Shown: one piece after another, positions 1 to 64,000 of the stretch
Layout of the letters: every line of letters begins with the position of its first letter
Numbering within the stretch: position 1 is the stretch's first letter
Source: Eukaryota sp. TZLM1-RC
Lineage: Eukaryota; Protista; Metamonada: BaSk clade
NCBI GenBank assembly: GCA_040285825.1
Contig: JAUPSS010000004.1
Coordinates: 124,001 to 188,000 of the forward strand
DNA: 64,000 nt
Reading direction: 5' to 3'
Made by a program: the position numbers and the translations under genes
The notes under the pieces: generated by a model
Databases searched by the model: none
The model's input: the letters and a program-made list of their open reading frames with translations, nothing else
Told to the model about the DNA's origin: nothing

Positions 1-1254
1 CCCTTTTTGCAGGACCAAAACTCAAAACCGAACGTTTTCACAAATATGAGAACATGCAAAGAAGCACCACTATTAAGTAAATCACAATATTTTTAAAAGA
101 AACACCACAGATAAAACATTTAATAATGGTGAATTTTCTTGAAAGTCAAAACAAGATAATAAATTACACAAAACTTAGTTTAGCACATTCCAAATTAGAA
201 GGATCTCCTCCAATTCCAGATTAACAAATACGAACCTGGTTACTGGTATGACAGAGGTGTTAGATGTAGAATAAGATAAAATCACGTATGATGACTCACA
301 ATAATTTGATTTAATGAAGCTTTTCCTTTGGTCACTGCAATAAAATCCAGCAGAAGCACTGTGAAATTTGAAGCACTGACCATTTTGTTGCTTTTGATTT
401 TCTTAGCCCAATCGCGTCCACTGACAAAAGCAAACATGCCATCGAAGAAATCCTTGAAGATTATGATACAGCTAAAGGACCTGTCTACATTATACGATAG
501 ATTAAGTGGCATGACTTCCAAGGAATTGTATTTCATTCAATCAGTTATTCAGAAGCATATCCGCGAGTTTATGGAAACTAATTCAAACAAATGTAAATTC
601 ACTCAATTCATTAGCTCAACTCAAACTCTTCCTGAGCCAAATCATTATCTGAAAAGCAGGTGGAAGAACAATTGTAAAAATTATTAATTAGGAAACATGA
701 GAATTAGGTGTATGTTTCTCACTAGTGAGCACCCTTATATAGAATAAAATTAAATAAAACTTTAGGTCAATGCAGTTTATTCAGCTAGTGGAATGCCTTT
801 GCCAATTCAAGTGTGCCTCAACTTTTTATCAGTGGTTATGGTTTAAACTGCTTAAGAAATTTGAACAATTTGAAAGGTGATAGATGGATTCAATTTAAAC
901 AAAACAAATTTGACGTATTGAGAATTAGCCAATCATTCCCTTGAGCAAAATACCCTGTTTGTTTTGAAATTGTGTGCACATTCTTGATATCAAATACCAG
1001 ACTCTATCACAAGTGAAAGAACCTTTGGTTATGTGTCATGGTTCTTTAACTTCCATTAGTCAGAATTGTAAACTTTGTCACAAAGGTTCAAGACGGATTC
1101 TTAAATAGAAACTGAATAGGAGCTGGCACATCAGATTTTGCTGGTAAAGATTGATGTCAGTACGAGTGATAATAAAGAATCTCAATAGTTGAGCTGAATA
1201 TATACTGTTTTATATATTATTATATTGTATATGTATTTAAAATGAAGCTTCCCT

Positions 1255-3440
1255 CTGAAATGACCTTTTCATGGTTGATTGCATTAAAAAAGAACGAATT
1301 GAAAATAAGACCAACTGCAATAGGTGAATCATTATCCTGAATTCTTGCTTTTGCTGTGTTTGGTAGGATTAGTAAAAAAGCTAAAGATTGTTTTAGTCCT
1401 TTTCAATTTAGATATTAAAACAGTTGATGGAGCATCTTTTGCGGCACTCTTTTCTGATGTTTTTTTAATTCAAGCAATTTGAATTATATTTTTAATTCAG
1501 ATTTTAAAAACGCTTTAAATGCAGTGAAGAGGTCGTCGTTCTTGCCCGTGCTCCAAACTCATTTCCCAGAAGCTGAGTCGTTCTTTTACAATTTTTATGG
1601 CTCACAGTCAACACTTGTATATGAAGATTTTAATTTGATATCATCGTCTGGTGTCAAACAAGGTGATCCATTAGGTCCTTTCATTTTCTGCCTTGCTATC
1701 CATCCTCTAATAAGTGAATTAAAACAAGAATTTCTAGATATTCATATTACTGCTTATATGGATGACATTTTGATAATTGGTCCAATTGATTCATTGAGAA
1801 AAATTGCTAGAATTGTTCAACAGTGCTATTATGAAATTGTTCTTTTTTTAAATATTTCCCAATGTTTGTTGATTGGTAGAGAGCATGCTGAATTCGTTAT
1901 TGATGATCAAATTGTTCCTTTCATCAACTATTTTGAATAAGGATTCCGTTTTTTAGGTTGTTATTTAGGCAATTTCGATGAAATTCAAAATCAACTTTCT
2001 TCTCTTTTAGCAAACTTTGAAGAGGAACTAATTGCTCTTTCAGATTTAAACATTGAAAAACATCTTGAATTCTTCTTTCTCAGAATTTGTTATTCACGGA
2101 AATTGACTCATATCCTACGATCAACTTCGCCATCTGTATCTCTTAAATTTTGCAGAATTTTTGATGAATTAAGAAACAAAATTTTTGGCTAATTTGCTTG
2201 ATATCGATTCTTCTTTTTTACGTAGTCAAATTTTTTGTAACACAGAATTAGGAGGCCTAGATTTTCACAAATCTAAATATTTGTGTAAAGCTACATTTTG
2301 TGGTGGGCGCAAAAAATTCATTTTTGAATTTTTGAAACCTTGTCCTGAAAACCAATATTTAATAGAACATTGTGTTAGTGATAATTTAGTGTCTGTGCAA
2401 AATGAAAGTGAATGCCTCTCTCCTTTCATCTGGTTTAAATGCTGTGTTGCCGATATTCAATATATTCCACACAGAAGTTTGGTTTTCTTGAGATTTGCAT
2501 ACGCCAAATTACAGAAAAAGATATTGAAAGTTTTTGAAAACTTGGATTTTACTGATCGTCTTAGCTTCGCTACAAAAAGCAATACCGTTCTTGCGAACTT
2601 TTTAATTGATCTTAAGGAAAGTAGCCCAAGTTGTCTCATTTCCCGGTTTCCAAATGGTTATGGTTTATTGTTAAATGATCATCAATAGACAACTACCCTA
2701 AGGATGAGGTGTTTTCTGTGGCCATACAGTGGGACAAATGATTTGATTTGTCGTTGTGGTCAGCTTATTACTTTGAATCATTGATTTAATTACAAATTTA
2801 ATACTAAATATCGCTCAGTTGTCCGTGATGCTGTCAGAGACCAACTGTATACCATGTACGAAAGCCACCTTAGTGAAGCTTTTGTTGAACCACTTGTGCG
2901 TAAATTGTCACCTGAAAATGAAGATGATAATACTTTCGGGAAACGCCGTGCTGATTTAATTACTGCTGGGTCTGATGGTGTGATCAAAGATGTTGATGTT
3001 GTCACTGTTGATGTTTGTAAAGAATCAGCAATTGATTTTGCTAAAAAAGATGAAACTCCACTTTGATTTGCTAAAAAGAGCAAAATCAAAAAGTACAAGG
3101 AGCCCTTATCTCAGCTTGGGCGTGTTGAAAGTGTTGAGCTGGTTCCATTTACTGTTTCTCTTTTTGGTAACATTGGAATAACTGGTATTAAATTCATTGA
3201 AGGTTTCAGATGTTTAATGAAACAAAAAGAAGGGAAAAAGTTGAACTTTAATTTCTGGCACAATAGAATTGTTTAGTATACTTGAAGCAATTCCTGAAAT
3301 GATAACCAAAGCACTGTTACAATTAGGAATAGAGTATGAAAATCGCGCACTGAAGAGATTTGATGATGTTGATGCGTGTACTGAGGATATTGAGTTCTTG
3401 TTTTTGTTTAGTTGTTTTGTTTGCGTTTCAAAATAAATAA
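1255..3440 (+). mobile_element. Degenerate, 5'-truncated non-LTR retrotransposon of the RLE type (CRE/SLACS-like): RT, zinc knuckle, restriction-like endonuclease
   Basis: Broken frames carry RT motifs RPTAIGE, DFKNALNAVKR, GVKQGDPLGPFIFCLAIHP, AYMDDI and ELGGL, then CRCG, EP, RRADL..DVVTVD (RLE). Ends in a T-rich tail plus AAATAAATAAA. Many stops and frameshifts. Confidence 0.85.
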
Positions 3441-3543
3441 ATTTAATTCAAAAAAACATTTCTTTGCTCTTACCCTTTTATTTATGTTTCCATTGGAGAT
3501 CCATTTCCATTTCCACATTGTCAGAAGTTAAGATACAACTTGT

Positions 3544-3966
3544 ATGACTCCCACAAACTTCAAAAATCCTTGGAAGAGAAAGGCATCTCATCAACCATCA
3601 CCAGCCAAGAAACCGTGTATTACATCAGCTGCGTTTGATGTTGAAGAACAAACAGACACTGACCTAACCGTTGACACTACCAAAACCCTACCTGATGAAT
3701 GGGAGAAAGAAAAAGCGAAGTTGAATCTCAGTGAAAAACAACTGGACTTCTCCGGTTACGTTATGCGAAAGAATCGTCTAGTGACAAGGATAACTTCCAG
3801 GTCAATGTGCATTATTGAACAGACATCAGAGGGTGTCTTCTTTGTGACACACTCTGATTCTTTTGATATGAAGTCCTTTTTTGATGGTAAGTGGATTATG
3901 AATTCCTCCAATAGAAGAAGGACCAAGAATGTGGCTATGGTCGACCGAAGCTCCCTACCACAATAA
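3544..3966 (+). CDS. Hypothetical protein (140 aa)
   Basis: ATG-initiated ORF with a basic N-terminus (KRKAS..AKKP); no recognised family. Confidence 0.4.
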   Translation: MTPTNFKNPWKRKASHQPSPAKKPCITSAAFDVEEQTDTDLTVDTTKTLPDEWEKEKAKLNLSEKQLDFSGYVMRKNRLVTRITSRSMCIIEQTSEGVFFVTHSDSFDMKSFFDGKWIMNSSNRRRTKNVAMVDRSSLPQ

Positions 3967-5221
3967 ATCGTTGGTTTTTGTTTTATATTACACTTAACTT
4001 AAGATGGTAATAACATTTTATACAAAACACACTGTGTTCACAACCCCTTAGAATGCTCAAATCCATTGAGTACTTTGAACTAAATGCAATAACTGCGTGG
4101 TGTGCAATTCTGATCCAATTCATTTCTTAAGCCAATTCATTTTTGTGTCACAAAATTGATAACATGGTTGGAGTTGAAAAATAGCTTGGTTGATGTCAAA
4201 CAAACTTTACAATTAATTAGGTTTGTTTTTCTAATGTTTGACTGTCAACAATTGTTTCTGGTTGGAACATACAAAAAAATGTAGACTATACAGACACATA
4301 TAAGTGAATATTTTTTGACCCTAATCAACTTCAAAAAGTTCAAAACTGAATAATTGCTGATCACTCACATATTTTTGTTTTTTCAAGTGGAAACTCTGAA
4401 TAGGGAGAATTGCTTTCAATATTTGATAGACACAGAAATTTGTGTCTTTCATTAGTGGATAGTAATCTAAAAAAATCAACAGAATTATAAGAAAAATAAA
4501 TACAGTCTGACTAGAATAAACAAACAGTTGTAAGAAAAACAACTGAGTTTTCATATTTGTGCAAAACTTAAGAACAGTTTTGCTGAATCCAAATCGTCAT
4601 AAATTTACATTGCTCGCAATTGTGTAGTGTTGCGTTTTGAGGAATTAATATGGGTTCATTGAAGAAAAATAATAAGCAAGAAACAATTGAAAACAAAAAA
4701 ATTCGAAATGACTTTTATTAATTTGTACATAGTAGATTAGTTTTAATTAAAGAATTAACAATTGTCTAAGCTCGCAGCATGATTACCGAATAAATCTGTG
4801 GTCATCGATGAATTGGAGGAGTTATTGTTCTATTCAACAAATTTCTGATCTTATATGAGAAATTCTAAACTTCTTCTTACGAGATTTTGAAAGAAGCAAA
4901 ACTCCATTATTACACAATGAACAGTAGAATGGGATAAACGGGGACATGAAGAAAACAAAGAAAAAATAGAGGTTTTGTTCACAAAATAAGAACAGATTAA
5001 AAACAAAACAAAACAAAAGAAACGAATATCGACTTCAAACCAAAACCAAATATAACAAGAAACACTAAAACAGTTATTTGTTCTATTCTTCTTTGTTAAC
5101 AAAATCACTGCTCCCCAGAGAAACTTTCAACAAACAATACTAAAACCTCTATATAAAAGCAAAATTTATCAAAAACAAACGGTGAGTACAAATGATTAAA
5201 AGTTGTTTCCTTTTTCCTTTC

Positions 5222-5325
5222 TCTAGGATCTCACTATGAGAGAGTTGAATCTAGTTGTTTTGTTTTGGGAGAGATGGATAATTTAAATGTTGATTTATAA
5301 GGTTTTTTAATAAATAAATATAATT
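5222..5325 (+). mobile_element. 3' end fragment of a CRE-like retroelement
   Basis: Near-copy of 22010-22095 (GGATCT(C/T)ACTATGAGAGAGTTG...TTTTGGGAGAGATGG...GTTGATTTATA). Its LGSxYE peptide resembles the C-terminus of the element at 3300-3400 (ALLQLGIEYE). Confidence 0.6.
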
Positions 5326-5339
5326 AAAAAAATGTTTTA

Positions 5340-5810
5340 ATGAGTTTCAATTTAATGTTCTGAACTGGATTATTTACTGTTGTTGAAGCTGTTGTTGACT
5401 TTGTCTCATGTAATGTTGCAAATGACATTTTGGTTCAAAGAAGAAAACTTAATCCTGTAAGTGCTCTTGAATTTAAAGCTAAGAAAAAAATAGAAAATAT
5501 GACAAAGAAATCGAAGAACCTAATGCTGATAGAAATAGATTTGTTGTTTTTAATGCTTTCCCATTTTCGATAAACGGAAGCCTATCAGTAGAAGCAGGAA
5601 CTTTTTTGAATGATTTCCAAAAAATGGTTCAAGAAAAAACAATGAAAAGATTTGATATTTTTTTATGGCGTTCACGGATTCAATTTGCCATTATCAATAG
5701 ATTTACTCGGTTTTTCAGTCGAATTAGAGAAGCTTTAGCTAGACAGCAAGCAGATCAAGATTTTGTAGAGGAAATCTTGCTTCAATGAATTTCGTCCCAT
5801 TAGTTATGAG
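5340..5810 (+). mobile_element. RLE/C-terminal fragment of a CRE-like non-LTR retroelement
   Basis: Encodes VVDFVSCNV..ALEFKAKKK and PFSINGSLSVEAGTFLNDFQKMV..FDIFLWRSRIQFAI; related copy at 44370-44520 (-). Confidence 0.7.
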
Positions 5811-5895
5811 TTTATTTTGTTAAGTGTGCAAGTTTAATAAATTAAAGTTATTATTTACTCCAAAAATCTCAATTTGTTCCCTGCGCTATTTGCCC

Positions 5896-6885
5896 ATGTC
5901 TTCCACCTCACAATCCCTACCTTGGGTGGAAAAATACCGTCCTAAAGTTCTTGATGATGTCGTTGGAAACGAAGAATGTGTAAGCAGACTTAAAGTTATG
6001 GCCGTTGAAGGCAACATGCCCAACCTTATCCTTACTGGCCCTCCTGGCTGTGGTAAGACCACTGCTATCAAATGCTTAGCCAACACCCTTCTTGGTGCAT
6101 CCGTCAAGGATGCCGTTCTTGAGCTCAATGCCTCTGATGACCGTGGTATTGATGTAGTTCGGTCAAAAATCAAAATGTTTGCACAACGCCACGTCACCCT
6201 CAACCCCGGCCAGCATAAGATAGTTATTCTTGATGAAGCTGACTCCATGACCCCTGCTGCCCAGCAAGCAATGAGAAGAACGTTGGAACTTTACACAGAG
6301 TCAACTAGATTCGCTTTAGCTTGTAACCTGTCTTCAAAAATTATTGAGCCAATTCAATCAAGATGTGCTATTTTGAGGTACAGCAGATTAGAACCCCATC
6401 AGATACTTACGCGGTTAGAATCAATATGCCAGTCGGAAGCAGTTACTTATGATGATGCTGGCCTCGAGGCTTTGATCTTTACTGCAGAAGGAGATATGAG
6501 ACAAGCTATTAATAACCTCCAGTCAACATTTACTGGGTTTGGTACCATCACTAGTGAAGCTGTTTTTAAAGTATGTGATCAACCACATCCCATTACAGCA
6601 TCTAAAATAATTGAATATTGTGAGAAGGGTCAATTAAATGATGGATTGGCAACAGTTTTGAGCCTTTATAAGCAAGGTTATTCTTCTTATGATATTGTAA
6701 ATACTTTGTTTAAAGTCTGTCAACGGATGGAGCTACCAGAATTTTTAAAACTTGAATTTCTGCGTATATTATCAATGAAATTGTATAGTATAAGTCAAGG
6801 TTCTGCTTCTGCATTACAGCTCAGTAGTTTAGTAAGTGAGTTGGTTGAGATTGTTGTCGGTCAATGTGATTTAGGGGTAAATTAA
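5896..6885 (+). CDS. RFC2: Replication factor C small subunit (RFC2 / yeast Rfc4)
   Basis: PWVEKYRP, Walker A GPPGCGKT, LELNASDDRGIDVVR, ILDEADSMT, IIEPIQSRC, GDMRQAINNLQ, VCDQPHP. The ATG at 5896 is preferred over the GTG at 5824. Confidence 0.95.
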   Translation: MSSTSQSLPWVEKYRPKVLDDVVGNEECVSRLKVMAVEGNMPNLILTGPPGCGKTTAIKCLANTLLGASVKDAVLELNASDDRGIDVVRSKIKMFAQRHVTLNPGQHKIVILDEADSMTPAAQQAMRRTLELYTESTRFALACNLSSKIIEPIQSRCAILRYSRLEPHQILTRLESICQSEAVTYDDAGLEALIFTAEGDMRQAINNLQSTFTGFGTITSEAVFKVCDQPHPITASKIIEYCEKGQLNDGLATVLSLYKQGYSSYDIVNTLFKVCQRMELPEFLKLEFLRILSMKLYSISQGSASALQLSSLVSELVEIVVGQCDLGVN

Positions 6886-7201
6886 ATGATACTTTTGGCT
6901 ATTAGTAAATTCAATATTCAAAAAGTGAATTAATGTGAATTAAAATTCTTTCCACAGCTAGCTCTTTCTTTTTTTTTCAATTGCACTAAATTGCTTGGTT
7001 CTGTGTGACTGGTACCAGAAAATGTAACTCTACTCAAATACAGCCCATATAGAAAAAAATGGAAACAACAAGTAAATATAAGAATATAAAGAATATAAGA
7101 ATTATTGAGTTTTACACCACTTAACTACCAATTTGAAGAACATTTGAATCATTTAAGAATGCAAACAAAAGTTTATTGGCAACATAAAAAACAATCAAAA
7201 T

Positions 7202-9948
7202 CTACATATAAAAGAGTGAAGTATTCAGATTAGCACTAGTTTCCAATCCTTTTTGAGGATCTTCAGCATGAAGAGTGACAAGCTGTCCAAGTTTCTGGGC
7301 ATAACGAAGTGGTGCAGGCACCTTTACTGAACCAGTAAAGTTATAGTAAAGGCCAGTGGAGGCAAAGATGGTCTCATACAATACTCTCTTTGAAAGAATA
7401 TTTGCATCAAAATCATTATACAAAATTCTGTAATGGACAGGTCTAGCAGTAGCGTGACAAGGCATGGTGATTGAATAAAATTCACCAAAGATAGAACTAT
7501 CCTTTTCCTTAATACCATCACAAACATGACTATCTACAAAAGAGCCAGGGGGCGCATTCCAATACCTTCCTTCAGCGTTTGCAAGGAAGCGAGCCGAAGA
7601 AACATCAGAAACACCAGCAAAGAAGATCTTGACGTCAAGCCCATTGAGGTATTTATTCTTAATGACATCCTTAATGGGTTCAACTTCGCGAGTTTCAACA
7701 GTAGCTTGTTCAGAAGAAGACATGCCACCTCTAAAGATGAAAATCTGAGTGGGAGGACTTGTTTGTTGGCTAGAAAAGTATTGAAGAGTCTCCTCCATCA
7801 TAGACATTAGAGGATTTTCTGTTTCCAATTCATCAGCACGGAAAGCAGCTTCAGATACTTGACGATGGCAAGAATAAGTCATAAATGGAGCACCGGGTTG
7901 AGGGTTGAAAGCCATAGTAACCAATGAATATGTTGATGGTTTACGGGCTTCACCACCTTGACCAGCGGGACCAGTGAAGGGACGTTCTACAGCAAGACCA
8001 GCCATTAGGACACAATTTTGGTTTTGAGCACCAAAAATGTCAACAGGCATTGATGTTGTCCATAACTTGGCTCCAAGTTTACATTCAGCAGCACAAAAGA
8101 TATTAGAAGCAAGAATTTTGCCAAATGGACCGTGAATTTTTGATGAATGTTTGCGGGAATTGATATACTGGGTAGCAATACCATTACGAGTGGCAAAGTT
8201 CTTGACATCACGATAATTCTCAGCCCTATCCTAAAGTTAGACCAAAATTGATTACACACATCTTCACCAATGACAAGAGCAAATTTGAGTCCAGGATGAG
8301 AACTTAAAAGTTCCCCCAATTTAATAGACAAAGATCCAGGTCTTGAATCAACTCTTATTTCCAATGGACGTTCAAGATGGGCGTTTCTATCATCGGAACT
8401 AGACATTAACTTCATGGCAGTTTCACGGAAAGTGTTGATGAAGTCATTGAAAAAACGCTCGGCTCTTGAATGGTACAAAATAGCCCAGCGATCAAGACTT
8501 TGTGTTTGACGAACTTCCAAATCACGCAATTCTCTTTCAAACTTCATTTTCCTGGAATTAGGTTACTGGAAATAATACATACTGGTCCAAGTGCAAGTCC
8601 TGGTGCTGCCTTATTTGTACATTAAATGGTTCTAATTGGGTAGTAGGAACTTTGAGAAGGTCTGGCTGAACAGAAACGCCGTACTGCTCCAAAATTCTTT
8701 CAGATGTGATACCATTTTCCTTATTAGAAGTCTTCAAAATATTGATAAAGGTAGAAACATGTTGGTGATAATCATTGGGGTTCATAGATGCTACTCTTGT
8801 GATAACATCTCTAAACTGATCAGGGAGACTCGATATTAAGCAGAGCTGAGGTGGATAAAGGGCAGGGCGTCTACCTCCACGTTTACTTCTTTCTTGAATC
8901 ATAGGCTGGTTAGGATCAAGATCAACACGGTACTTTTCCTGAAAATACTCTTGGAATGTCTTTTCTTCTCTTTTATCAAGCTTATCGGTGGGGCGGACAT
9001 TGAAAAGCACTCTGTCAATAACAAAAGTGAAGTTGTTGTGCTTCGTCATACATGACAGACCACGGAGTTTCTTGACGATCTTTCCTCTGACCGATTCAGG
9101 AACTTTGCCTTCAGAATCATAACCACCAGCACTTTGAACAGTTTCCTTAATATAGTCCAACACGGAATTTGCGAATGGTTTATGACGAATGTCTACCATT
9201 AAGATCCATTGGATGCCATCAGGGCTTGGGATTGCTCTAATTGAAGTCTTAAAACCACGAATGACCTGAAGTTCTCGATCTTTGGGGTGTTCAATTGGGT
9301 TTTTAGTATCAAAGAAACCACGGTCAAACTTTTTCAGTGTTGAAGCAGCTTCGAGCGATCGGTTAAGGATTGCATTAAGGGCAGATTGGGCTCTTTCAAT
9401 ATCAGTATCTACTAGACTTCCGAATCTGGAATAAATAAACTAATGAAACAAACTCAATAGGTGTACCACGATCAACAGAAACTGTTATTTTAGCAATTTC
9501 GCCAGCACGACCGCGTTGTTCTACTTCAAATTCACGGCACAGTTGAGGGTGATCAGCATTAGAATAGTATCGACTACCATCGAAAAGGATATCCCGTGGG
9601 ATAGTGGCATTTTCTTCCCTGGGAAAAGCTTGGCGAAGAATTTGGGATTGGACTCGATTACGTGCCTCAGGGTTAGTCACTGATTCTGGAAAGGTTATGG
9701 AATACTCAAAGATCGTGCAATCAGGTTTAAGTTCGAGGTTGAAGCAGTTACCGGTTAACTCATCAACCTGTGATTAACATCATTTTAAAGATACGTACTG
9801 AGATTCTGGAAGGGGCTCTAGGACCTCTGGGTCCACCACCGCCTCCACGGCCACCTCTAAAGTCTCCACGACCACGTCCACCACGGCCTCGACCACGGAA
9901 GTCATCACGGCCGCCTCGGCCACCACCTCTGTAATCTCGATAAGACAT
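7202..9948 (-). CDS. Argonaute/PIWI-family protein, 875 aa after splicing, RGG N-terminus, predicted slicer-inactive
   Basis: Five ORF pieces join in frame by removing GT-AG introns at 9768-9798, 9426-9453, 8552-8582 and 8231-8259. PAZ: TFQEYFQEKYRVDL..QPMI..LYPPQLC. MID: Y..VK..GIATQYI..CKLG. PIWI: NAPPGSFVD, TARPVHY, YYNFTGSVKVPAPLRYA, C-terminal LFYM. Confidence 0.93.
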
Positions 9949-9989
9949 TGGCTGCTATAACAAAGAAATTAGAAGAAAGGTTGGGAAAA

Positions 9990-11050
9990 TTAAAAACAAA
10001 TCAAAAAAATAAAAAGTAATATTTTTTTTCTTGAAATTACAAAACAAAACAAATTCAAAGACATAAGAAACAAAATTCTCCACACCAGCTCTTGAAGAAT
10101 CATTGTACAGCTTGGACATCATTAAATTTAAATATTTGGGAACACTTCTATACAAAGCAAAAGTGATACGATTCTTCCTTAAACACCCAGCAAAATCCTT
10201 ACCACTCGAACGACAAAGATTATCAAAATCATTGAGAAAATTCAAACCAGACTGACCAATATTACCAAAAATCGAGAAGACAACAGGAACAGAAGAAAAC
10301 TTCGAGTTCTTATTTAAATCATTCAATTACTAAGCATTTTTGTCTCGTTTACGAATTTCAGCCTTGTTCAAGTGGCCATTAGAACTAACTAAGACATCAT
10401 CACGATAAATTGAAACAAAGGAATCAACAGTAGTAAAATCAACAACTTGAGAGGAATCCACAAAAGGAGCAATTAAATCACCACGACGAGAATCAAACAA
10501 ATTATTATCGCTTTAATGCTTCAACAAGGGTTCTACTTTGCAAGTGAAATTGTAACACTTAACATTTCATATGTCACATCACGAACAGCCATATGAAGAA
10601 GCCTTTCATTTGAGACATTACAAGGATCAACAGATTCTACATTTACTAAAATGAAGGTTTCATTTAATCCAGGTATTATGACATCACCTCTATTATTTTT
10701 ATGTAAATGATCTTCAGCATCAAACAGATTTGACAACAGAGGTTTCAAAAAGGATTCAATTCTATGATAGTTGCACCTACAATATAATTGGTCTCTTACA
10801 GCATCATTAACCTTGCTTCTAAGGGTAATAAATGTTTACTGTTTAACAAAAGAGTAATGGCAATTTTTCGACTACATCATTAGTGACACATCATACATCT
10901 ATATGTCTTGAAGCCACTCAACTGACCACTCAAACTACTTTGACACTACATCTGTTAGATTCAAAGTTTTGAAATGGATCTTAAAGATTTGACCAATGAT
11001 TGTAATAAACAACCATTGGTCAATATACGACACTAGGAACTTCATCTTAG
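9990..11050 (-). mobile_element. Two stacked CRE-like retroelement 3' fragments (RLE domains)
   Basis: Encodes NNRGDVIIPG..VESVDPC and, separately, SRRGDLIAPFVD..DFTTVD..AEIRKRDK..PVVFSIFGNIGQSGLNFLNDF..NRITFAL; T-rich tail toward 9990. Confidence 0.75.
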
Positions 11051-11759
11051 CCTCAGTAAATCGTATCAAAAACGATACTCTTACACTTACAGCAATGGTT
11101 TTATTAAGTCATTTTAGGTCATTGGTAAATAAAGATTATCAAAAAATTATCTTTTATACTTTGAAACAAGTGTGATTTGCTGTCCAAAACAGTATACCCA
11201 GCATCACTGTTACAACTCCCTGACATTTTGAAGTTACATCATTGCTGTTACAGAGAGAGAGGAGGTTTTCGCTTCAGCTTTGAATTAGATTTGGTTTCAG
11301 GAATCAGAATATCTCATTGTATGCAGTTACCTGATGATCAATGATCAATACTACCGAGGTAGCTGCCTACTGGTTGAAGTAGACTGAAATAACAACTATC
11401 TAATAACAACTATCCCTTCTGGCACAAACAGTGACCCCTACAAATACTGGAAGGTTTTCTGAAACCCTGTAGTAACCTCTGTCACAAGTAACTGTCTAGT
11501 CTGAAACCTACGTACAGAGGTGTCAGCATCTGGTGAGAGTCCGCCAACACAGCTTTACTTCTATGATTAGTGAATAACAAATCCATATACGTGGCTCTCT
11601 CAAGTTGTGCCACTATGTCATTTGAAAGAGGATGATCAATAGTTTTCGTTCAATTTATACCTAGTTTGCTGATATTATTTGAGATATCTACTAATAATGA
11701 AATAATAAATATATTTAATATTATCCGGCTATTACAATCTACAATACATCATTTCATCA

Positions 11760-12413
11760 ATGCAATTTGCCGAAGATACATCCAAAAGAAAACGTCCCTC
11801 CACTGCTTTACAAACCCATGCTATTACTCCAAAAATCAAGCTGCTCCACTCAACTAAACGTACACTTGAAGAAATTTATGCTTCGTATAGAATTGTTTCC
11901 AGTGATGTAGAATCTTTTCAACATCAAGATCTGGGTAAAGCGAAAATTCGTAAATCCAAAAATACACATGATTTGATGGCAATTGAAGACCCGCAAAACG
12001 AAAATGTCATCAAGGAAATGCCAGATGAACCAGATAATTTGAAACCTGATTTTTGCCGAGATGAAATAATTCAACTTGGTTTTCAAGTGACGCGAACAGA
12101 TAATTTCTGTAACCTTGTATTAGAATCATCACAGTCCTTTCTCTTTTCATTCAAGAGTATATCTCATTCATCTTCCTGTTCTTATACAATTTATAAAACA
12201 ATCAATGAAAAAGATCTACTTTATCATTTTATTATCAACCTCAAAAAATGGCGTCCGTTGTTGATCTGTGGTTATAATATCAACTCATTTGATATACCAT
12301 TTATTCTTAATCAGATGGAAATTAATGAAATATCATTTGATTTCAACATTGCACTCTCCTCTGATCAATCTCCTTCTTCCTGTTTTTTCAAAAGATTGGT
12401 TACTCATACCTGA
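11760..12413 (+). pseudogene. Family B DNA polymerase 3'-5' exonuclease fragment
   Basis: ExoI-like YRIVSSDVES, P..RDEIIQLG and ExoII-like NEKDLLYHF...RPLLICGYNINSFDIPFI; no polymerase domain follows. Confidence 0.7.
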
Positions 12414-13051
12414 TGCAGTTACCTGATGATCTACAAGCTTGTATCTCTCACGCTCCTTTGTTATTCCATGCTACACATGATGTTGATAAACTCAGAGTTC
12501 TTGTTGCAGACATTAACCTTTCAATAGATACATCTATATCAAATTCAATCACACCTTTTATGTTTGCAGTGTTGAAGCAACGCTTTGAAGCTGCTTCATT
12601 ACTCCTACAATATGGAGCCAACCCTTCCCATCGAGATGTTAATGGTAGGTCTGTTCTGCATCTCTCTGCATATCACAATATTATTCCCTCTATAGAATAC
12701 TGTCTTTCTTTAGGTATTTTTGTAGACTTTGTCGATCATTTTTCTCAAACAGCTCTTCATCTTGCTACCCTAGCCGGTAATGTCAATGCCGCTTTATTGC
12801 TACTTTCCCATAATGCCAGTCCCTCTCTACGTGATTCTTATGGTATGACACCTTACCTTTATGCAGTCGAACACCAATGCCATGAACTACTTGACGTTTT
12901 GCCTCCAGATAGTTTCTCTTTGGAGGGGTTTCTTGAGGAACGGACACAAACTCTTTCGTCAATACCCCTTGTTAAGGCTAAATATAGTGGGAAAAAGAAG
13001 GGTAAAAAGAGCAAAAAAGGGAAAAAAGGAAAGAAAGTTAAAAAGAAGTAG
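12413..13051 (+). CDS. Ankyrin-repeat protein with lysine-rich C-terminal tail
   Basis: TPFMFAV..LLLQYGANP..D.NGRSVLHLSA, QTALHLA..GN..LLL.HNA..D.YGMTP; ends KKKGKKSKKGKKGKKVKKK. Confidence 0.85.
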   Translation: MQLPDDLQACISHAPLLFHATHDVDKLRVLVADINLSIDTSISNSITPFMFAVLKQRFEAASLLLQYGANPSHRDVNGRSVLHLSAYHNIIPSIEYCLSLGIFVDFVDHFSQTALHLATLAGNVNAALLLLSHNASPSLRDSYGMTPYLYAVEHQCHELLDVLPPDSFSLEGFLEERTQTLSSIPLVKAKYSGKKKGKKSKKGKKGKKVKKK

Positions 13052-13883
13052 ATCTTTTAATTATTGTATTCAATTGTTGTTTTGCATTGTAAATTGTTCA
13101 CTAAATCTTTTTATAAAATTATTTTCACGGTTTTATTTATTATTTCAATTTAATATTCTTTTTGTAGTCTTTGAACTATAGGAATTTGGGTATAATAAAC
13201 AAAACCATTAATCTTGATCACTACCGACGATCCGTTTGGTTACTTTTCTTTCTTGTGTTTCTGCATGTTTCTCATAAATGTACAATCAATTGTTGTTTTT
13301 TGTGTTGTTTAACTTATAATTATTTAAAAATCAAAACTTAACTTTTGTCTATATTTAGCACTAATTTATACATTTATTAAGTTGAATCCTACAAACAATG
13401 GTTCAATAATCATCATTTAGATGATGGGCAAATACAAATAGTTGAAGTATTCTATTCGACTTCAACTGATGTAAATAATGTACCTCGAATCAGCTTGAAG
13501 TGGACATAAGTACAGAGATTTTCCGATCCTGCGACGTTATTAACGTATATCATTTCAGTGCATCAGAAAGTGTGTGTGAGGTTTGTATGTCTGATAAGGG
13601 TAAGCAGCCAAGATCTTCAGTCCTTGGAACCTCTTCATCTTACGTAACATGAATCACTGAATTTGTGTGTATGTAGAGGAAAACTAAACTCTCGCACAAC
13701 GACAGTAATTGGTCAAATGGCAAAGCTGTGGCAGATGTATGCTTATGTTGACGAATGTTGAATCTAACAAGATGGAAAATAGGAGGGTGAGAACCCCACT
13801 CAAAACACCTCAAAAATGGAAAACTTGCTTTGTCAAGAAGTTGATTTTCAACTTTTCATATCGAATCTTACCTATCTTACCTA

Positions 13884-16800
13884 ATGCTACATCGAGGCGC
13901 ACTTAATGTAAATGATTCAGGAGTATATGCTGTTCTCGGCGATGGCACTGTGCTTTCGCTTCCCTCCCTAAATGTTCCACCAGAAGCCGATCCTCCCCCT
14001 TTGTATAACGAAGACTACCTCGAAGGCTCTGTTGTTACTGCTCCCGATTGTTATGTTATGGAGGAGTCTGATCTATACCGTACCTTTGCAGCTCACTCCG
14101 ATCTCTTCAAGAGCTCCTTAACTTTAATTTCCGAGTCATTTCAGATCCGATCCGACCCATGTATATATTCGGTCTTCCCTTCATCGCTTCACGCCACCAT
14201 CAAGACCGCTGTGAAAGTTCTCTCTGCCTTTTACGAGCCCGTTGATTCAAATTCCCTTTCCATACCGTTGTCCATTTCCATCACAGGGGGGCGAGTAGCG
14301 CTTCGCCCTCTTCACACCCTCTCCATCAACCTCACGTCATCCAGAGTCATAAATGCCTTGGCCAACGTTGAAATTCGTGACACACTCTCTGACCTTTTCT
14401 CCTCTTGCAATGTTTCCTCTTCATTTGCCAATCAGTTCTTTTCCCTGCTAGAGTCTTTGGATCACACCAAGAAAACACCTAATGACGCGTCATCGGATAT
14501 TTCTATTGTCAGTGTTTTGGGCACTCGTAATGGAAACAAATTTTCCCAAAAGGTTTCCAGTCTAGTCACTGATACGTGTCACTTTTTGGAGGTCACGTCA
14601 TCAGATGACGTTTACATTTCTGTAATGGAAAGTATAATCGGTTGTTTTTTGTCTAGCGTTTGTTCGTTTTTGATTGAAAATCTGGTAAAGAAGGATCAAA
14701 TTTATGATGATGTTTCTTTCCAAGTCAATGTTATTCCTCTTAATTATGATCCTTTTTACAAGAAATTCGTTGAATCTGCTGTTAGTAAGAGGACTGTATC
14801 CCAAGTATTGGTTGGTTTTGTCGAAAGCTCAAACCTGAATTTATCTGCTTATACGAAATTTTCAGCCCACCTACAGGAGCGATTCGAAATTTTGAACAAT
14901 CTGTCATCTATCTGTCCAACACAAAAGCCTCAATTGTATCGACTTGGTAAAAATTTGGTTGATCTTGACCACCTGTCACCTTTTGATCTCAAAATTTCAC
15001 CATTTGTTAGAGGAAGAACATTAGATATTGCTACATTGACTTTGAAAAATTTAGTTTCCCTCGATCATATTGAATCAATCAAAATCAATCATCGTCATTT
15101 GATTAAGCAATCATTTTTGACCCATATTGCCGAGACTATTCTTGACTGTGACGTTTCTGTCGTTATTCCTTCTTCTTCCTCAACAATTGATCTACACAAA
15201 GGTGTGCAATTAGGTAGTGGTAATATTTCTCAAGTTATGATGGAAGGAAAATCAATCAAAATGATTAAATCATCGGTATTCAATCAAACTGTTTCCCAAA
15301 TTGGAAAGTCTCCTCCATCTACACCAACTGGATCATTTTTTTCTTTAGGACCTGCTGCTCTACAAAACTTATCATTTGGCATTTCAGTTCCTAATATGAC
15401 ATCCACCCCTGTAGAATGTGCCACGTCATACCCTGTCAGCAATGAAGCTGACACTGACTTACTGGATAGTGAGGTTTGTTCTTACCAAACTCCAGCATCT
15501 ATTGCAACCTTTTCACCAAAGTCTTGTGTAGATCGTAAAAAACAGAAAAAACAAGAAGTTTTGCATAGAAGATTACAAAGTTATTTAGAAAGAAACCCAG
15601 ATTCTTTATTGGGAAAGCCTTTGTTTCAAGAAGGACAACTATCGGAAAGTCAGCCATTACCTAGGACCACGTCATCACCCCAAAGTGCCGCGTCATCAAG
15701 TCAATGTGCCACGTCATCGATCCCCGAACCATCTCACAGAAGATTTGCCTCTTTACCAGCTGGTTGTATTCTTGACGAAGCTGGAAGAGGTTTGAATTTT
15801 GGCTCAAATCTCGGTTCTATTCCCTTGTCAAGCACAAAAATTCCATCCGAAACAGTGGTGAATATTTCAAAATATATTAGAAAAGTTGTCAATGTAGATG
15901 AAAATTTGACTAAATATTTCGCCCAGTTTGCGAGTCAAGAACATGTTGATCTGTTGGTGAAGTTCACAAAATTTGGAATGCGCAATATTTCCTGTGTTGA
16001 TGTATTAAACTTAAAAAAGCTCAATCCGACTGTCATTGAGTCATTATTGTCTGGGGTTTCAAAAGCCTTTCCTGACACGTTAACCCCTTCTAATGGTCTT
16101 TTATTGGGGGTATTTGTTGCTTTGAGATCTATTTTCTCCCTTTATGATGATTCTATAACAAATAGTTATATCTCTCTATTTACTAATTCGGCTTGTAATT
16201 GCTCCAGGTGGTCAATGAATTTATTGTCCGAACAGTTAAAAACTGAGTTTGATATTGAATCTATCAATCATGGATACACATTGACTCAAAGGTTACCAAT
16301 GTCTAATAAGTCTGTAGATGAGATTGTTGCCGTCACTATTTTATTTACTGAATCTGTTTCTATTTTGCCTAAATTCAGGGACTTGTATTCGGTATTAAAA
16401 GAATATCCTAGGTTTTTGTATAGGTGGTTATCGTCTTTGGCGGAATTGGCCTTTTGTGTCCGCCAATTGAACCCTGAAACTTGTTGTTTTTTCGAAGATG
16501 TTTTGAATATTTTAACACTGGGATGTACTGCTTTGGCTGGTATTTTTGCCAAAATGAAACGTCATTCAGTTTTCCTTGTTGATTCTAGCCTTTTGACTGT
16601 ATTTACTGAGTATGTTCTCAGTCTAAAGTCTCCCAAAGTCATGAATGCCACTTCATCATTACTCAGCAGCATCAGTCGTCATTTCAGGGAAATATTTTGG
16701 AAGTCAAGGGTACTACCACTTTTGGTTCAATACCTTCCTTTTGCTGGAGATTCTGTTCAATGGTATTTTTCTAATATTCTTTCCATTGTCCAGCATTTAC

Positions 16801-17180
16801 AATCACCATTTAAACTCTCCACTTCGGCCTTAACTGTTTGCTGTGAATCCGGTATGGGGGCTGCCTTGGTATTATCTTTGTTGAGAGGTTCTGAAAATCA
16901 GCGGTTCAAAACAATACGTTGCTTATTTGCATTAGCTGGTCTCCAAGCAAATAGGTCACATAAGAGTAATTTAATTCGTCTGGTTCAAGACATTATGCAT
17001 CTGTTACGTCCCTTGTTTGTTGATCCATTGTTTGATCTTTTCAGTACTAATTCTGAAATATTCAGTACTGAGCGGTTTACTAAAATGACTCGTCTTTTGT
17101 CAGATGCTATTGGTAGTAATCCAAGGATTGTAGGAGAAATTGTGGAGAAAGCGGAAAATTTATTAGGGCTCACACCTTAA
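13884..17180 (+). CDS. Hypothetical protein (1098 aa), possibly with a helical-repeat C-terminus
   Basis: Long uninterrupted ORF with a Ser/Pro-rich linker; no family recognised. Confidence 0.75.
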   Translation: MLHRGALNVNDSGVYAVLGDGTVLSLPSLNVPPEADPPPLYNEDYLEGSVVTAPDCYVMEESDLYRTFAAHSDLFKSSLTLISESFQIRSDPCIYSVFPSSLHATIKTAVKVLSAFYEPVDSNSLSIPLSISITGGRVALRPLHTLSINLTSSRVINALANVEIRDTLSDLFSSCNVSSSFANQFFSLLESLDHTKKTPNDASSDISIVSVLGTRNGNKFSQKVSSLVTDTCHFLEVTSSDDVYISVMESIIGCFLSSVCSFLIENLVKKDQIYDDVSFQVNVIPLNYDPFYKKFVESAVSKRTVSQVLVGFVESSNLNLSAYTKFSAHLQERFEILNNLSSICPTQKPQLYRLGKNLVDLDHLSPFDLKISPFVRGRTLDIATLTLKNLVSLDHIESIKINHRHLIKQSFLTHIAETILDCDVSVVIPSSSSTIDLHKGVQLGSGNISQVMMEGKSIKMIKSSVFNQTVSQIGKSPPSTPTGSFFSLGPAALQNLSFGISVPNMTSTPVECATSYPVSNEADTDLLDSEVCSYQTPASIATFSPKSCVDRKKQKKQEVLHRRLQSYLERNPDSLLGKPLFQEGQLSESQPLPRTTSSPQSAASSSQCATSSIPEPSHRRFASLPAGCILDEAGRGLNFGSNLGSIPLSSTKIPSETVVNISKYIRKVVNVDENLTKYFAQFASQEHVDLLVKFTKFGMRNISCVDVLNLKKLNPTVIESLLSGVSKAFPDTLTPSNGLLLGVFVALRSIFSLYDDSITNSYISLFTNSACNCSRWSMNLLSEQLKTEFDIESINHGYTLTQRLPMSNKSVDEIVAVTILFTESVSILPKFRDLYSVLKEYPRFLYRWLSSLAELAFCVRQLNPETCCFFEDVLNILTLGCTALAGIFAKMKRHSVFLVDSSLLTVFTEYVLSLKSPKVMNATSSLLSSISRHFREIFWKSRVLPLLVQYLPFAGDSVQWYFSNILSIVQHLQSPFKLSTSALTVCCESGMGAALVLSLLRGSENQRFKTIRCLFALAGLQANRSHKSNLIRLVQDIMHLLRPLFVDPLFDLFSTNSEIFSTERFTKMTRLLSDAIGSNPRIVGEIVEKAENLLGLTP

Positions 17181-17886
17181 CCTTGTAACATAATTTTTTT
17201 TGTAATTTTTTGTTTTGTAAAATTGTTTTAAATTAAATAGTTTGTCAGATATTATGAAATATACTTGAATCAACTAAGAACAAGATTCATTGTTACAAAA
17301 CAGGGCAGTTGCAGAATTAATTTCGAAATGCTGAAAGTTTAATAATAATCAAAATAAATAAAATTGTTGTTGTAAAATGACAATCACAACAATCTTCTTG
17401 TTCAATTTCACACCACAACAGTGAAGGCTTCAAGATAAGTCAAAACATTGAGTTGTGTAGATTTTGTTGTGGTTACACCACCATTGTGGAAGTTTATATT
17501 TTTCTTCTTATTTTTACATTATCATTATCAGAATCACAAGCATTTTGAAATTGTTGAAACAAGTTCATTCCAAAGTTCAAGAACCAGGAAAAGAGAACAT
17601 TCATTTTATTTGTTCTTGTCATTCTCTTGTTTTTTCTGGGACTTTTGATGTAAGTTGTGCTTTGCTAGATTGTTTTGATGACTCTTGTTGTGTTACACTA
17701 GTTTGAATATAGTGTTAGAGTCACCACCCTCATTTTGTACACATAAATTGTGAGCATCCTTACACAAAAAGAATATAGTGCGACCTTATTGTGGTATTCC
17801 TTACATTGGGGAATCACAAATTGTTAGTGTCGCTGTAACCAATCAATTCAAAAAGAAATTGAATATCCGCCAAACCCAATTTCCAA

Positions 17887-20657
17887 TGTTCTCTCCTGTA
17901 AGAAGGCCAGCAGTGGCCGACTTCCAACAACCACAAGTCTCTAGAACTTCTGATGAGTTCACAAATGTACAATATCGCTTGAGTTCTGGTCTTCGTTCTT
18001 TTACTGCAAGTATAAACAAAGTCTTCAATGTCACCAATCCACAGTTGACATCTCGCTTCGAAAAGTTCTCTGAAGGTAAGCTTGTCCTGGACACATGGGT
18101 TGACACTTCTCTTCTGGAAGGAGAAAACTCCATCAATGACATCTTACACCAAGGTTTCTCCCTTCCCCAACCGGGAATGAGATTCACCACAGGTGGGATT
18201 CTTCTTCCCAACTCCTCTGGCAATCGTCGCTATGAATTCCTTCTCTGTAAGCTTGCTGTAGGGCGCTCTTTTGTTGCCCAGGACAAGTCCATCAGACCAG
18301 TTCCTGCAGGATATGATTCCCTCCTCTTCCCTTCTCCTTCATACGGTGATCTCTCCACCATTCAATCCCTGGAGTCATGGAAAGATACCCCTTCTAGACT
18401 AGAAGACCTTCATCGCGAAAGACTAGCCGAATACCTTATCCCAGATTCTGACCAAGTCCTTCCCTGCTATCTCGTCCAGTTCGACTTTGACCCCTCCAAT
18501 GTAGGCAGAGCCCCTGAACTGGTCTGTGATGTCTGCGAACAACGTCCAGCAGTTGTGTTCTGCCATCACGATGATGCTCGTCTCTGTGGTTCTTGTGACC
18601 AACAAGTCCACTCTGCAAACAAGATTGTTTCCCGACATCACAGGGTTCCCGTGTCGGAACAACCCCAGGGTTTTGGTTCTTGTCTTAAACATGAAGATAT
18701 GGCCTTGGAGTTTTTTTGTCCAGTGTGCTTTATCCCAATCTGTGTCCATTGTAAAATGATTGGTTCTCATTCTTCTGGTGAATGTGCAGGCCATAAACTT
18801 ATTCCCATAAGCGAAGCTTATAAAAAGGCAGTAGATAGTTGTAAGTCGGCCGATCTCCCAGTTCTTGACAATCGGAAACAAACCATTAGATCTCAGTTAC
18901 GTTCGCTTGAAGAGAGGAGAAGGGAAGTTGAAGCTAATACAAGATCTGTTGAAGAGAATGTTTATAGCATTATGCAACAGTTGCTAGACAATCTGAAAAC
19001 CTTATCTGATGCAAAGTATTTATCTATCGTTTCAGAAGCTTTGGAGTTGAGAAGACAGTTGGTTGAAGTGGAAAGTTCTGAAATGTTTATCAAACAAGCC
19101 CAATCTTATTTACCACCCACTGAGTTCCTCAAGGCTTTTGCCAGTCATAAGCAGCTACGAGAAGAATTCTCACGACTTCCTTTTGTTAAGAATGATGTTG
19201 ATGTTGTTGCTGACTTGGCAGTCACGGGAAGTCTTGCTATTTCGGCCGGTCAAGAACCATCAGTTGCCTCTAGTAATCCATTGTTTAATCCCGGACCTTC
19301 ATCTAATTTAAGAGCACAGTTATTAAAGGGAAGTAAGCTTGCTTCATTGGTTAATAATCAATCAAATCAAGGTCAAAATATGACGTCATCAACGGGTCAA
19401 AATATGATGTCTCCTATGGGTCAAAATGTTGCTCCTCAAGGTCAAAATATGACGTCATCAATGGGTCAGAATGTTGCCCCTCAAGGTCAAAATATGACGT
19501 CATTAATGGGTCAGAATGTTGCTCATCAAGGTCAAAATATCACGTCATCAATGGGTCAGAATGTTGCCCCTCAAGGTCAAAATATGACGTCATTAATGGG
19601 TCAGAATGTTGCTCATCAAGGTCAAAATATCACGTCATCAATGGGTCAAAATGTTGCTCCTCAAAGTCAAAATATGACGTCATCAATGGGTCAAAATGTT
19701 GCTCCTCAAAGTCAAAATATGACGTCATCAATGAGTTCTTTTATGAGCCCCCACTCTTCCAATTTTGACCCTCTACCTTCTCCTTCTTTTGCTTCCCCTC
19801 ATTTTAGTGAACCTAGATCTCAAACTGTTGTTAAGAGCGCCAAGCCCCAAGACCTTTGGAAGCAACATCTGAAACAATCCAAAACTAGGAGTGAACAATT
19901 ACCCCAACCAAATCTCCAACCACCAAACCCCCCCGAATTAAGTGAAAGTTTGACTGGCGAAGGAATTGGAAATGAAGCTAATAGCCCAATTGTTAATGAA
20001 CAAGGTCAATTAAGCTCATCAATTGAGTCTTTTGTTTTGTCTAACCAGCAATTCTTATCAAAAGAAGCTCAAAAAAAGGTGTCAGAAATTAAGTCAATGG
20101 GATTCAAGTTGACCAATGTTCCCCCTTTTGCAGAGTCTAGAATCCTCCAAGATCTGCCCAAAGAAGCTGCGTTCAATCTATATTACACTCTTCCTTTTGT
20201 CGATCAGCCAGCCACTAAATTGTTTTTCTCTACTGATACCCACCATCGTTCAATCACTACTCTCCATGCTCTTTGTGATTCAAATGGACCTACAGTTGTT
20301 CTAATCAAATATGGGGACTATGTTTTTGGTGGATATGCTGGTTCACCTTGGAATGTCAACCAAACGAGATTTGGGACACCAAAGTGCTTTTTGTTTTCTG
20401 TAACAAAAGATACTAAAATTCCCTATCATGGTAAAGGAAAACATAGCCGTTGTCTCTTTGGAAGTCCCAATTGTTTGGCTTTTGGTAATACTGATTTAGT
20501 TTTGGAAAATGATTTTCAGAATTGTAGCTCAAAATTAGAAAATTCTTATGGATTCGGTTTGACTCCTGGATCTCCTGAGTGTAGTTCGTATCTGGCTGGA
20601 CAAGAGCAGTTTGTTCCTGACATTGTAGAAGTTTGGGGTTTTGATTTTAGGCTGTAG
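17887..20657 (+). CDS. PARP/ART-like domain + two B-boxes + coiled coil + tandem repeat + TLDc domain protein
   Basis: LLCKLAVGRS..PAGYDSL..EYLI..QVLPCYLVQF (PARP-like fold); CDVC..C..DDARLC..CD..VH..H.R and C..H..LEFFC..C..PIC..C..H..H (B-boxes); CDSNGPTVVLIK..VFGGY..W..CFLFS..FG..DL..VEVWG (TLDc). ATG at 17887 assumed. Confidence 0.85.
19369..19733 (+). repeat. In-frame 45-bp coding minisatellite (GQNMTSSMGQNVAPQ), about 7-8 units
   Basis: Repeating GGTCAAAATATGACGTCATCAATGGGTCAGAATGTTGCCCCTCAA units seen directly. Confidence 0.95.
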
Positions 20658-21229
20658 GAGTGTAATTTTATTAATTAATAAATGAGTAATTTAATTGAAC
20701 TTTTTCGTTGTTTTTTCTACAGTTTCTTACTTTTTACCTATTAATTAATTGTTTTTAAAGCAAGTCAATGCAGATAAAGAAGCTTGAATCTTATACCCTT
20801 GCTTGTTGATAAAGCAATGGGTAAATAATTCTTTTTTTCTTGTAATAAACAGCAAAAAATCCATCTGTGAAGTTGGATATTTAAACCAGATTTTCTTTAG
20901 CCAGCGTATAGGTGATAAGAATTGACAACACCAAATTCCACTTGGTGAGGAATGGTATTATCAACTCAAGGTGATGGTAACAAAACTGATGAAGCTCCGT
21001 TTGATCTATTCGTGGGGTTTTCAAAATAACATGTTTTTAATTAATGATAATGGTTACTTGAGTTGTTTGATGGTTACAGCTTAAATATTTAAGCCTCCTG
21101 TCCCACGAATTTAGAGCTATTAGTCCAGAACAGTATATGGTAAATAACGAATGTGTTTGACATCTGGTTTTACGTATCCATTTGTTTGTCTATTTGAGGA
21201 GTTGATTGTGAATGTTGTCTGGTTGATAA

Positions 21230-21340
21230 TAAATTTTATTATAGATTATTATTATTTATATTTTAATATATATTATTATTATTTATATTTTATTATATAT
21301 TTTATTTTTTTTATTAATTTTATTTATTATTATTATGGAG
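21230..21340. repeat. AT-rich low-complexity (TAT/TTA)n tract
   Basis: Almost pure A/T tract with TTA repeats. Confidence 0.7.
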
Positions 21341-21539
21341 TGACAACATACAGCTAAAAACTACAACTTATAAGAACAAAAATTCTCCACATCTACCCTT
21401 ACCCTTCTATATAACTTTTTGAATATCTGAGACAAGTATTTGGGAAAGCTTCGAAACAAAGCAAAGATGATTCTATTACGCCAAATGGAAATGTTAAATA
21501 ATCTGTTACGTTCAAGCCATAACTTGGCAAAAGAATTAA

Positions 21540-21880
21540 GAAACTTTTGACCTATCTTACCAATACTTCCAAAAATCGAAATTGCAAACGGAATGAAGAC
21601 AAAAGAGAGTATAAATTTTGATTAAGATTCCTCATAACTTCATCATACAACTGATTCTTACGTGCCTCCGCCTGACACAGATGCGAATTTTCATCATTAA
21701 AAACTGAAGACAAGTACACTTTTGCACAAAGGTCAACGGTAGTAAAATCAACAACCGCCTGAGATGAGTTAGTAAAGGGTACAATCAAATTTCCACGACG
21801 ACAGTTGAAAATATCGTTATCACTGTAGTGTTTCAGAACATATATTTTATTTATTTTATTGACGGAGAAGCTCAAATTTT
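21540..21880 (-). mobile_element. CRE-like retroelement RLE fragment
   Basis: RRGNLIVPFTNSSQAVVDFTTVD..HLCQAEARKNQLY, similar to 10340-10520. Confidence 0.7.
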
Positions 21881-21964
21881 CTGAACGTCAGCGATTACTC
21901 TTGTCTTGTAATGTGATGAAGGTCCAACAAATTGGTTTGGGAAAACTTCAATCTTGTTGTCCCA

Positions 21965-22120
21965 CAGTGCAATAGAGACATCAAGACTCTTTGATGCTTT
22001 GCTGTCTCTTGGATCTTACTATGAGAGAGTTGCATCTAGTGTTTTTGTTTTGGGAGAGATGGTTTTTTTAGATGTTGATTTATAGGTTTTGAACAAAATT
22101 AAAATTAAATAAAAAAAGAC
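21965..22120 (+). mobile_element. 3' end fragment of a CRE-like retroelement
   Basis: FDALLSLGSYYERVASS..DVDL* followed by an A-rich tail; matches 5222-5325. Confidence 0.6.
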
Positions 22121-22176
22121 TCTTTGAAAAAGTTTTATTTGACCTTCATCTTGATTTGATTGATTTAGGGCTGGTG

Positions 22177-25100
22177 ATGGTGTCTTGCACTCGTAGTGCT
22201 TGCTTCATCTTGCTCTTACTTCTGTTAACACTTGTAGGTGGCAGCGACGTCTACCTGAAGGAATCCCTCAATCCAGACGAACTTCTTACTTGGTCATCTA
22301 ATAACATATGGAAACCTTTTCCCCCTTCCTCTGAATCTATAGTCTATCTTTCTGGTGGTTTTTCCATCATCGTCTTTGATGAAGTCACTATACATTCTCT
22401 TCACCTCGATAATGTTACCATGGTTGTTGACTGTTCGTTTACCATTCTTGGTAGTACTGTACTAAAAGGCGCTGTCATTCAGTCTCTCACTAAATCCCCT
22501 GAATTCTTTACCAGTACCAACCTAACATTACTTGGAACTTCCCTTTTGAAATCACTCAACCTTTCGGTTCTCCATTCAGCAGAGTTAATAGAGGGAGACC
22601 TTAACCTTGACAATTCTCAACTCTTAATAGCCAGGGAAGCTGTCCTAGCAGTCAAGCCAATCTTTTCCCTTGTAGCATGGGGGGATGGAGATAGTGGTAA
22701 AACTGGCACTGGGATAGTTGGCGTTCATGGAATGCTACCTATCAAAACAGAAGAAGAGCTTACAGGCATTGCAGCTGGTCAAATACATTCTCTGGGCTTC
22801 ACTAGTGAAGGAGATGTGTTTATTTGGGGTAATAATAACTTTAATTTACTGGGACTGGGAAGGTTTGGCCATGTTTTCACCCCCACAAAGGTGCCTGATA
22901 TTTCTGATGTAGTCCAGGTCTCGGCTGGAGCTTATTTCTCTCTTGCAAGGGGTAAATATGGTGACGTTTACTCCTGGGGTAGGGGTGCTGATGGCCGCCT
23001 GGGGCATGGTGATGATCGTGATCAACGTTCACCAAAAAAGATTGATTCTCTTTCAAATGTAATAGACATTTCTGCTGGAAGGGTTCATGGTCTCGCCCTA
23101 TTGGAATCTGGGGAAGTTAAGGTTTGGGGGTATAACTTCTTTGGACAATTAGGACTCGGAGAAGGTTCTGCAGATCGTGTGTACTCCCCGGTATCAAATG
23201 GTCTTTCTTCTATCAGGAAAGTGTTGGGTTGTCATGATTATTCTTTAGTTATTGATGAATTTGACAGGCTTAGAGCTGCTGGGCTCAACAATGATGGTCA
23301 ACTGTGCATTGGAAATAATAACGATCATTTTACCTTTGAATATATTCATAGCTACGATACCTACGCAGTTGTTCATGCAAGTTGCTCTGTTTTTACAATA
23401 TTTTCTACTAATGAGAACGCTTTTGTTTGTGGTTCTGTTAATAGAGGATATCAAATTAGATTTGACATTAAGAATGTTGTTAAAGTCTTTGCTGGTAATG
23501 ATGTGGCCTATTTTCTTACCTTTGATGGACTTCTTTTTAAATATGACTTTGTGGACACTATTTTAACACCAATAGACTCTTTGCTTGCTGATGATCTCTC
23601 TGCAGGAGATGTACATTTTTTAGGAAATTTGTCAATATCACCTTCAATTATTTCAAACGATGGTAATTCAATAGTAAAAGTTGATGGTGTTTTTGAAACT
23701 CATTTTTCAGGAATTTTTATTCTAAACGTACCCTTAATTATTACTTCTGGTGGAAAGCTACAAAGTTTCAGTGGTGGTATCTATTTTCAAAAATTAGTCG
23801 AGAATTTGGGTTCAATTTTAACATTTTCATCATTAAAAGTATCTTTTTTTGCGAACCTAGATTTGATTGGAGGAATAGTGTATGCAGAATCACCAATTGT
23901 TCTTCACAAAACGGCGGTTCTACAAGGTTTTGGTTTAATTAATGGGAATTTCCAACAATATGGTGCATTACTCCTGACAGGAGACATGGATTTTATTCAA
24001 AATTTAGAAGTTTTTGATAATTCAATAATTAAATTTGAATCTTTTTCTGAACCTCCCCCATCACTTTTTGTAAAAGGAAAAGCCATTTTACATTATGTTG
24101 ATATTCAATCTGAAGATTTGGTCGGAAATTTTACCGCTGTTGATCTTGATTTAATTGGCGATGTTTACCTCAGCTCAATTTGGCTAAGTATTGTTGGTAA
24201 TGGTAAACTTTTGTCTGGAAATTTACATTTAACTAATTCAAAAGTAATTATTGAAGATTCTGGCAGTGTCAGTGTTGACTCAATTCTTAATCCTGTTCTT
24301 ATGGCTTGGGGAGATGGTGGTAATGGTAAAACTGGAACGGGTACTTTTGTAAACCACGAACCTTTACCAGTTATTACTGAAATGGAATTTGATACTTTAG
24401 CAGTTGGTTTTGATCATACATTAGCTCTAAATGCACATAGACAATTATACACCTGGGGTGCTAACAGTTTTGGGCAGCTTGGGGTTGGATATTCTTCGCC
24501 ATCTGGCGGTATTAATTGGATAAACACTTTCTATCAAATTGAACAGATTTCAGCTGGTAATCAATTTAGTTTGGCAAGAACTACACTTGGCCATGTCCTT
24601 TCTTGGGGTTCTGGCAGCTTTGGTAAGCTTGGACATGGTTCTAAAGATGATCTACACGAACCAACCATTGTAGCTTTATCTGCTGATCCTAGTGCTATTG
24701 ACATTTCAGCCGGGGATTCTCATTCTCTAGTCGTAGAAGCTCCAGCATCAGCAGGAGACTCTAATATTTTATGGTCTTGGGGCCATGCTGCTACTGGTGC
24801 TCTTGGAGGTGGATATATTGGAGTATACCGGTCAACTCCTGGAAAGTTTTATGGCCAGTTTTACAAGCAATCTGTCAAAAAAGTAATAGGATGTCCCTTT
24901 TTCTCTTTATTTATCACTGAGGAAGATCAACTTTTCGCCAGTGGTTCAAATGATCAAGGGCAACTCTGTGTGGGTGATACTAATAACAGATTTTCCCCAA
25001 CTGCCATTAATAGTGTTTCTTCTTTTAACGTTGTTTCCGCTGCTTGTGGTTCTGGTTATACTATTTTTGTTAACGATTTCGGCGAAGTCTTTAGTTGTGG

Positions 25101-28100
25101 TAGAGTTCTGGGAAGGTCTATTAATAATCCTACAGAAGCATATTCTCCTGGCAAAGTTACTGGGTTTGGTAACAATGTTGATAGTATTGGGGGTGGTTTA
25201 GATGAAGCTTTTGTTTTATTATCAAATGGGGTTTTGTTTAGGTTTAGTCAGTTCAGTGATTTAATTCCTTTCAAAGGTAGTGTTCTTACTTCAATTTATT
25301 GCGGATTTTACCATGGTTTTGGTCATTCTCATTCACTTCCTTCTATTTCAGCATATGGTGACGATTCGTCTGTTAGAGTTGATGGAATTCTGGAAAATCA
25401 CTCTTTGGGAACAATTTCTATTACTCCACCTCTATTTGTTGACCAGAATGCACAAGTGTCAGCTGTCAATGGTGGAATCAAGTTTGATGGCATTGTACAA
25501 AATTCTGGAATAATTAATTCATTTGAAAATGTTGAGTTAATTTTTACTTTTGTTTTGAATTTGGAAGCAGGGCATGTTATTTCGTATTCACCAATTCTGA
25601 ATTACTTTGGAGTTGTGTTTTCTGGCTCTGGTTTGATTGATGCTGATATTCTACATTATGGCGAATTGTATTCAACAGGGTATATGGAAATGTCCAAAGA
25701 TGTCATTTCATTTGATTATTCAATAATTAAATTTGAATCTTTTTCTGAACCTCCCCCATCACTTTTTGTAAAAGGAAAAGCCATTTTACATTATGTTGAT
25801 ATTCAATCTGAAGATTTGGTCGGAAATTTTACCGCTGTTGATCTTGATTTAATTGGTGATGTTTACCTCAGCTCAATTTGGCTAAGTATTGTTGGTAATG
25901 GTAAACTTTTGTCTGGAAATTTACATTTAACTAATTCAAAAGTAATTATTGAAGATTCTGGCAGTGTCAGTGTTGACTCAATTCTTAATCCCGTTCTTAT
26001 GGCTTGGGGAGATGGTGGTAATGGTAAAACTGGAACGGGTACTTTTGTAAACCACGAACCTTTACCAGTTATTGTTGATGAAGTTTTCGATAGCATTGTA
26101 GGAGCAGACTTTCATTCCTTGGGTCTCACTAGTGAAGGGTTTGTTTTTAGTTGGGGTTCTGGATCCAATGGTCAATTAGGCTTTGGAGATTACCAACCCC
26201 GTTTTTTCCCAACACAGATTCCTTCATTACAAAACGTTGTGCAAATATCTGCAGGAATTTTGTTTTCCCTTGCAAGAACAGCAGAAGGTGATGTTTATTC
26301 ATGGGGGTTTGGACTTTTCGGTAGACTTGGTCATGGTGATTCAGAACCTAGATTATCACCAACCAAAATTGATAGTTTGTCTGGTGTAAATTACATTTCT
26401 GCTGGTGATTCACATGCTATTTCTATTGTATATGATGGTATTGTTTACTCTTGGGGGTATAACCATTATGGTCAATTGGGTTTTGAATCTGATTCTTCTG
26501 AGGAAGACACTCCTCGTGTAGCTTCATTTGATACAACTCCTGTCAAAAAAGTAATAGGATGTCCCTTTTTCTCTTTATTTATCACTGAGGAAGATCAACT
26601 TTTCGCCAGTGGTTCAAATGATCAAGGGCAACTCTGTGTGGGTGATACTAATAACAGATTTTCCCCTACTCCCATTAATAGTGTTTCTTCTTTTAACGTT
26701 GTTTCCGCTGCTTGTGGTTCTGGTTATACCATTTTTGTTAACGATGTTGGCGAAGTCTTTAGTTGTGGTAGAGTTCTGGGAAGGTCTATTTATAATCCTA
26801 CAGAAGCATATTCTCCTGGCAAAGTCACTGGGTTTGGTAACAATGTTGATAGTATTGGGGGTGGTTTAGATGAAGCTTTTGTTTTATTATCAAATGGGGT
26901 TTTGTTTAGGTTTACTGAGTTTAGTGGGGTAAGTTCTTTTGACGTACCCCCTGTTGGTCAAATTTTCACTGGAGATTCTTTCCTTTTTGGCATTTTTCTC
27001 AACATGCCTTCATTCCATGGTGACCAAGCTTCTTTATTACAAGTTTCGGGTTCACTTCAGGGTCTTGCTTCGTCTACTTTTTCTTTTCATGTTGCAGTAG
27101 ATGTTTCTGGAATTCTGTTATCAGCTTCTCATGATTTAATGTTCCATGAAAATTTAATTATTTCAGGATCTGTCGATTGTATTACTGATTGTAAAATTAA
27201 TCTCTTTCGTCAATGTTCACTTGTGGGTGGTGAAATTGCAGCCACTCAAGTGGTAATCAATTCTTATAGTAGAGTTTTGGGCTTTGGGTTCATCAATTCA
27301 GATGTAATTAATAATGGAATTATTGAACCAACTGAAGTTATAGAAATTGCTAACACTTTAACTTTACCTCATACTTCCATAGTTATACTAAACAACAAGT
27401 ACGGTAATGATGCTCAACTTTTGGTTGGGGGTACCCTATTCCTTGATGGTTTATTAGTTGTTGATTTTTCCCATCAATTGTTATCCAAAGGTTCTGTTTT
27501 TGCTTTACTTTTGTTTAGCAATTCAGTTGGTGATTTCAACTCTGTTGATCTTAGTTGTTCATCCTACTTTTTATTTAATCTTGGTGAAGATTTGTTAGAA
27601 TTAACAGTTTCAGAAGACATTGTATCTGATCTGAACCAAATTTCTTTCATATCTCCTTATGGAGCTAATGACGATTGCTGTGGTACTTTTCTATTGCCTT
27701 GTCTCAGTTTAAGTAGAATCCAATCAAGAATGGGTAGCCGCGGCACTGTTCATTTCTTTGAAGGTCGCTATTCTGAGCTGAACTTTGATGTTCCTCTCAA
27801 CGCAGTAGATTACCGTTTGGAACCTATTAATTCTGGTAATGAATTTCAGTTCACATCCCCAATTAAAACCCAAATGTCCTTTGTAATCTTTGATCAATTC
27901 AATATTCACTTTGAGGAAACAGAATTTCTTCACACAACTAGTTCTGTTGTTGAACTAGATAATGTGGTATTCACTGGTCACGTCACTGATTTCATTATCA
28001 GTGTCAGGTCTACTATCCGTATTTATGGAATCAATAGTTTTGTTGAAAGTCCAAATACTGCACTTTTTGATCTTGATTTGAGTACTTTATTGCTCAACAA

Positions 28101-31100
28101 TGCGTTGTTCATTAACAATTCATCATCAGTTATTGCAATTGAATCAACCTTGGATCTCAGTAATGTCGTATTTCAAGATCAACTTATTCAACATTATATA
28201 ATTAATATAGAATCTTCTCATTTGGATATGTTTAATGTGAGCTTCTCTGACATTGTAACCACTGGCTTTGACTCAGATTTTACCAAACTTTTGTCCGCCA
28301 AGACCTCCGATTTAACATTGAATTTGGTCACTTTGGATGGTGTTTTTGGTGGATTTTTTGATAGTATCGATAGTAAATGGGATTTGGATTCGGTTCAAAT
28401 TACCAATTCTGAAGCTTTGACTTTCATCAATAGTTTTTTTTCCAACATTGAACTTAAAAATGTTCAATTTAACTATTCTTTCGGCCAATTATTAATAGCT
28501 TCTGATAATTCAACAGTTTCTTCACTGTATTTGGTGGTTGAAAATTTGAATGTTTATGACTCTGTTTTTCAAATATTCGGGTCCTCCTTTAAGTCAGAGT
28601 TTCTCTCTATTTCAACTTCTGTTATTTCGTCTTTGTTGTTCTCTGAAAATTCTCTTATTGAATGGTTTAATGCTAATATTACGGATATTTATTTATCTAA
28701 TGGAAACTTGTTTGATTTTAATTCTTCAACTATTGTTTTGTCCAAAGTTATCATGCTTGGTAGAAGTTTTGACACTATTCCCAATGTATTTGATGGCTTT
28801 GTATATGCTTCAGTTATTCATGCAAAATACTCCACGCTTTCTATTAATGAATCCAATTTTATTGGTTTTCTGATCAATGAGAAGTTGCTTACTGAATTGA
28901 AGATGGAACACTCTAATGTTTACTTTTTTAATTCAAGTTCTCCTTTAGCCTTAACAAATCTTTCTATTTCAAATTCCACTATTTCCTTTTACACTGGTTA
29001 CCCTGTTTTGATTCGGTCTTTTATTTCAGATTTGGATAGTTATATTATTGGATCTGATAAGTATTTAAACCTTGACTATCTTGAAGAGGCTCTAGCTCTC
29101 CGAAAGGTCTGTTATTCAACAAAATCTACTTTATTGGAATTTTCTTTTCCCTTCGCTGAATTGATCAATTACTTAGTAACAATTGATGTTTTTCACTCAG
29201 TTAATGTTGAATTTTCTTTAGCAGCAAACATGTTCCATCTTACGCTTCATGACCTTTTTGCATATTCTATTCAAACAAATTTTATCAAAATCCTGTATTC
29301 CTCCCCCATAATACAGTTTTATTTAGACACTAAATTACCACTGTGTGAACCATCTGTTTCTATGATTTCTCCACCAACAAGAGGAGGATTGTTTGGCTTA
29401 AATGGTGAAAATCTGGGTCATCGTTCCTTATTAATTCAAAGTGACACCCTTGACCTGAGAGTGATTGGGGTCCCGGTAAATCATGACTCTGTTATTTTGG
29501 AAATTCCTCCCAGTTCTGGTTGCCACTATCTAAAATTAAGGAGAAGCGTTGATAATTCTACTATTACTGATATCCTTTGCTTTCAGCCCCCAGTTATTCA
29601 TTCTATTTTTCCAAATCCGTACCAACTTCAAAAAGAAATGAATATTAAAGGTGAGAATTTTGTTATTAATCCTGATTTGTTTGAGTTGACCATGGGAAAT
29701 TTACTGTTCAACTATTCTATAATTTATTTAGATTTTGATGAAGTATTTTTAGAAATTACTCAAATATGTGATCTCAACTTAGGGTCTGTTATTGCAAATA
29801 TTTCAATTTCCAATCAAATTTCGAATAATTATGATTTGGAGTTGAAATTTCCTGATCTCACCATTGATCCTCGATTCCTGAGCCCTTTGGATAACCACTT
29901 GTTATTACATGTAAATGGTGCAATTGATCTTAAAATTTTAATGGAATGTTCTCTTTTGGATTTCTACACCAATTTACCAATGAATTGGGAGCTAATTGGG
30001 TCAAATGTTTTTAATATTACTTTTGAAGCAAATGGTTTGGACAGTTTTCAATTCATTTTTCAAATTTCAAACAATTTTCGTCATTTTATTCAGGTCCCAA
30101 TTTATGCATTTTCGGCATTACCTCCTACGTTTCCTTGCTTAAAAGACAAGTTGTGTATAATAACCATTTGTTTAAAATATGACAACACAATAATAACTGA
30201 TTTTGAACCTCGTGGTAATAATTTTATCTTAGTCAAACATTACCATTACATTGACCAAGAGTGCCTGGAATTGGAATTAATCAGTTCTCAAGATGGGAAT
30301 ATTAATGATCTCAAAATGTGCAATAAGTTATTGTGTAATTCAATTGATTCACTTCCAATAATTGCCAACATCAACTCTGTTGCACCCCCAATATTCCAAT
30401 GGCCTTTTAAAGCTTTTACCTCTTCTATTGTTTGTAGTGGTAGTTTTCTTGATTCTTTTGATCAGCACACGTGGAAGTCGTCACTTTTGATGGATGGAAT
30501 GGCAGTTTCCCCTGTTATTAGTTCAGGTAATCTGACTTTACCAGTCTATTTTGATAAAATTTCCAATGCGACTTTGGAATTCTGTGGTTTTGAAGGTTGT
30601 TTTGTCTTAGCTATTATTCAATGTAACGATTTTGTTGTTGTATCCCCTATTTTTTTCCCTTTTTCCACACTTATCATTTACTCTCGATTTTCTTATTCCT
30701 CGTTAGAACTATTTGTTGGGAATTCACCTGTTCCTATCTCTGCTGGTGACAATCTAATACAATTAACAAACCAACCAGTTATTGTTTTAGATAATATAAT
30801 ACGCTCTAACTTGGTGCAATTTAATTCTTTACCTGATTTTATTGGTTTAAATGTTCCCTTCCAGATTGTTGTTGATCTTACACACTCTGACTTTGATGTG
30901 TCCATTTCTTCTGATTCTCATTGTTTTTCCAATTTCAGTTATATTGGTACTGAATTATCTATAAATATCCTTGGAGAAGAAATTGAATTCTGTGTTCTGA
31001 AGTTGAATTTAAATTACAACGAATCAATTTTATCTAAAGATTTAGTTTTCAATATTGTTGATGATCCTAAAATAGAGTTTTTGGGTCCTAATTATTTCAG

Positions 31101-33990
31101 TTTTACTGAGCAGGTTAGTTTTTCTGTTTCATTCAAAGCTAGTTTCAATTGCTTTTCTGATCACGCTTTCTTTGCTAATTCAACCTTATTAGTTCCTACC
31201 ATCACCTCAAATCTTGATGAATCTGATGATCAATGTATTCAGCAATTCCACTTTTCTTTTAATTTCGGTGAATTTGATTTGAAAAATCCTATTAATTATA
31301 TTGAATTTTCCTGGACTTCAATGTTCTTTAGTCCACAATCTGTCGAAATGCTTGAAATATTCAACCTTGAATTCTTTTCTGACTCAACAGTGTCTTTATT
31401 TGAACCCAGAGATGTAACAGTAATGGTCAATACCATTCTTAACCCTCCAATTTCTGGTATTTTAGAGGGAATTAAATACTTTGCTTTTATTGATGGCAGC
31501 TCTTTGTTATTCAATAACCTTACTATTAATCATTACAGAGAATCTTTTAATCTTAGTTTATTTTACATTGATTTGGAAATTGGTTATGTAGAAGTGACTG
31601 CAGAACCATTTTTTGTTGATAATTGTTATGTTGAATATAATCCAATGCTTTTGGATATTTCTGCAGTAAAAATGGATAATAAATTCAAATCCTATTTGTT
31701 TGACAAGAGCAGGTGTTGCTTGGTTGCAAGTGGGGAGTGTTTTGTGGAATATTTCTCTGGTGATACCTTTAATATTGAATTTTCAGAAGATTATTTCATC
31801 ACCTCAATCACAATTAGTACTAATTCCTCTTGTCTGGGTTCTTTAAGCAAGTCTCCTCTAACGATCCGTGATGTACCTGCTGGTTCTTGGAGTTGTGAAT
31901 CTCTTCTTAATGGGTTTGATTATGCAGCAGTTTGTTCTATTAGTATTAAATTAAATGGAGTTCCTGATGTGCAGTTTGATGTTGTTGAGGATTTGTTATT
32001 GTTTGAAATAGAACTTTATGGCTATAAGGGTAGTCAATGTTTATCGCCAATTGATGATTTTCTTGGTGAAACTCCTTATGGTGACTTTGTTGGTATTAAT
32101 GGTACTTATGAATTCCAAGGAACTCAATTTTCAAAATTCGAGTCAATTTATTCCATTATTCAACCAAGTTTGCAGAAACAAACCATTGGTTCTCTACTTC
32201 CAGTTACTTTTTATTTTAAATCCGATAATTGTTATTATCAATCAGCATTGTTTTCACGTGATATAGAGGTGTTAGTGCCAAAATATATTGAACTTGAAAA
32301 CGACCAAATTTTCAAAAATTCCAACAGTTTTACCATTAACTGTAATTGTTTTGATCTCAATGGCTTTAGTGTACATTGTTTCACTAGTGAAGTTGGTATT
32401 TCTGTAGAGCGGTCAAGTTTTGAATATAAAAGTTTGCACTTGATGAACCCTAATTCAATTAAGTTTACGTTCAGTTCCTCTCCAGTAATTGGAAATCATT
32501 CACTAGAGTTAGTCTCAAATGGTGAATTCTTCACCATCAATTTCACCTTTGTTCAGTCACGTACAACTTATCTGATAACTCAATTAGTTGGTTCAGCTCC
32601 GTGTCATCGTAAAAATCTACTAACAAGTAGTTGTAGTGTGGTGGTATTTCAGGTTGACTTAATTATTCAGGACTTTTTCCACAATATTTCTAATTCTTTA
32701 TCTTTGTATGAGTTGGAAATTTCTAGTTTTTCAGTATTTACTGTCCTGAATGCAACTTATATGGAGGTGGAAGGCCTACCCCTGTCCAATGTTGAATTCA
32801 GTTTCCAGTATCAAGACTTTGTTGCGAATTCAATAATAACATTAGATGATTGTGATCCAACTAGAATTAACCTAAATAACGAATGTCATTGTAAGCCAGG
32901 AACAGTTCCTGGTTCTGTAGGGGAATGTGAACCTTGTCCATTGGGTTATTATTTGGATAATCCTTTGTTAGGGGAGTGTATTAATTGTCCTTATGATATG
33001 ACCACCAATTTAGTTGGCTCTGTGAATATTACTGATTGTGTCTGTCCCAAGGAGAAGTTTAATAATGGGAACACTTGTATTAATTGCCCAAAATATAGTA
33101 ATTGTGAATATGGTGAATTAAAAACTGTTTTAAATGGTTATAAGTTTACCCTCGAAACAGGATCAATATCATGTCCCTATAGGTATTCCTGTAGAAATAA
33201 CCAATGTCGATTTAATACAAAAGGAATTGATTGTACTGAGTGTATTGAAGGGACCAAGAGGTTTGGGTTCATTTGCCTTGGTTCTAGACCATTGTTTGTT
33301 GCTATTTTAGTAACAATTGTTCTTTTAATTTCCTTGTTTTTTAGCGAATATTATCTCAACTTTTGTATCAATAGATTTAATTCAGTACTGGAAAGTTTCT
33401 CAATAGCTTCACTTTCTGGTAACATTGCTTATGCTTTGGCTAAATCAAGAGGAACAAGTATTTGTCCTTTGAGAGCTTTAATGGTGGTTTCAATTTTATT
33501 AAATGATAATATTGTTTTAATCACTGTACCCTTTTCTCTCTCGGCTTCTTTTTTTGGACAGAGCTTTGGTTTTGTCTTACTTATTGGGCTAATATTCGGG
33601 CTTTTTTTGATCTGTAAGTACTATTTTTCTCATCAAAATTCATATGGCAGATCTTATTATTCCTCAATTTGTTCTATTTCCGCTCTAACTGGGATTTTAG
33701 GTAAAATTCTTGAAAGATCAATTGATTTTGAGCTGTTCTTCTTAATTGGAGTTTTGCTGATCAATTTTTGGACAATATCTGCCACTAAGATCAAAACCGA
33801 AGAATTCCAAACACTTGTGGTCATCTTTTTCCTTTTATCAATAACTTATCTTCCGTTGTCATTATATTTGGGATTTCAAATTGTAAGCTTTTTGATTCTT
33901 TTCTTTAGTTCTGGCTGGTATAATGCCAGCTTGTCTATTTTTGTTATATTGTTCTGCATCATTAAATTGATGATTCATAATTTAGGATAG
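22177..33990 (+). CDS. Giant (~3940 aa) predicted surface protein: signal peptide, three RCC1/BLIP-II-like propeller blocks, beta-helix-like region, IPT-like segments, Cys-rich repeats, C-terminal multi-TM region
   Basis: Hydrophobic N-terminus (FILLLLLLTLVGG); repeated ISAG..HSL..G.V.SWG.N..GQLG; CEPCPLGYY..C..CP..TT..C.C; several hydrophobic helices at the C-terminus. Confidence 0.9.
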   Translation: MVSCTRSACFILLLLLLTLVGGSDVYLKESLNPDELLTWSSNNIWKPFPPSSESIVYLSGGFSIIVFDEVTIHSLHLDNVTMVVDCSFTILGSTVLKGAVIQSLTKSPEFFTSTNLTLLGTSLLKSLNLSVLHSAELIEGDLNLDNSQLLIAREAVLAVKPIFSLVAWGDGDSGKTGTGIVGVHGMLPIKTEEELTGIAAGQIHSLGFTSEGDVFIWGNNNFNLLGLGRFGHVFTPTKVPDISDVVQVSAGAYFSLARGKYGDVYSWGRGADGRLGHGDDRDQRSPKKIDSLSNVIDISAGRVHGLALLESGEVKVWGYNFFGQLGLGEGSADRVYSPVSNGLSSIRKVLGCHDYSLVIDEFDRLRAAGLNNDGQLCIGNNNDHFTFEYIHSYDTYAVVHASCSVFTIFSTNENAFVCGSVNRGYQIRFDIKNVVKVFAGNDVAYFLTFDGLLFKYDFVDTILTPIDSLLADDLSAGDVHFLGNLSISPSIISNDGNSIVKVDGVFETHFSGIFILNVPLIITSGGKLQSFSGGIYFQKLVENLGSILTFSSLKVSFFANLDLIGGIVYAESPIVLHKTAVLQGFGLINGNFQQYGALLLTGDMDFIQNLEVFDNSIIKFESFSEPPPSLFVKGKAILHYVDIQSEDLVGNFTAVDLDLIGDVYLSSIWLSIVGNGKLLSGNLHLTNSKVIIEDSGSVSVDSILNPVLMAWGDGGNGKTGTGTFVNHEPLPVITEMEFDTLAVGFDHTLALNAHRQLYTWGANSFGQLGVGYSSPSGGINWINTFYQIEQISAGNQFSLARTTLGHVLSWGSGSFGKLGHGSKDDLHEPTIVALSADPSAIDISAGDSHSLVVEAPASAGDSNILWSWGHAATGALGGGYIGVYRSTPGKFYGQFYKQSVKKVIGCPFFSLFITEEDQLFASGSNDQGQLCVGDTNNRFSPTAINSVSSFNVVSAACGSGYTIFVNDFGEVFSCGRVLGRSINNPTEAYSPGKVTGFGNNVDSIGGGLDEAFVLLSNGVLFRFSQFSDLIPFKGSVLTSIYCGFYHGFGHSHSLPSISAYGDDSSVRVDGILENHSLGTISITPPLFVDQNAQVSAVNGGIKFDGIVQNSGIINSFENVELIFTFVLNLEAGHVISYSPILNYFGVVFSGSGLIDADILHYGELYSTGYMEMSKDVISFDYSIIKFESFSEPPPSLFVKGKAILHYVDIQSEDLVGNFTAVDLDLIGDVYLSSIWLSIVGNGKLLSGNLHLTNSKVIIEDSGSVSVDSILNPVLMAWGDGGNGKTGTGTFVNHEPLPVIVDEVFDSIVGADFHSLGLTSEGFVFSWGSGSNGQLGFGDYQPRFFPTQIPSLQNVVQISAGILFSLARTAEGDVYSWGFGLFGRLGHGDSEPRLSPTKIDSLSGVNYISAGDSHAISIVYDGIVYSWGYNHYGQLGFESDSSEEDTPRVASFDTTPVKKVIGCPFFSLFITEEDQLFASGSNDQGQLCVGDTNNRFSPTPINSVSSFNVVSAACGSGYTIFVNDVGEVFSCGRVLGRSIYNPTEAYSPGKVTGFGNNVDSIGGGLDEAFVLLSNGVLFRFTEFSGVSSFDVPPVGQIFTGDSFLFGIFLNMPSFHGDQASLLQVSGSLQGLASSTFSFHVAVDVSGILLSASHDLMFHENLIISGSVDCITDCKINLFRQCSLVGGEIAATQVVINSYSRVLGFGFINSDVINNGIIEPTEVIEIANTLTLPHTSIVILNNKYGNDAQLLVGGTLFLDGLLVVDFSHQLLSKGSVFALLLFSNSVGDFNSVDLSCSSYFLFNLGEDLLELTVSEDIVSDLNQISFISPYGANDDCCGTFLLPCLSLSRIQSRMGSRGTVHFFEGRYSELNFDVPLNAVDYRLEPINSGNEFQFTSPIKTQMSFVIFDQFNIHFEETEFLHTTSSVVELDNVVFTGHVTDFIISVRSTIRIYGINSFVESPNTALFDLDLSTLLLNNALFINNSSSVIAIESTLDLSNVVFQDQLIQHYIINIESSHLDMFNVSFSDIVTTGFDSDFTKLLSAKTSDLTLNLVTLDGVFGGFFDSIDSKWDLDSVQITNSEALTFINSFFSNIELKNVQFNYSFGQLLIASDNSTVSSLYLVVENLNVYDSVFQIFGSSFKSEFLSISTSVISSLLFSENSLIEWFNANITDIYLSNGNLFDFNSSTIVLSKVIMLGRSFDTIPNVFDGFVYASVIHAKYSTLSINESNFIGFLINEKLLTELKMEHSNVYFFNSSSPLALTNLSISNSTISFYTGYPVLIRSFISDLDSYIIGSDKYLNLDYLEEALALRKVCYSTKSTLLEFSFPFAELINYLVTIDVFHSVNVEFSLAANMFHLTLHDLFAYSIQTNFIKILYSSPIIQFYLDTKLPLCEPSVSMISPPTRGGLFGLNGENLGHRSLLIQSDTLDLRVIGVPVNHDSVILEIPPSSGCHYLKLRRSVDNSTITDILCFQPPVIHSIFPNPYQLQKEMNIKGENFVINPDLFELTMGNLLFNYSIIYLDFDEVFLEITQICDLNLGSVIANISISNQISNNYDLELKFPDLTIDPRFLSPLDNHLLLHVNGAIDLKILMECSLLDFYTNLPMNWELIGSNVFNITFEANGLDSFQFIFQISNNFRHFIQVPIYAFSALPPTFPCLKDKLCIITICLKYDNTIITDFEPRGNNFILVKHYHYIDQECLELELISSQDGNINDLKMCNKLLCNSIDSLPIIANINSVAPPIFQWPFKAFTSSIVCSGSFLDSFDQHTWKSSLLMDGMAVSPVISSGNLTLPVYFDKISNATLEFCGFEGCFVLAIIQCNDFVVVSPIFFPFSTLIIYSRFSYSSLELFVGNSPVPISAGDNLIQLTNQPVIVLDNIIRSNLVQFNSLPDFIGLNVPFQIVVDLTHSDFDVSISSDSHCFSNFSYIGTELSINILGEEIEFCVLKLNLNYNESILSKDLVFNIVDDPKIEFLGPNYFSFTEQVSFSVSFKASFNCFSDHAFFANSTLLVPTITSNLDESDDQCIQQFHFSFNFGEFDLKNPINYIEFSWTSMFFSPQSVEMLEIFNLEFFSDSTVSLFEPRDVTVMVNTILNPPISGILEGIKYFAFIDGSSLLFNNLTINHYRESFNLSLFYIDLEIGYVEVTAEPFFVDNCYVEYNPMLLDISAVKMDNKFKSYLFDKSRCCLVASGECFVEYFSGDTFNIEFSEDYFITSITISTNSSCLGSLSKSPLTIRDVPAGSWSCESLLNGFDYAAVCSISIKLNGVPDVQFDVVEDLLLFEIELYGYKGSQCLSPIDDFLGETPYGDFVGINGTYEFQGTQFSKFESIYSIIQPSLQKQTIGSLLPVTFYFKSDNCYYQSALFSRDIEVLVPKYIELENDQIFKNSNSFTINCNCFDLNGFSVHCFTSEVGISVERSSFEYKSLHLMNPNSIKFTFSSSPVIGNHSLELVSNGEFFTINFTFVQSRTTYLITQLVGSAPCHRKNLLTSSCSVVVFQVDLIIQDFFHNISNSLSLYELEISSFSVFTVLNATYMEVEGLPLSNVEFSFQYQDFVANSIITLDDCDPTRINLNNECHCKPGTVPGSVGECEPCPLGYYLDNPLLGECINCPYDMTTNLVGSVNITDCVCPKEKFNNGNTCINCPKYSNCEYGELKTVLNGYKFTLETGSISCPYRYSCRNNQCRFNTKGIDCTECIEGTKRFGFICLGSRPLFVAILVTIVLLISLFFSEYYLNFCINRFNSVLESFSIASLSGNIAYALAKSRGTSICPLRALMVVSILLNDNIVLITVPFSLSASFFGQSFGFVLLIGLIFGLFLICKYYFSHQNSYGRSYYSSICSISALTGILGKILERSIDFELFFLIGVLLINFWTISATKIKTEEFQTLVVIFFLLSITYLPLSLYLGFQIVSFLILFFSSGWYNASLSIFVILFCIIKLMIHNLG
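24020..26914 (+). repeat. Two near-identical intragenic duplications: 24020-24375 = 25718-26073 and 24872-25246 = 26540-26914
   Basis: 356-bp and 375-bp blocks repeated almost exactly at the nucleotide level. Confidence 0.9.
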
Positions 33991-34896
33991 TTCTGCCATT
34001 GCTATTGCAGACTCTTTCATTAATGTTATTAGTTTTTTAGTTTTCATTTTCTTAAATGATATTGAGTGTAGGGTGTCATTTGAGGAGTTTTTTTGTCACT
34101 TGATGTTGCTACCCTCAGCAGTTTTCTTCTTCTATTTCTTTTTAAGTGGAAAGATCACATTTCAAGGTGGTGCATTTCGGAATAAATCTATAGTTTTTTA
34201 CTTTTTTTGTTTGTTTACTTTGAATTAATTAAATATTCCATATTCTAGAGTTATAATTTTCAGATTGTATAAAGACAAAAATACTGGGGGTCACTCCACA
34301 CTTGCCCTCAAAATAGCAACAATTGAAATAATAAAAGAGCCATCGCTATACTGTAACATTTTGTGTGTTAGGATTATTTGTAAGAAAAATATAGTACACT
34401 GTAACAATTTTGATCATCTTAGGATTACAATCTTGGATTTACTTTTATTAATCTTTGGAATAGAAATCACTGATCAAAAACAAATACTTGGAAGCAATGT
34501 ATTTTTTAATATGAAGATAGAAATTTCAAGTGGGTTCCTTGATTAGACAAAAGTGAACACCTTGGCGTTACTCATATGGAAATGAGCTAACTGAATTTTC
34601 TTTTGTAAATAGGGTTAAAATTACTGCTATGATTGAATGGTATAATTGATTTGTGATGACGCATCTATCCCATACTTTTGACCACAAACAGCTTTTTCTC
34701 TTGACGTTCATGGGAATAAAAGTTCACAAATGTTGTTTTATATAGTTTTACGTGACTTTTCGTGTCTTTATTAAAGATGTAACTATAACTGTTTGATCTG
34801 GTAGTCATTCCTTTTCCACGACAAGTCAAGACAACTCACTCGACTTGGAGTTGACTTGAGTCCAATCATTTGACAACACTACAAATTACATCAAAT

Positions 34897-35180
34897 TGAT
34901 GCCGTTAGGTGATGCCGTTAGGCAGAAATACCAAAGAAGTAAAGAGAGAAAAAGAGGTTTATTAATAGAAATACTTGTTTTTGAACAAGTGCCACGTCAT
35001 CATCTAAATTCCTCATCTGTCTAGCAAGTTAGTTAATCAGTAACAACAACATAGGCAGAAATACCAAAGAAGTAAGGAGAGAAAGGAGGGGTTTATTGGT
35101 AATGAAACCCGTTCTTCACCGAGTGCCAAGTCATCACGGGAAATCCTGAGATATGTACTAACCTTATTTATCAGCAACTA
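34897..35180. mobile_element. Solo/tandem LTR-like repeats related to the short-LTR Gypsy family
   Basis: Starts TGATGCCGTTAGG (twice; compare TGATGCCGTAGG at 43326) and reaches CAACA at ~35051. The TAGGCAGAAATACCAAAGAAGTAA..GCCA(C/A)GTCATCA block is repeated at ~34919 and ~35052. Confidence 0.55.
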
Positions 35181-35349
35181 TAACAAAATCAAAGAAAAAT
35201 AAATCTGAAAATAGAGAACTTTCAACATCTGCAAAGTTGACTCGATTCTGATCATCTATCACCACACATTCAGGTTCTGACTCTGATGCCACGGTGATTA
35301 TAGCCTTCAATGCGTTTATTTTAGTGGGATTCTTTCTGTATTGGGGTAT

Positions 35350-38200
35350 TGTTGCCTAAAGTCTAATGTAATAAGAAAAGTCTGATTTGTTTTCCAATGA
35401 TATGATATAAGCCTTAGGATGCCAACACTACTTCTTGCCTTTTTCACAATCTATCAGCTTATATGAATATGAAACAAAACTATAAACAAATAACCAAATA
35501 AATCGCTTCCTAATTCTGATGCTACGTCTAGAGCGCTTAGGAAGCGTAGATTCAATGGAGGTGACTTATCGTTGACTAGTGGCACGCTTACCAATTTTTT
35601 TTATTCTTACTAAATAGCCCATAGGGTTCTATGTGTTGGAGAGGCTTTTTCCGTTGTCTCACCGCCAAACCATTGAAGAGTACAGAAACTACCTGAGTCA
35701 GAGCTATATTCTGAGAGGATTTTCTCTTTAACGTGTTTTCCGACATCGCCTGCTGCGACTGCTTTGAGAAATTTAATATCCTGTGGGCTCTCAGCGTTAT
35801 AGATTTTACAATCTTTCTTAGCATCTTTTAATCCTGTGCCAGTAGTAAGATTTTTTAATAATGAAGTGTATTTGGAAGGGGTGTCAATAACTAAGAACGG
35901 TCTATTCCAAGATCCATGCAGTTTACTATTTTGTTTGGTTTCACGTAACATTTCACCAATATTAAATACTAGAAAACACGAATCAGTATTATCTGCTGCA
36001 GTAGGAGTATCAAATGTTTGATGACGCTCTGCTTCTTCCCTTTTTTCCTGAGGACGATATTTTTAAATTTAATGTCATCCAATAAAGGTATATTAGTTTC
36101 GAATTTAGATAATTTTATTACTATGTTTGCAGGGTCTGTTCTTGGACTAATCGAGGAACTGACCATAAGTTTGTATGGAGTAACACCAGTTTTTCTGCTT
36201 TGAGTCGAATTTATTAATAGTTGGGATATGGGTACATAGGTTGACCAATTTTCGTAATCATTAAAATCTATTAATAGTTTCCTTAAGAATTGAAGAACGT
36301 CTCTATGTTTACGTTTCACAAAACCATTACTTTCTGAATAGTGGGGTTATTGAGTAACTCATCTCAATTGATAATCTATTACACACTATTTTGAAGGTCT
36401 CATCGGCAAACTCGGAACCATATCACTATGAATTAACATAGTTACACCAAAGATGGCACAATCATTCCAAATCAAAACGTCTGCGGTTTCTAAGGCAATG
36501 AGTTCTTTTAGAGGGACTAAAATTGGATATCCAGTAAAAGAGTCTACCAATAATAATAAATATTCATTTCCTTGTTAGTGTTCAGAGGTCCAATTGTATC
36601 GACGTTTAATCTGGCAAATGGAGAGTCTGTACACAGAGATCCTGTGGAAGGTGTTTTTGACATTTTAAATGGAGCCGTTTTTTTTGACAAGTTGGGCAAC
36701 TTCTGACATGATTTATAAGGTCCTTTAGCAAATTAGGCCAATAAAAATCACCTTTGGATAGATTGTGTAAACTATCGTTTTTGCTGGGGTGGCCAGATTG
36801 AACTAAACCATGTATCAATAATAGTGCCAGTTTTCTGAGTTGTCAGCATGCTGAGTAGCCATAGCAAGATGTTGGTGTAGAGGAGGAGAGTAAATACTAT
36901 GGTTTATTAAAGAAAAGTGATGTAATGTAGCTTTATAAGGTTCGATATCAGAGGAGGACAAAGAGTAGGAGCTTAGGCAAAAAGGGTACGTAGCTTTTAT
37001 GCGTTGATCTTCTTTAAGAACCTCTTGGATGCAGTCTATTATTCAGTTGACGGAGTTGGCTCTAGAATCGTTAGAGGAGTGTGTTACCTGATTAACACTT
37101 TTTCGTGTGTTATGCTTCTTTGAGAAGGAAGCCTAGCAGCCTTGAGGACGACGAGATTTCTGGCTGGCCTTGCATTTGGCTTTAGAGCAATCTTTGGTCA
37201 TATGACCGGGCTATCTGCAATGAAAGCATTTACAGGAGAGTCTTGACGAGCGCTTGAATAACTAGACCGGTGGGATTGAGAAGTAGCAGGTTGTTTGCCT
37301 GAAAAAGGAACAGAACGGGAGGGGGAGTTGCGATATTGTTAATGAGGGGTTCTACGAGAGGAAGGAGATTGACGAGGGGAGCGAGAGTCTCTTGAGGGAG
37401 GAGGAGCAGTATCTTTATTTGCACAATATCCCGCATAGGGGAGGTGATAAGCGGGAAGGAGCCCGCGGAGGCGAAAGACGAGAGAGGCTAAGCTATAGAT
37501 GGTTCCAACTTCAATATCAGTTTTAAGCACTAGCTTAAGCTTGTCAGGATGGATTCCGTTGACAAAGAACTTCATCTTAGCCGAATCAGGAAATGGAGAA
37601 AGACAGAGTCGAACAAGTTTGAGAAACTGAGAGATGTACGAGCAGCATAGCTTCAAACAAGCGGTCTTCTTCAGAGCTGCAACGGAATTCGAATGAGGCT
37701 AATCCAGAGCGAGCAGGAGGAGTAGAGGCGGAGAAACCAGCTTCTTTTGAAGGATCTTCCAGAGGATGGGAGGAAACGGGCTGAGCACTGATTTGATTGA
37801 TCAGGTTCGGTATTAGAGTCAGAGGCTTCTTCTAAAGCTTGAAGGCGAAATGACTCGAGAAAGTCTACTTCTCCAGTCTTCAATCTCCATGGACATAGCG
37901 GAGATGGCAGAGCTCGCATCAACAACAGAGGTAGGACGGAAGGCTTCTCTGGTGGAAGAGGACTGGGAATGAGTGGCGAAAGGATATCTTGTCGCATCAA
38001 ACAAGACATGACAAGACATACGCTGAACACAACCTTTGATGTTTTAACATAGCAGGAGACGGATTCTCGACTGGTATGACTTAAGTATGGAGCAACAAAG
38101 TTAGCTGAGGTCGAGAACGGGACGGATTCTCTACGGGCTCCAGTAATTACTGTTGCTATCTGTGCACGGTTCATCATAAGCTAATAAAAACGGGCGTTTA
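35350..38200 (-). mobile_element. Degenerate Ty3/Gypsy LTR retrotransposon: gag with CCHC knuckle and integrase, no RT, 78-bp 3' LTR
   Basis: gag 37150-38177 with CFHCR*PGHMTKDC; integrase H..GHP..FYWP..C..C, VDSFTGY, HSDMVPSL, NSTQSRKTGVTPY, KLHGSWNRPF. LTR 35350-35427 bounded by TGTTG..CAACA and preceded by a purine tract. Confidence 0.85.
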
Positions 38201-38449
38201 TGAACAGAAATATAAGAAATCAAGAAATATATACAACTTATACAATAAGAAGCTAAGATGACGTGATCCACTTTCCTAACAGGGAAAGTTACGTTTAGCC
38301 ACGGCTATTACAATATCAATACTGCCACCCGAGCACCGATTACCATATCAATTTCCAGCAACGTTATGATCTTCAATGGTTCATTAGAAAAGCTAAGTGT
38401 ATCACGTGTGATGATGTTGATCTGACTTCTTTAAAAAATGACATTGATG

Positions 38450-39110
38450 ATTTATTGTTTTTTGTTCTGCTGAATTGGGTGAAATTGGTTTCACTAAATC
38501 TTCGATTTTATGTAAAGCAGCTATTTTAGGAGGTGGAAAAATTGTATTTTTGAATTTTTACAAAGGTTTCCTGATGATGTTCATCTGATCCATGGTAAAT
38601 GAAATTTTAATTTAAATCAACTTCAGATTGAATTAGATAAATTGCCTAGTGATATCTGGATTCAGTGCATTCCTCAAAATGTTCAAGACATTCGAACCGA
38701 TCACTTCCAAATTTACGTTTTTGCCTGAAAAAGCTTCAGTACCATCAGATTAAATTATATGAAGGCTTCGATTATGAAGTAAGACTTGGCCTGGTCAAAA
38801 CTGAAAATCCCAATTTCGGTAATTTTTTAAAGGACATTCGTGATAGTTCTGCTGCTGCTTTAGTAACTCAAATTCCCTCTGTTTATGAACATTTTTTTAA
38901 AAAACAATGAATGACTTAAACATGCGTTTTTGTTGTTTTTTGTGGCCAAACAATTTGCCCAATTATTTAACTTGTAAATGTTGTAAACCTCTTTTGTTTA
39001 CTCATCATTTTAATTGTGAACATTTTATTACATTTAGAAGCAAAGTGCATACTAATGTCAGGGACCAAATATATTTAATGTGCAAATCAATTTTTGTGGA
39101 TTTACTTAAA
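38450..39110 (+). mobile_element. CRE-like retroelement fragment (post-RT to zinc knuckle)
   Basis: Parallels 2230-2840: AELGEIGF..CKAAILGG..DSSAAALVTQIP..MRFCCFLWP..CKC..HFNC..RSKVH..VRDQ. Confidence 0.7.
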
Positions 39111-39149
39111 TCAAAATTTTTAATTGTTATTGGGGTGTGATTTGGTAAT

Positions 39150-39500
39150 GAGAAGAACGATTGTCCAAAAAGCAACACGCACGGCAATAGAACATTTCGG
39201 GTAAAAATACTCTAGCACTTTGTTCGGATGCTTTCGACATTTGATTGCAGCAGTAATAGTAAAAATGTGCACATTGAGAAAATCGCTGATGGTCTTACTG
39301 ATTGTAACATGCCAGGGAACAACACTTTTCCATGACTTCAAGGCCAATGGTACATTTCATTCAATCTTGTTCCACGATGATCAGTCGGTCTATAGATATA
39401 GAGTATATGAATAGATCAGTATAGACTCTTAAGAAACTACAATACTACAAAGTAGAAAAAGGGTCTGAAGACGAAGACGTCGAGGTCATTGCAACATCTC
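39150..39500 (-). pseudogene. Possible degenerate RING/B-box (TRIM-like) gene
   Basis: KCTIGLEVMEKCCSLAC (RING-like) and KCRKHPNKVLEYFYPKCSIAV (B-box2-like) in broken frames. Confidence 0.3.
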
Positions 39501-39525
39501 AAACAAAGAGAGAGAAAAGGAACTA

Positions 39526-39571
39526 CTGTGAATTTCGCTTTTCATGCATTCTCCTTTGTGATTTTCACTTC
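39526..39571 (+). repeat. Left terminal inverted repeat of the IS630/Tc1-Fanzor transposon, preceded by TA
   Basis: CTGTGAATTTCGCTTTTCATGCATTC matches the reverse complement of 47842-47867 at 24/26; TA at 39524-39525. Confidence 0.8.
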
Positions 39572-39606
39572 TAAAGAATAATCAGAAATTTTCGACCTCC
39601 TTATCT

Positions 39607-39915
39607 ATGTTTGGTCCTTCTTCATTACCACCTTTTCCTCTCACTTTTGATGATTCATTCAACTTTTCGAATGCTCGGCCAACTTCTCCATCAACAGTTG
39701 ATACATCAAGTCCCGAAAATCTTGCATCTGACATAGTTGATGAAGCCCCTTCTGCCGTTATTTCGCTTTTCCCCTTGTCTTCTTATGCTCCTCGGCCTGT
39801 TGACGTTGCTTTTTCTTAAATCAAAGGTGGTAGACCTTTCTTGGAGAAACTGATCAATGTCTATGTTCCCTCTGATCTCCGAAATCTATCAGTTAGTACA
39901 TTCCAAGAAATTGTA
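39607..39915 (+). pseudogene. Probable N-terminal fragment of an IS630/Tc1-like transposase
   Basis: Directly inside the left TIR. RPFL..PSDLRNLSV resembles RPFL..SPDLKSLSV at the start of the minus-strand transposase, and both share AGACCTTTCTT. Internal stop at 39819. Confidence 0.45.
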
Positions 39916-39958
39916 ATAGGTTTATACATAGAGGAACTCGAAAAAAACAATAAACCAC

Positions 39959-40678
39959 CTATTCTTCCTGATGAACATGGAAAAAAAGTGTCCCTGTGAC
40001 CTCAATAGCAACAACAGCACTTACTTGGACCTGTAGCATTTCAGGTTGTACAGTGTATATGGATTGTCCTTTGGGAGAACGACCATAGGAACGAGCATTG
40101 ACTTGTGTTTTAAACGAAAGTTCATCAATAAAAACCAGTTGATGATGTAGTACAAGTCCAATGTCAAGCATATAATTAGTCTCTAACTTTGTTATAAGCA
40201 ACAACTTCGCCCTTCGGACAAGATTCTGGCACTTTTTGTATGAGTACCCATGTCTAACAAGTATTCTGTGAACAGTTGTTATGAAAATGGTTTTATTAAA
40301 CTTAGAGCGGACGAAAGAACGGATTTCTCGTAAGAAAGAAAGCGGATCCTTTTCAACGAAAGCTAGTAGTTCCTCTTCTTCTTCAGATGTCAAGATACAC
40401 CGAGAATCATGTGATAGGCAGTCTTCATCAGCAGATTCCTCCTCACTAACATAAAGACCGGCAAGTATCTTCTCCTGCCGTGTTTTGAGGGTTAGATAGT
40501 AGCTCACCCATTTACTGATGGATGATTGTGAAACTGAAAATAGTTCAGCTGTTTGTCTTTGTGTACAACCAAGATAAAGATAGGTGTACACAGCTCTTAC
40601 TTTGGTGTCTTCTGTGGGGCGTACAGACAGTGACTTAAGGTCAGGAGATGTCAAAAGAAGGTCAAAAGATAGCCCCAT
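39959..40678 (-). pseudogene. IS630/Tc1-mariner-like transposase, truncated in the DDE domain
   Basis: HTH TQRQTAELFSVSQSSISKWV; VEKDP..FLREI..TTVHRIL..GYSYKK; first catalytic D in LVFIDE; YGRSPKG; VSAVVAI. Stop before the second D. Confidence 0.85.
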
Positions 40679-40748
40679 AAGAAAGGTCTAGAATTGTAGA
40701 GGTCTAGAATTGGATTCGACCGATATTTCTGAAAATTGTAAACCTCAA

Positions 40749-41005
40749 CTGTGAAATTTACTCCTGTTTTTAACTTTCTTAATGTCATGTCCACTCACAG
40801 GCTGTAAGAGACATGTAGCGTCATTTGACAAAGACAATCATGATTTCATTAATGTGGTTCCTCACTTATATACACCTACTGCTTTTACAGAACAAAGCCT
40901 CACAACTTGATGTGTCTAGGTAAATCTACCAAATGTATTAGTAGCAATTGTTGATCGGTCTCAAAAGTTTTAGTTTGTTTTTGCTCAGGTTTTTCAATCA
41001 TCTTT
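40749..41005 (-). ncRNA. Second (degenerate) copy of the candidate Fanzor omegaRNA scaffold
   Basis: Collinear with 47595-47839, including a 52-nt block with one mismatch. Confidence 0.65.
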
Positions 41006-43600
41006 TTAACAGAGCTTTTGGGCAAATGTATCTCTCCGGACACAATTCCGCTCTCTGCTTAATTTGAACATTTTTTACAGTGGAATATCTCTGTCATGTG
41101 TTATGTAACACTCAGTAGGTATAACCATCTTCCATGAGACTGCTTGAATATTCTCATCTGCTTGTATTTAATTCAGTGGTTGAGTAGTACTTGACGTCCT
41201 TTTGATAACACCACCATTTTCTAAAAGCTTTTGCTGAGCGATATCGATTGATTTTTTTCGGTAATCAGGAGGGAAATCAGCAGAGCCTACAGCAAGGGAA
41301 AGTTTTTCAGGATACCCATCCAGCCTTGGAAATTTGTTGAGGCTCTCTCGGATCCATTTCTCCTTTCGTCTACGGTTGTCCGATTATCCATTTTGATTGT
41401 TTTCCATTTCTGGCGATTACTTTCCCCCTGACCAAAATCCAATGGTTTAAATATTGGTTGAAATTTTGAACGGAATATTGGTTGGAAAACTGTTCACTGG
41501 GTGAAAGTTTTGTCATGTATCTCCTGCATGTTAGACAAGGGATTACTCCACATTGATCATCATTTAAGAAGTAACCACATAAACTAGATTGGCCCAGATC
41601 AACACCGATAAGGAGCTTTTCAGGTATTGTTTCGACTGGATGTCTGCGTCTTGGCATTTTTTAGAACACTTCAACTGTTGCCGTAGGTCGGAAAGGAAGG
41701 GTTGGATAAAGACAATGAGGAAAAGTTGATTTATTTTCTAATCATAACATATAAGCCTTAGGGCGCCAACACTGCTTCTTCCCTTTTTCAAAATAAATCA
41801 ACGTATATGAATATAAAACAAAACTATAACAAATAACTCAATAACTATAAATACTAAGAGCTAAATACTAAATTCTAATGTTTTCTATTGTCTACAATTA
41901 TCTTTGTAGTGATTGGGATTCCCACAAACACTGGTTTCACATTTTGAAGATCGACAATTGATGTACTATGACTCTCCCACAATAATATTAGTATAAGGTA
42001 GTAAGCAATAACTGAAAAGGGCCTCGTTCCAAAATCTATGTGCTCGAATACTTTGTTGTGTATGTTTTAATCGCTCCATAAAGATGCTCTGCTTCTTCCC
42101 TTTTTCGTAAACGAGAAACGTGGTAGTGTTGTTTAGTAAAGGTATCATGGAATCGCAGAATGGATTCCCTGATAATTATGCAGGGTCTGTGTTGAATCAA
42201 AAACAACAGTAAGCAAAGTAACAAAGCTCAGAAACCTAAAGGCGGCGTCTTTTGTTGTTAACGTACTGGATTTTCGACTAAAAATATCAGAGGTACAAGG
42301 ACTGTATCTTTGCATTGTTGTACAATAACAGTGGAGGTGGAGTTTCTACTCGTAACCTCGTATTTGGTCGACCTTTCTCGTGTTTGGCGTGTCTGAGCTG
42401 CTCGAATGGATAAGAGTCCATTGATTCGAGGTAAGGCTCTGCGTCCTTGTTAGGAGTTTGTAGAATCCATCACTGGAGTCATCTTCCCCTTCCGTGGTAT
42501 GTACTCTCCTGAAGGGGTTGATTATGTAAAGTGGGGGTTCCATCCGTTTCTTTACTAGATGCTACATTAGGGAGGGGAGAGGGAACCAAGTCCGTTGTCG
42601 TGGCCTGCTCTGACTCTTCTGGGTTCTGCTTCCTTTGTGAGGGGAGAGGGAACCGGGTCCGTTCTCGTAACCTCTGAAGAAAAAACCATTTCCTTGAGAG
42701 GGCAGGAAGCCACGTCCGTCCTCTTAAACTCTATTAGGGTCTCCTTTAAAGTTCAAAGTTTGAAATCCAACGTTTCTTCCTCTCTTTGCAATTTGCTTCC
42801 ATAAAGGAGGGAGCTGCTCAAACAAACAGTAATCTGTAGATTCGAGGTGAGCCTCCGCGTCTTTCATAATTTGATGGCGAAGTCCTTTCTCTTCGTCATC
42901 CGATTTGTCTAAGACGGATTGAAGTTTTTCATATCCTTGAGGGACTGTCGAACTTGAACCAACATTTGCGTTTTTTGGTAAGGAACGGGGTGGTCCCATT
43001 TTTGAACCCTTTTGTGGTATTAAGTTGGACTTGGAAAAGGCGGCAGGCGGTTCCGAGCCTGGTTCCATCGGTTTTCCTTGAGGAGGGGCGGAGGTTGTCT
43101 TGACCCCGAGTCCTCGACTATACTAGTCTCTACTACTGCTCCTACTACTCCTTCTGTTGTCCGTATGCTAAATGTATCCCTGTCTTGTTCCTGCATGTTA
43201 ATTTTGACGGTGTCAGTATTTTGGCTGGAAGGGAATGACATGATATCTGCTAAAGATATCCTCTGTAAATAAAGCTGGGTGTTGTCAAAGTGGTATACCT
43301 ATTTACCTATATGGCCAATAATTATTGATGCCGTAGGTCGGAAAGGAAGGGTTGGATAAAGACAATGAGGAAAAGTTGATTTATTTTCTAATCATAACAT
43401 ATAGCATAACATTAGGGAACCAACACAAGTGTACTTCTCTGGTTTTGTTGGCATAAGGGTCACTTTTCAGTTCTTTTCTTGATATTCTTTTCCTTTTTGA
43501 TGGTTCGTCCAGGTTATTTGTGTTTACTGAATCATTATTTTTACCTTTCAATGTCAAAAGCAGGCCATTGCCATTTCTTTTTTCTGTAAAATTTTTTTCT
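41000..43600 (-). pseudogene. Degenerate second Fanzor copy (C-terminal half), split by an LTR element
   Basis: 41000-41675 encodes MPRRRHPVETIPEKLLIGVDLGQ..LAVGSADF..RYICPKALLKR and matches 46886-47594. 43426-43600 matches 46720-46890. Confidence 0.9.
41676..43425 (-). mobile_element. Non-autonomous mini LTR retrotransposon (1.75 kb, ~100-bp LTRs, TRIM-like)
   Basis: LTRs at 41676-41771 and 43326-43425 share a near-identical core and have TG..CA ends; purine tract GAAAAAGGGAAGAAGCAG before the 3' LTR; 4-bp TSD CAAC/CAAG; internal broken ORFs; 3' region homologous to 35400-35500. Confidence 0.85.
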
Positions 43601-44339
43601 GGTTATGTTGCAACGGAACCTTGAATAGACCTCCTTCCGCAACAAGTGTTTCTCTCTCAGTATTCTCTCTTGTTTTGGTTTCTGGTGTGTTTTTTATGGA
43701 TCGTTCTTTTCTCAATCATTCTAATTTCCCTCGCAAACCGTCTTTGCCAAGCCTTAGAAATCCTTCTGTACTCCTTTTACGTGTTTTCCTACTCATTGTT
43801 GGCCCTTTTTTACCTTACACTTGCTGTTGGTTGCCATAAATCAATTGTTCGACTCGTCCTAAACCCCACCACTCTCTTCGAATATGCCCATTCCTCTCCA
43901 TCGTCAGCTCGATTACAATCCAATTTTTCTCTTCTCTTAGACTCTGTCAAAATGGTTGATCAGAGTTGTTCACATTGCCTCAATTTCTTAAAACTTGAAG
44001 TAAGTTGTTTAAAAATTTCAAATTACCAGAGATTTTGGGATTTTGTAATTTAATGAAAAATGTTTGGAATTGTTTCGATCAAATTTCATTACCATACGAA
44101 TGGTAAAATTAGTTTTTTCAGACTTTTACCTTTTTTCCAGAATTTCAAGTCCACTTGTCTATTAGTTTGTTTGAATCAAATTAAAACTAAAATTCTCAAT
44201 TTGTATTTATTGATAAAATGGATTTCTTCCGTTTATAAAATTCAATTGTTTCACTGAAATAGAAATTGATTCCCATTTTTAAATTGTCTATTCAACCCAT
44301 CATAATTTAAAACAATAACAACATCCATGTTTTTTAGAT

Positions 44340-44525
44340 TGAACTACAACAGTTAGAAAATTAAAATCAAAACTAATGGGACTAAATTCAGGCAACAATC
44401 TCTTCATTGTTTTATCTTGAACCAATTTTTGAAAATCATCCAAAAAAATCCTGCTTCTACTGCTAGTCTTGCGTTTATCGACAATGAAAAAGCAACAAAA
44501 ATGTGGTGTGTTTCTATCTGGTTTC
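44340..44525 (-). mobile_element. CRE-like retroelement 3' fragment
   Basis: DKRKTSSRSRIFLDDFQKLVQDKTMKR; nucleotide similarity to 5570-5650. Confidence 0.65.
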
Positions 44526-45033
44526 CAGCTGCCACAACAACCCCTTTTGGAGGTCATCAAACAAAACAGCTGATGTAGATATCATGCTGTACAACCGATA
44601 CACGTGTACATTTTTAGTACTCAAAAAATTAATAAACATTTTATTCTATAATTTCTGAGAAGAAATCCTCGAACAAGCATCTATAAAAAGATGTTCATAG
44701 TTGAGATGAAGACTGTCTTTACTGTTAAACAAGTCCGCTAAGACAATTGTGTCAAACTAGACCAATTGGTTGACTAATCTTCAAACAAGAAGTGTTTCAG
44801 CTAGTGAGATATAGTAAATTGTGACAGAACGTAGTACAAAGTGAAAAACTTCAGCGAAAGTGGACACCATAAATAGTTAATGGAAGGAGAGCGACATAGG
44901 TTGATTAGAAGAGGGAATTGGCAGAAACATCCACGACTGGAGCAACAGAAATTGAAAGAATTAGCTCAGAGGGATTTTGATGGGGATTATTATTCAACCA
45001 AACGCCAGCTAGTAATTTGTCATTTTGGGATTC

Positions 45034-45384
45034 TTAGATTACTTCACACTCAAGTTGCTGGTTTAGTGATTGAACACTGCTCATTTCTTGGTTAAGTTGT
45101 GATATGTGCGCATCATGAGAGTGTAGAGACGACAGAGCAAGGGAAAGAGAGGACTGTAGTTGAGATTCAATTGAGGTAAGTTCTGCATTGATATCATGGC
45201 GAAGGTCATTGAGATCAGAACGAAGCGAGAACGCATTTGAAACCTTCTGGAGTGTGTCTGGAGCGAACAATACATCACTTACTTGTGGAAGAGGAAGATT
45301 ATGTGATTTGCAGTAGTTTTGATAAGTAGTGATTGTGTGTTTAAGCTGAATCACCTTGGTTTGTAAAGAATTGAGTTTAGACAT
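45034..45384 (-). CDS. Hypothetical coiled-coil protein (possibly truncated)
   Basis: 116-aa ATG ORF with heptad-like Leu spacing; the frame continues past the TAA. Confidence 0.4.
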   Translation of the reverse strand: MSKLNSLQTKVIQLKHTITTYQNYCKSHNLPLPQVSDVLFAPDTLQKVSNAFSLRSDLNDLRHDINAELTSIESQLQSSLSLALSSLHSHDAHISQLNQEMSSVQSLNQQLECEVI

Positions 45385-45639
45385 CGGCTAATAACACAAA
45401 ACGTCAAACAGTGGTAACCTGTTGAGATTAATGGAGGACGTGGATAAAATGAACTGAGATGCTGAACTACTCAGTTGGAGAATTCTTACAAAGTAAATGG
45501 AAAGTGTGGGAAAGTGTGGGAATAGTGAAAACCTCCCAAAACCAAGTTGAGGGTTAAAAACCTCCCAGAATAGGCAACCAGAAGTCGAAAATGGGTGACA
45601 AGTGTAAAATTTGATAGATGAGCTCTTTATTCTCACTAC

Positions 45640-47594
45640 ATGTCAGACACCCCCTCTGTATCACGTGTATTCACTCGGTCTTGTGCACTTAACTCGCTGC
45701 TGACCCCTGCAGCGGTGCAACAAATTCGGACTGACCTTCCTGTGGTCACCGAGATTTGTCATGAAGCGTCTTTATTACTTCAATCTTTTTCTTCTAAATT
45801 TTCCGTTGGCATCAAGAGGTTTAGTGGAACAGGATGTATGGTATCTGTTTATGACCGTCATCACCACTGGTTCTTTTCCAAAGCCTTCCACATCTAAAGG
45901 CCAACGCCAATTACTCCATATCTTTTACAATGGATTTCTTCCTGAATGCCCACAAGACAGGTCTCTTGTTTCTGTGTGGGAAAATTCTTTAGTGCCTTAC
46001 AGAAATTCATTCCATCTTTTCCTCAATGATTGGCTGCAGTCCCAGAACTGTAATTTTATCAATAGAAAAGGGCTTTCTTCTTATCTTGCCTGTCGTGCTC
46101 GTCAATTGGCCTCCAACGTTAAGACATGTTTACCCAAAATTTGTCAATCCTGGACAAAAACTTTATTCGTGCTCATTGTAGAGCCCTGAATAAAACAAAT
46201 GTCTTTGCAAATAATATTCTTTCACTTTTGCCAGATGAACTACTAGCCCAACCCGAGGAAGTAGTAGTTGATTCTGTTCTTGAATACCTCATCAATTTCA
46301 ATTTGAATAATTCAAGAGAAAGATTTTTTTTATTGAATGCATGTAGGTTTATCTTGAATCTCTTTCAAAGATTTCCTACCACTGCCTCCCTACTGTCCTC
46401 ACATGATAAAATCACTTTTTCATCAAAGGAAATTAGTGAGCTTTTTCTCTTCAATCTTAAAATTTCACAATACTTACTCACTTTCTTTTCTCATATGCAT
46501 TGCTGGAAGAAATTTAGAATAATACCTTTAGCTTCTCATAAAGGTTCTAAATTTATTGAGGTACCTTCACAAATTTTCCACTCTGTGAAAAAATTTCCAA
46601 TTATTGAAGGATCATCTTCCAAAACAAAGTTTATCAAAAATACATGTCTGAAACGAGTATTCAAACAATGTCCTTACCAAAAATTCAATATCAACAGAAA
46701 AAGTTTGAAAAATAGATTTAACAAAATTTTATTGAAAACTAATGGTAATGAACTGCTTTTGACCTTTGAAGGTAAAAATAATGACTCAGAAAACACAGAT
46801 GAGCTGGATGAACCACCGAAAAAGAAAAGAAGATCAAAAAGTGAAATGAAAAGTGACCCTAATGCCAACAAAACCAGAGAAACACAGTTGAAGGGTACTA
46901 AAAAATGCCCCGTCGAAGACGTAGACATCCAGTCGAAATTTTACCTGAAAGGCCCCTTATCGGCGTTGATCTTGGCCAATCAAGATTATGTGGTTACTTC
47001 TTAGATGATAATCAATGTGGAGTTATCCCTTGTCCAACTGGCAGAAGATACATGACAAAAAATTCACCCAGTAAACACTCTCCCAACCAATATTCCGTTC
47101 AAAATTTCAACCAATATTTGAACCATTGGAATTTGGTCAGGAGGAAAGTGTATTTGGAAAGTAATCGCCAGAAATGGAAAATAATTAAATTTGATAACCG
47201 CAGACGAAAAGAGAGACGGTTCAGAGAGAGTCTCAACAAATTTCAAAGTCTGGCTGGACATCCTGAAAAACTCTATCTTGCTGTGGGTTCTGCTAATTTC
47301 CCTTCTCATTGCCGAAAAGTCAATCGATATGGATCAGCAAGGGCTTTCAGAAAATGGTTGTGTTATCAAAAGGACGTGAAGCACTTGTCAACCAGTGAAT
47401 TTAATACAAGCAAAATGTCAAGTTGTTGCATGGCCGAGAATATTCAAGCAGGCTCATGGCAGATGCGTATTTGTACTGAGTGTCAAATAGTATATGACAG
47501 AGATATTTCCGCTGCAAAAAATATTCAAATTAAGAAGAAAGCGGAATTGTGGCCGGAAAGATACATTTGCCCAGATGCTCTGCTGAGGAGATGA
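45640..47594 (+). CDS. Fanzor (Fanzor1-like, TnpB-related RNA-guided RuvC nuclease), ~650 aa across three frame breaks
   Basis: N-terminal EICHEASLLL and ARQLASNVK; RuvC-I LIGVDLG; LAVGSANF; RuvC-II TSEFNTSKMSSCC; zinc finger CTEC; RuvC-III YDRDISAAKNI; NLS-like PPKKKRR. Frame breaks near 45790, 46157 and 46900. Confidence 0.88.
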
Positions 47595-47867
47595 ATAGGG
47601 AACGTGAGCATACAGAAACAAAAACTTTTGAGACCGATCTACAAATACCTTAGTAGCATTTGGTAGATCCACTTAGATACATCAAGTCGCGAGGCTTTGT
47701 TCTGTGAAAGCAGTAGGTGTATTTAAGTGAGGTAGCCCATTGATGAAGATCATGATTGTCTTTGTCAAATGATGCTACATGTCTCTTACAGCCTGTGAGT
47801 AGACATTGAGAAAGTTGAAAACAGGAGTGAATTTCACAGGGGAATGCATGATAAGTGAAATTCACAG
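47595..47867 (+). ncRNA. Candidate omegaRNA scaffold of the Fanzor, ending at the transposon right end
   Basis: Non-coding, conserved in the second copy, with hairpins at 47636-47669 (GATCTAC..GTAGATC) and 47779-47806. Its position between the stop codon and the element end fits TnpB/Fanzor architecture. Confidence 0.7.
47824..47867 (-). repeat. Right terminal inverted repeat, followed by TA
   Basis: Contains two AGTGAA(T/A)TTCACAG subrepeats and is inverted relative to 39526-39571; TA at 47868-47869. Confidence 0.8.
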
Positions 47868-47882
47868 TAGATTACTTCTTTG

Positions 47883-50800
47883 ATGCGTCCCTCTAACCGA
47901 TCTCGAGAACGTCCTCATCGCCCGCGAGGCGGGCGTCAGGGGCGTTCCCGGGGATCTTCAAAACGAGGTTCTTCCCGTCTAAGCAATTCAGACGAGTTTG
48001 CTACCTTCTTCAGAGATTCCATAAACAATGGTGATCTTCAAAGTTCAATCAATCGCCTTATTCACGAAGATCATTATTCATCGCCACTGAAAACCATCCT
48101 CAACAGCTCTTATTCTCTGGGAGCAGTATCACGCCGCTCCTGCTTGAGCATCCAACGTGTTGCTGCGGGATTCCTCAGGCTCCTCAGCAAGGATGACTGC
48201 CATTGCATTTCTCTCCTTCCTCCAATACAGAGGGATACTGTGCTCAATGAACTCCTTAATACTCCCTTCTTCGTCAATGTTCTCCACGCCCTCCACTCTT
48301 CTCCTAACGCTGACCTAACTGAATATGCCGCTAGACCGGAAGATTATACACCTTATTCCTTTGAGGAACTTCTGCTATTGATCTGCGGCATTATCAACAC
48401 CATTCTCTCCTCTATTCAAGGTTCTGCAGGGAGAGACGTGCTGACTGAGTGGATCATGAACATAAGACAAGTGGTTGGTAAACTTGAAAGAAAAGGTTTG
48501 GTTTCCAGTGTCGAATTAATTAGCCAAATAGAGAAATATGTTTGCTCTTTTGAAAAAATGCAAGATACTTATGAAGAAACAACTCAAAACACCAACCTTA
48601 TTCACCAGTTCAACTCTCTCTCCATTCCTAGTAATTCTACCATCAATATAGATCCTTCTGGCCCTGAACATTATTCAGTCAATGGCACTCCTAGACACGA
48701 TAATGATAAAGTTGATTATAGAACCATTCAAGTATTACCCACAAATAGCGAAGTCAGCTCCGTTTACTCTGAGTGTGAAGTTCCATGGCTACCTCATACT
48801 ATGAAAAGCCCAAGGTTTGAGTTTGCCAATCAAATTGATTGTCTTTTAGATCGTTGCTTTAGACTCTATCGTCATGAACTTTTGTATCCTTTTACTTTGG
48901 CTTTGGCTACTATTACTGCTGGTCTTGGTGAAGACCAAAATCAAACTCTCCCTTCAGATTCAGAAAAGGACCAATTAAAGTCTTGGTTTGTTTCTCAACT
49001 GACGAAGAGAGTTTCTTACATAAAGGATATTCAAAATCCTGGCTTTTCTGATTCAATTTCTTTATCGGTAATGTATGGTGTGGAGTTACACACAGTTAAG
49101 GCTGATATTAAAATGGGGATAATGTTGAATATTTCTTTTGATTTTCCATCAAATGTTGCGGCTAAAAATAGGGCAAAATGGCTAAAGGACAGGGGAGACC
49201 GAGTTTATGCTAATACTCAATTAGGAATTTATTTTGATGGGGCATCTTTATCATATTTTTTGTTAAGTCCATGTAAACTCCCTCAAATGGCACCTTGTAA
49301 AAGGAGAATTAGTCTTAATTGTACTGTCCCCCAATCAGAATACCCAAGACTGATGACGTGTCTTGGGTCAATAATGGGAAGAAAACAGAAGACTTCACAG
49401 TATTTGTTCCTTGTTCCTTCTGTTTTTTACCCAATGATTTTCCCTATTCTAAATGGTCTGCAAAAACTTAATGAACAGTCCTTTGCATTACCCCAAATAA
49501 TTGCCAGTCAGGACTGGGAAAGTTTGAACGTACCAAATTACTTAGCCAATCAGCAACTAAATATTAGTTGCTTATTCAAAGAAGGCTTTGTCACACCTGA
49601 AACTTGTTCTATTAATGATTTGGGGACATTAAAAGAAGCAATTCCTCCTGACTCAACTTGGTTAGACCCCACCCAATTGGATTCATTAATTCATTGTTTA
49701 ACTAATAATGTGGCTTTAATTGAAGGGTTTCCCGGCACTGGTAAAAGTTATTTGGGAGAAAAATTAGTTGAATTATTAATGAATCAACCATTCTGTAGAG
49801 GCATGCCTATAATGGTTCTTTGTTATACTAACCATGCAGCAGATCAGTTTTTGCTTGGCCTTGTTGAACAAAAAATTGTTCATTTAATGGACATCGTAAA
49901 GCTAGGAACAACAACAAAGCATGACGTGTTAAAATCAAGATTATTGTCCACTATTTCCAAAGATACTGGAAGGATCAATTCCAAAAGTACTGTTTTTAAT
50001 TTGAAAAATAAGTTTAAGAGAATTGACTCGGATTTAGAAAAGTTCATTTCCTCAAGACAATTCCTCTTACACTTCAGTTTCATCAAAGATCAGCTCAAAG
50101 CTTCCAATCCCTTTGCATCAAGGGAGTCAATATTGGAGGATTCGCGATTAGGACCTTTCTTCAAGTTTATTGGAATTTTACAAAATGATGATGGTTTTCT
50201 ACATCAAGGGAGGCCTCAAGCACGGTATAAACGGTTTATTTCTGAGATGGTCAGTTATATTAAACAAAATTTTCCCACACTAACCCGGTTTTTACCTGCT
50301 GCCTCTTTGGTAAACTTTCCAAATTCCAAACCATGCCCCTATTATTTTGTTAAAAATAATTGTTCCCGTGATGACTGTCATCTCTCTCACGACGCTGAAT
50401 GGGCTCAATTTGGTCAGTTTTTCTGCTATTCTTGGATGACAAAAGGGTCTTGTACCGACTCTCAGTGTCCTTGTAAAGCTGGTCATTTATCTAGATTTTT
50501 ACCCCAAATGGAATTTCCTTCAACATCCCCCACCATTCCTTGTCCTTTTCATATTATCAAAGGAAAGTGTGAAAACGATGAAAGATGTAGGTGGTCCCAT
50601 GATGAGGTTTGGAGAAGGTTTAAAAGATTTTTGTGTTTTCACTGGATCCTTCATGGAAACTGCCAAAAGGGAAACCAATGTCCTCAATCAATTGGCCATG
50701 TTCCAACACTTAGTCGAATTTCAGTAGAACCTGTTGAAGAGAGTGATTATGAAGTAGAAGTGCCGGATTCAGAGCTCCCAGGTTTGAGTTCAGATGTTGT

Positions 50801-53800
50801 TGAATCTTTAAAGTTTATTGATAATTATTTAGATCAAACCAATCAATATTTAGATTTCTATGATCAACCAATGGAAGTTAGAATTGCTCAATATTTAAAG
50901 GTTCGATTGTTTTTACTTGAGAAAAGTCTCAAAAAGTTTCAAGGCATTTTTGACGAGGTAGCTGACATCTCCCATCACTTTTCCCTTGCTAATTTCCAGG
51001 ATGACTTGGCTCACGCTAGGAAAGCAAAAGTAATTGGCCTAACCACATCTGTCGCTGCCAAGCAAATTGAATTAATTCAAGCGATTGCACCCAAGATTGT
51101 GATTATTGAAGAGGCAGGGGAGATCCTAGAGCCACATTTGGTCTGTGCATTGAACAAATCAATCGAACACGTGATAATGATTGGTGATGTCAAGCAACTA
51201 AGACCAAAAATCAACATTTTTGAGCTGAAAGGAGAATCTGGAAAAGGATATGATCTTGATTGTAGTACTTTTGAACGACTTATTAAGGCGAATTTCCCTT
51301 TTTGCTCATTGCAAACCCAGTATAGAATGCGACCTACTATTTCCTCTTTAATTAAACCATTCTACCCTGATATCACCATTACTGATGGTCCCAATACTCT
51401 GGAATACCCAGATGTTAGCGGAATGGTTCACAATTTGGCTTGGTTTGACCATGATTACCCTGAAGATGGGGATGGTGATGCCATGTCTAGATCCAAGACA
51501 AACAAATTTGAGGCTGAAATGGCCGTGAATTTGGCTATTTATTTACTAAATCATGGTTATTCTGGTGGTAGGATTACCATTTTAACTCCTTATTTGGGGC
51601 AATTGTACCTTATTTTGCAAATTTTACGCCAAACAAATATTAATATTGTACTAAATGAATTTGATTCTGAAGCAGTTCAACAATTAGATGATGAAGAAGA
51701 GAATCAAAGTGACCAAGAATGTGATCAATCAAACCCCCAATCAAACTCCCAATCAAAGTCCACAGTCTTGACTGGTCAATCTTCAAGTCACGTCAACATT
51801 GCCACTGTTGATACCTACCAAGGCCTTCAAGCTGATATTATTATATTTTCCTCTGTTCGTTGTAATGATCAGGGCAGTATTGGGTTCCAAAAGTTCAACA
51901 ACCGAATGAATGTGGCCCTTTCAAGAGCTCGCCATGGCATGTATATCATTGGAAATACCCTCACAATTGAGAAATTTCAAGCAAAACAACTTGCTAAGGG
52001 TAATAATAATTTTGTCTTTATAAGTAATGTTTTAAGTATAATGAAATCTCGAAATTTGGTTTTCAATTATATTGAAACTATTTGTCCAATCCATCAAATG
52101 ACCAATCAAATTTCTGATCAAAATGATTGGAAGAATGTCATCGGTGGTGGTTGCCAAGAACGTTGTAATTCCCGACTCGCTTGTGGTCACGTTTGCAAAT
52201 ACAAATGCCACGTGTCAGATTCCAGCCATTTAAATGTCAATTGTAACGAACCTTGTGCTAGATTGTGTCCTAGAGGGCATGCTTGTAACCTCAAATGTTT
52301 TGAAAATTGTAAATGTGTACAACCAATCACTCTTTCCCAGCCCAATTGCAACCATACCATCACTGTAGCTTGCCATGCTTCCTTTGATGAAGATAAGTTA
52401 CCTAAATGCAAGGTCAGGGTTAGAATTACTTTGCCTTTCTGTGGTCATTCAGTTGATGTAGCATGTCATGAAGCTCAATTGTTATTGAAAGGGGAATTCA
52501 AAAATGTTTGCACGAGTATTTGTGGTTGTGAATTAGAATGTGGCCATAAGTGTCTTAGTTCTTGTGGTGAGTGCTGTAGTCTATCTAAAACCGCAATTGA
52601 GGACAATTTCCACATTCCAAGAATCATTCCTAGAATCAATCATCCTAAGTGTCAGTCTCCATGTACAAAATTGCTTGATTGTGGCCACGAATGTTCCAAA
52701 CAACAGTGCCATGACCGAAGAGACTGTCCTCCATGTGAGAGTCAATGTAAAGCGGCTTGCATTCACCACCAATGTAAGGAAAAGTGCAAGGAACTCTGCG
52801 TGCCTTGTATTGAGCTCTGTGGTTGGTATTGCAAACATCAAGGTAGATGCAAACTCCCTTGCTCGTCACCTTGTAACAGAACTCCTTGCGATCTAAGATG
52901 TTCAATGGTTTTGGAATGTGGATGTCAGTGTCCAGGGCTATGTGGTGAAGCTTGTCCTTCAAGTGATTACTGTCAGAAATGCGGTAATAAAGGGGATGTC
53001 AGGGTGGATTTAATTGAAGGTAGAAGTTATTCAGAAATTGATTTAGACATTGATCGAGTTATTTTCCTTTCTTGTGGTCATTTTTACACCCTTGAAACAC
53101 TGGATGGTTTGCTTCAATTTAGTCTTTTCTATGACACTTCTACTTCTCCCTCCGGTATTTTACCTTTCCCTTCTCAGCTGCCTGATGATTTCAATCCTCA
53201 ATGTATTGATTGCAGGCAACCAATTAGGGGAGTATTTAGGTATGGCAGAATTGTGAACACTTTGGATCTTTGTAAGTTGCAAAAGAAGCATTTCCTCTAT
53301 GTAATGCATCATTTACCAAAGGTTCATTCTTTATATCAGAATCGATTTAATGCATTCCAACATAATCCAAGTTTTAAAGGTTTGACTTTTTTATTGAAAC
53401 TAAGTCATTTTACACCTCGTGTGGCCAAGCGTGTTGAGTCATTAAAACGTGTCAAGGAAGCTGCTCTATCCTTTTGTCAACGCAATAGTATTAATTCAAA
53501 TGAAGTGTTTTTAGCTAGTGAATTACCAGTAATCAGAAGTGAAATTGAAATGTCAAAGTTGTTTTTAAAACTTTATTCTGTTGAGGTTTTAGTTTGTGCC
53601 AGCGCAAAAATAGGGAATTCCCTTTCAATTGATGAAACTAATTTGAAGACAGTTTTGAATATTATATGCAAAAAATTCGGAATACAGAGTTCTGAGATTC
53701 ATGAAAAGATTGCACCTGAAAATTTCCAGTTTGTTTTGATGAATTATGCCCTTCAAGGTTTGGATCTTATCTTCGTCACTTTTGAAGATCTCAAAACACT

Positions 53801-54272
53801 TGATATAATGCCAGTCAAGTTTCACCACTTTGTTAAGGAAGTTTGCAGTATTTTACTTCGAATTTGCACTTTTCTACAAAATATTAATTTTTCTGCCAAT
53901 GTTAATTCAATCCTGGCATCTGTTGAACATTGGTTCTTGGACAATTCACCTTGTCAAAAGTTTTTGGATGATTTTAATGATATTAAGAGGAAAGTTATAA
54001 CTGAAGTTGACCTTGATGAAGTTCAGTCTGTAATCAAAGCACTTGGTTATAGTTTTGATTCAAAGCGTAGTGGATTTGGCAGGTTTAATTTTTGCCCTAA
54101 TGGACATCCCTATGTTATAGGTGATTGCGGAGGAGCAACCCAAACTGCCAGGTGTTCCTGTGGTGCTACCATTGGGGGAAGTGGACATGTGTTGCTCAGA
54201 GATAATGAAAGAGGTGGTAGTGCAAAGGAGTTTGCAGAGAAGATTGTTGCTAGAAGTATGGGACAGGGGTAA
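47883..54272 (+). CDS. ZNFX1: ZNFX1/Hrr1-like SF1 (Upf1-like) RNA helicase with NFX1-type zinc fingers and C-terminal RZ finger
   Basis: RHDND..YRTIQVLPT, LDRCFRLYRHE, IEGFPGTGKS, CYTNHAADQFL, IIEEAGEILE, QYRMRP, VDTYQG, NVALSRARHG; many CGH.C..CH repeats; CPNGHPYVIGDCGGA..C.CGATIGG.GH. Confidence 0.92.
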   Translation: MRPSNRSRERPHRPRGGRQGRSRGSSKRGSSRLSNSDEFATFFRDSINNGDLQSSINRLIHEDHYSSPLKTILNSSYSLGAVSRRSCLSIQRVAAGFLRLLSKDDCHCISLLPPIQRDTVLNELLNTPFFVNVLHALHSSPNADLTEYAARPEDYTPYSFEELLLLICGIINTILSSIQGSAGRDVLTEWIMNIRQVVGKLERKGLVSSVELISQIEKYVCSFEKMQDTYEETTQNTNLIHQFNSLSIPSNSTINIDPSGPEHYSVNGTPRHDNDKVDYRTIQVLPTNSEVSSVYSECEVPWLPHTMKSPRFEFANQIDCLLDRCFRLYRHELLYPFTLALATITAGLGEDQNQTLPSDSEKDQLKSWFVSQLTKRVSYIKDIQNPGFSDSISLSVMYGVELHTVKADIKMGIMLNISFDFPSNVAAKNRAKWLKDRGDRVYANTQLGIYFDGASLSYFLLSPCKLPQMAPCKRRISLNCTVPQSEYPRLMTCLGSIMGRKQKTSQYLFLVPSVFYPMIFPILNGLQKLNEQSFALPQIIASQDWESLNVPNYLANQQLNISCLFKEGFVTPETCSINDLGTLKEAIPPDSTWLDPTQLDSLIHCLTNNVALIEGFPGTGKSYLGEKLVELLMNQPFCRGMPIMVLCYTNHAADQFLLGLVEQKIVHLMDIVKLGTTTKHDVLKSRLLSTISKDTGRINSKSTVFNLKNKFKRIDSDLEKFISSRQFLLHFSFIKDQLKASNPFASRESILEDSRLGPFFKFIGILQNDDGFLHQGRPQARYKRFISEMVSYIKQNFPTLTRFLPAASLVNFPNSKPCPYYFVKNNCSRDDCHLSHDAEWAQFGQFFCYSWMTKGSCTDSQCPCKAGHLSRFLPQMEFPSTSPTIPCPFHIIKGKCENDERCRWSHDEVWRRFKRFLCFHWILHGNCQKGNQCPQSIGHVPTLSRISVEPVEESDYEVEVPDSELPGLSSDVVESLKFIDNYLDQTNQYLDFYDQPMEVRIAQYLKVRLFLLEKSLKKFQGIFDEVADISHHFSLANFQDDLAHARKAKVIGLTTSVAAKQIELIQAIAPKIVIIEEAGEILEPHLVCALNKSIEHVIMIGDVKQLRPKINIFELKGESGKGYDLDCSTFERLIKANFPFCSLQTQYRMRPTISSLIKPFYPDITITDGPNTLEYPDVSGMVHNLAWFDHDYPEDGDGDAMSRSKTNKFEAEMAVNLAIYLLNHGYSGGRITILTPYLGQLYLILQILRQTNINIVLNEFDSEAVQQLDDEEENQSDQECDQSNPQSNSQSKSTVLTGQSSSHVNIATVDTYQGLQADIIIFSSVRCNDQGSIGFQKFNNRMNVALSRARHGMYIIGNTLTIEKFQAKQLAKGNNNFVFISNVLSIMKSRNLVFNYIETICPIHQMTNQISDQNDWKNVIGGGCQERCNSRLACGHVCKYKCHVSDSSHLNVNCNEPCARLCPRGHACNLKCFENCKCVQPITLSQPNCNHTITVACHASFDEDKLPKCKVRVRITLPFCGHSVDVACHEAQLLLKGEFKNVCTSICGCELECGHKCLSSCGECCSLSKTAIEDNFHIPRIIPRINHPKCQSPCTKLLDCGHECSKQQCHDRRDCPPCESQCKAACIHHQCKEKCKELCVPCIELCGWYCKHQGRCKLPCSSPCNRTPCDLRCSMVLECGCQCPGLCGEACPSSDYCQKCGNKGDVRVDLIEGRSYSEIDLDIDRVIFLSCGHFYTLETLDGLLQFSLFYDTSTSPSGILPFPSQLPDDFNPQCIDCRQPIRGVFRYGRIVNTLDLCKLQKKHFLYVMHHLPKVHSLYQNRFNAFQHNPSFKGLTFLLKLSHFTPRVAKRVESLKRVKEAALSFCQRNSINSNEVFLASELPVIRSEIEMSKLFLKLYSVEVLVCASAKIGNSLSIDETNLKTVLNIICKKFGIQSSEIHEKIAPENFQFVLMNYALQGLDLIFVTFEDLKTLDIMPVKFHHFVKEVCSILLRICTFLQNINFSANVNSILASVEHWFLDNSPCQKFLDDFNDIKRKVITEVDLDEVQSVIKALGYSFDSKRSGFGRFNFCPNGHPYVIGDCGGATQTARCSCGATIGGSGHVLLRDNERGGSAKEFAEKIVARSMGQG

Positions 54273-55246
54273 TGGCAGTTTGGTAATAAATGTTTGTTTT
54301 TGAATTTGCTTTATTTTATATTTTTTAATTCATCATTAGGTTTTGATGGAATTTTACAATGCAAATATTAATTGCCGCATACAGTTACAGCAAATTCTGA
54401 TCTAGATTATTTAAAATTTGAACCTTGGTGGGTAGTTTTTTCTTTATTCTACATGAATCAAATTTCTAAATTGCTGGTTATATTGAATCTCACAAATGCC
54501 AAAACAGACAGCCCTTATGGATGAAATTCATTGAACGTTGATTTCCGTTACAAAATCATGTTGTTCGTTTTCTTGCTTCAGCTAATCTAATTCAGAAGAA
54601 AAACCGTGGTATCTGATGTTGAAGGTTTCAGAAATTTATCAATTCTTTTCATTGATATTTACCCCATTTTATTGGACTTTTCAAAATATTTTCTGCTCCT
54701 ACTGATAGTTCTACTTTCAATAAATATGTGACAGTACAAGTTATTGGCTTCTATCAGCATTAGCTTCCATAACTGTATAATCATTTTGCCTTTGAATTTC
54801 TTGTAATTTGAAGTAAAGTGCCCAAATTAATCAATTTTGTTTGGTGCACCAGAATTTCATTTTAAGCATTAGAGAAGACAAAGTCAACAACTTCAGAATT
54901 ATGAAGTCAATCACGGTATATGTCGCCCGTGTCATACGAAGCAAACTTGATAAGCAATAATGTTCTTTTCAACACAGGACCTTTGAAATTTCGTATTTAT
55001 AATTATTAGTAAAATTATCGTTTTAATTTGTTGTTGTATTTTTTTTTTCAATTGTTATCAACAGAGATTATATGAACTTTTCCTATAGAATTTGGTGGCA
55101 GTTGCGGTGATTCCAGTGCTCTTATCTGTGTATATCCAGTTCTTCATTTGTTGGCAAAATGAATTATTGGAAATTAAATGGGATGTTAAAATTAAAGTGA
55201 TAAACAACACACCAACAGGTCTCCTCTCAATTCACCTTGTTCCTCA

Positions 55247-57931
55247 ATGGTTCAGTCTTATCTTAAACTTGAACATGAGGACTCTTTCGGAGTTACCGTA
55301 TCCTCTTCTTATCATGGAGTTGTAGATTCATCAGGACGAATCATATACTGTCCTTCCTCTGATTATATTTCTGCCTGGAACACCAAACTCAATATCCTAC
55401 AATCTACCTTTACCAACGAACCTGCCACAGAAGTTACTTGTCTCCAATATTTCCCCCATGCACCAGTGCCTCTCCTTGCTGTGGGTTACGCTTCGGGTGC
55501 TATCCGCGTCTTCAATACCAACGATTCTTCCCTTCGATGTTGCTTCGACGGCCATCGCAGTGCCATCACCGTTCTCAAATTCAACCACGATGGCTCTCTC
55601 CTCGCCTCTGGAAGTAATGACACTGACATTGTGGTTTGGAACATTTTCTCTGAAAAGGGTGTTTGTCGTCTCAAAGGTCATTCAAACTCTATTTCTGGTC
55701 TTTCCTTTCTTTCTCACACCTCTTCTCCCTTCATTGTTTCCTCCTCCAGAGATACCACAGTCCGTGTCTGGGACGTTAGCCTCTCTCAATGTGTAGAAAC
55801 TATCATTGGCCATAGAGTTGAACTTTTTGGTTTGGATTCAGTTTATATGGAAGATTTAGAATGTTGGTTGGTTGCAATTGGAACAGCGTTTAAGAATTTT
55901 ATTTTATATAAATTAAGTTTTTCCTGTATTGGAGAGAAGAGAAGGCAATCCAATCAAACTGTTTCATATGATTTGATTGGCTCAGTTGACCGCCATGCTG
56001 ATAATGGTAACGGGAGAACTACTTTTCTCGAATTTTGTATTGTAAAAGAAGCAATTTATTTATTAATAAGTGGTAAATCCCGAGGTTTGGATGTTTTTAA
56101 AATTTCCAATCAAACAGAACGCGAAAAAAGATTGAAAAAAAGAGCAAAACGTAGAATAAAAGAGGGGAAAAGTGACGAAGTAACAGTAGAGCCAGAAGAT
56201 TGGTCACGTCATCATAGGTCAATAAGAACGTCATCAATGATTGTTGGGTTTTCTATTCGCAATGATTTTGTTTATATATCGACCAAGGAGAATTCGGTCG
56301 AAATCTTTGGATTTTTGACCGATAATGACGTTTGCTCTACCCTAAGTCAAGGTCATTCAAGCTATGTCACGTCATCAGCTTTGACTTTTGACGACCTTCA
56401 GTTAGTTACTGGCTCAAATGATGGTTTAAGAACTTGGTCATTATCCAAAAAGACACTTAGTTCTTTCATTCCTTTTAAAGGTAAAATCACCAAATTAATT
56501 TTAGTTCCTGGTAATAGATTTGTTGTGTTTGGGACAAAGGAAGGTGATTTAGGAGTTGCTGATCTGTCGGCTAGTTCTATCACGTTTACTGACACGTGTC
56601 ATCCAGGGGGTGTGACGTCATTGGTGATGTTAGCAGATCAAAGTGGTGTTGTTAGCGGGGGTAGTGACAAGACGATTAAATTTTGGGATTTTGAGCTATC
56701 CACGTCATCCGCCACGTCATCATTTCTGACCCTCACCCCCAGTCGAACCCTTGAAGTTGCTGATGGTGTTTCTTCTCTTACTGTTTCTAATGATAATAAG
56801 TTTATTTTGGCAGGTTTATTGGATAATTCTGTTAAAGTTTTCTATTCGGATTCATTTAATCTGTTCCTTTCGCTTTATGGACACAAGCTTCCTGTGGTTT
56901 CAATGGATGTCTCTTTTGACAATCAAATTTTGATTACAGGAAGTTTAGACAAAACAGTCAAAATTTGGGGGCTTGATTTTGGCGACTGTCATCGATCCCT
57001 TCTCGCCCATGATGGGGAAGTTTCCGGGGTTAAATGGCTACCTCAGACCCATCACTTTATTTCAATTGGGAAGGATAAGTTAGTTAAATACTGGGATGGT
57101 GATTCTTTCAAGTTAGTACAGACTCTTAAATCTCATACTCAATCTATTAATACCCTATCTGTTGCTTCTAATGGTGGTTTTCTAGTCACCGCTGGTCTTG
57201 ATAGGTCAATAAGAATCTTTAGAAAAACATCGTCACCTATTTACCCTCATTTGGAACAATCAGATCAAATGGAAAGTGAAGCAAATATTGAAGCTGCCCA
57301 AATTTTGGACCGAGCAAGACAAGACCTTGACCCTTCGAGACCAACTGTTGTCACTACTGCTTCCCTGAAAGCTGGAGATCGGCTTGTATCTGCCTTAGAA
57401 TTGTGTTCTCAGTGGATTGCTGAACAAGTAGCTTATTTGAACCAATTAAAGTCGGTGGGAATCGACCCCAGACACATTGGACCAGAAACAAAATTACCTA
57501 CGCTACCTCCCACTCCACCGATTTATTTGATGAACAAGACTACATCCCAATATTTGTATGAAATTCTGGCTGATTTACCTACGGTTGACCTCTCAGATGC
57601 TGTTTCATATATTCCTTTTTCATTGGTGGAATGTTTTGCTTCTCTATTAATTTCCTTAGTCAATGATTTCACTGTTCCAATTGAGTTAATAGCCAGAACT
57701 TCGCTCTATTTGTTTAATTCTCATGGAGATGCTATTAGAAACTCTCCTAGTGTCTCCATATTACTTGATAAGTTGGGCAATTCTCTATCAAACAGAGTAA
57801 ATAGTTTAGTTGAAAGTAGTGGTATTTGTTTGGAAGCTTTGATGTTAATTCAGAGAGAAATTGAAGCTGAATCTGGTCCATTATTCGATCCAATCACTGG
57901 TGAAAAGAGAATAAATGTGGAAAAAGAATAG
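55247..57931 (+). CDS. WDR3: WD repeat protein WDR3/UTP12/DIP2 (SSU processome)
   Basis: MVQSYLK start, LAVGYASGAIRVF, LASGSNDTDIVVW, LSLYGHKLPV.SMD, KIWGLDFGDCHRSL.AH, KYWDGD.F, SLKAGDRL. Confidence 0.92.
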   Translation: MVQSYLKLEHEDSFGVTVSSSYHGVVDSSGRIIYCPSSDYISAWNTKLNILQSTFTNEPATEVTCLQYFPHAPVPLLAVGYASGAIRVFNTNDSSLRCCFDGHRSAITVLKFNHDGSLLASGSNDTDIVVWNIFSEKGVCRLKGHSNSISGLSFLSHTSSPFIVSSSRDTTVRVWDVSLSQCVETIIGHRVELFGLDSVYMEDLECWLVAIGTAFKNFILYKLSFSCIGEKRRQSNQTVSYDLIGSVDRHADNGNGRTTFLEFCIVKEAIYLLISGKSRGLDVFKISNQTEREKRLKKRAKRRIKEGKSDEVTVEPEDWSRHHRSIRTSSMIVGFSIRNDFVYISTKENSVEIFGFLTDNDVCSTLSQGHSSYVTSSALTFDDLQLVTGSNDGLRTWSLSKKTLSSFIPFKGKITKLILVPGNRFVVFGTKEGDLGVADLSASSITFTDTCHPGGVTSLVMLADQSGVVSGGSDKTIKFWDFELSTSSATSSFLTLTPSRTLEVADGVSSLTVSNDNKFILAGLLDNSVKVFYSDSFNLFLSLYGHKLPVVSMDVSFDNQILITGSLDKTVKIWGLDFGDCHRSLLAHDGEVSGVKWLPQTHHFISIGKDKLVKYWDGDSFKLVQTLKSHTQSINTLSVASNGGFLVTAGLDRSIRIFRKTSSPIYPHLEQSDQMESEANIEAAQILDRARQDLDPSRPTVVTTASLKAGDRLVSALELCSQWIAEQVAYLNQLKSVGIDPRHIGPETKLPTLPPTPPIYLMNKTTSQYLYEILADLPTVDLSDAVSYIPFSLVECFASLLISLVNDFTVPIELIARTSLYLFNSHGDAIRNSPSVSILLDKLGNSLSNRVNSLVESSGICLEALMLIQREIEAESGPLFDPITGEKRINVEKE

Positions 57932-59479
57932 TTTTATTTAATTCTTTAGTTTTTGGTTTTAGTTTATTATAAACTTAGTATTTCTAAATGTTGTTTTATC
58001 TTATGGCTATTTATAGCTGGATTTTCACTGTTTCATGTTATCCAACAACAAGTTTGTAATGGCACTGGTAAGGGTGGTATATTGAGATAACTGAATTATC
58101 TCGGTTTTTACCAATTGTCGTCAGAAGTAATTAATTGTCACGGCTACTAGTGCGCTGATAGAAAAAAAAACTAAAGAGAACTGACGCATAAGCGTGAGGT
58201 ATCAATTTGTAGATAATTCATATTAATTTCTTCCAATGCCTTCCAACAAATTCAGATTCGAATTCTGGCCGCCGTAGAGCGAAAAAGTATTAATTTCCAA
58301 CAGTTCAATACTATTACGGCATATTCACACTATCAACAGACCTGCTACTGATTTTTTTAAACCTCCCAATTACTGTAGAGTAATCTGAGCTGGTAATCAT
58401 AACCAAAATTGATAAAAATTGTCTACTGTTCCACAAATTTACTTGGTGTCTGTATTTCCCATTTCGTAGACACATTCCTATATTTTATTGTGCAAAGTAC
58501 AATCGGAAATGAATAAAACTGTTGTTTTTCCAAATATTTGAATATTTGCAAGGCAATAAGACAATTTCTCTGTATGTTCATCTGTTGAAATTTTGAAAGA
58601 AATTTAATTGCTCTAGACAAGGATTATTTTCTTCGAAAATCACTTTTCAATTCTGCCATTTGATGTAAAAATTGAATTATAATCACCTCTCTTCTGATTC
58701 ACGATAATTAAAAATGTAATCAATGAACGATAATCACTTTTTCACAAATCATAACTACATAGTCATTGGTCTCATTGAGTTTCCTCGTCAAAATTTTTAC
58801 AAAAAACATTACCAGTAAATGGAACAACTGATCGACATTCACGACTGCAAGCTGTTTACAACATATTTTTGCATTTCTGGTTCAACTACACGCTCGATTG
58901 ATGTAAACATCGATAGTGCAAAGGACACTACTTCTACTTTATTCACTAATATACATAGTATGTTGTAGAACAAACTTGTAAATTCATAGTGTGTTCTCGA
59001 AATTTCGCCAATTACAAAAGCAGGACGATCAAATCGGCATGATTTGTGAAGCTTTCGTTATTTATGAAGTCCGACATTCATAATTTCATGCACTTGCAAC
59101 AAAGTAATCTTGAAAAACTCTGCCGTCAATGTGAAAAGATTGTAGTTAAGTATAGAGGAAAACCCAAAACTTAAAATAAGAGCAACAAAATATAATGAAA
59201 GGGATACACACAGAGTAAATGAATAAGACAGATGTGTTGTTATTATGAGGTGGGAGTCAAAATCACACAGTAAAGATGTTTTTTAACGATGAGGGTGATG
59301 TGCTTCAAATTGGTTCAATTCTAATTAATGGAAAAATCAAAAAAATGCTACAGACCAGAAGTTTCATGGAGAAAGGAAACACAGCAATGATATGATCCAA
59401 CTTCTTCATTTGTTAATGATTTTTGTGGGAGAAATCCAGGGACACATTAATTTATTGACCTCTTGAGCTCTCCTCACTT

Positions 59480-60004
59480 ATGTTCAACTCTGGCATAGAA
59501 GTGGCGACCCTCTGTCTTCTTACACACTTCTACACCCTACAGGAAATCCAGGATGTTCTTGAGATATCCACAGCCACTTTGAAACGCAGATTTCTGAAGT
59601 ACAAGCACACAATCCCAGAGTTTAACGTCAAAAAGCCCCCCAAAGGACCAAAAAGCTTTGGAAAGATCATCCCTTTGACAAGGGACATCTATTCCCTTGC
59701 TTTCAAATACACTCAAGCCAACCATGTAGATGACTTTATTCTCCTCATGACTGACCTCTACGTTGGTGACGTCAAAGCCAGGGATGGACTGAAGAAAATG
59801 CAAGAAATGATAGATAAGATTCACCCTCCATCTGTTCCAGTAGTTAGACCTGAACCCGTTAGACCATTTACCAACCAGTCCATCCAGTCAGTTGTCCCTT
59901 TTGAGTATAGGTTTACACCAGGGGGAAGGGATGATTGGAATTCGAGCGAGATGGACGATCTTTTTGTGGTCAATATGTTATGTCACATGAATGAATTTGG
60001 TTGA
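59480..60004 (+). CDS. Hypothetical protein with an HTH-like segment
   Basis: 174-aa ATG ORF; YTLQEIQDVLEISTATLKRRF resembles an HTH such as the TFIIB C-terminal one. Family unassigned. Confidence 0.45.
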   Translation: MFNSGIEVATLCLLTHFYTLQEIQDVLEISTATLKRRFLKYKHTIPEFNVKKPPKGPKSFGKIIPLTRDIYSLAFKYTQANHVDDFILLMTDLYVGDVKARDGLKKMQEMIDKIHPPSVPVVRPEPVRPFTNQSIQSVVPFEYRFTPGGRDDWNSSEMDDLFVVNMLCHMNEFG

Positions 60005-60259
60005 CTTTTGGTTATTTTTATGTTTTTTTTATTTTTTTGGGGATGGTTTTTGTGAATGTGTTTTGGTTTAATTTTGATTTAAGTATTAAACTTTTTTCTG
60101 AAATATATTAAGTTCAAAATCCTCAACATTAATATTAGTTTTATTTTTCTAAATGTTCTTGTTATTTATCATATTTGTTAAGTAAAATCAAATACAAGAT
60201 TGCCTCTTTTTGTTGTTCTGTGTCAATAATAATAAAGAATTATCTGAAACATTAAAATG

Positions 60260-60966
60260 CAGTGTTCTGTGGTGCGGTACTTTTTGACGTCGCACCCGTT
60301 TTCGTGTGATCGGGTGCGAACCGTCCCATAATCTGGTGCGATACTGCACAAGCTTAAAACACCATATTTCGGAAAAATATGTCCATTTTTAGTTTTTAAG
60401 TTTGTTGCACAATAAAATCTTTCTCTTGTCCTTAAACATGGATGAAAACTGTTCATTCATCAACAGTGACGACTAGTTTGAAGTCATTAGAAACCCTGTC
60501 ACAAATGGTAAAGGATCCAATATATTGGATCCTATGATCCACTGGAAAAAATTGACTCATTGGATGATGACGAAAATGTTGTAAGTTGTAGTGATAGTAA
60601 AACACAAGAAATTATGGAAGAAGTATTAGATGAGTGGTTTATTGAACCAGTGTTTGACATCAATGTGATAATCTAGTATTATTTTAGTGACAGAAGGTTT
60701 GATGCCTTGATTTCTGCTTGTATTTTATGGGATAAAATAAGTTTGATCTTTTTTTAGAACTCTTAGGTCACGAGGAAGTATACAGAAATATATATTTATA
60801 TTTATATATATATATATATTGTGTGTACTCTACTTTTATATATACTTGTATACTTATTGTACATGCTTGTTCAACAAGGCATGTATATAGCTCACGTAAG
60901 TTATGTGTATAATTGTGTGCGCACTGACTGACAAATTTGTTGCACCGGTCGCACCACAGAACATTG
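60260..60966. mobile_element. hAT-like MITE (707 bp)
   Basis: 17-bp TIRs CAGTGTTCTGTGGTGCG / CGCACCACAGAACATTG (one mismatch); 8-bp TSD TTAAAATG / TTAAAACG; no long ORF; internal (TA)n. Confidence 0.75.
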
Positions 60967-63464
60967 TTAAAACGTGAAAATACATGTGTTTAAGTCAAAT
61001 GGAATGACGATTAAATAGAAAAAAGATGTTCCTAAAACTGATTCCCCCTCGCTTATCAACTTTAGTTATAAATAAAAGTGAGAAATACAGTGAAAGTGTT
61101 GAGGAAAAGTTGAAGAAAACATTATAGGATTCATCCAAATAGCATAAATAGGATCAACGATTCTTTTACTGTTTCACAAATGACCCTTAATCATCATTGA
61201 CAGATGATCTTTTTGGACTTAATGTAGCACTAGTGGAACAAAAAAGAGCCACCAATGCTAATACTTTGTTTAAAATGTAAAATATTAATTTGTTCTTCAA
61301 GGAAAAATGAATTGGCTTCCCAAAGATCATAAACACCAACACTGCATTCTCGGAAATCATACAAGTTGAACTTGGTCAGATAATACATTCAAATGAATGA
61401 TAATTAGGGAAGTTTGACATTAAACTTGATTTGTATGTGAACATGTCTAATTAAACTTGAGAGATGTTTCAATAGAATAATTGACATAAAGAGCAACAAG
61501 TTACAGATAAATTTGGATCCAAAAATCCGGATACTATTCAACAACGAAAATCCACTTGGGAAAAGCTAAGTCCAAAGAAGTTGCTCGATTACTGTCTGGT
61601 AAATCATAACAATCATCCATGAAAAGGTAATGAAATTTTGACATTTGATTGGAATTTTATATATAGATTTAAATTGAAGTCAAAAGAGCGTTTTTTTTAC
61701 CAAAGAATGAAGGACTTTGTAAAATTACATTAGAATGATTTGATGATGAAACTCATAAATTTTGATTCAAATTAGGATTGACATCAACCAAGGATTCAAC
61801 AAATGTTCTCAACTGATTCAACCATCAGCAGAATTATCATGAAATATCTCAAAAAATTATCCTTAATATTTAATTAATTGAACTTGCGATCTTAACAAAA
61901 TACACTTATAACTAATGGAACGAAATTCCTTGAACCAAGATTTTCTCTACAAAATCTTGATCTGTTCGCTGTTTAGCTGAAGTTTCTCTAATTCGATTGA
62001 AAAACCTAGGCAATCTATTAATAATGGCAAATTGAATTCGTTAGCTCCTTAATATGTGAGTAAACTTACTTGAGTAAAAGGTTTTCCCAATAAAATACTT
62101 GATATGTTTAATTGTATCAAGTTTGGAGCCAATTTTAAACTCAACCTTAATCAATTCTTTTGTCATTTTGGCGTCATTTCAAGGCCATGAACCTGGTAAA
62201 CGAAAGATTAAATCCTTAGATTAAATGAAAAAGAAAATTTCAACACCATCAACATTTAAGCTGTTGTTTAACATTGCCAATCAGCAGACATTTGACTGGA
62301 TTTATCAGCGTAAATGACAAAGTAAAAGAAAGAACCTTCGGCGGCAACCTCAATCAAGACATCACGAAGGGCTATCAATGGGAGCGTATCCCTATATGCT
62401 ACTATTTTCAACATATGAAAAAGTTTACTAAAAAAATATAAAAAATAAAAAAAAATAAGAACAAAATAAATCAAGGACTGGTGGATTGAAAAACAGTCAG
62501 CCAAAAGAATAACTGCAAAATAAATACGAACAGTGTGTAAGATTCAAAATGTATGATACCATACATTAACAAAGTCATTTTGACAAATGAGGAATTTTTC
62601 TGGATTAAATCATAAAATACAATTCTGTGAATCAATTTACAAAGATTCATTCAAGTCAGAATATTTTATAATTTTGACTATTAGCAACTGGAACCATCAA
62701 TATTGTGAGATTGAGAACAGGTGATAAGAACTTTGCAGCATCAGGAGCAACACGATTGAAAAAATGAGACGAGTAATAGGAGTATATCTTAGTGAGACTA
62801 AATTTTGGGAATATTCAGCTGGATCATCATAGATTCTTCTAAATCGAGGGAAATAACGAGAAATAAAAGAAGGAAATGTGACTTTGTCTTTGGAACACTG
62901 AGTAACAGTATTCATTGCTTCTTTCTGTTACAATTATAGGTGTATCAGATCAGAACTTACACACTTGTGGTTTTGAACCATTGCAATATTCTTCTGAAAG
63001 AAGTTTTGTTATTTTGCCAGCAGTTGGATCAACCAATTTTTTTGCTATTCTTACTAAATAACGTGTGGATTTCTGAGTAATAAATCAAATGAAAATGCTA
63101 CTCTGTTGAATCAATCGTCAAACCATTGGACATTACTAAAACTAACTGAGTCAGAGTTATATTTTGACAGAGTTTGACATTTCCCTTTAACTTGTTTTTT
63201 TAACATCGTTTGCTCTGAATGCTACGAGGAATTCTATAAGGTGTGGATGATGATAGCTGTTGATTTCTGTATAAACAATAACCGAGCAGCAGACTCTCTG
63301 TTTTGTTACCCAATGATCTCAAATTAAGAAGGTCATTTGATTTGGTGATAACATTGAGTTTATTAGATGTTTCAATGGTGAAGTTCCTACACATCTACGT
63401 CTCCTCCATTTTTCTCTCAACAATTGCACCAAAAACCAAGGATCTGATAATTAAATCATCTGGA

Positions 63465-63920
63465 TCAACTTGTATTGTTTTGTTGCGTTGTTCTTTGGTC
63501 GTGAATGGTGTGGGTTACTTTGCTTGAGAGCATAAGTGCTTTGGAGAGTTGGTTGGCTCTTTTCTTCAGAAATTGAATTTTATGCTGGTAAAATGAAACA
63601 TCAGTGGCCATTAGAATAAATGTGTTATCAGGTAAGAGTTCCACAGCTTTGATTTCAATATATGTCTTGTTGTCCACAGAGAGCAGGAATGTCTGGTCCT
63701 TGAACTGATCCAAGTCTACGTCGCTTCGTACTTTTCCCAGGACGTCCATGAGGTTTGACAATTCTTTTAATGACGAATTTGATGTAAACATCTCTGCGAG
63801 ATTCTTTGCATCTAGCTGACGAGCTCCCAATAGAGAGAGAAGTGGAGGGGAGATGTTTAGAACATCCAGATTACAACTACAAACCACATATGGAAGCCAT
63901 TCTAAGTAAGAGGCTATCAT
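63465..63920 (-). CDS. Partial gene at the window end, possibly PAS-domain-containing
   Basis: 151-aa ORF with IEIKAVEL..FILMATDVS followed by a coiled coil, as at PAS/PAC C-termini. The 5' extent is uncertain. Confidence 0.3.
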   Translation of the reverse strand: MIASYLEWLPYVVCSCNLDVLNISPPLLSLLGARQLDAKNLAEMFTSNSSLKELSNLMDVLGKVRSDVDLDQFKDQTFLLSVDNKTYIEIKAVELLPDNTFILMATDVSFYQHKIQFLKKRANQLSKALMLSSKVTHTIHDQRTTQQNNTS

Positions 63921-64000
63921 AAGGACAAGTTGAAACTTTGGACTGTAGATCTCTTCATATCAAGAGATCTTGTCATCACTATTGTCATGTCGTTTTAGTT

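Follow-up and report, generated by a model that had tools for sequence, protein, structure and literature searches.

Two dead Fanzor1 copies back to back, with a separate IS630/Tc1-like transposon in one tail, in the metamonad Skoliomonas litria

The Fanzor1 elements described by Bao and Jurka in 2013 include CRe-1, CRe-2 and CRe-3 of Chlamydomonas, which are of Helitron2 type, and MCi-2 of Mucor, together with the mariner-type elements PGv-1, PUl-1 and PUl-4 (PMC3627910). The variable length of the duplications of Fanzor-bearing elements has been raised as a puzzle (PMC3627910; 10.1101/2022.12.15.520654), and among the DD34E transposons of the IS630/Tc1/mariner group Dici is a multi-gene member (PMC13469147). 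In the literature library searched, no paper combines Fanzor with a metamonad.

Here we describe an interval of about 8.3 kb (39524-47869) in a stretch of 64,000 nucleotides, the window, from the metamonad protist Skoliomonas litria. A sequence-only reading had taken the interval for a single element of the order TIR-transposase-Fanzor-omegaRNA-TIR; it consists of two dead Fanzor copies back to back and a separate small IS630/Tc1-like transposon in the tail of one of them (Table 1). The Fanzor family to which both copies belong is young and has at least 82 annotated copies, only 8 of which were read, and the read evidence given below consists of read contigs.

Table 1. Features of the interval, by position in the window; A and B are the two Fanzor copies
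Feature	Position	Strand	Remarks
Outer 28 bp of A's right (3') end	39526..39553	-	'Left TIR' of the earlier reading; 25/28 identical to B's last 28 bp
AG, 2-bp target duplication of nested element	39554..39555	-	Partner 40749-40750
IS630/Tc1-like DD34E element	39556..40748	-	Imperfect TIRs (TTGAGGTTTAC / TTGTGATTTTC); boundaries as in L001, L002, L003
ORF2, convergent second gene, 5' remnant	39607..39975	+	45% identical to L001 ORF2 aa 29-143
Transposase aa 1-237, HTH and first Asp	39968..40678	-	84% identical to P0002
Conserved 3' tail of A (omegaRNA candidate)	40749..41000	-	Severed from last 28 bp by insertion
Fanzor A RuvC/zinc-finger part, frameshifted	41001..41675	-	52% to P0038 aa 422-651 across frame breaks
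LTR-element remnant nested in Fanzor A	41676..43425		LTRs of ~100 bp (TG...CA)
Fanzor A middle piece (aa 366-417)	43426..43598	-	
Upstream segment of A	43724..43931	-	Common with 5' segment of copy L010, 77% identity
Left copy of B's 11-bp target duplication	45035..45045	+	TAGATTACTTC
Variable 5' segment of B	45046..45507	+	Absent from other copies
Conserved upstream core	45508..45639	+	Common to B-type copies, missing in A
Fanzor1 gene B, dead	45640..47594	+	PF07282 match
Conserved structured 3' tail of B (omegaRNA candidate)	47595..47867	+	'Right TIR' of the earlier reading
Right copy of B's 11-bp duplication	47868..47878	+	

Boundaries, duplications and independence of the parts

The inverted pair on which the single-element reading was founded is present: a TA at 39524-39525 precedes a 26-mer that begins at 39526, the inverse of which ends at 47867 and is followed by TA at 47868-47869, and the arms are identical at 24 of 26 positions. 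Since the 26-mer has no further match with seven or fewer mismatches in the window, the pair is not a product of chance; the 26-mer was not found in viral contigs. The arms are not the TIRs of one element, both being the 3' (omegaRNA-side) ends of two Fanzor1 copies, A on the minus and B on the plus strand, which are 81% identical; they look like TIRs because both copies point tail-out with identical ends. The fallback offered at the time, that these are two ends from sister copies, proves correct, and both are right ends.

Read on the minus strand, the flank next to A's outer 28 bp opens with TA (39525-39524), and the junction is spanned by a read contig with zero differences. When the nested element is left out, A's right end is collinear with nine other Fanzor ends, including those of B type. 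The gene lacks its 5' part, and neither a left end nor a target duplication of A is detectable at the locus. Related copies of the LTR-element remnant that interrupts the gene were found in read contigs. This second, inverted copy with its own tail (40749-43598) is absent from the earlier account.

Ahead of the right arm that account had placed a Fanzor gene and its omegaRNA, and a Fanzor gene followed by a conserved structured tail is indeed there, although a comparison with the intact copy L005 (651 aa) shows gene B to carry three single-base indels (frameshifts), near 45790, 46161 and 46904. At its end the tail has a palindromic motif that occurs twice (47827-47839 and 47855-47867), with a potential 11-bp stem. 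An 11-bp duplication of its own bounds B, so the interval is not a single element; the chance of such a repeat is about 0.002 per 1.3 kb, and loose read ends at 45040 fall within its left copy, while a host ATG at 47883 lies downstream of the right one. The right-hand TA, formerly read as half of a TA duplication, is the first two bases of this repeat, and the empty site proposed on that basis was wrong, that of B being GGGATTCT-TAGATTACTTC-TTTGATG. The 11-bp duplication itself had gone unmentioned. Within the variable 5' segment of B a divergent coiled-coil ORF begins (45384 downward) but is truncated; the segment has a different left neighbour in read contigs, and it was probably captured from the flank of a donor. 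That A and B later became mobile as one composite was considered and rejected, since the 11 bp to the right of B and their partner inside the interval still agree.

The start of the transposase is at 40678 on the minus strand, and the gene runs towards the left arm; contrary to the earlier reading, no transposase start follows that arm, and the plus-strand ORF found there (ATG 39607) is the 5' part of a second gene of unassigned function. The element to which both belong is 1193 bp long and internally deleted (the intact L001 copy has 2360 bp), the deletion having truncated the transposase and removed its second Asp and its Glu, and it is inserted 28 bp inside A's end, at the final two bases of the inner motif, CACAG. 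The related transposase P0002 scores 120.6 bits with NF033545 (NCBIfam IS630 cut-off 100) and has the catalytic residues D185, D271 and E306, a spacing of 34 (DD34E). The element has short, imperfect TIRs; at L001's two ends the first nine bases are identical. The intact ORF2 protein has no Pfam or NCBIfam match and in the ESM Atlas falls only in unnamed clusters with a poor model; it is conserved, with 24% identity (E 3e-20), in Skoliomonas sp. GEM-RC1.

The transposase is not part of a Fanzor element: it lies within ends of its own, and the DD34E element is Fanzor-free at five other loci. Copies with transposase and Fanzor together, for which the earlier reading had proposed a search, were not met with among the loci read: there is no transposase match in the seven Fanzor loci and no Fanzor match in the five transposase loci, nor is a transposase present near the eight other Fanzor copies. 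Duplications of 2 bp (AG, TT, TT, CA and GC, none of them TA) flank five of the six DD34E copies, and empty tandem LINE copies in L003 display such a duplication directly. Judged by these insertions, the family duplicates any dinucleotide and not TA, and is ITm-like in its working but a non-TA variant. An arrangement with the transposase as a permanent component of A, and with B as a deletion derivative, is ruled out by the Fanzor-free copies, the element's own ends and the 2-bp duplications.

The Fanzor family and its probable mode of spread

The intact sister protein P0038 matches PF07282 above cut-off and carries the C-terminal RuvC/zinc-finger motif with the Gly and Glu of Fanzor1 type: D442 (GVDLG), G549 (VGSANF), E586 (SEFNTS), CxxC (612) and DRD (620). 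Both copies in the window are broken. The tail is more conserved than the gene and folds with z = -4.2; no pair of compensatory changes was seen among eight copies and no Rfam model matched at gathering score. It is likely to be an omegaRNA scaffold that takes its guide from the flank.

In L004-L010 the 26-mer stands at the 3' side only, and it is never 5' in the eight other Fanzor copies. The 3' end of the family is fixed and the 5' regions are variable and ragged; four of the nine copies (B, L008, L009 and L010) have duplications of 11, 13, 13 and 12 bp, respectively, with a possible further one of 8 bp, and those of L008, L009 and L010 lie at or near the 5' junctions. The right flanks have nothing in common beyond T[AT], and guide-directed homing to look-alike sites was rejected on that ground. 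The proposal that all Fanzor copies make 2-bp duplications is weakened by those of 11-13 bp. As to the asymmetric TIRs and the 5' and 3' hairpins of Helitron2, the inner motif, which ends 28 bp from the 3' end, gives a loose gapped match to the 5' end of the long copies, the motif itself being part of a hairpin.

We hold with high confidence that four insertions, independent of one another, are heaped up in the interval, within a Fanzor family that, we infer, spreads one-endedly. Fanzor A, an older sister copy on the minus strand, is the first. The second is the two-gene IS630/Tc1-like DD34E element, which entered A's last 30 bp by cut-and-paste with duplication of AG and lost its middle thereafter; the third is the LTR element in the gene of A, and the fourth Fanzor B, inserted 15 bp upstream of the host start codon with an 11-bp duplication. 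In one-ended spread the Fanzor 3' end would be attached with precision to an AT-rich T^TW site, copying would proceed backwards for a variable distance, sometimes including flanking host DNA, and repair over a stagger of 11-13 nt, with microhomology or filler, would seal the 5' side. Mobility would come from an enzyme acting in trans, and our first guess is a HUH/Helitron2-like one. Counting against this explanation are the long copies L005, L006 and L007, which have a common fixed left end (CTGTGGTTGAATTT), weakly similar to the right end, and matching flanks of only 2 bp (TT/TT, TA/TA), such as a DDE transposase could also make. The lack of a duplication and of a left end in A tells against it as well, and no autonomous Helitron2 partner has come to light.

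Alternative explanations

It is possible, but in our judgement unlikely, that the DD34E family carries full-length Fanzor copies along as non-autonomous passengers, moving them in trans by cut-and-paste, with the anatomy unchanged. The DD34E element would then be inserted exactly at a Fanzor end because its transposase recognises the Fanzor end motif, and the insertion point does coincide with the last two bases of the inner CACAG; but just one of the six DD34E insertions read hit a Fanzor end, and the locus was picked for that reason. A weak link between the two families survives only as end-sequence similarity: the right ends of DD34E and Fanzor agree at 13 of 15 positions, a score attained in the window by the element ends alone, but the right end of L001 matches at only 11 of 15 and the left-end similarity is modest (p about 0.001-0.015, uncorrected). 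The GEM-RC1 relative has Fanzor-like CTG...CACAG termini. The TT/TT and TA/TA flanks of the long copies would also fit, but they come from two copies in AT-rich DNA, L007 has in addition an 8-bp repeat with filler, and the 11-13-bp duplications of four copies are not expected from a DD34E enzyme.

A fixed 3' end, 5' truncation, duplications of 11-13 bp, AT-rich targets and 5' microhomology are hallmarks of LINEs. Fanzor copies display them all and RT elements abound in the fetched loci, so that the truncated copies might be LINE retro-copies, made by target-primed reverse transcription of an RNA ending at CACAG and not by DNA-based one-ended copying. We consider this improbable: the copies lack a poly(A) tail, and they extend beyond the Fanzor promoter region by up to 1.4 kb on its upstream side, taking in the starts of divergent genes, which argues against retro-copying since a Fanzor transcript would not normally contain them.

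More doubtful again is a combination of two routes, in which a non-TA, two-gene IS630-like family would recognise the Fanzor end motif and move full-length Fanzor in trans, the same family would prefer insertion into omegaRNA ends, with the last stem severed and the guide exchanged, and truncated copies would spread along another route, possibly with help from Fanzor, on which duplications of 11-13 bp are left. A single IS630/Tc1-Fanzor two-gene element with 26-bp TIRs and a TA duplication, inflated by nested insertions, has virtually no chance of being right, for despite the 24/26 inverted match with TA beside both arms, and the existence of such elements in PGv-1 and PUl-1 (PMC3627910), it is already refuted by B's internal duplication, the right TA being part of an 11-bp repeat with its partner inside the interval, the left arm being A's right end, the transposase having its own TIRs and duplication, and 0/8 Fanzor copies having either the 26-mer on the 5' side or a transposase.

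Meaning and comparison with described systems

Had the interval been a single element, it would have told which transposase belongs to a Fanzor family; the heap of insertions does not, and serves instead as a clear warning that the right ends of sister Fanzor copies, when these lie tail-out, imitate a pair of TA-flanked TIRs. The young family has an intact gene of 651 aa (L005) and a 3' boundary defined to the base, and is suited to omegaRNA and TAM tests, and also to the question of variable-length duplications in Fanzor-bearing elements (PMC3627910; 10.1101/2022.12.15.520654). An IS630-like DD34E family without TA preference is unusual in its superfamily and merits biochemistry.

The nested element resembles the DD34E transposons of IS630/Tc1/mariner, Dici included, in its HTH and DD34E transposase, short TIRs, 2-bp duplication and extra gene, but differs in that the duplication is not TA, the TIRs are imperfect and the second gene is convergent and has no known domain. 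The likeness of the interval to PGv-1, PUl-1 and PUl-4, a Fanzor1 gene beside an ITm transposase between TA-flanked inverted sequences, holds at first sight only: here the inverted arms come from two elements, what was duplicated is not TA, and the transposase belongs to an element of its own, so that neither the TIRs of one element, nor a TA duplication, nor a transposase and a Fanzor within the same ends are found. Other Fanzor copies are flanked by TA or TT.

By its sequence features, the family instead matches the CRe/MCi-2 pattern already described in 2013. As in those elements (PMC3627910), Fanzor1 occurs without a transposase, a near-identical 3' region with a fixed end is combined with variable 5' regions, duplications of 11-13 bp (of the variable 7-19-bp kind, on part of the copies) accompany truncation, extra sequence extends past the 5' duplication, and the targets are AT-rich. 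The differences lie in the target, which is T^TW here and follows TTTT there, in an end formed by a twice-repeated palindrome that closes with CACAG, and in the host, which is a metamonad.

Composition of the interval

The two 26-bp arms are inverted, identical at 24 of 26 bases and bordered by TA at 39524 and 47868, exactly where the sequence-only reading had placed them, and this pairing is not due to chance. That reading took them for the terminal repeats of a single element (39524-47869) carrying both a transposase and a Fanzor with its omegaRNA between TA duplications, with two ends from sister copies as a fallback. The observation was mostly right, the headline interpretation wrong and the fallback right: four independent insertions with defined boundaries make up the interval.

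The left arm is the right end of A, an inverted Fanzor1 copy that is 81-82% identical to plus-strand B in a self-comparison of the window and is interrupted by an LTR remnant of 1.75 kb. With the nested element and one AG taken out, A's tail continues directly into the outer 28 bp, and the end so restored is base-for-base collinear with the ends of B and of the other copies. The left-arm junction is not an assembly artefact, because a read contig spans 39478-39628 without differences, although these reads may come from the very sample that was assembled. B has boundaries of its own. The 11 bases that follow its right end recur exactly at its left, which is improbable for a random 11-mer within 1.3 kb (p ~0.002); B therefore extends from one repeat to the other, closed by its own 11-bp duplication, of which the right-hand TA is only the start. 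Sequence from 45040-45300 is present elsewhere in read contigs with a different left neighbour, which fits a captured host segment.

The B gene is 97.6% identical to the intact 651-aa copy at L005, relative to which three single-base indels break its frame. A and B both lose frame at a shared A-run that precedes the RuvC part. Because intact L005 has one extra A and an open frame, the break seems to stem from homopolymer loss, not from a programmed frameshift that the gene requires. The parts at this locus are all dead, and each belongs to an already known kind.

B ends 15 bp upstream of the ATG of a 2130-aa ORF, presumably a ZNFX1-like helicase. In the sister copies (L004-L010) the next annotated same-strand gene starts 40-630 bp from the right end, so insertion in this Fanzor family is not tied to the exact position of a start codon. 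In L005 the Fanzor right end lacks its last three bases, and a dispersed, many-copy repeat of ~420 bp stands in their place.

Features of the window and of related loci (window coordinates unless a locus is named)
Feature	Position	Flanks or remarks
Left arm	39526-39551	TA outside
Right arm	ends at 47867	TA outside
DD34E insertion in A	39556-40748	AG; transposase on minus strand, start 40678
A (minus strand)	40749-41678, 43426-43598
LTR remnant	41676-43425, also 35375-35501	~100-bp LTRs; near-match CAAC/CAAG; relatives in many copies in read contigs
B (plus strand)	45046-47867	11 bp, repeated at 45035-45045
B gene	45640-47594
A-run break	41650-41680 (A), 46880-46905 (B)
B end to ATG	47868-47885
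~420-bp repeat	44338-44518, 5547-5846, 54519-54891, 61869-62052; L005:12226-12664
45-bp tandem array	19350-19781	within 959-aa ORF
3944-aa ORF	22156-33990	RCC1-like repeats, internal 1.7-kb duplication
DD34E element and older relative	L001:9880-14293	TT (intact element)
Inverted DD34E pair	L002:11656-20801, L003:11656-20801	TT (L003)
DD34E relatives, Skoliomonas sp. GEM-RC1		CA and GC (two copies)
Left end of long copies	L005:8738, L006:8775, L007:8188
Left arm of a long copy	L007:8188-9584
Truncated copies	L008, L009, L010	13, 13 and 12 bp

The nested DD34E transposon

The transposase belongs to a separate element. The plus-strand ORF beyond the left arm, previously read as a transposase start, is the beginning of a second gene (ORF2); the transposase itself is present on the minus strand and ends short of the second Asp and the Glu. 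Three other loci (L001-L003) agree with the window exactly from 40748 to ~39556 and diverge outside. The L001 element is intact (2360 bp, with short imperfect inverted repeats starting TTGAGG). Its two convergent genes encode a DD34E transposase of 376 aa, which scores above the IS630 cut-off, and an ORF2 of 349 aa; the relative in Skoliomonas sp. GEM-RC1 has this two-gene layout too. Transposase homologs came from GCA_040285825.1 (Eukaryota sp. TZLM1-RC). Five of six copies have matching 2-bp flanks, and at L003 the target LINE is also present in empty tandem copies, comparison with which directly reveals the gain of the element plus two bases. None of the five other DD34E loci has a Fanzor match. 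TA is the rule for target duplication in the IS630/Tc1/mariner superfamily (PMC13469147), whereas the duplication here is non-TA, which is unusual; literature searches, judged by title and abstract, listed no apparent equivalent, which is weak evidence of absence.

At L001 a broken, older relative (44-56% transposase identity), also with a convergent ORF2, has its start codon 33 bp after the intact element, a second case of this family landing in or near another element's end. The L002 and L003 stretches overlap in opposite orientation; their two inverted copies, 98.5% identical, sit at one and the same position in a tandem array of LINEs and are probably a local inverted duplication.

The Fanzor family and its spread

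At 90% identity, a single protein cluster of the family contains 82 members in this genome. Eight copies from seven loci were read; all their matches to the 26-mer are at 3' ends, and no transposase was found in these loci. Six right ends are intact, followed by TA or TT. A core that begins near 45508 is common to all copies read, but the 5' parts vary from copy to copy and contain host fragments, including an MJ1316 domain (Pfam) and chaperonin-like and RCC1-like pieces recognised by eye. Truncated copies have duplications of their own, and a left end is common to the three long copies, whose matching flanks are only 2 bp long. Reversed, this left end resembles a right end (AATTCAACCACAG) and may have been captured from another Fanzor family as its right end; if so, L005, L006 and L007 would be real two-right-end composites. 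The left arm of the long copies, as at L007, combines segments similar to the C-terminus of a chaperonin CCT subunit, to an RCC1 repeat and to an MJ1316 domain, much as in Pack-type gene capture.

The tail folds better than its own shuffles (z = -4.2); it stays a candidate omegaRNA, because no compensatory changes were found in it and a look-up of RNA runs gave none.

We infer that the Fanzor copies would spread one-endedly from the fixed 3' end, the 5' side being closed by repair and the mobilising enzyme supplied in trans. Copying might alternatively be driven by LINEs, or the DD34E family might mobilise the copies in trans. The DD34E and Fanzor right ends share 13 of 15 bases, and nothing in the window other than the element ends matches as well. 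The bases duplicated by the window insertion are the last two of the inner CACAG motif; this likeness and insertion point may reflect shared ancestry of the ends or targeting, as judged from one insertion chosen for being there. One-ended spread would follow the same pattern that Bao and Jurka described for CRe-1/2/3 and MCi-2 (PMC3627910), the cause of which has been called unknown (10.1101/2022.12.15.520654).

Follow-up and report, generated by a model that had tools for sequence, protein, structure and literature searches.

Within the 64,000-nucleotide window analysed here (positions 124,001 to 188,000 of contig JAUPSS010000004.1 from Skoliomonas litria TZLM1-RC, GCA_040285825.1), a Fanzor element of 2362 bp, copy 1, occupies positions 45508 to 47869 on the plus strand, as delimited by blastn against loci L001 to L007 and L011 of the same genome. 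Its left boundary is the point at which homology with the other copies starts; the left end of two other copies reaches 63 nt beyond it, and by this comparison copy 1 may be slightly truncated at its 5′ end. A 5′ leader (45508 to 45639) precedes a Fanzor1-like gene of about 651 codons (45640 to 47594), which is followed by a spacer after the stop codon (47595 to 47659) and by a conserved, structured 3′ module (47660 to 47869), a candidate omegaRNA scaffold on the basis of a rate test and a predicted fold. All of these features lie on the plus strand, as does the adjoining host gene for a ZNFX1-like helicase (47883 to 54272; 2129 aa with AAA_11, AAA_12, and an RZ-type zinc finger), the annotated start of which is exactly the ATG at 47883.

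The initial annotation described the gene as a reading frame of about 650 aa. The total length agrees with this, but the frame is not a single one: four pieces, beginning at 45640, 45761, 46126, and 46905, are joined by three 1-nt shifts and contain no in-frame stops. The three RuvC motifs and the zinc finger listed in the same annotation are confirmed, all inside the ORF at 46905 to 47594. By alignment, GVDLG (RuvC-I, catalytic Asp, 46962 to 46976), SEFNTS (RuvC-II, catalytic Glu, 47394 to 47411), and RDISAAKNI (RuvC-III, catalytic Asp, 47499 to 47525) coincide with the columns that hold the catalytic residues in relatives and in SpuFz1, and Pfam search and sequence place the zinc ribbon (CC...CxxC) of the TNB domain at 47424 to 47483.

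HMM and structure searches, suggested at the outset as a check on the Fanzor identity, returned matches to Fanzor1 and TnpB. With Pfam PF07282 (Cas12f1-like TNB), the ORF at 46905 to 47594 scores 29.9 bits, above the cut-off of 26.3, and the N-terminal pieces of copy 1 are homologous to full-length relatives. Judged from sequence searches, the S. litria family has diverged strongly: a set of 1.8 billion representative proteins yielded only 21 relatives, the close ones all from Skoliomonas genomes. A profile of the Skoliomonas proteins and the window pieces aligns with a metagenomic protein group (hhalign probability 99.5%, E 1e-22, 316 columns), and the profile of that group matches SpuFz1 (8gkh) at 1e-23, PpFz1 (9cf0) at 2e-16, mimivirus Fanzor2 (9b0l) at 1e-13, and TnpB at 5e-7. 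By this route, homology to characterised Fanzor1 spans WED/REC-C plus RuvC and exceeds that to Fanzor2, TnpB, or Cas12. Profiles built from Skoliomonas proteins alone match solved structures weakly, with hits at about 1e-3 confined to TranC or Cas12m, so that the assignment to Fanzor1 is a transitive one. An AF2 model of 46905 to 47594 (pLDDT 76, pTM 0.70) retrieves Fanzor2, Cas12f, TnpB, and SpuFz1 with Foldseek at probability 1.00, with a query-normalised TM of at most 0.58. The classification of the copy 1 gene as a divergent Fanzor1-type RNA-guided endonuclease of the TnpB superfamily is supported by these matches, through a transitive link. Fanzor2 proteins, which are compact (about 400 to 520 aa) and nearest to IS607-type TnpB, were considered and rejected: the N-terminal half of this gene of about 651 codons is long and helical, and the metagenomic-group profile scores Fanzor2 at a level well below that of Fanzor1.

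At least 10 loci, spread over eight contigs of S. litria TZLM1-RC, make up the family to which the element belongs. The copies have a common right end, ...CACAGT(A/T); their left ends are ragged, and no inverted match to the right end was found when sought. Terminal inverted repeats and an associated transposase were likewise looked for in the element and not found, and neither the ORF list nor Pfam gave a further ORF with a family match within 45508 to 47869. By these features, copy 1 is a member of a multi-copy, non-LTR, non-TIR mobile element family whose sole gene is of Fanzor1 type. Assignment to a prokaryotic IS200/IS605 TnpB element was rejected, as there is no ORF for a TnpA (Y1 or serine) transposase partner inside 45508 to 47869. 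A Tc1/mariner (IS630) element with Fanzor as a passenger was also rejected, as the right-end motif occurs at right ends only and DDE_3 is confined to copy 2.

The two divergent copies first described are thus an understatement of the family, although a second, inverted copy does exist in the window and is badly damaged. This copy 2 (39523 to 43598, minus strand) survives as homologous pieces at 43598 to 43426, 41678 to 40749, and 39563 to 39523, 81 to 86% identical to copy 1. It is 5′-truncated, with nothing matching copy 1 before position 46720, and has six indels in its RuvC part. Two insertions interrupt it on the minus strand: one of LTR type (41679 to 43425), with 78-nt direct repeats at 41676 to 41753 and 43326 to 43403, and one in the right end (39564 to 40748), which carries a truncated HTH and DDE_3 (Tc1/IS630-type) transposase ORF (39959 to 40678) and was sought in the remaining Fanzor copies and is not present there. 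Homology picks up again past this insertion of about 1.2 kb, at 39563 to 39523, and terminates at 47869/39523. Copy 2 is long dead.

Copy 1 as assembled is inactive and cannot make the protein because of its three 1-nt frameshifts. The first is a T5 (45786 to 45790) that is one base shorter in three other copies, and the second an A5 (46151 to 46155) that has 6 bases in other copies; both are private to copy 1. The third, an A6 (46900 to 46905), is common to copy 2, L006, and L001; L003 and L007 have an in-frame A7 there, and the annotated protein of L011 (P0023) is in frame across the site. Against the family consensus, copy 1 has 39 synonymous and 27 non-synonymous differences and 0 stops in 643 codons, giving a pN/pS of 0.19, the lowest in the family. 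The gene has evolved under purifying selection. It is conceivable, though on balance doubtful, that copy 1 is an intact and possibly active gene and that its frameshifts are homopolymer-length errors of a Nanopore-based assembly, which was built from R9 Nanopore reads (41x) with Illumina correction (PMC11316075). Relative to the in-frame consensus, copy 1 has four indels, all of a single base in homopolymers (G3/4 in the leader, T4/5, A5/6, and A6/7), while among the 16 indels private to other copies are events of 2 to 53 nt and non-homopolymer sites. The absence of stops and the low pN/pS favor this reading, as does the position of the breaks in stretches that are identical among copies and so ambiguous for short-read mapping. 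However, long host ORFs in the window (2130 and 3944 aa) are intact, which argues that polishing generally worked; natural indels, too, arise fastest in homopolymers, and a young dead copy would look alike; and the RNA-seq-guided gene models of the annotators split the locus too. As all copies seen in this genome are broken, the idea that a consensus protein could be an active nuclease is put forward as a proposal.

The noncoding DNA after the ORF, reported initially as about 270 nt, measures 275 nt and is collinear with the inverted copy at 41002 to 40749, and the block at 47749 to 47800 is indeed identical at 51 of 52 positions between both window copies. The claim that this block is more conserved than the coding parts did not hold on two copies: the flank overall is 84% identical versus 86% for coding sequence, a coding stretch at 47083 to 47141 is nearly as clean, and a 52-nt window with at most one mismatch is not significant by permutation (p = 0.23). 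A rate test with seven copies is more informative. In figures pooled from the five younger copies, as differences from the family consensus, 47660 to 47839 differs at 0.9%, compared with 3.9% at third codon positions, 2.3 to 2.6% at positions 1 and 2, and 2.5% private differences in the spacer, which evolves at about the rate of positions 1 and 2 with no extra constraint evident. The rate in 47660 to 47839 is 4.4 times lower than at third positions (Fisher p = 1.4e-5; p = 1e-6 versus synonymous sites), and the five younger copies have zero private differences across 47651 to 47772. Constraint on the 3′ module acts at element level, as purifying selection; for the low diversity of a single block, recombination between elements could be an alternative source.

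Predicted folding distinguishes the strands. On the plus strand, 47655 to 47869 has z = -3.68, with 0 of 200 shuffles as stable, compared with z = -2.07 on the minus strand. The L006 copy of the module also folds well (z = -3.0), and the decayed copy 2 folds no better than shuffles (z = 0). The predicted parts are a branched long stem, two hairpins, an A-rich linker, and a terminal hairpin, and the predicted stems include nine G-U pairs, which become A-C mismatches on the opposite strand. The terminal hairpin (47827 to 47867, plus strand) is formed by two mutually complementary 11-nt motifs, GTGAATTTCAC and GTGAAATTCAC; an extended 13-nt motif, GTGAAWTTCACAG, occurs at family right ends only. 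A covariation test across copies found compensatory changes at 0 of 95 predicted pairs, the copies being too alike for the test to have power, and changes within pairs (7 cells still paired by wobble, 23 broken) are close to neutral expectation. In the hairpin at 47779 to 47806, for which a pairing-preserving change had been pointed out, copy 2 does turn one U-A pair into U-G (pair 301/318), but two other copies break pairs and copy 2 has a 5-nt insertion. An Rfam search with the module gave no match.

Placed in this context, the 3′ module is probably an omegaRNA scaffold. What speaks for this part of the initial annotation is the seven-copy rate test and the strand-specific stable fold, rather than the 1-in-52 block, which is not significant, or the lone G-U change, which is offset by pair-breaking changes. 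A mobile Fanzor1-type element with a selected 3′ module as omegaRNA scaffold and a guide taken from the flank is the best explanation of the whole, and we consider it likely. The element family stayed active over a period in which its lineages diverged with the protein under purifying selection, and the 210 nt that precede the right end were selected no less strongly than the protein. If characterised Fanzor1 and TnpB systems are a guide, sense-strand transcription of the module would most likely yield the scaffold, 15 to 20 nt of flank past the right end would serve as the guide, and the nuclease would cut element-free copies of the insertion site. For copy 1, the putative guide source, placed by comparison with other Fanzors (Saito et al. 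2023, PMC10432273), would be the plus-strand flank at 47870 to 47889, spanning the ATG of the helicase gene. Transcription, RNA processing, protein-RNA binding, guide use, and cleavage are steps that we infer.

It could instead be supposed that the module is a cis-acting DNA signal, either a right-end sequence that some unknown transposase recognises or one that serves the downstream gene as promoter or leader, with no guide-RNA scaffold, which we regard as unlikely. Transposon ends are conserved in general, and the 5′ leader likewise changes more slowly than synonymous sites (per-copy difference from the family consensus of 1.5 to 4.5%, versus about 10% at synonymous sites of the gene), but an end-recognition site of about 210 nt would be a long one. 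Being palindromic, the terminal motif pair could equally form a DNA hairpin, yet the sense-strand fold is clearly better, and the nine G-U pairs would be A-C on the other strand. Three of four intact family right ends lie 14 to 64 nt upstream of an annotated same-strand start codon. Against this reading, pN/pS is well below 1, which shows that the copies diverged mostly while their lineages were active and not after insertion; the low rate of the module is therefore not explained by host selection on single copies. Furthermore, the omegaRNA sits exactly here in every characterised TnpB or Fanzor (PMC10432273).

Two further readings fare worse than the omegaRNA interpretation and the alternatives above. 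It is very improbable that ribosomes undergo a programmed -1 frameshift, or that transcription slips, at the A6 preceding the RuvC domain, with A6 copies functional: A6 does occur in four copies scattered across the family tree, but L003 and L007 have A7 in frame, proteins P0001, P0007, and P0023 read through without a break, sister-strain relatives are continuous at the site, the zero-frame U_AAA_AAA is not the canonical X_XXY_YYZ heptamer, and two further frame corrections are required in copy 1. Least plausible of all is that 39524 to 47869 is a single composite Tc1/IS630-type element with the two inverted "right ends" as TIRs around a DDE transposase and a Fanzor gene, since, for all that the right ends of copies 1 and 2 are mutually inverted with the DDE_3 fragment in between, solitary 2.4 kb copies elsewhere have an identical right end and left ends without an inverted partner, no other copy contains the DDE_3 segment, and copy 2 is an independent, older, 5′-truncated copy, 81 to 86% identical to copy 1.

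SpuFz1 of Spizellomyces punctatus (PDB 8GKH) resembles the S. litria element in its TnpB-type RuvC D/E/D, zinc-ribbon TNB, helical N-terminal half, length of about 650 aa, and multi-copy eukaryotic element, whereas sequence similarity is detectable through intermediate profiles only. Its omegaRNA is a conserved stretch up to the right inverted repeat plus 14 to 15 variable nt (PMC10432273), with a conserved tail of about 75 nt, compared with about 210 nt in the S. litria element; in the latter no TIRs or associated transposase were found, and copy 1 is frame-shifted, its activity, TAM, and RNA being putative. Fz1 omegaRNAs have 2 to 4 stem-loops in total (SL1 and one to three before the guide) and are highly variable in length (PMC11423790). 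That of GtFz1, from Guillardia theta, is a long scaffold with several stem-loops from the first stem-loop to the guide (PMC11423790), comparable with the four predicted stem elements of the S. litria module; this likeness is one of predicted fold only, with no sequence or covariation link. ISDra2 (IS200/IS605) similarly has a RuvC nuclease gene, TnpB, followed by a scaffold ending at the right end, a flank-derived guide (scaffold and guide being putative in S. litria), no inverted repeats, and a hairpin near the right end (predicted in S. litria), while the S. litria element differs in having no TnpA-type transposase, a eukaryotic host, and a longer protein; matches to solved TnpBs are confined to the TNB/RuvC-III region. 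The closest full-length relatives are the XPG-Fanzor genes of the sister strain, Skoliomonas sp. TZLM3-RCL (P0009, P0008, and P0022; L008 to L010), collinear along the entire Fanzor length and 42 to 44% identical in the RuvC part, but their ORF also encodes an XPG_N/XPG_I nuclease, fused upstream of the Fanzor part. These have about 52 nt after the stop, without similarity to the S. litria module, and given this short and dissimilar tail the module is family-specific and not checkable across families.

Among the papers that a literature search covered, none reports a metamonad Fanzor, and none mentions Fanzor together with "metamonad" or "Skoliomonas". It may be speculated, as an improbable but far-reaching combination, that copy 1 is alive (its breaks being homopolymer errors) and represents an uncharacterised metamonad Fanzor1 lineage with an omegaRNA unusually long at about 210 nt, a guide from the start of a host gene (the ZNFX1-like helicase), and a family that settles directly upstream of start codons. 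Fanzors, to which TnpB and Cas12 correspond outside the eukaryotes, are under development as compact genome editors. The clearly delimited 3′ module under purifying selection offers a concrete candidate scaffold beside a frame-corrected or consensus protein.

The Fanzor gene of copy 1, the element at 45508-47869 on the forward strand, comes from the type strain (TZLM1-RC) of the free-living metamonad Skoliomonas litria (PMC11603281), and as assembled it is split over overlapping ORFs at 45640-45897, 45761-46189, 46126-47004, and 46905-47594, which lie in three different frames. The initial annotation described one reading frame of about 650 amino acids; a stop-free frame of about 651 codons does appear once three corrections are made, but the assembled sequence runs through several frames. 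We treat 45640-47594 as one gene because full-length relatives show homology to its earlier pieces across their N-terminal two thirds and because an internally deleted copy, encoding protein P0004, joins both ends, its first 65 residues being fused straight to the C-terminus. The RuvC motifs GVDLG, SEFNTS, and RDISAAKNI and the zinc finger are indeed present, all in the last piece (46905-47594), where the zinc ribbon takes the form CC...CxxC. This piece scores above the threshold of the Pfam Cas12f1-like TNB model.

Searched exhaustively with HMMER, 1.8 billion representative proteins gave only 21 matches to the RuvC piece: eight fragments from the same genome, P0009 (659 aa, 42% identity) and P0008 (382 aa) from the sister strain TZLM3-RCL, and weaker matches from Skoliomonas genomes and metagenomic proteins. 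A phmmer search of the PDB with the intact relative P0009 gave no match, and profiles built from Skoliomonas proteins alone gave weak TNB matches, to TranC or Cas12m at about 1e-3. When the window pieces are included, a Skoliomonas profile can be aligned by hhalign to that of the metagenomic group over 316 columns (probability 99.5%, E 1e-22), and the profile of that group in turn matches Spizellomyces Fanzor1 (1e-23), Parasitella Fanzor1 (2e-16), mimivirus Fanzor2 (1e-13), and TnpB (5e-7), an order that a combined profile leaves unchanged. The link to characterized Fanzor1 proteins is thus transitive but strong. The AlphaFold model of the RuvC piece (pLDDT 76, pTM 0.70) matches Fanzor2, Cas12f, TnpB, and SpuFz1, the Fanzor1 of Spizellomyces punctatus, at a Foldseek probability of 1.00, in agreement with the Fanzor identity first proposed; the AF2 model of full-length P0009 is poor (pLDDT 53.5), with only its RuvC part usable. 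On the basis of sequence and predicted fold, we classify the protein as a putative divergent Fanzor1-type nuclease.

Both window copies are broken, at least as assembled. In copy 1, the first break (45786-45790, forward strand) is one surplus T in a T-run and the second (46151-46155, forward strand) is an A-run one A short, each relative to six other copies, while at the third (46900-46905, forward strand) copy 1 has A6 rather than the A7 of in-frame copies. It is possible, though we hold it the weaker reading, that the gene is intact rather than dead and that these breaks are homopolymer-length errors of the assembly, which was built from Nanopore reads and corrected with Illumina data (PMC11316075). 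Copy 1 differs from the in-frame state by four indels, every one a single base within a homopolymer run, whereas other copies also carry indels of 2-53 nt and indels outside runs; the breaks fall in stretches identical among copies, where short-read polishing is weakest; and copy 1 is stop-free with the lowest pN/pS of the family. A6 at the third break occurs in four copies spread across the tree, and we read it as recurrent slippage or error; programmed frameshifting there is very unlikely given the in-frame A7 copies and continuous relatives.

The annotation had spoken of two divergent copies. A second, inverted copy exists in the window, but the genomic places of the fragment proteins yield eight more loci, so the family is larger than two. 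In window coordinates, L006 (full length, 92% identical) and L007 (interrupted by insertions) span 45508-47869, L011 spans 45516-47631 with a 1.35 kb insertion, L003 spans 46091-47868, L001 spans 46383-47847, and L005 (98% identical) spans 46969-47868; L002 is internally deleted and L004 partial. Five intact right ends share a common stop at ...GTGAAATTCACAGT followed by A or T, past which the flanks are unrelated. Left ends are ragged, with homology to copy 1 from 45508 and extra bases common to L002 and L007 (63) and to L006 (24). None of the left ends examined carries an inverted partner of the right-end motif, a left inverted repeat or TA duplication was looked for at the element copies and not found, and the element itself contains no transposase gene.

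Block 47749-47800 of the 3' flank was initially taken to be more conserved than the coding parts. On the two window copies alone the flank as a whole is not (84% identity in the flank, 86% in the coding part), and the 51 of 52 identical positions of this block, although real, are not exceptional, an equally clean window arising in 23% of permutations. A first tree-based analysis of seven copies counted 0.21 events per site for 47660-47839 and 0.30 for coding sequence, a mild deficit (p = 0.018 with the block chosen beforehand, 0.11 over the whole scan). The resulting picture of near-neutral decay with a weak tail deficit was reversed after splitting by copy age and by synonymous and non-synonymous change; the count is dominated by two old copies, L007 and copy 2 (43598-39523, minus strand). 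Copy 1 departs from the family consensus by 39 synonymous and 27 non-synonymous codon changes of one base each, with no stop (pN/pS 0.19), and the other copies have pN/pS of 0.25-0.58 with one or two stops each, except that copy 2 has none in the 272 codons compared. Such low ratios and few stops show that much of the divergence accumulated under selection on the gene, in element lineages that were still active.

Evidence from the wider family comes from differences private to the five younger copies, taken from the seven-copy alignment with the adjacent coding stretch as yardstick. They affect 27/1031 sites at codon position 1 (2.6%), 24/1030 at position 2 (2.3%), and 40/1031 at position 3 (3.9%), 8/325 in the spacer at 47595-47659 (2.5%), and only 8/900 in the module at 47660-47839 (0.9%), with 4/127 in the last 30 nt, 47840-47869 (3.1%). 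The module has changed more slowly than third positions (p = 1.4e-5), Nei-Gojobori synonymous sites (5.0%, p = 1e-6), second positions (p = 0.02), and the spacer (p = 0.04), and 47651-47772 has zero private differences. In L007 and copy 2 the module has decayed roughly as fast as synonymous sites, as would be expected of dead elements. The original conservation claim is therefore right in substance, its evidence being this wider family rather than the two copies; a slow module could also result if recombination had swept a 3' end through the elements.

As RNA, 47655-47869 folds at -65.6 kcal/mol (z = -3.68), with 0 of 200 shuffles as stable; z is -2.07 for the opposite strand and -3.0 for the homologous stretch of L006. 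The predicted elements, which the seven-copy consensus fold keeps, are a branched long stem (about 47667-47733), hairpins at about 47740-47768 and about 47779-47806, an A-rich linker, and a terminal hairpin (47827-47867) formed by two complementary 11-nt motifs and ending 2 nt short of the right end. The G-U change that had been noted in the hairpin at 47779-47806 is present, but in this hairpin one pair each is broken in L006 and L007, and copy 2 has a 5-nt insertion. Across the module, 7 pairing cells are kept through wobble and 23 are broken, as under neutral change. The covariation check suggested for the 3' flanks gave compensatory change in 0 of 95 pairs among seven copies, whose high similarity leaves the test without power. 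An Rfam scan of 47300-47950 and two metagenome pattern scans with short motifs from 47689-47780 found no match, and the 3' tails show no similarity to those of the sister-strain relatives. In the XPG-Fanzor genes of TZLM3-RCL, the nearest other family, the tail past the stop codon is about 52 nt long and unrelated to the module.

The omegaRNA of SpuFz1 is a conserved stretch ending at the right inverted repeat, with transcripts 14-15 variable nt longer (PMC10432273). The length of Fz1 omegaRNAs differs greatly from case to case, and one to three further stem-loops separate the guide from the first one (PMC11423790). Because the module shares this right-end position, shows selection within the element, and folds on the sense strand, we consider it a good candidate, and probably the actual scaffold, for the omegaRNA of this family. 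The main rival, that it is a DNA-level end or promoter signal only, seems unlikely in view of its length, the asymmetry of the fold between strands, and the evidence that divergence preceded insertion. As an omegaRNA scaffold, the module would be transcribed and processed, the protein would bind the RNA and cleave, and the guide would be drawn from the flank past the right end. For copy 1 the guide would be 47870-47889, spanning ATG 47883 of a ZNFX1-like helicase.

This intron-less helicase gene (47883-54272, 2129 aa) encodes AAA_11/AAA_12 and a C-terminal RZ-type zinc finger, and its annotated start is an ATG 14 nt past the Fanzor right end; its protein is annotated with an identical sequence on contig JAUPSS010000004.1 of GCA_040285825.1. 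Several Fanzor right ends sit a short way 5' of an annotated start codon in the same orientation, at 14 nt for this gene in the window (47869-47883), 38 nt in L005 (6199-6238), 64 nt in L003 (6368-6433), and 3 nt in L010 of the sister-strain family (6996-6999); L006 is an exception, its next gene being on the other strand. The internally deleted copy (L002:4001-5439, P0004) is immediately followed downstream by a gene that encodes a DNA_pol_B_exo1 domain. Elsewhere in the window, an uninterrupted 3944-aa ORF occupies 22156-33990 on the forward strand.

Copy 2 is much older, being 81-86% identical to copy 1 and starting only at copy 1 position 46720. It has six further indels and is interrupted by two insertions, one of 1.75 kb with 78-nt LTRs and one of 1.2 kb with a truncated DDE_3 transposase. 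The 78-nt direct repeats bounding the former (41676-41753 and 43326-43403) are 99% identical and 1650 bp apart, and it looks like a short-LTR element without reverse transcriptase. The latter (39564-40748, minus strand), within the right end of copy 2, contains a truncated HTH and DDE_3 (Tc1/IS630-type) transposase ORF at 39959-40678, has copies of the 13-nt right-end motif on both sides, and has weakly similar, inverted ends of its own. A single composite Tc1-type element at 39524-47869 is rejected because copy 2 is older and separately damaged and the DDE_3 segment is absent beside every other Fanzor copy searched.

In TZLM3-RCL (GCA_040285805.1), the closest Fanzor relatives lie at three loci directly 3' of an XPG_N/XPG_I (FEN1/XPG-type) nuclease domain (L008:2878-6980, L009:1972-5149, L010:3986-6955). 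Since in L010 the C-terminal half of the XPG-like protein and the N-terminus of the Fanzor share one unbroken ORF, the intact gene is, as judged from its reading frame, a natural fusion of an XPG nuclease with a Fanzor, about 1,300 aa long; a literature search found no paper with both "Fanzor" and "XPG". In L008, a 2A-like "DVEPNPG" directly precedes the "MGIKNLL" start of XPG_N. Two further TZLM3-RCL families, one of 592 aa (P0011, P0024, P0027-P0031) and a second Fanzor family of 604-605 aa (P0019, P0041, P0043, P0045), comprise full-length proteins, of equal length in the first, within 90% identity clusters. These families look intact and recently active, and offer more promising material for biochemistry than the broken copies of S. 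litria.

What is new here is the homology chain to solved Fanzor1 structures, the exact element boundaries, the selection test delimiting the candidate scaffold to about 47660-47869, and the assembly-error caveat on the frame breaks of copy 1. Our literature search found no published Fanzor from a metamonad. The element, with its probable long omegaRNA, belongs to a host supergroup without a published Fanzor in that search, and is a very divergent addition to the Fanzor1 kind rather than a new kind of system.
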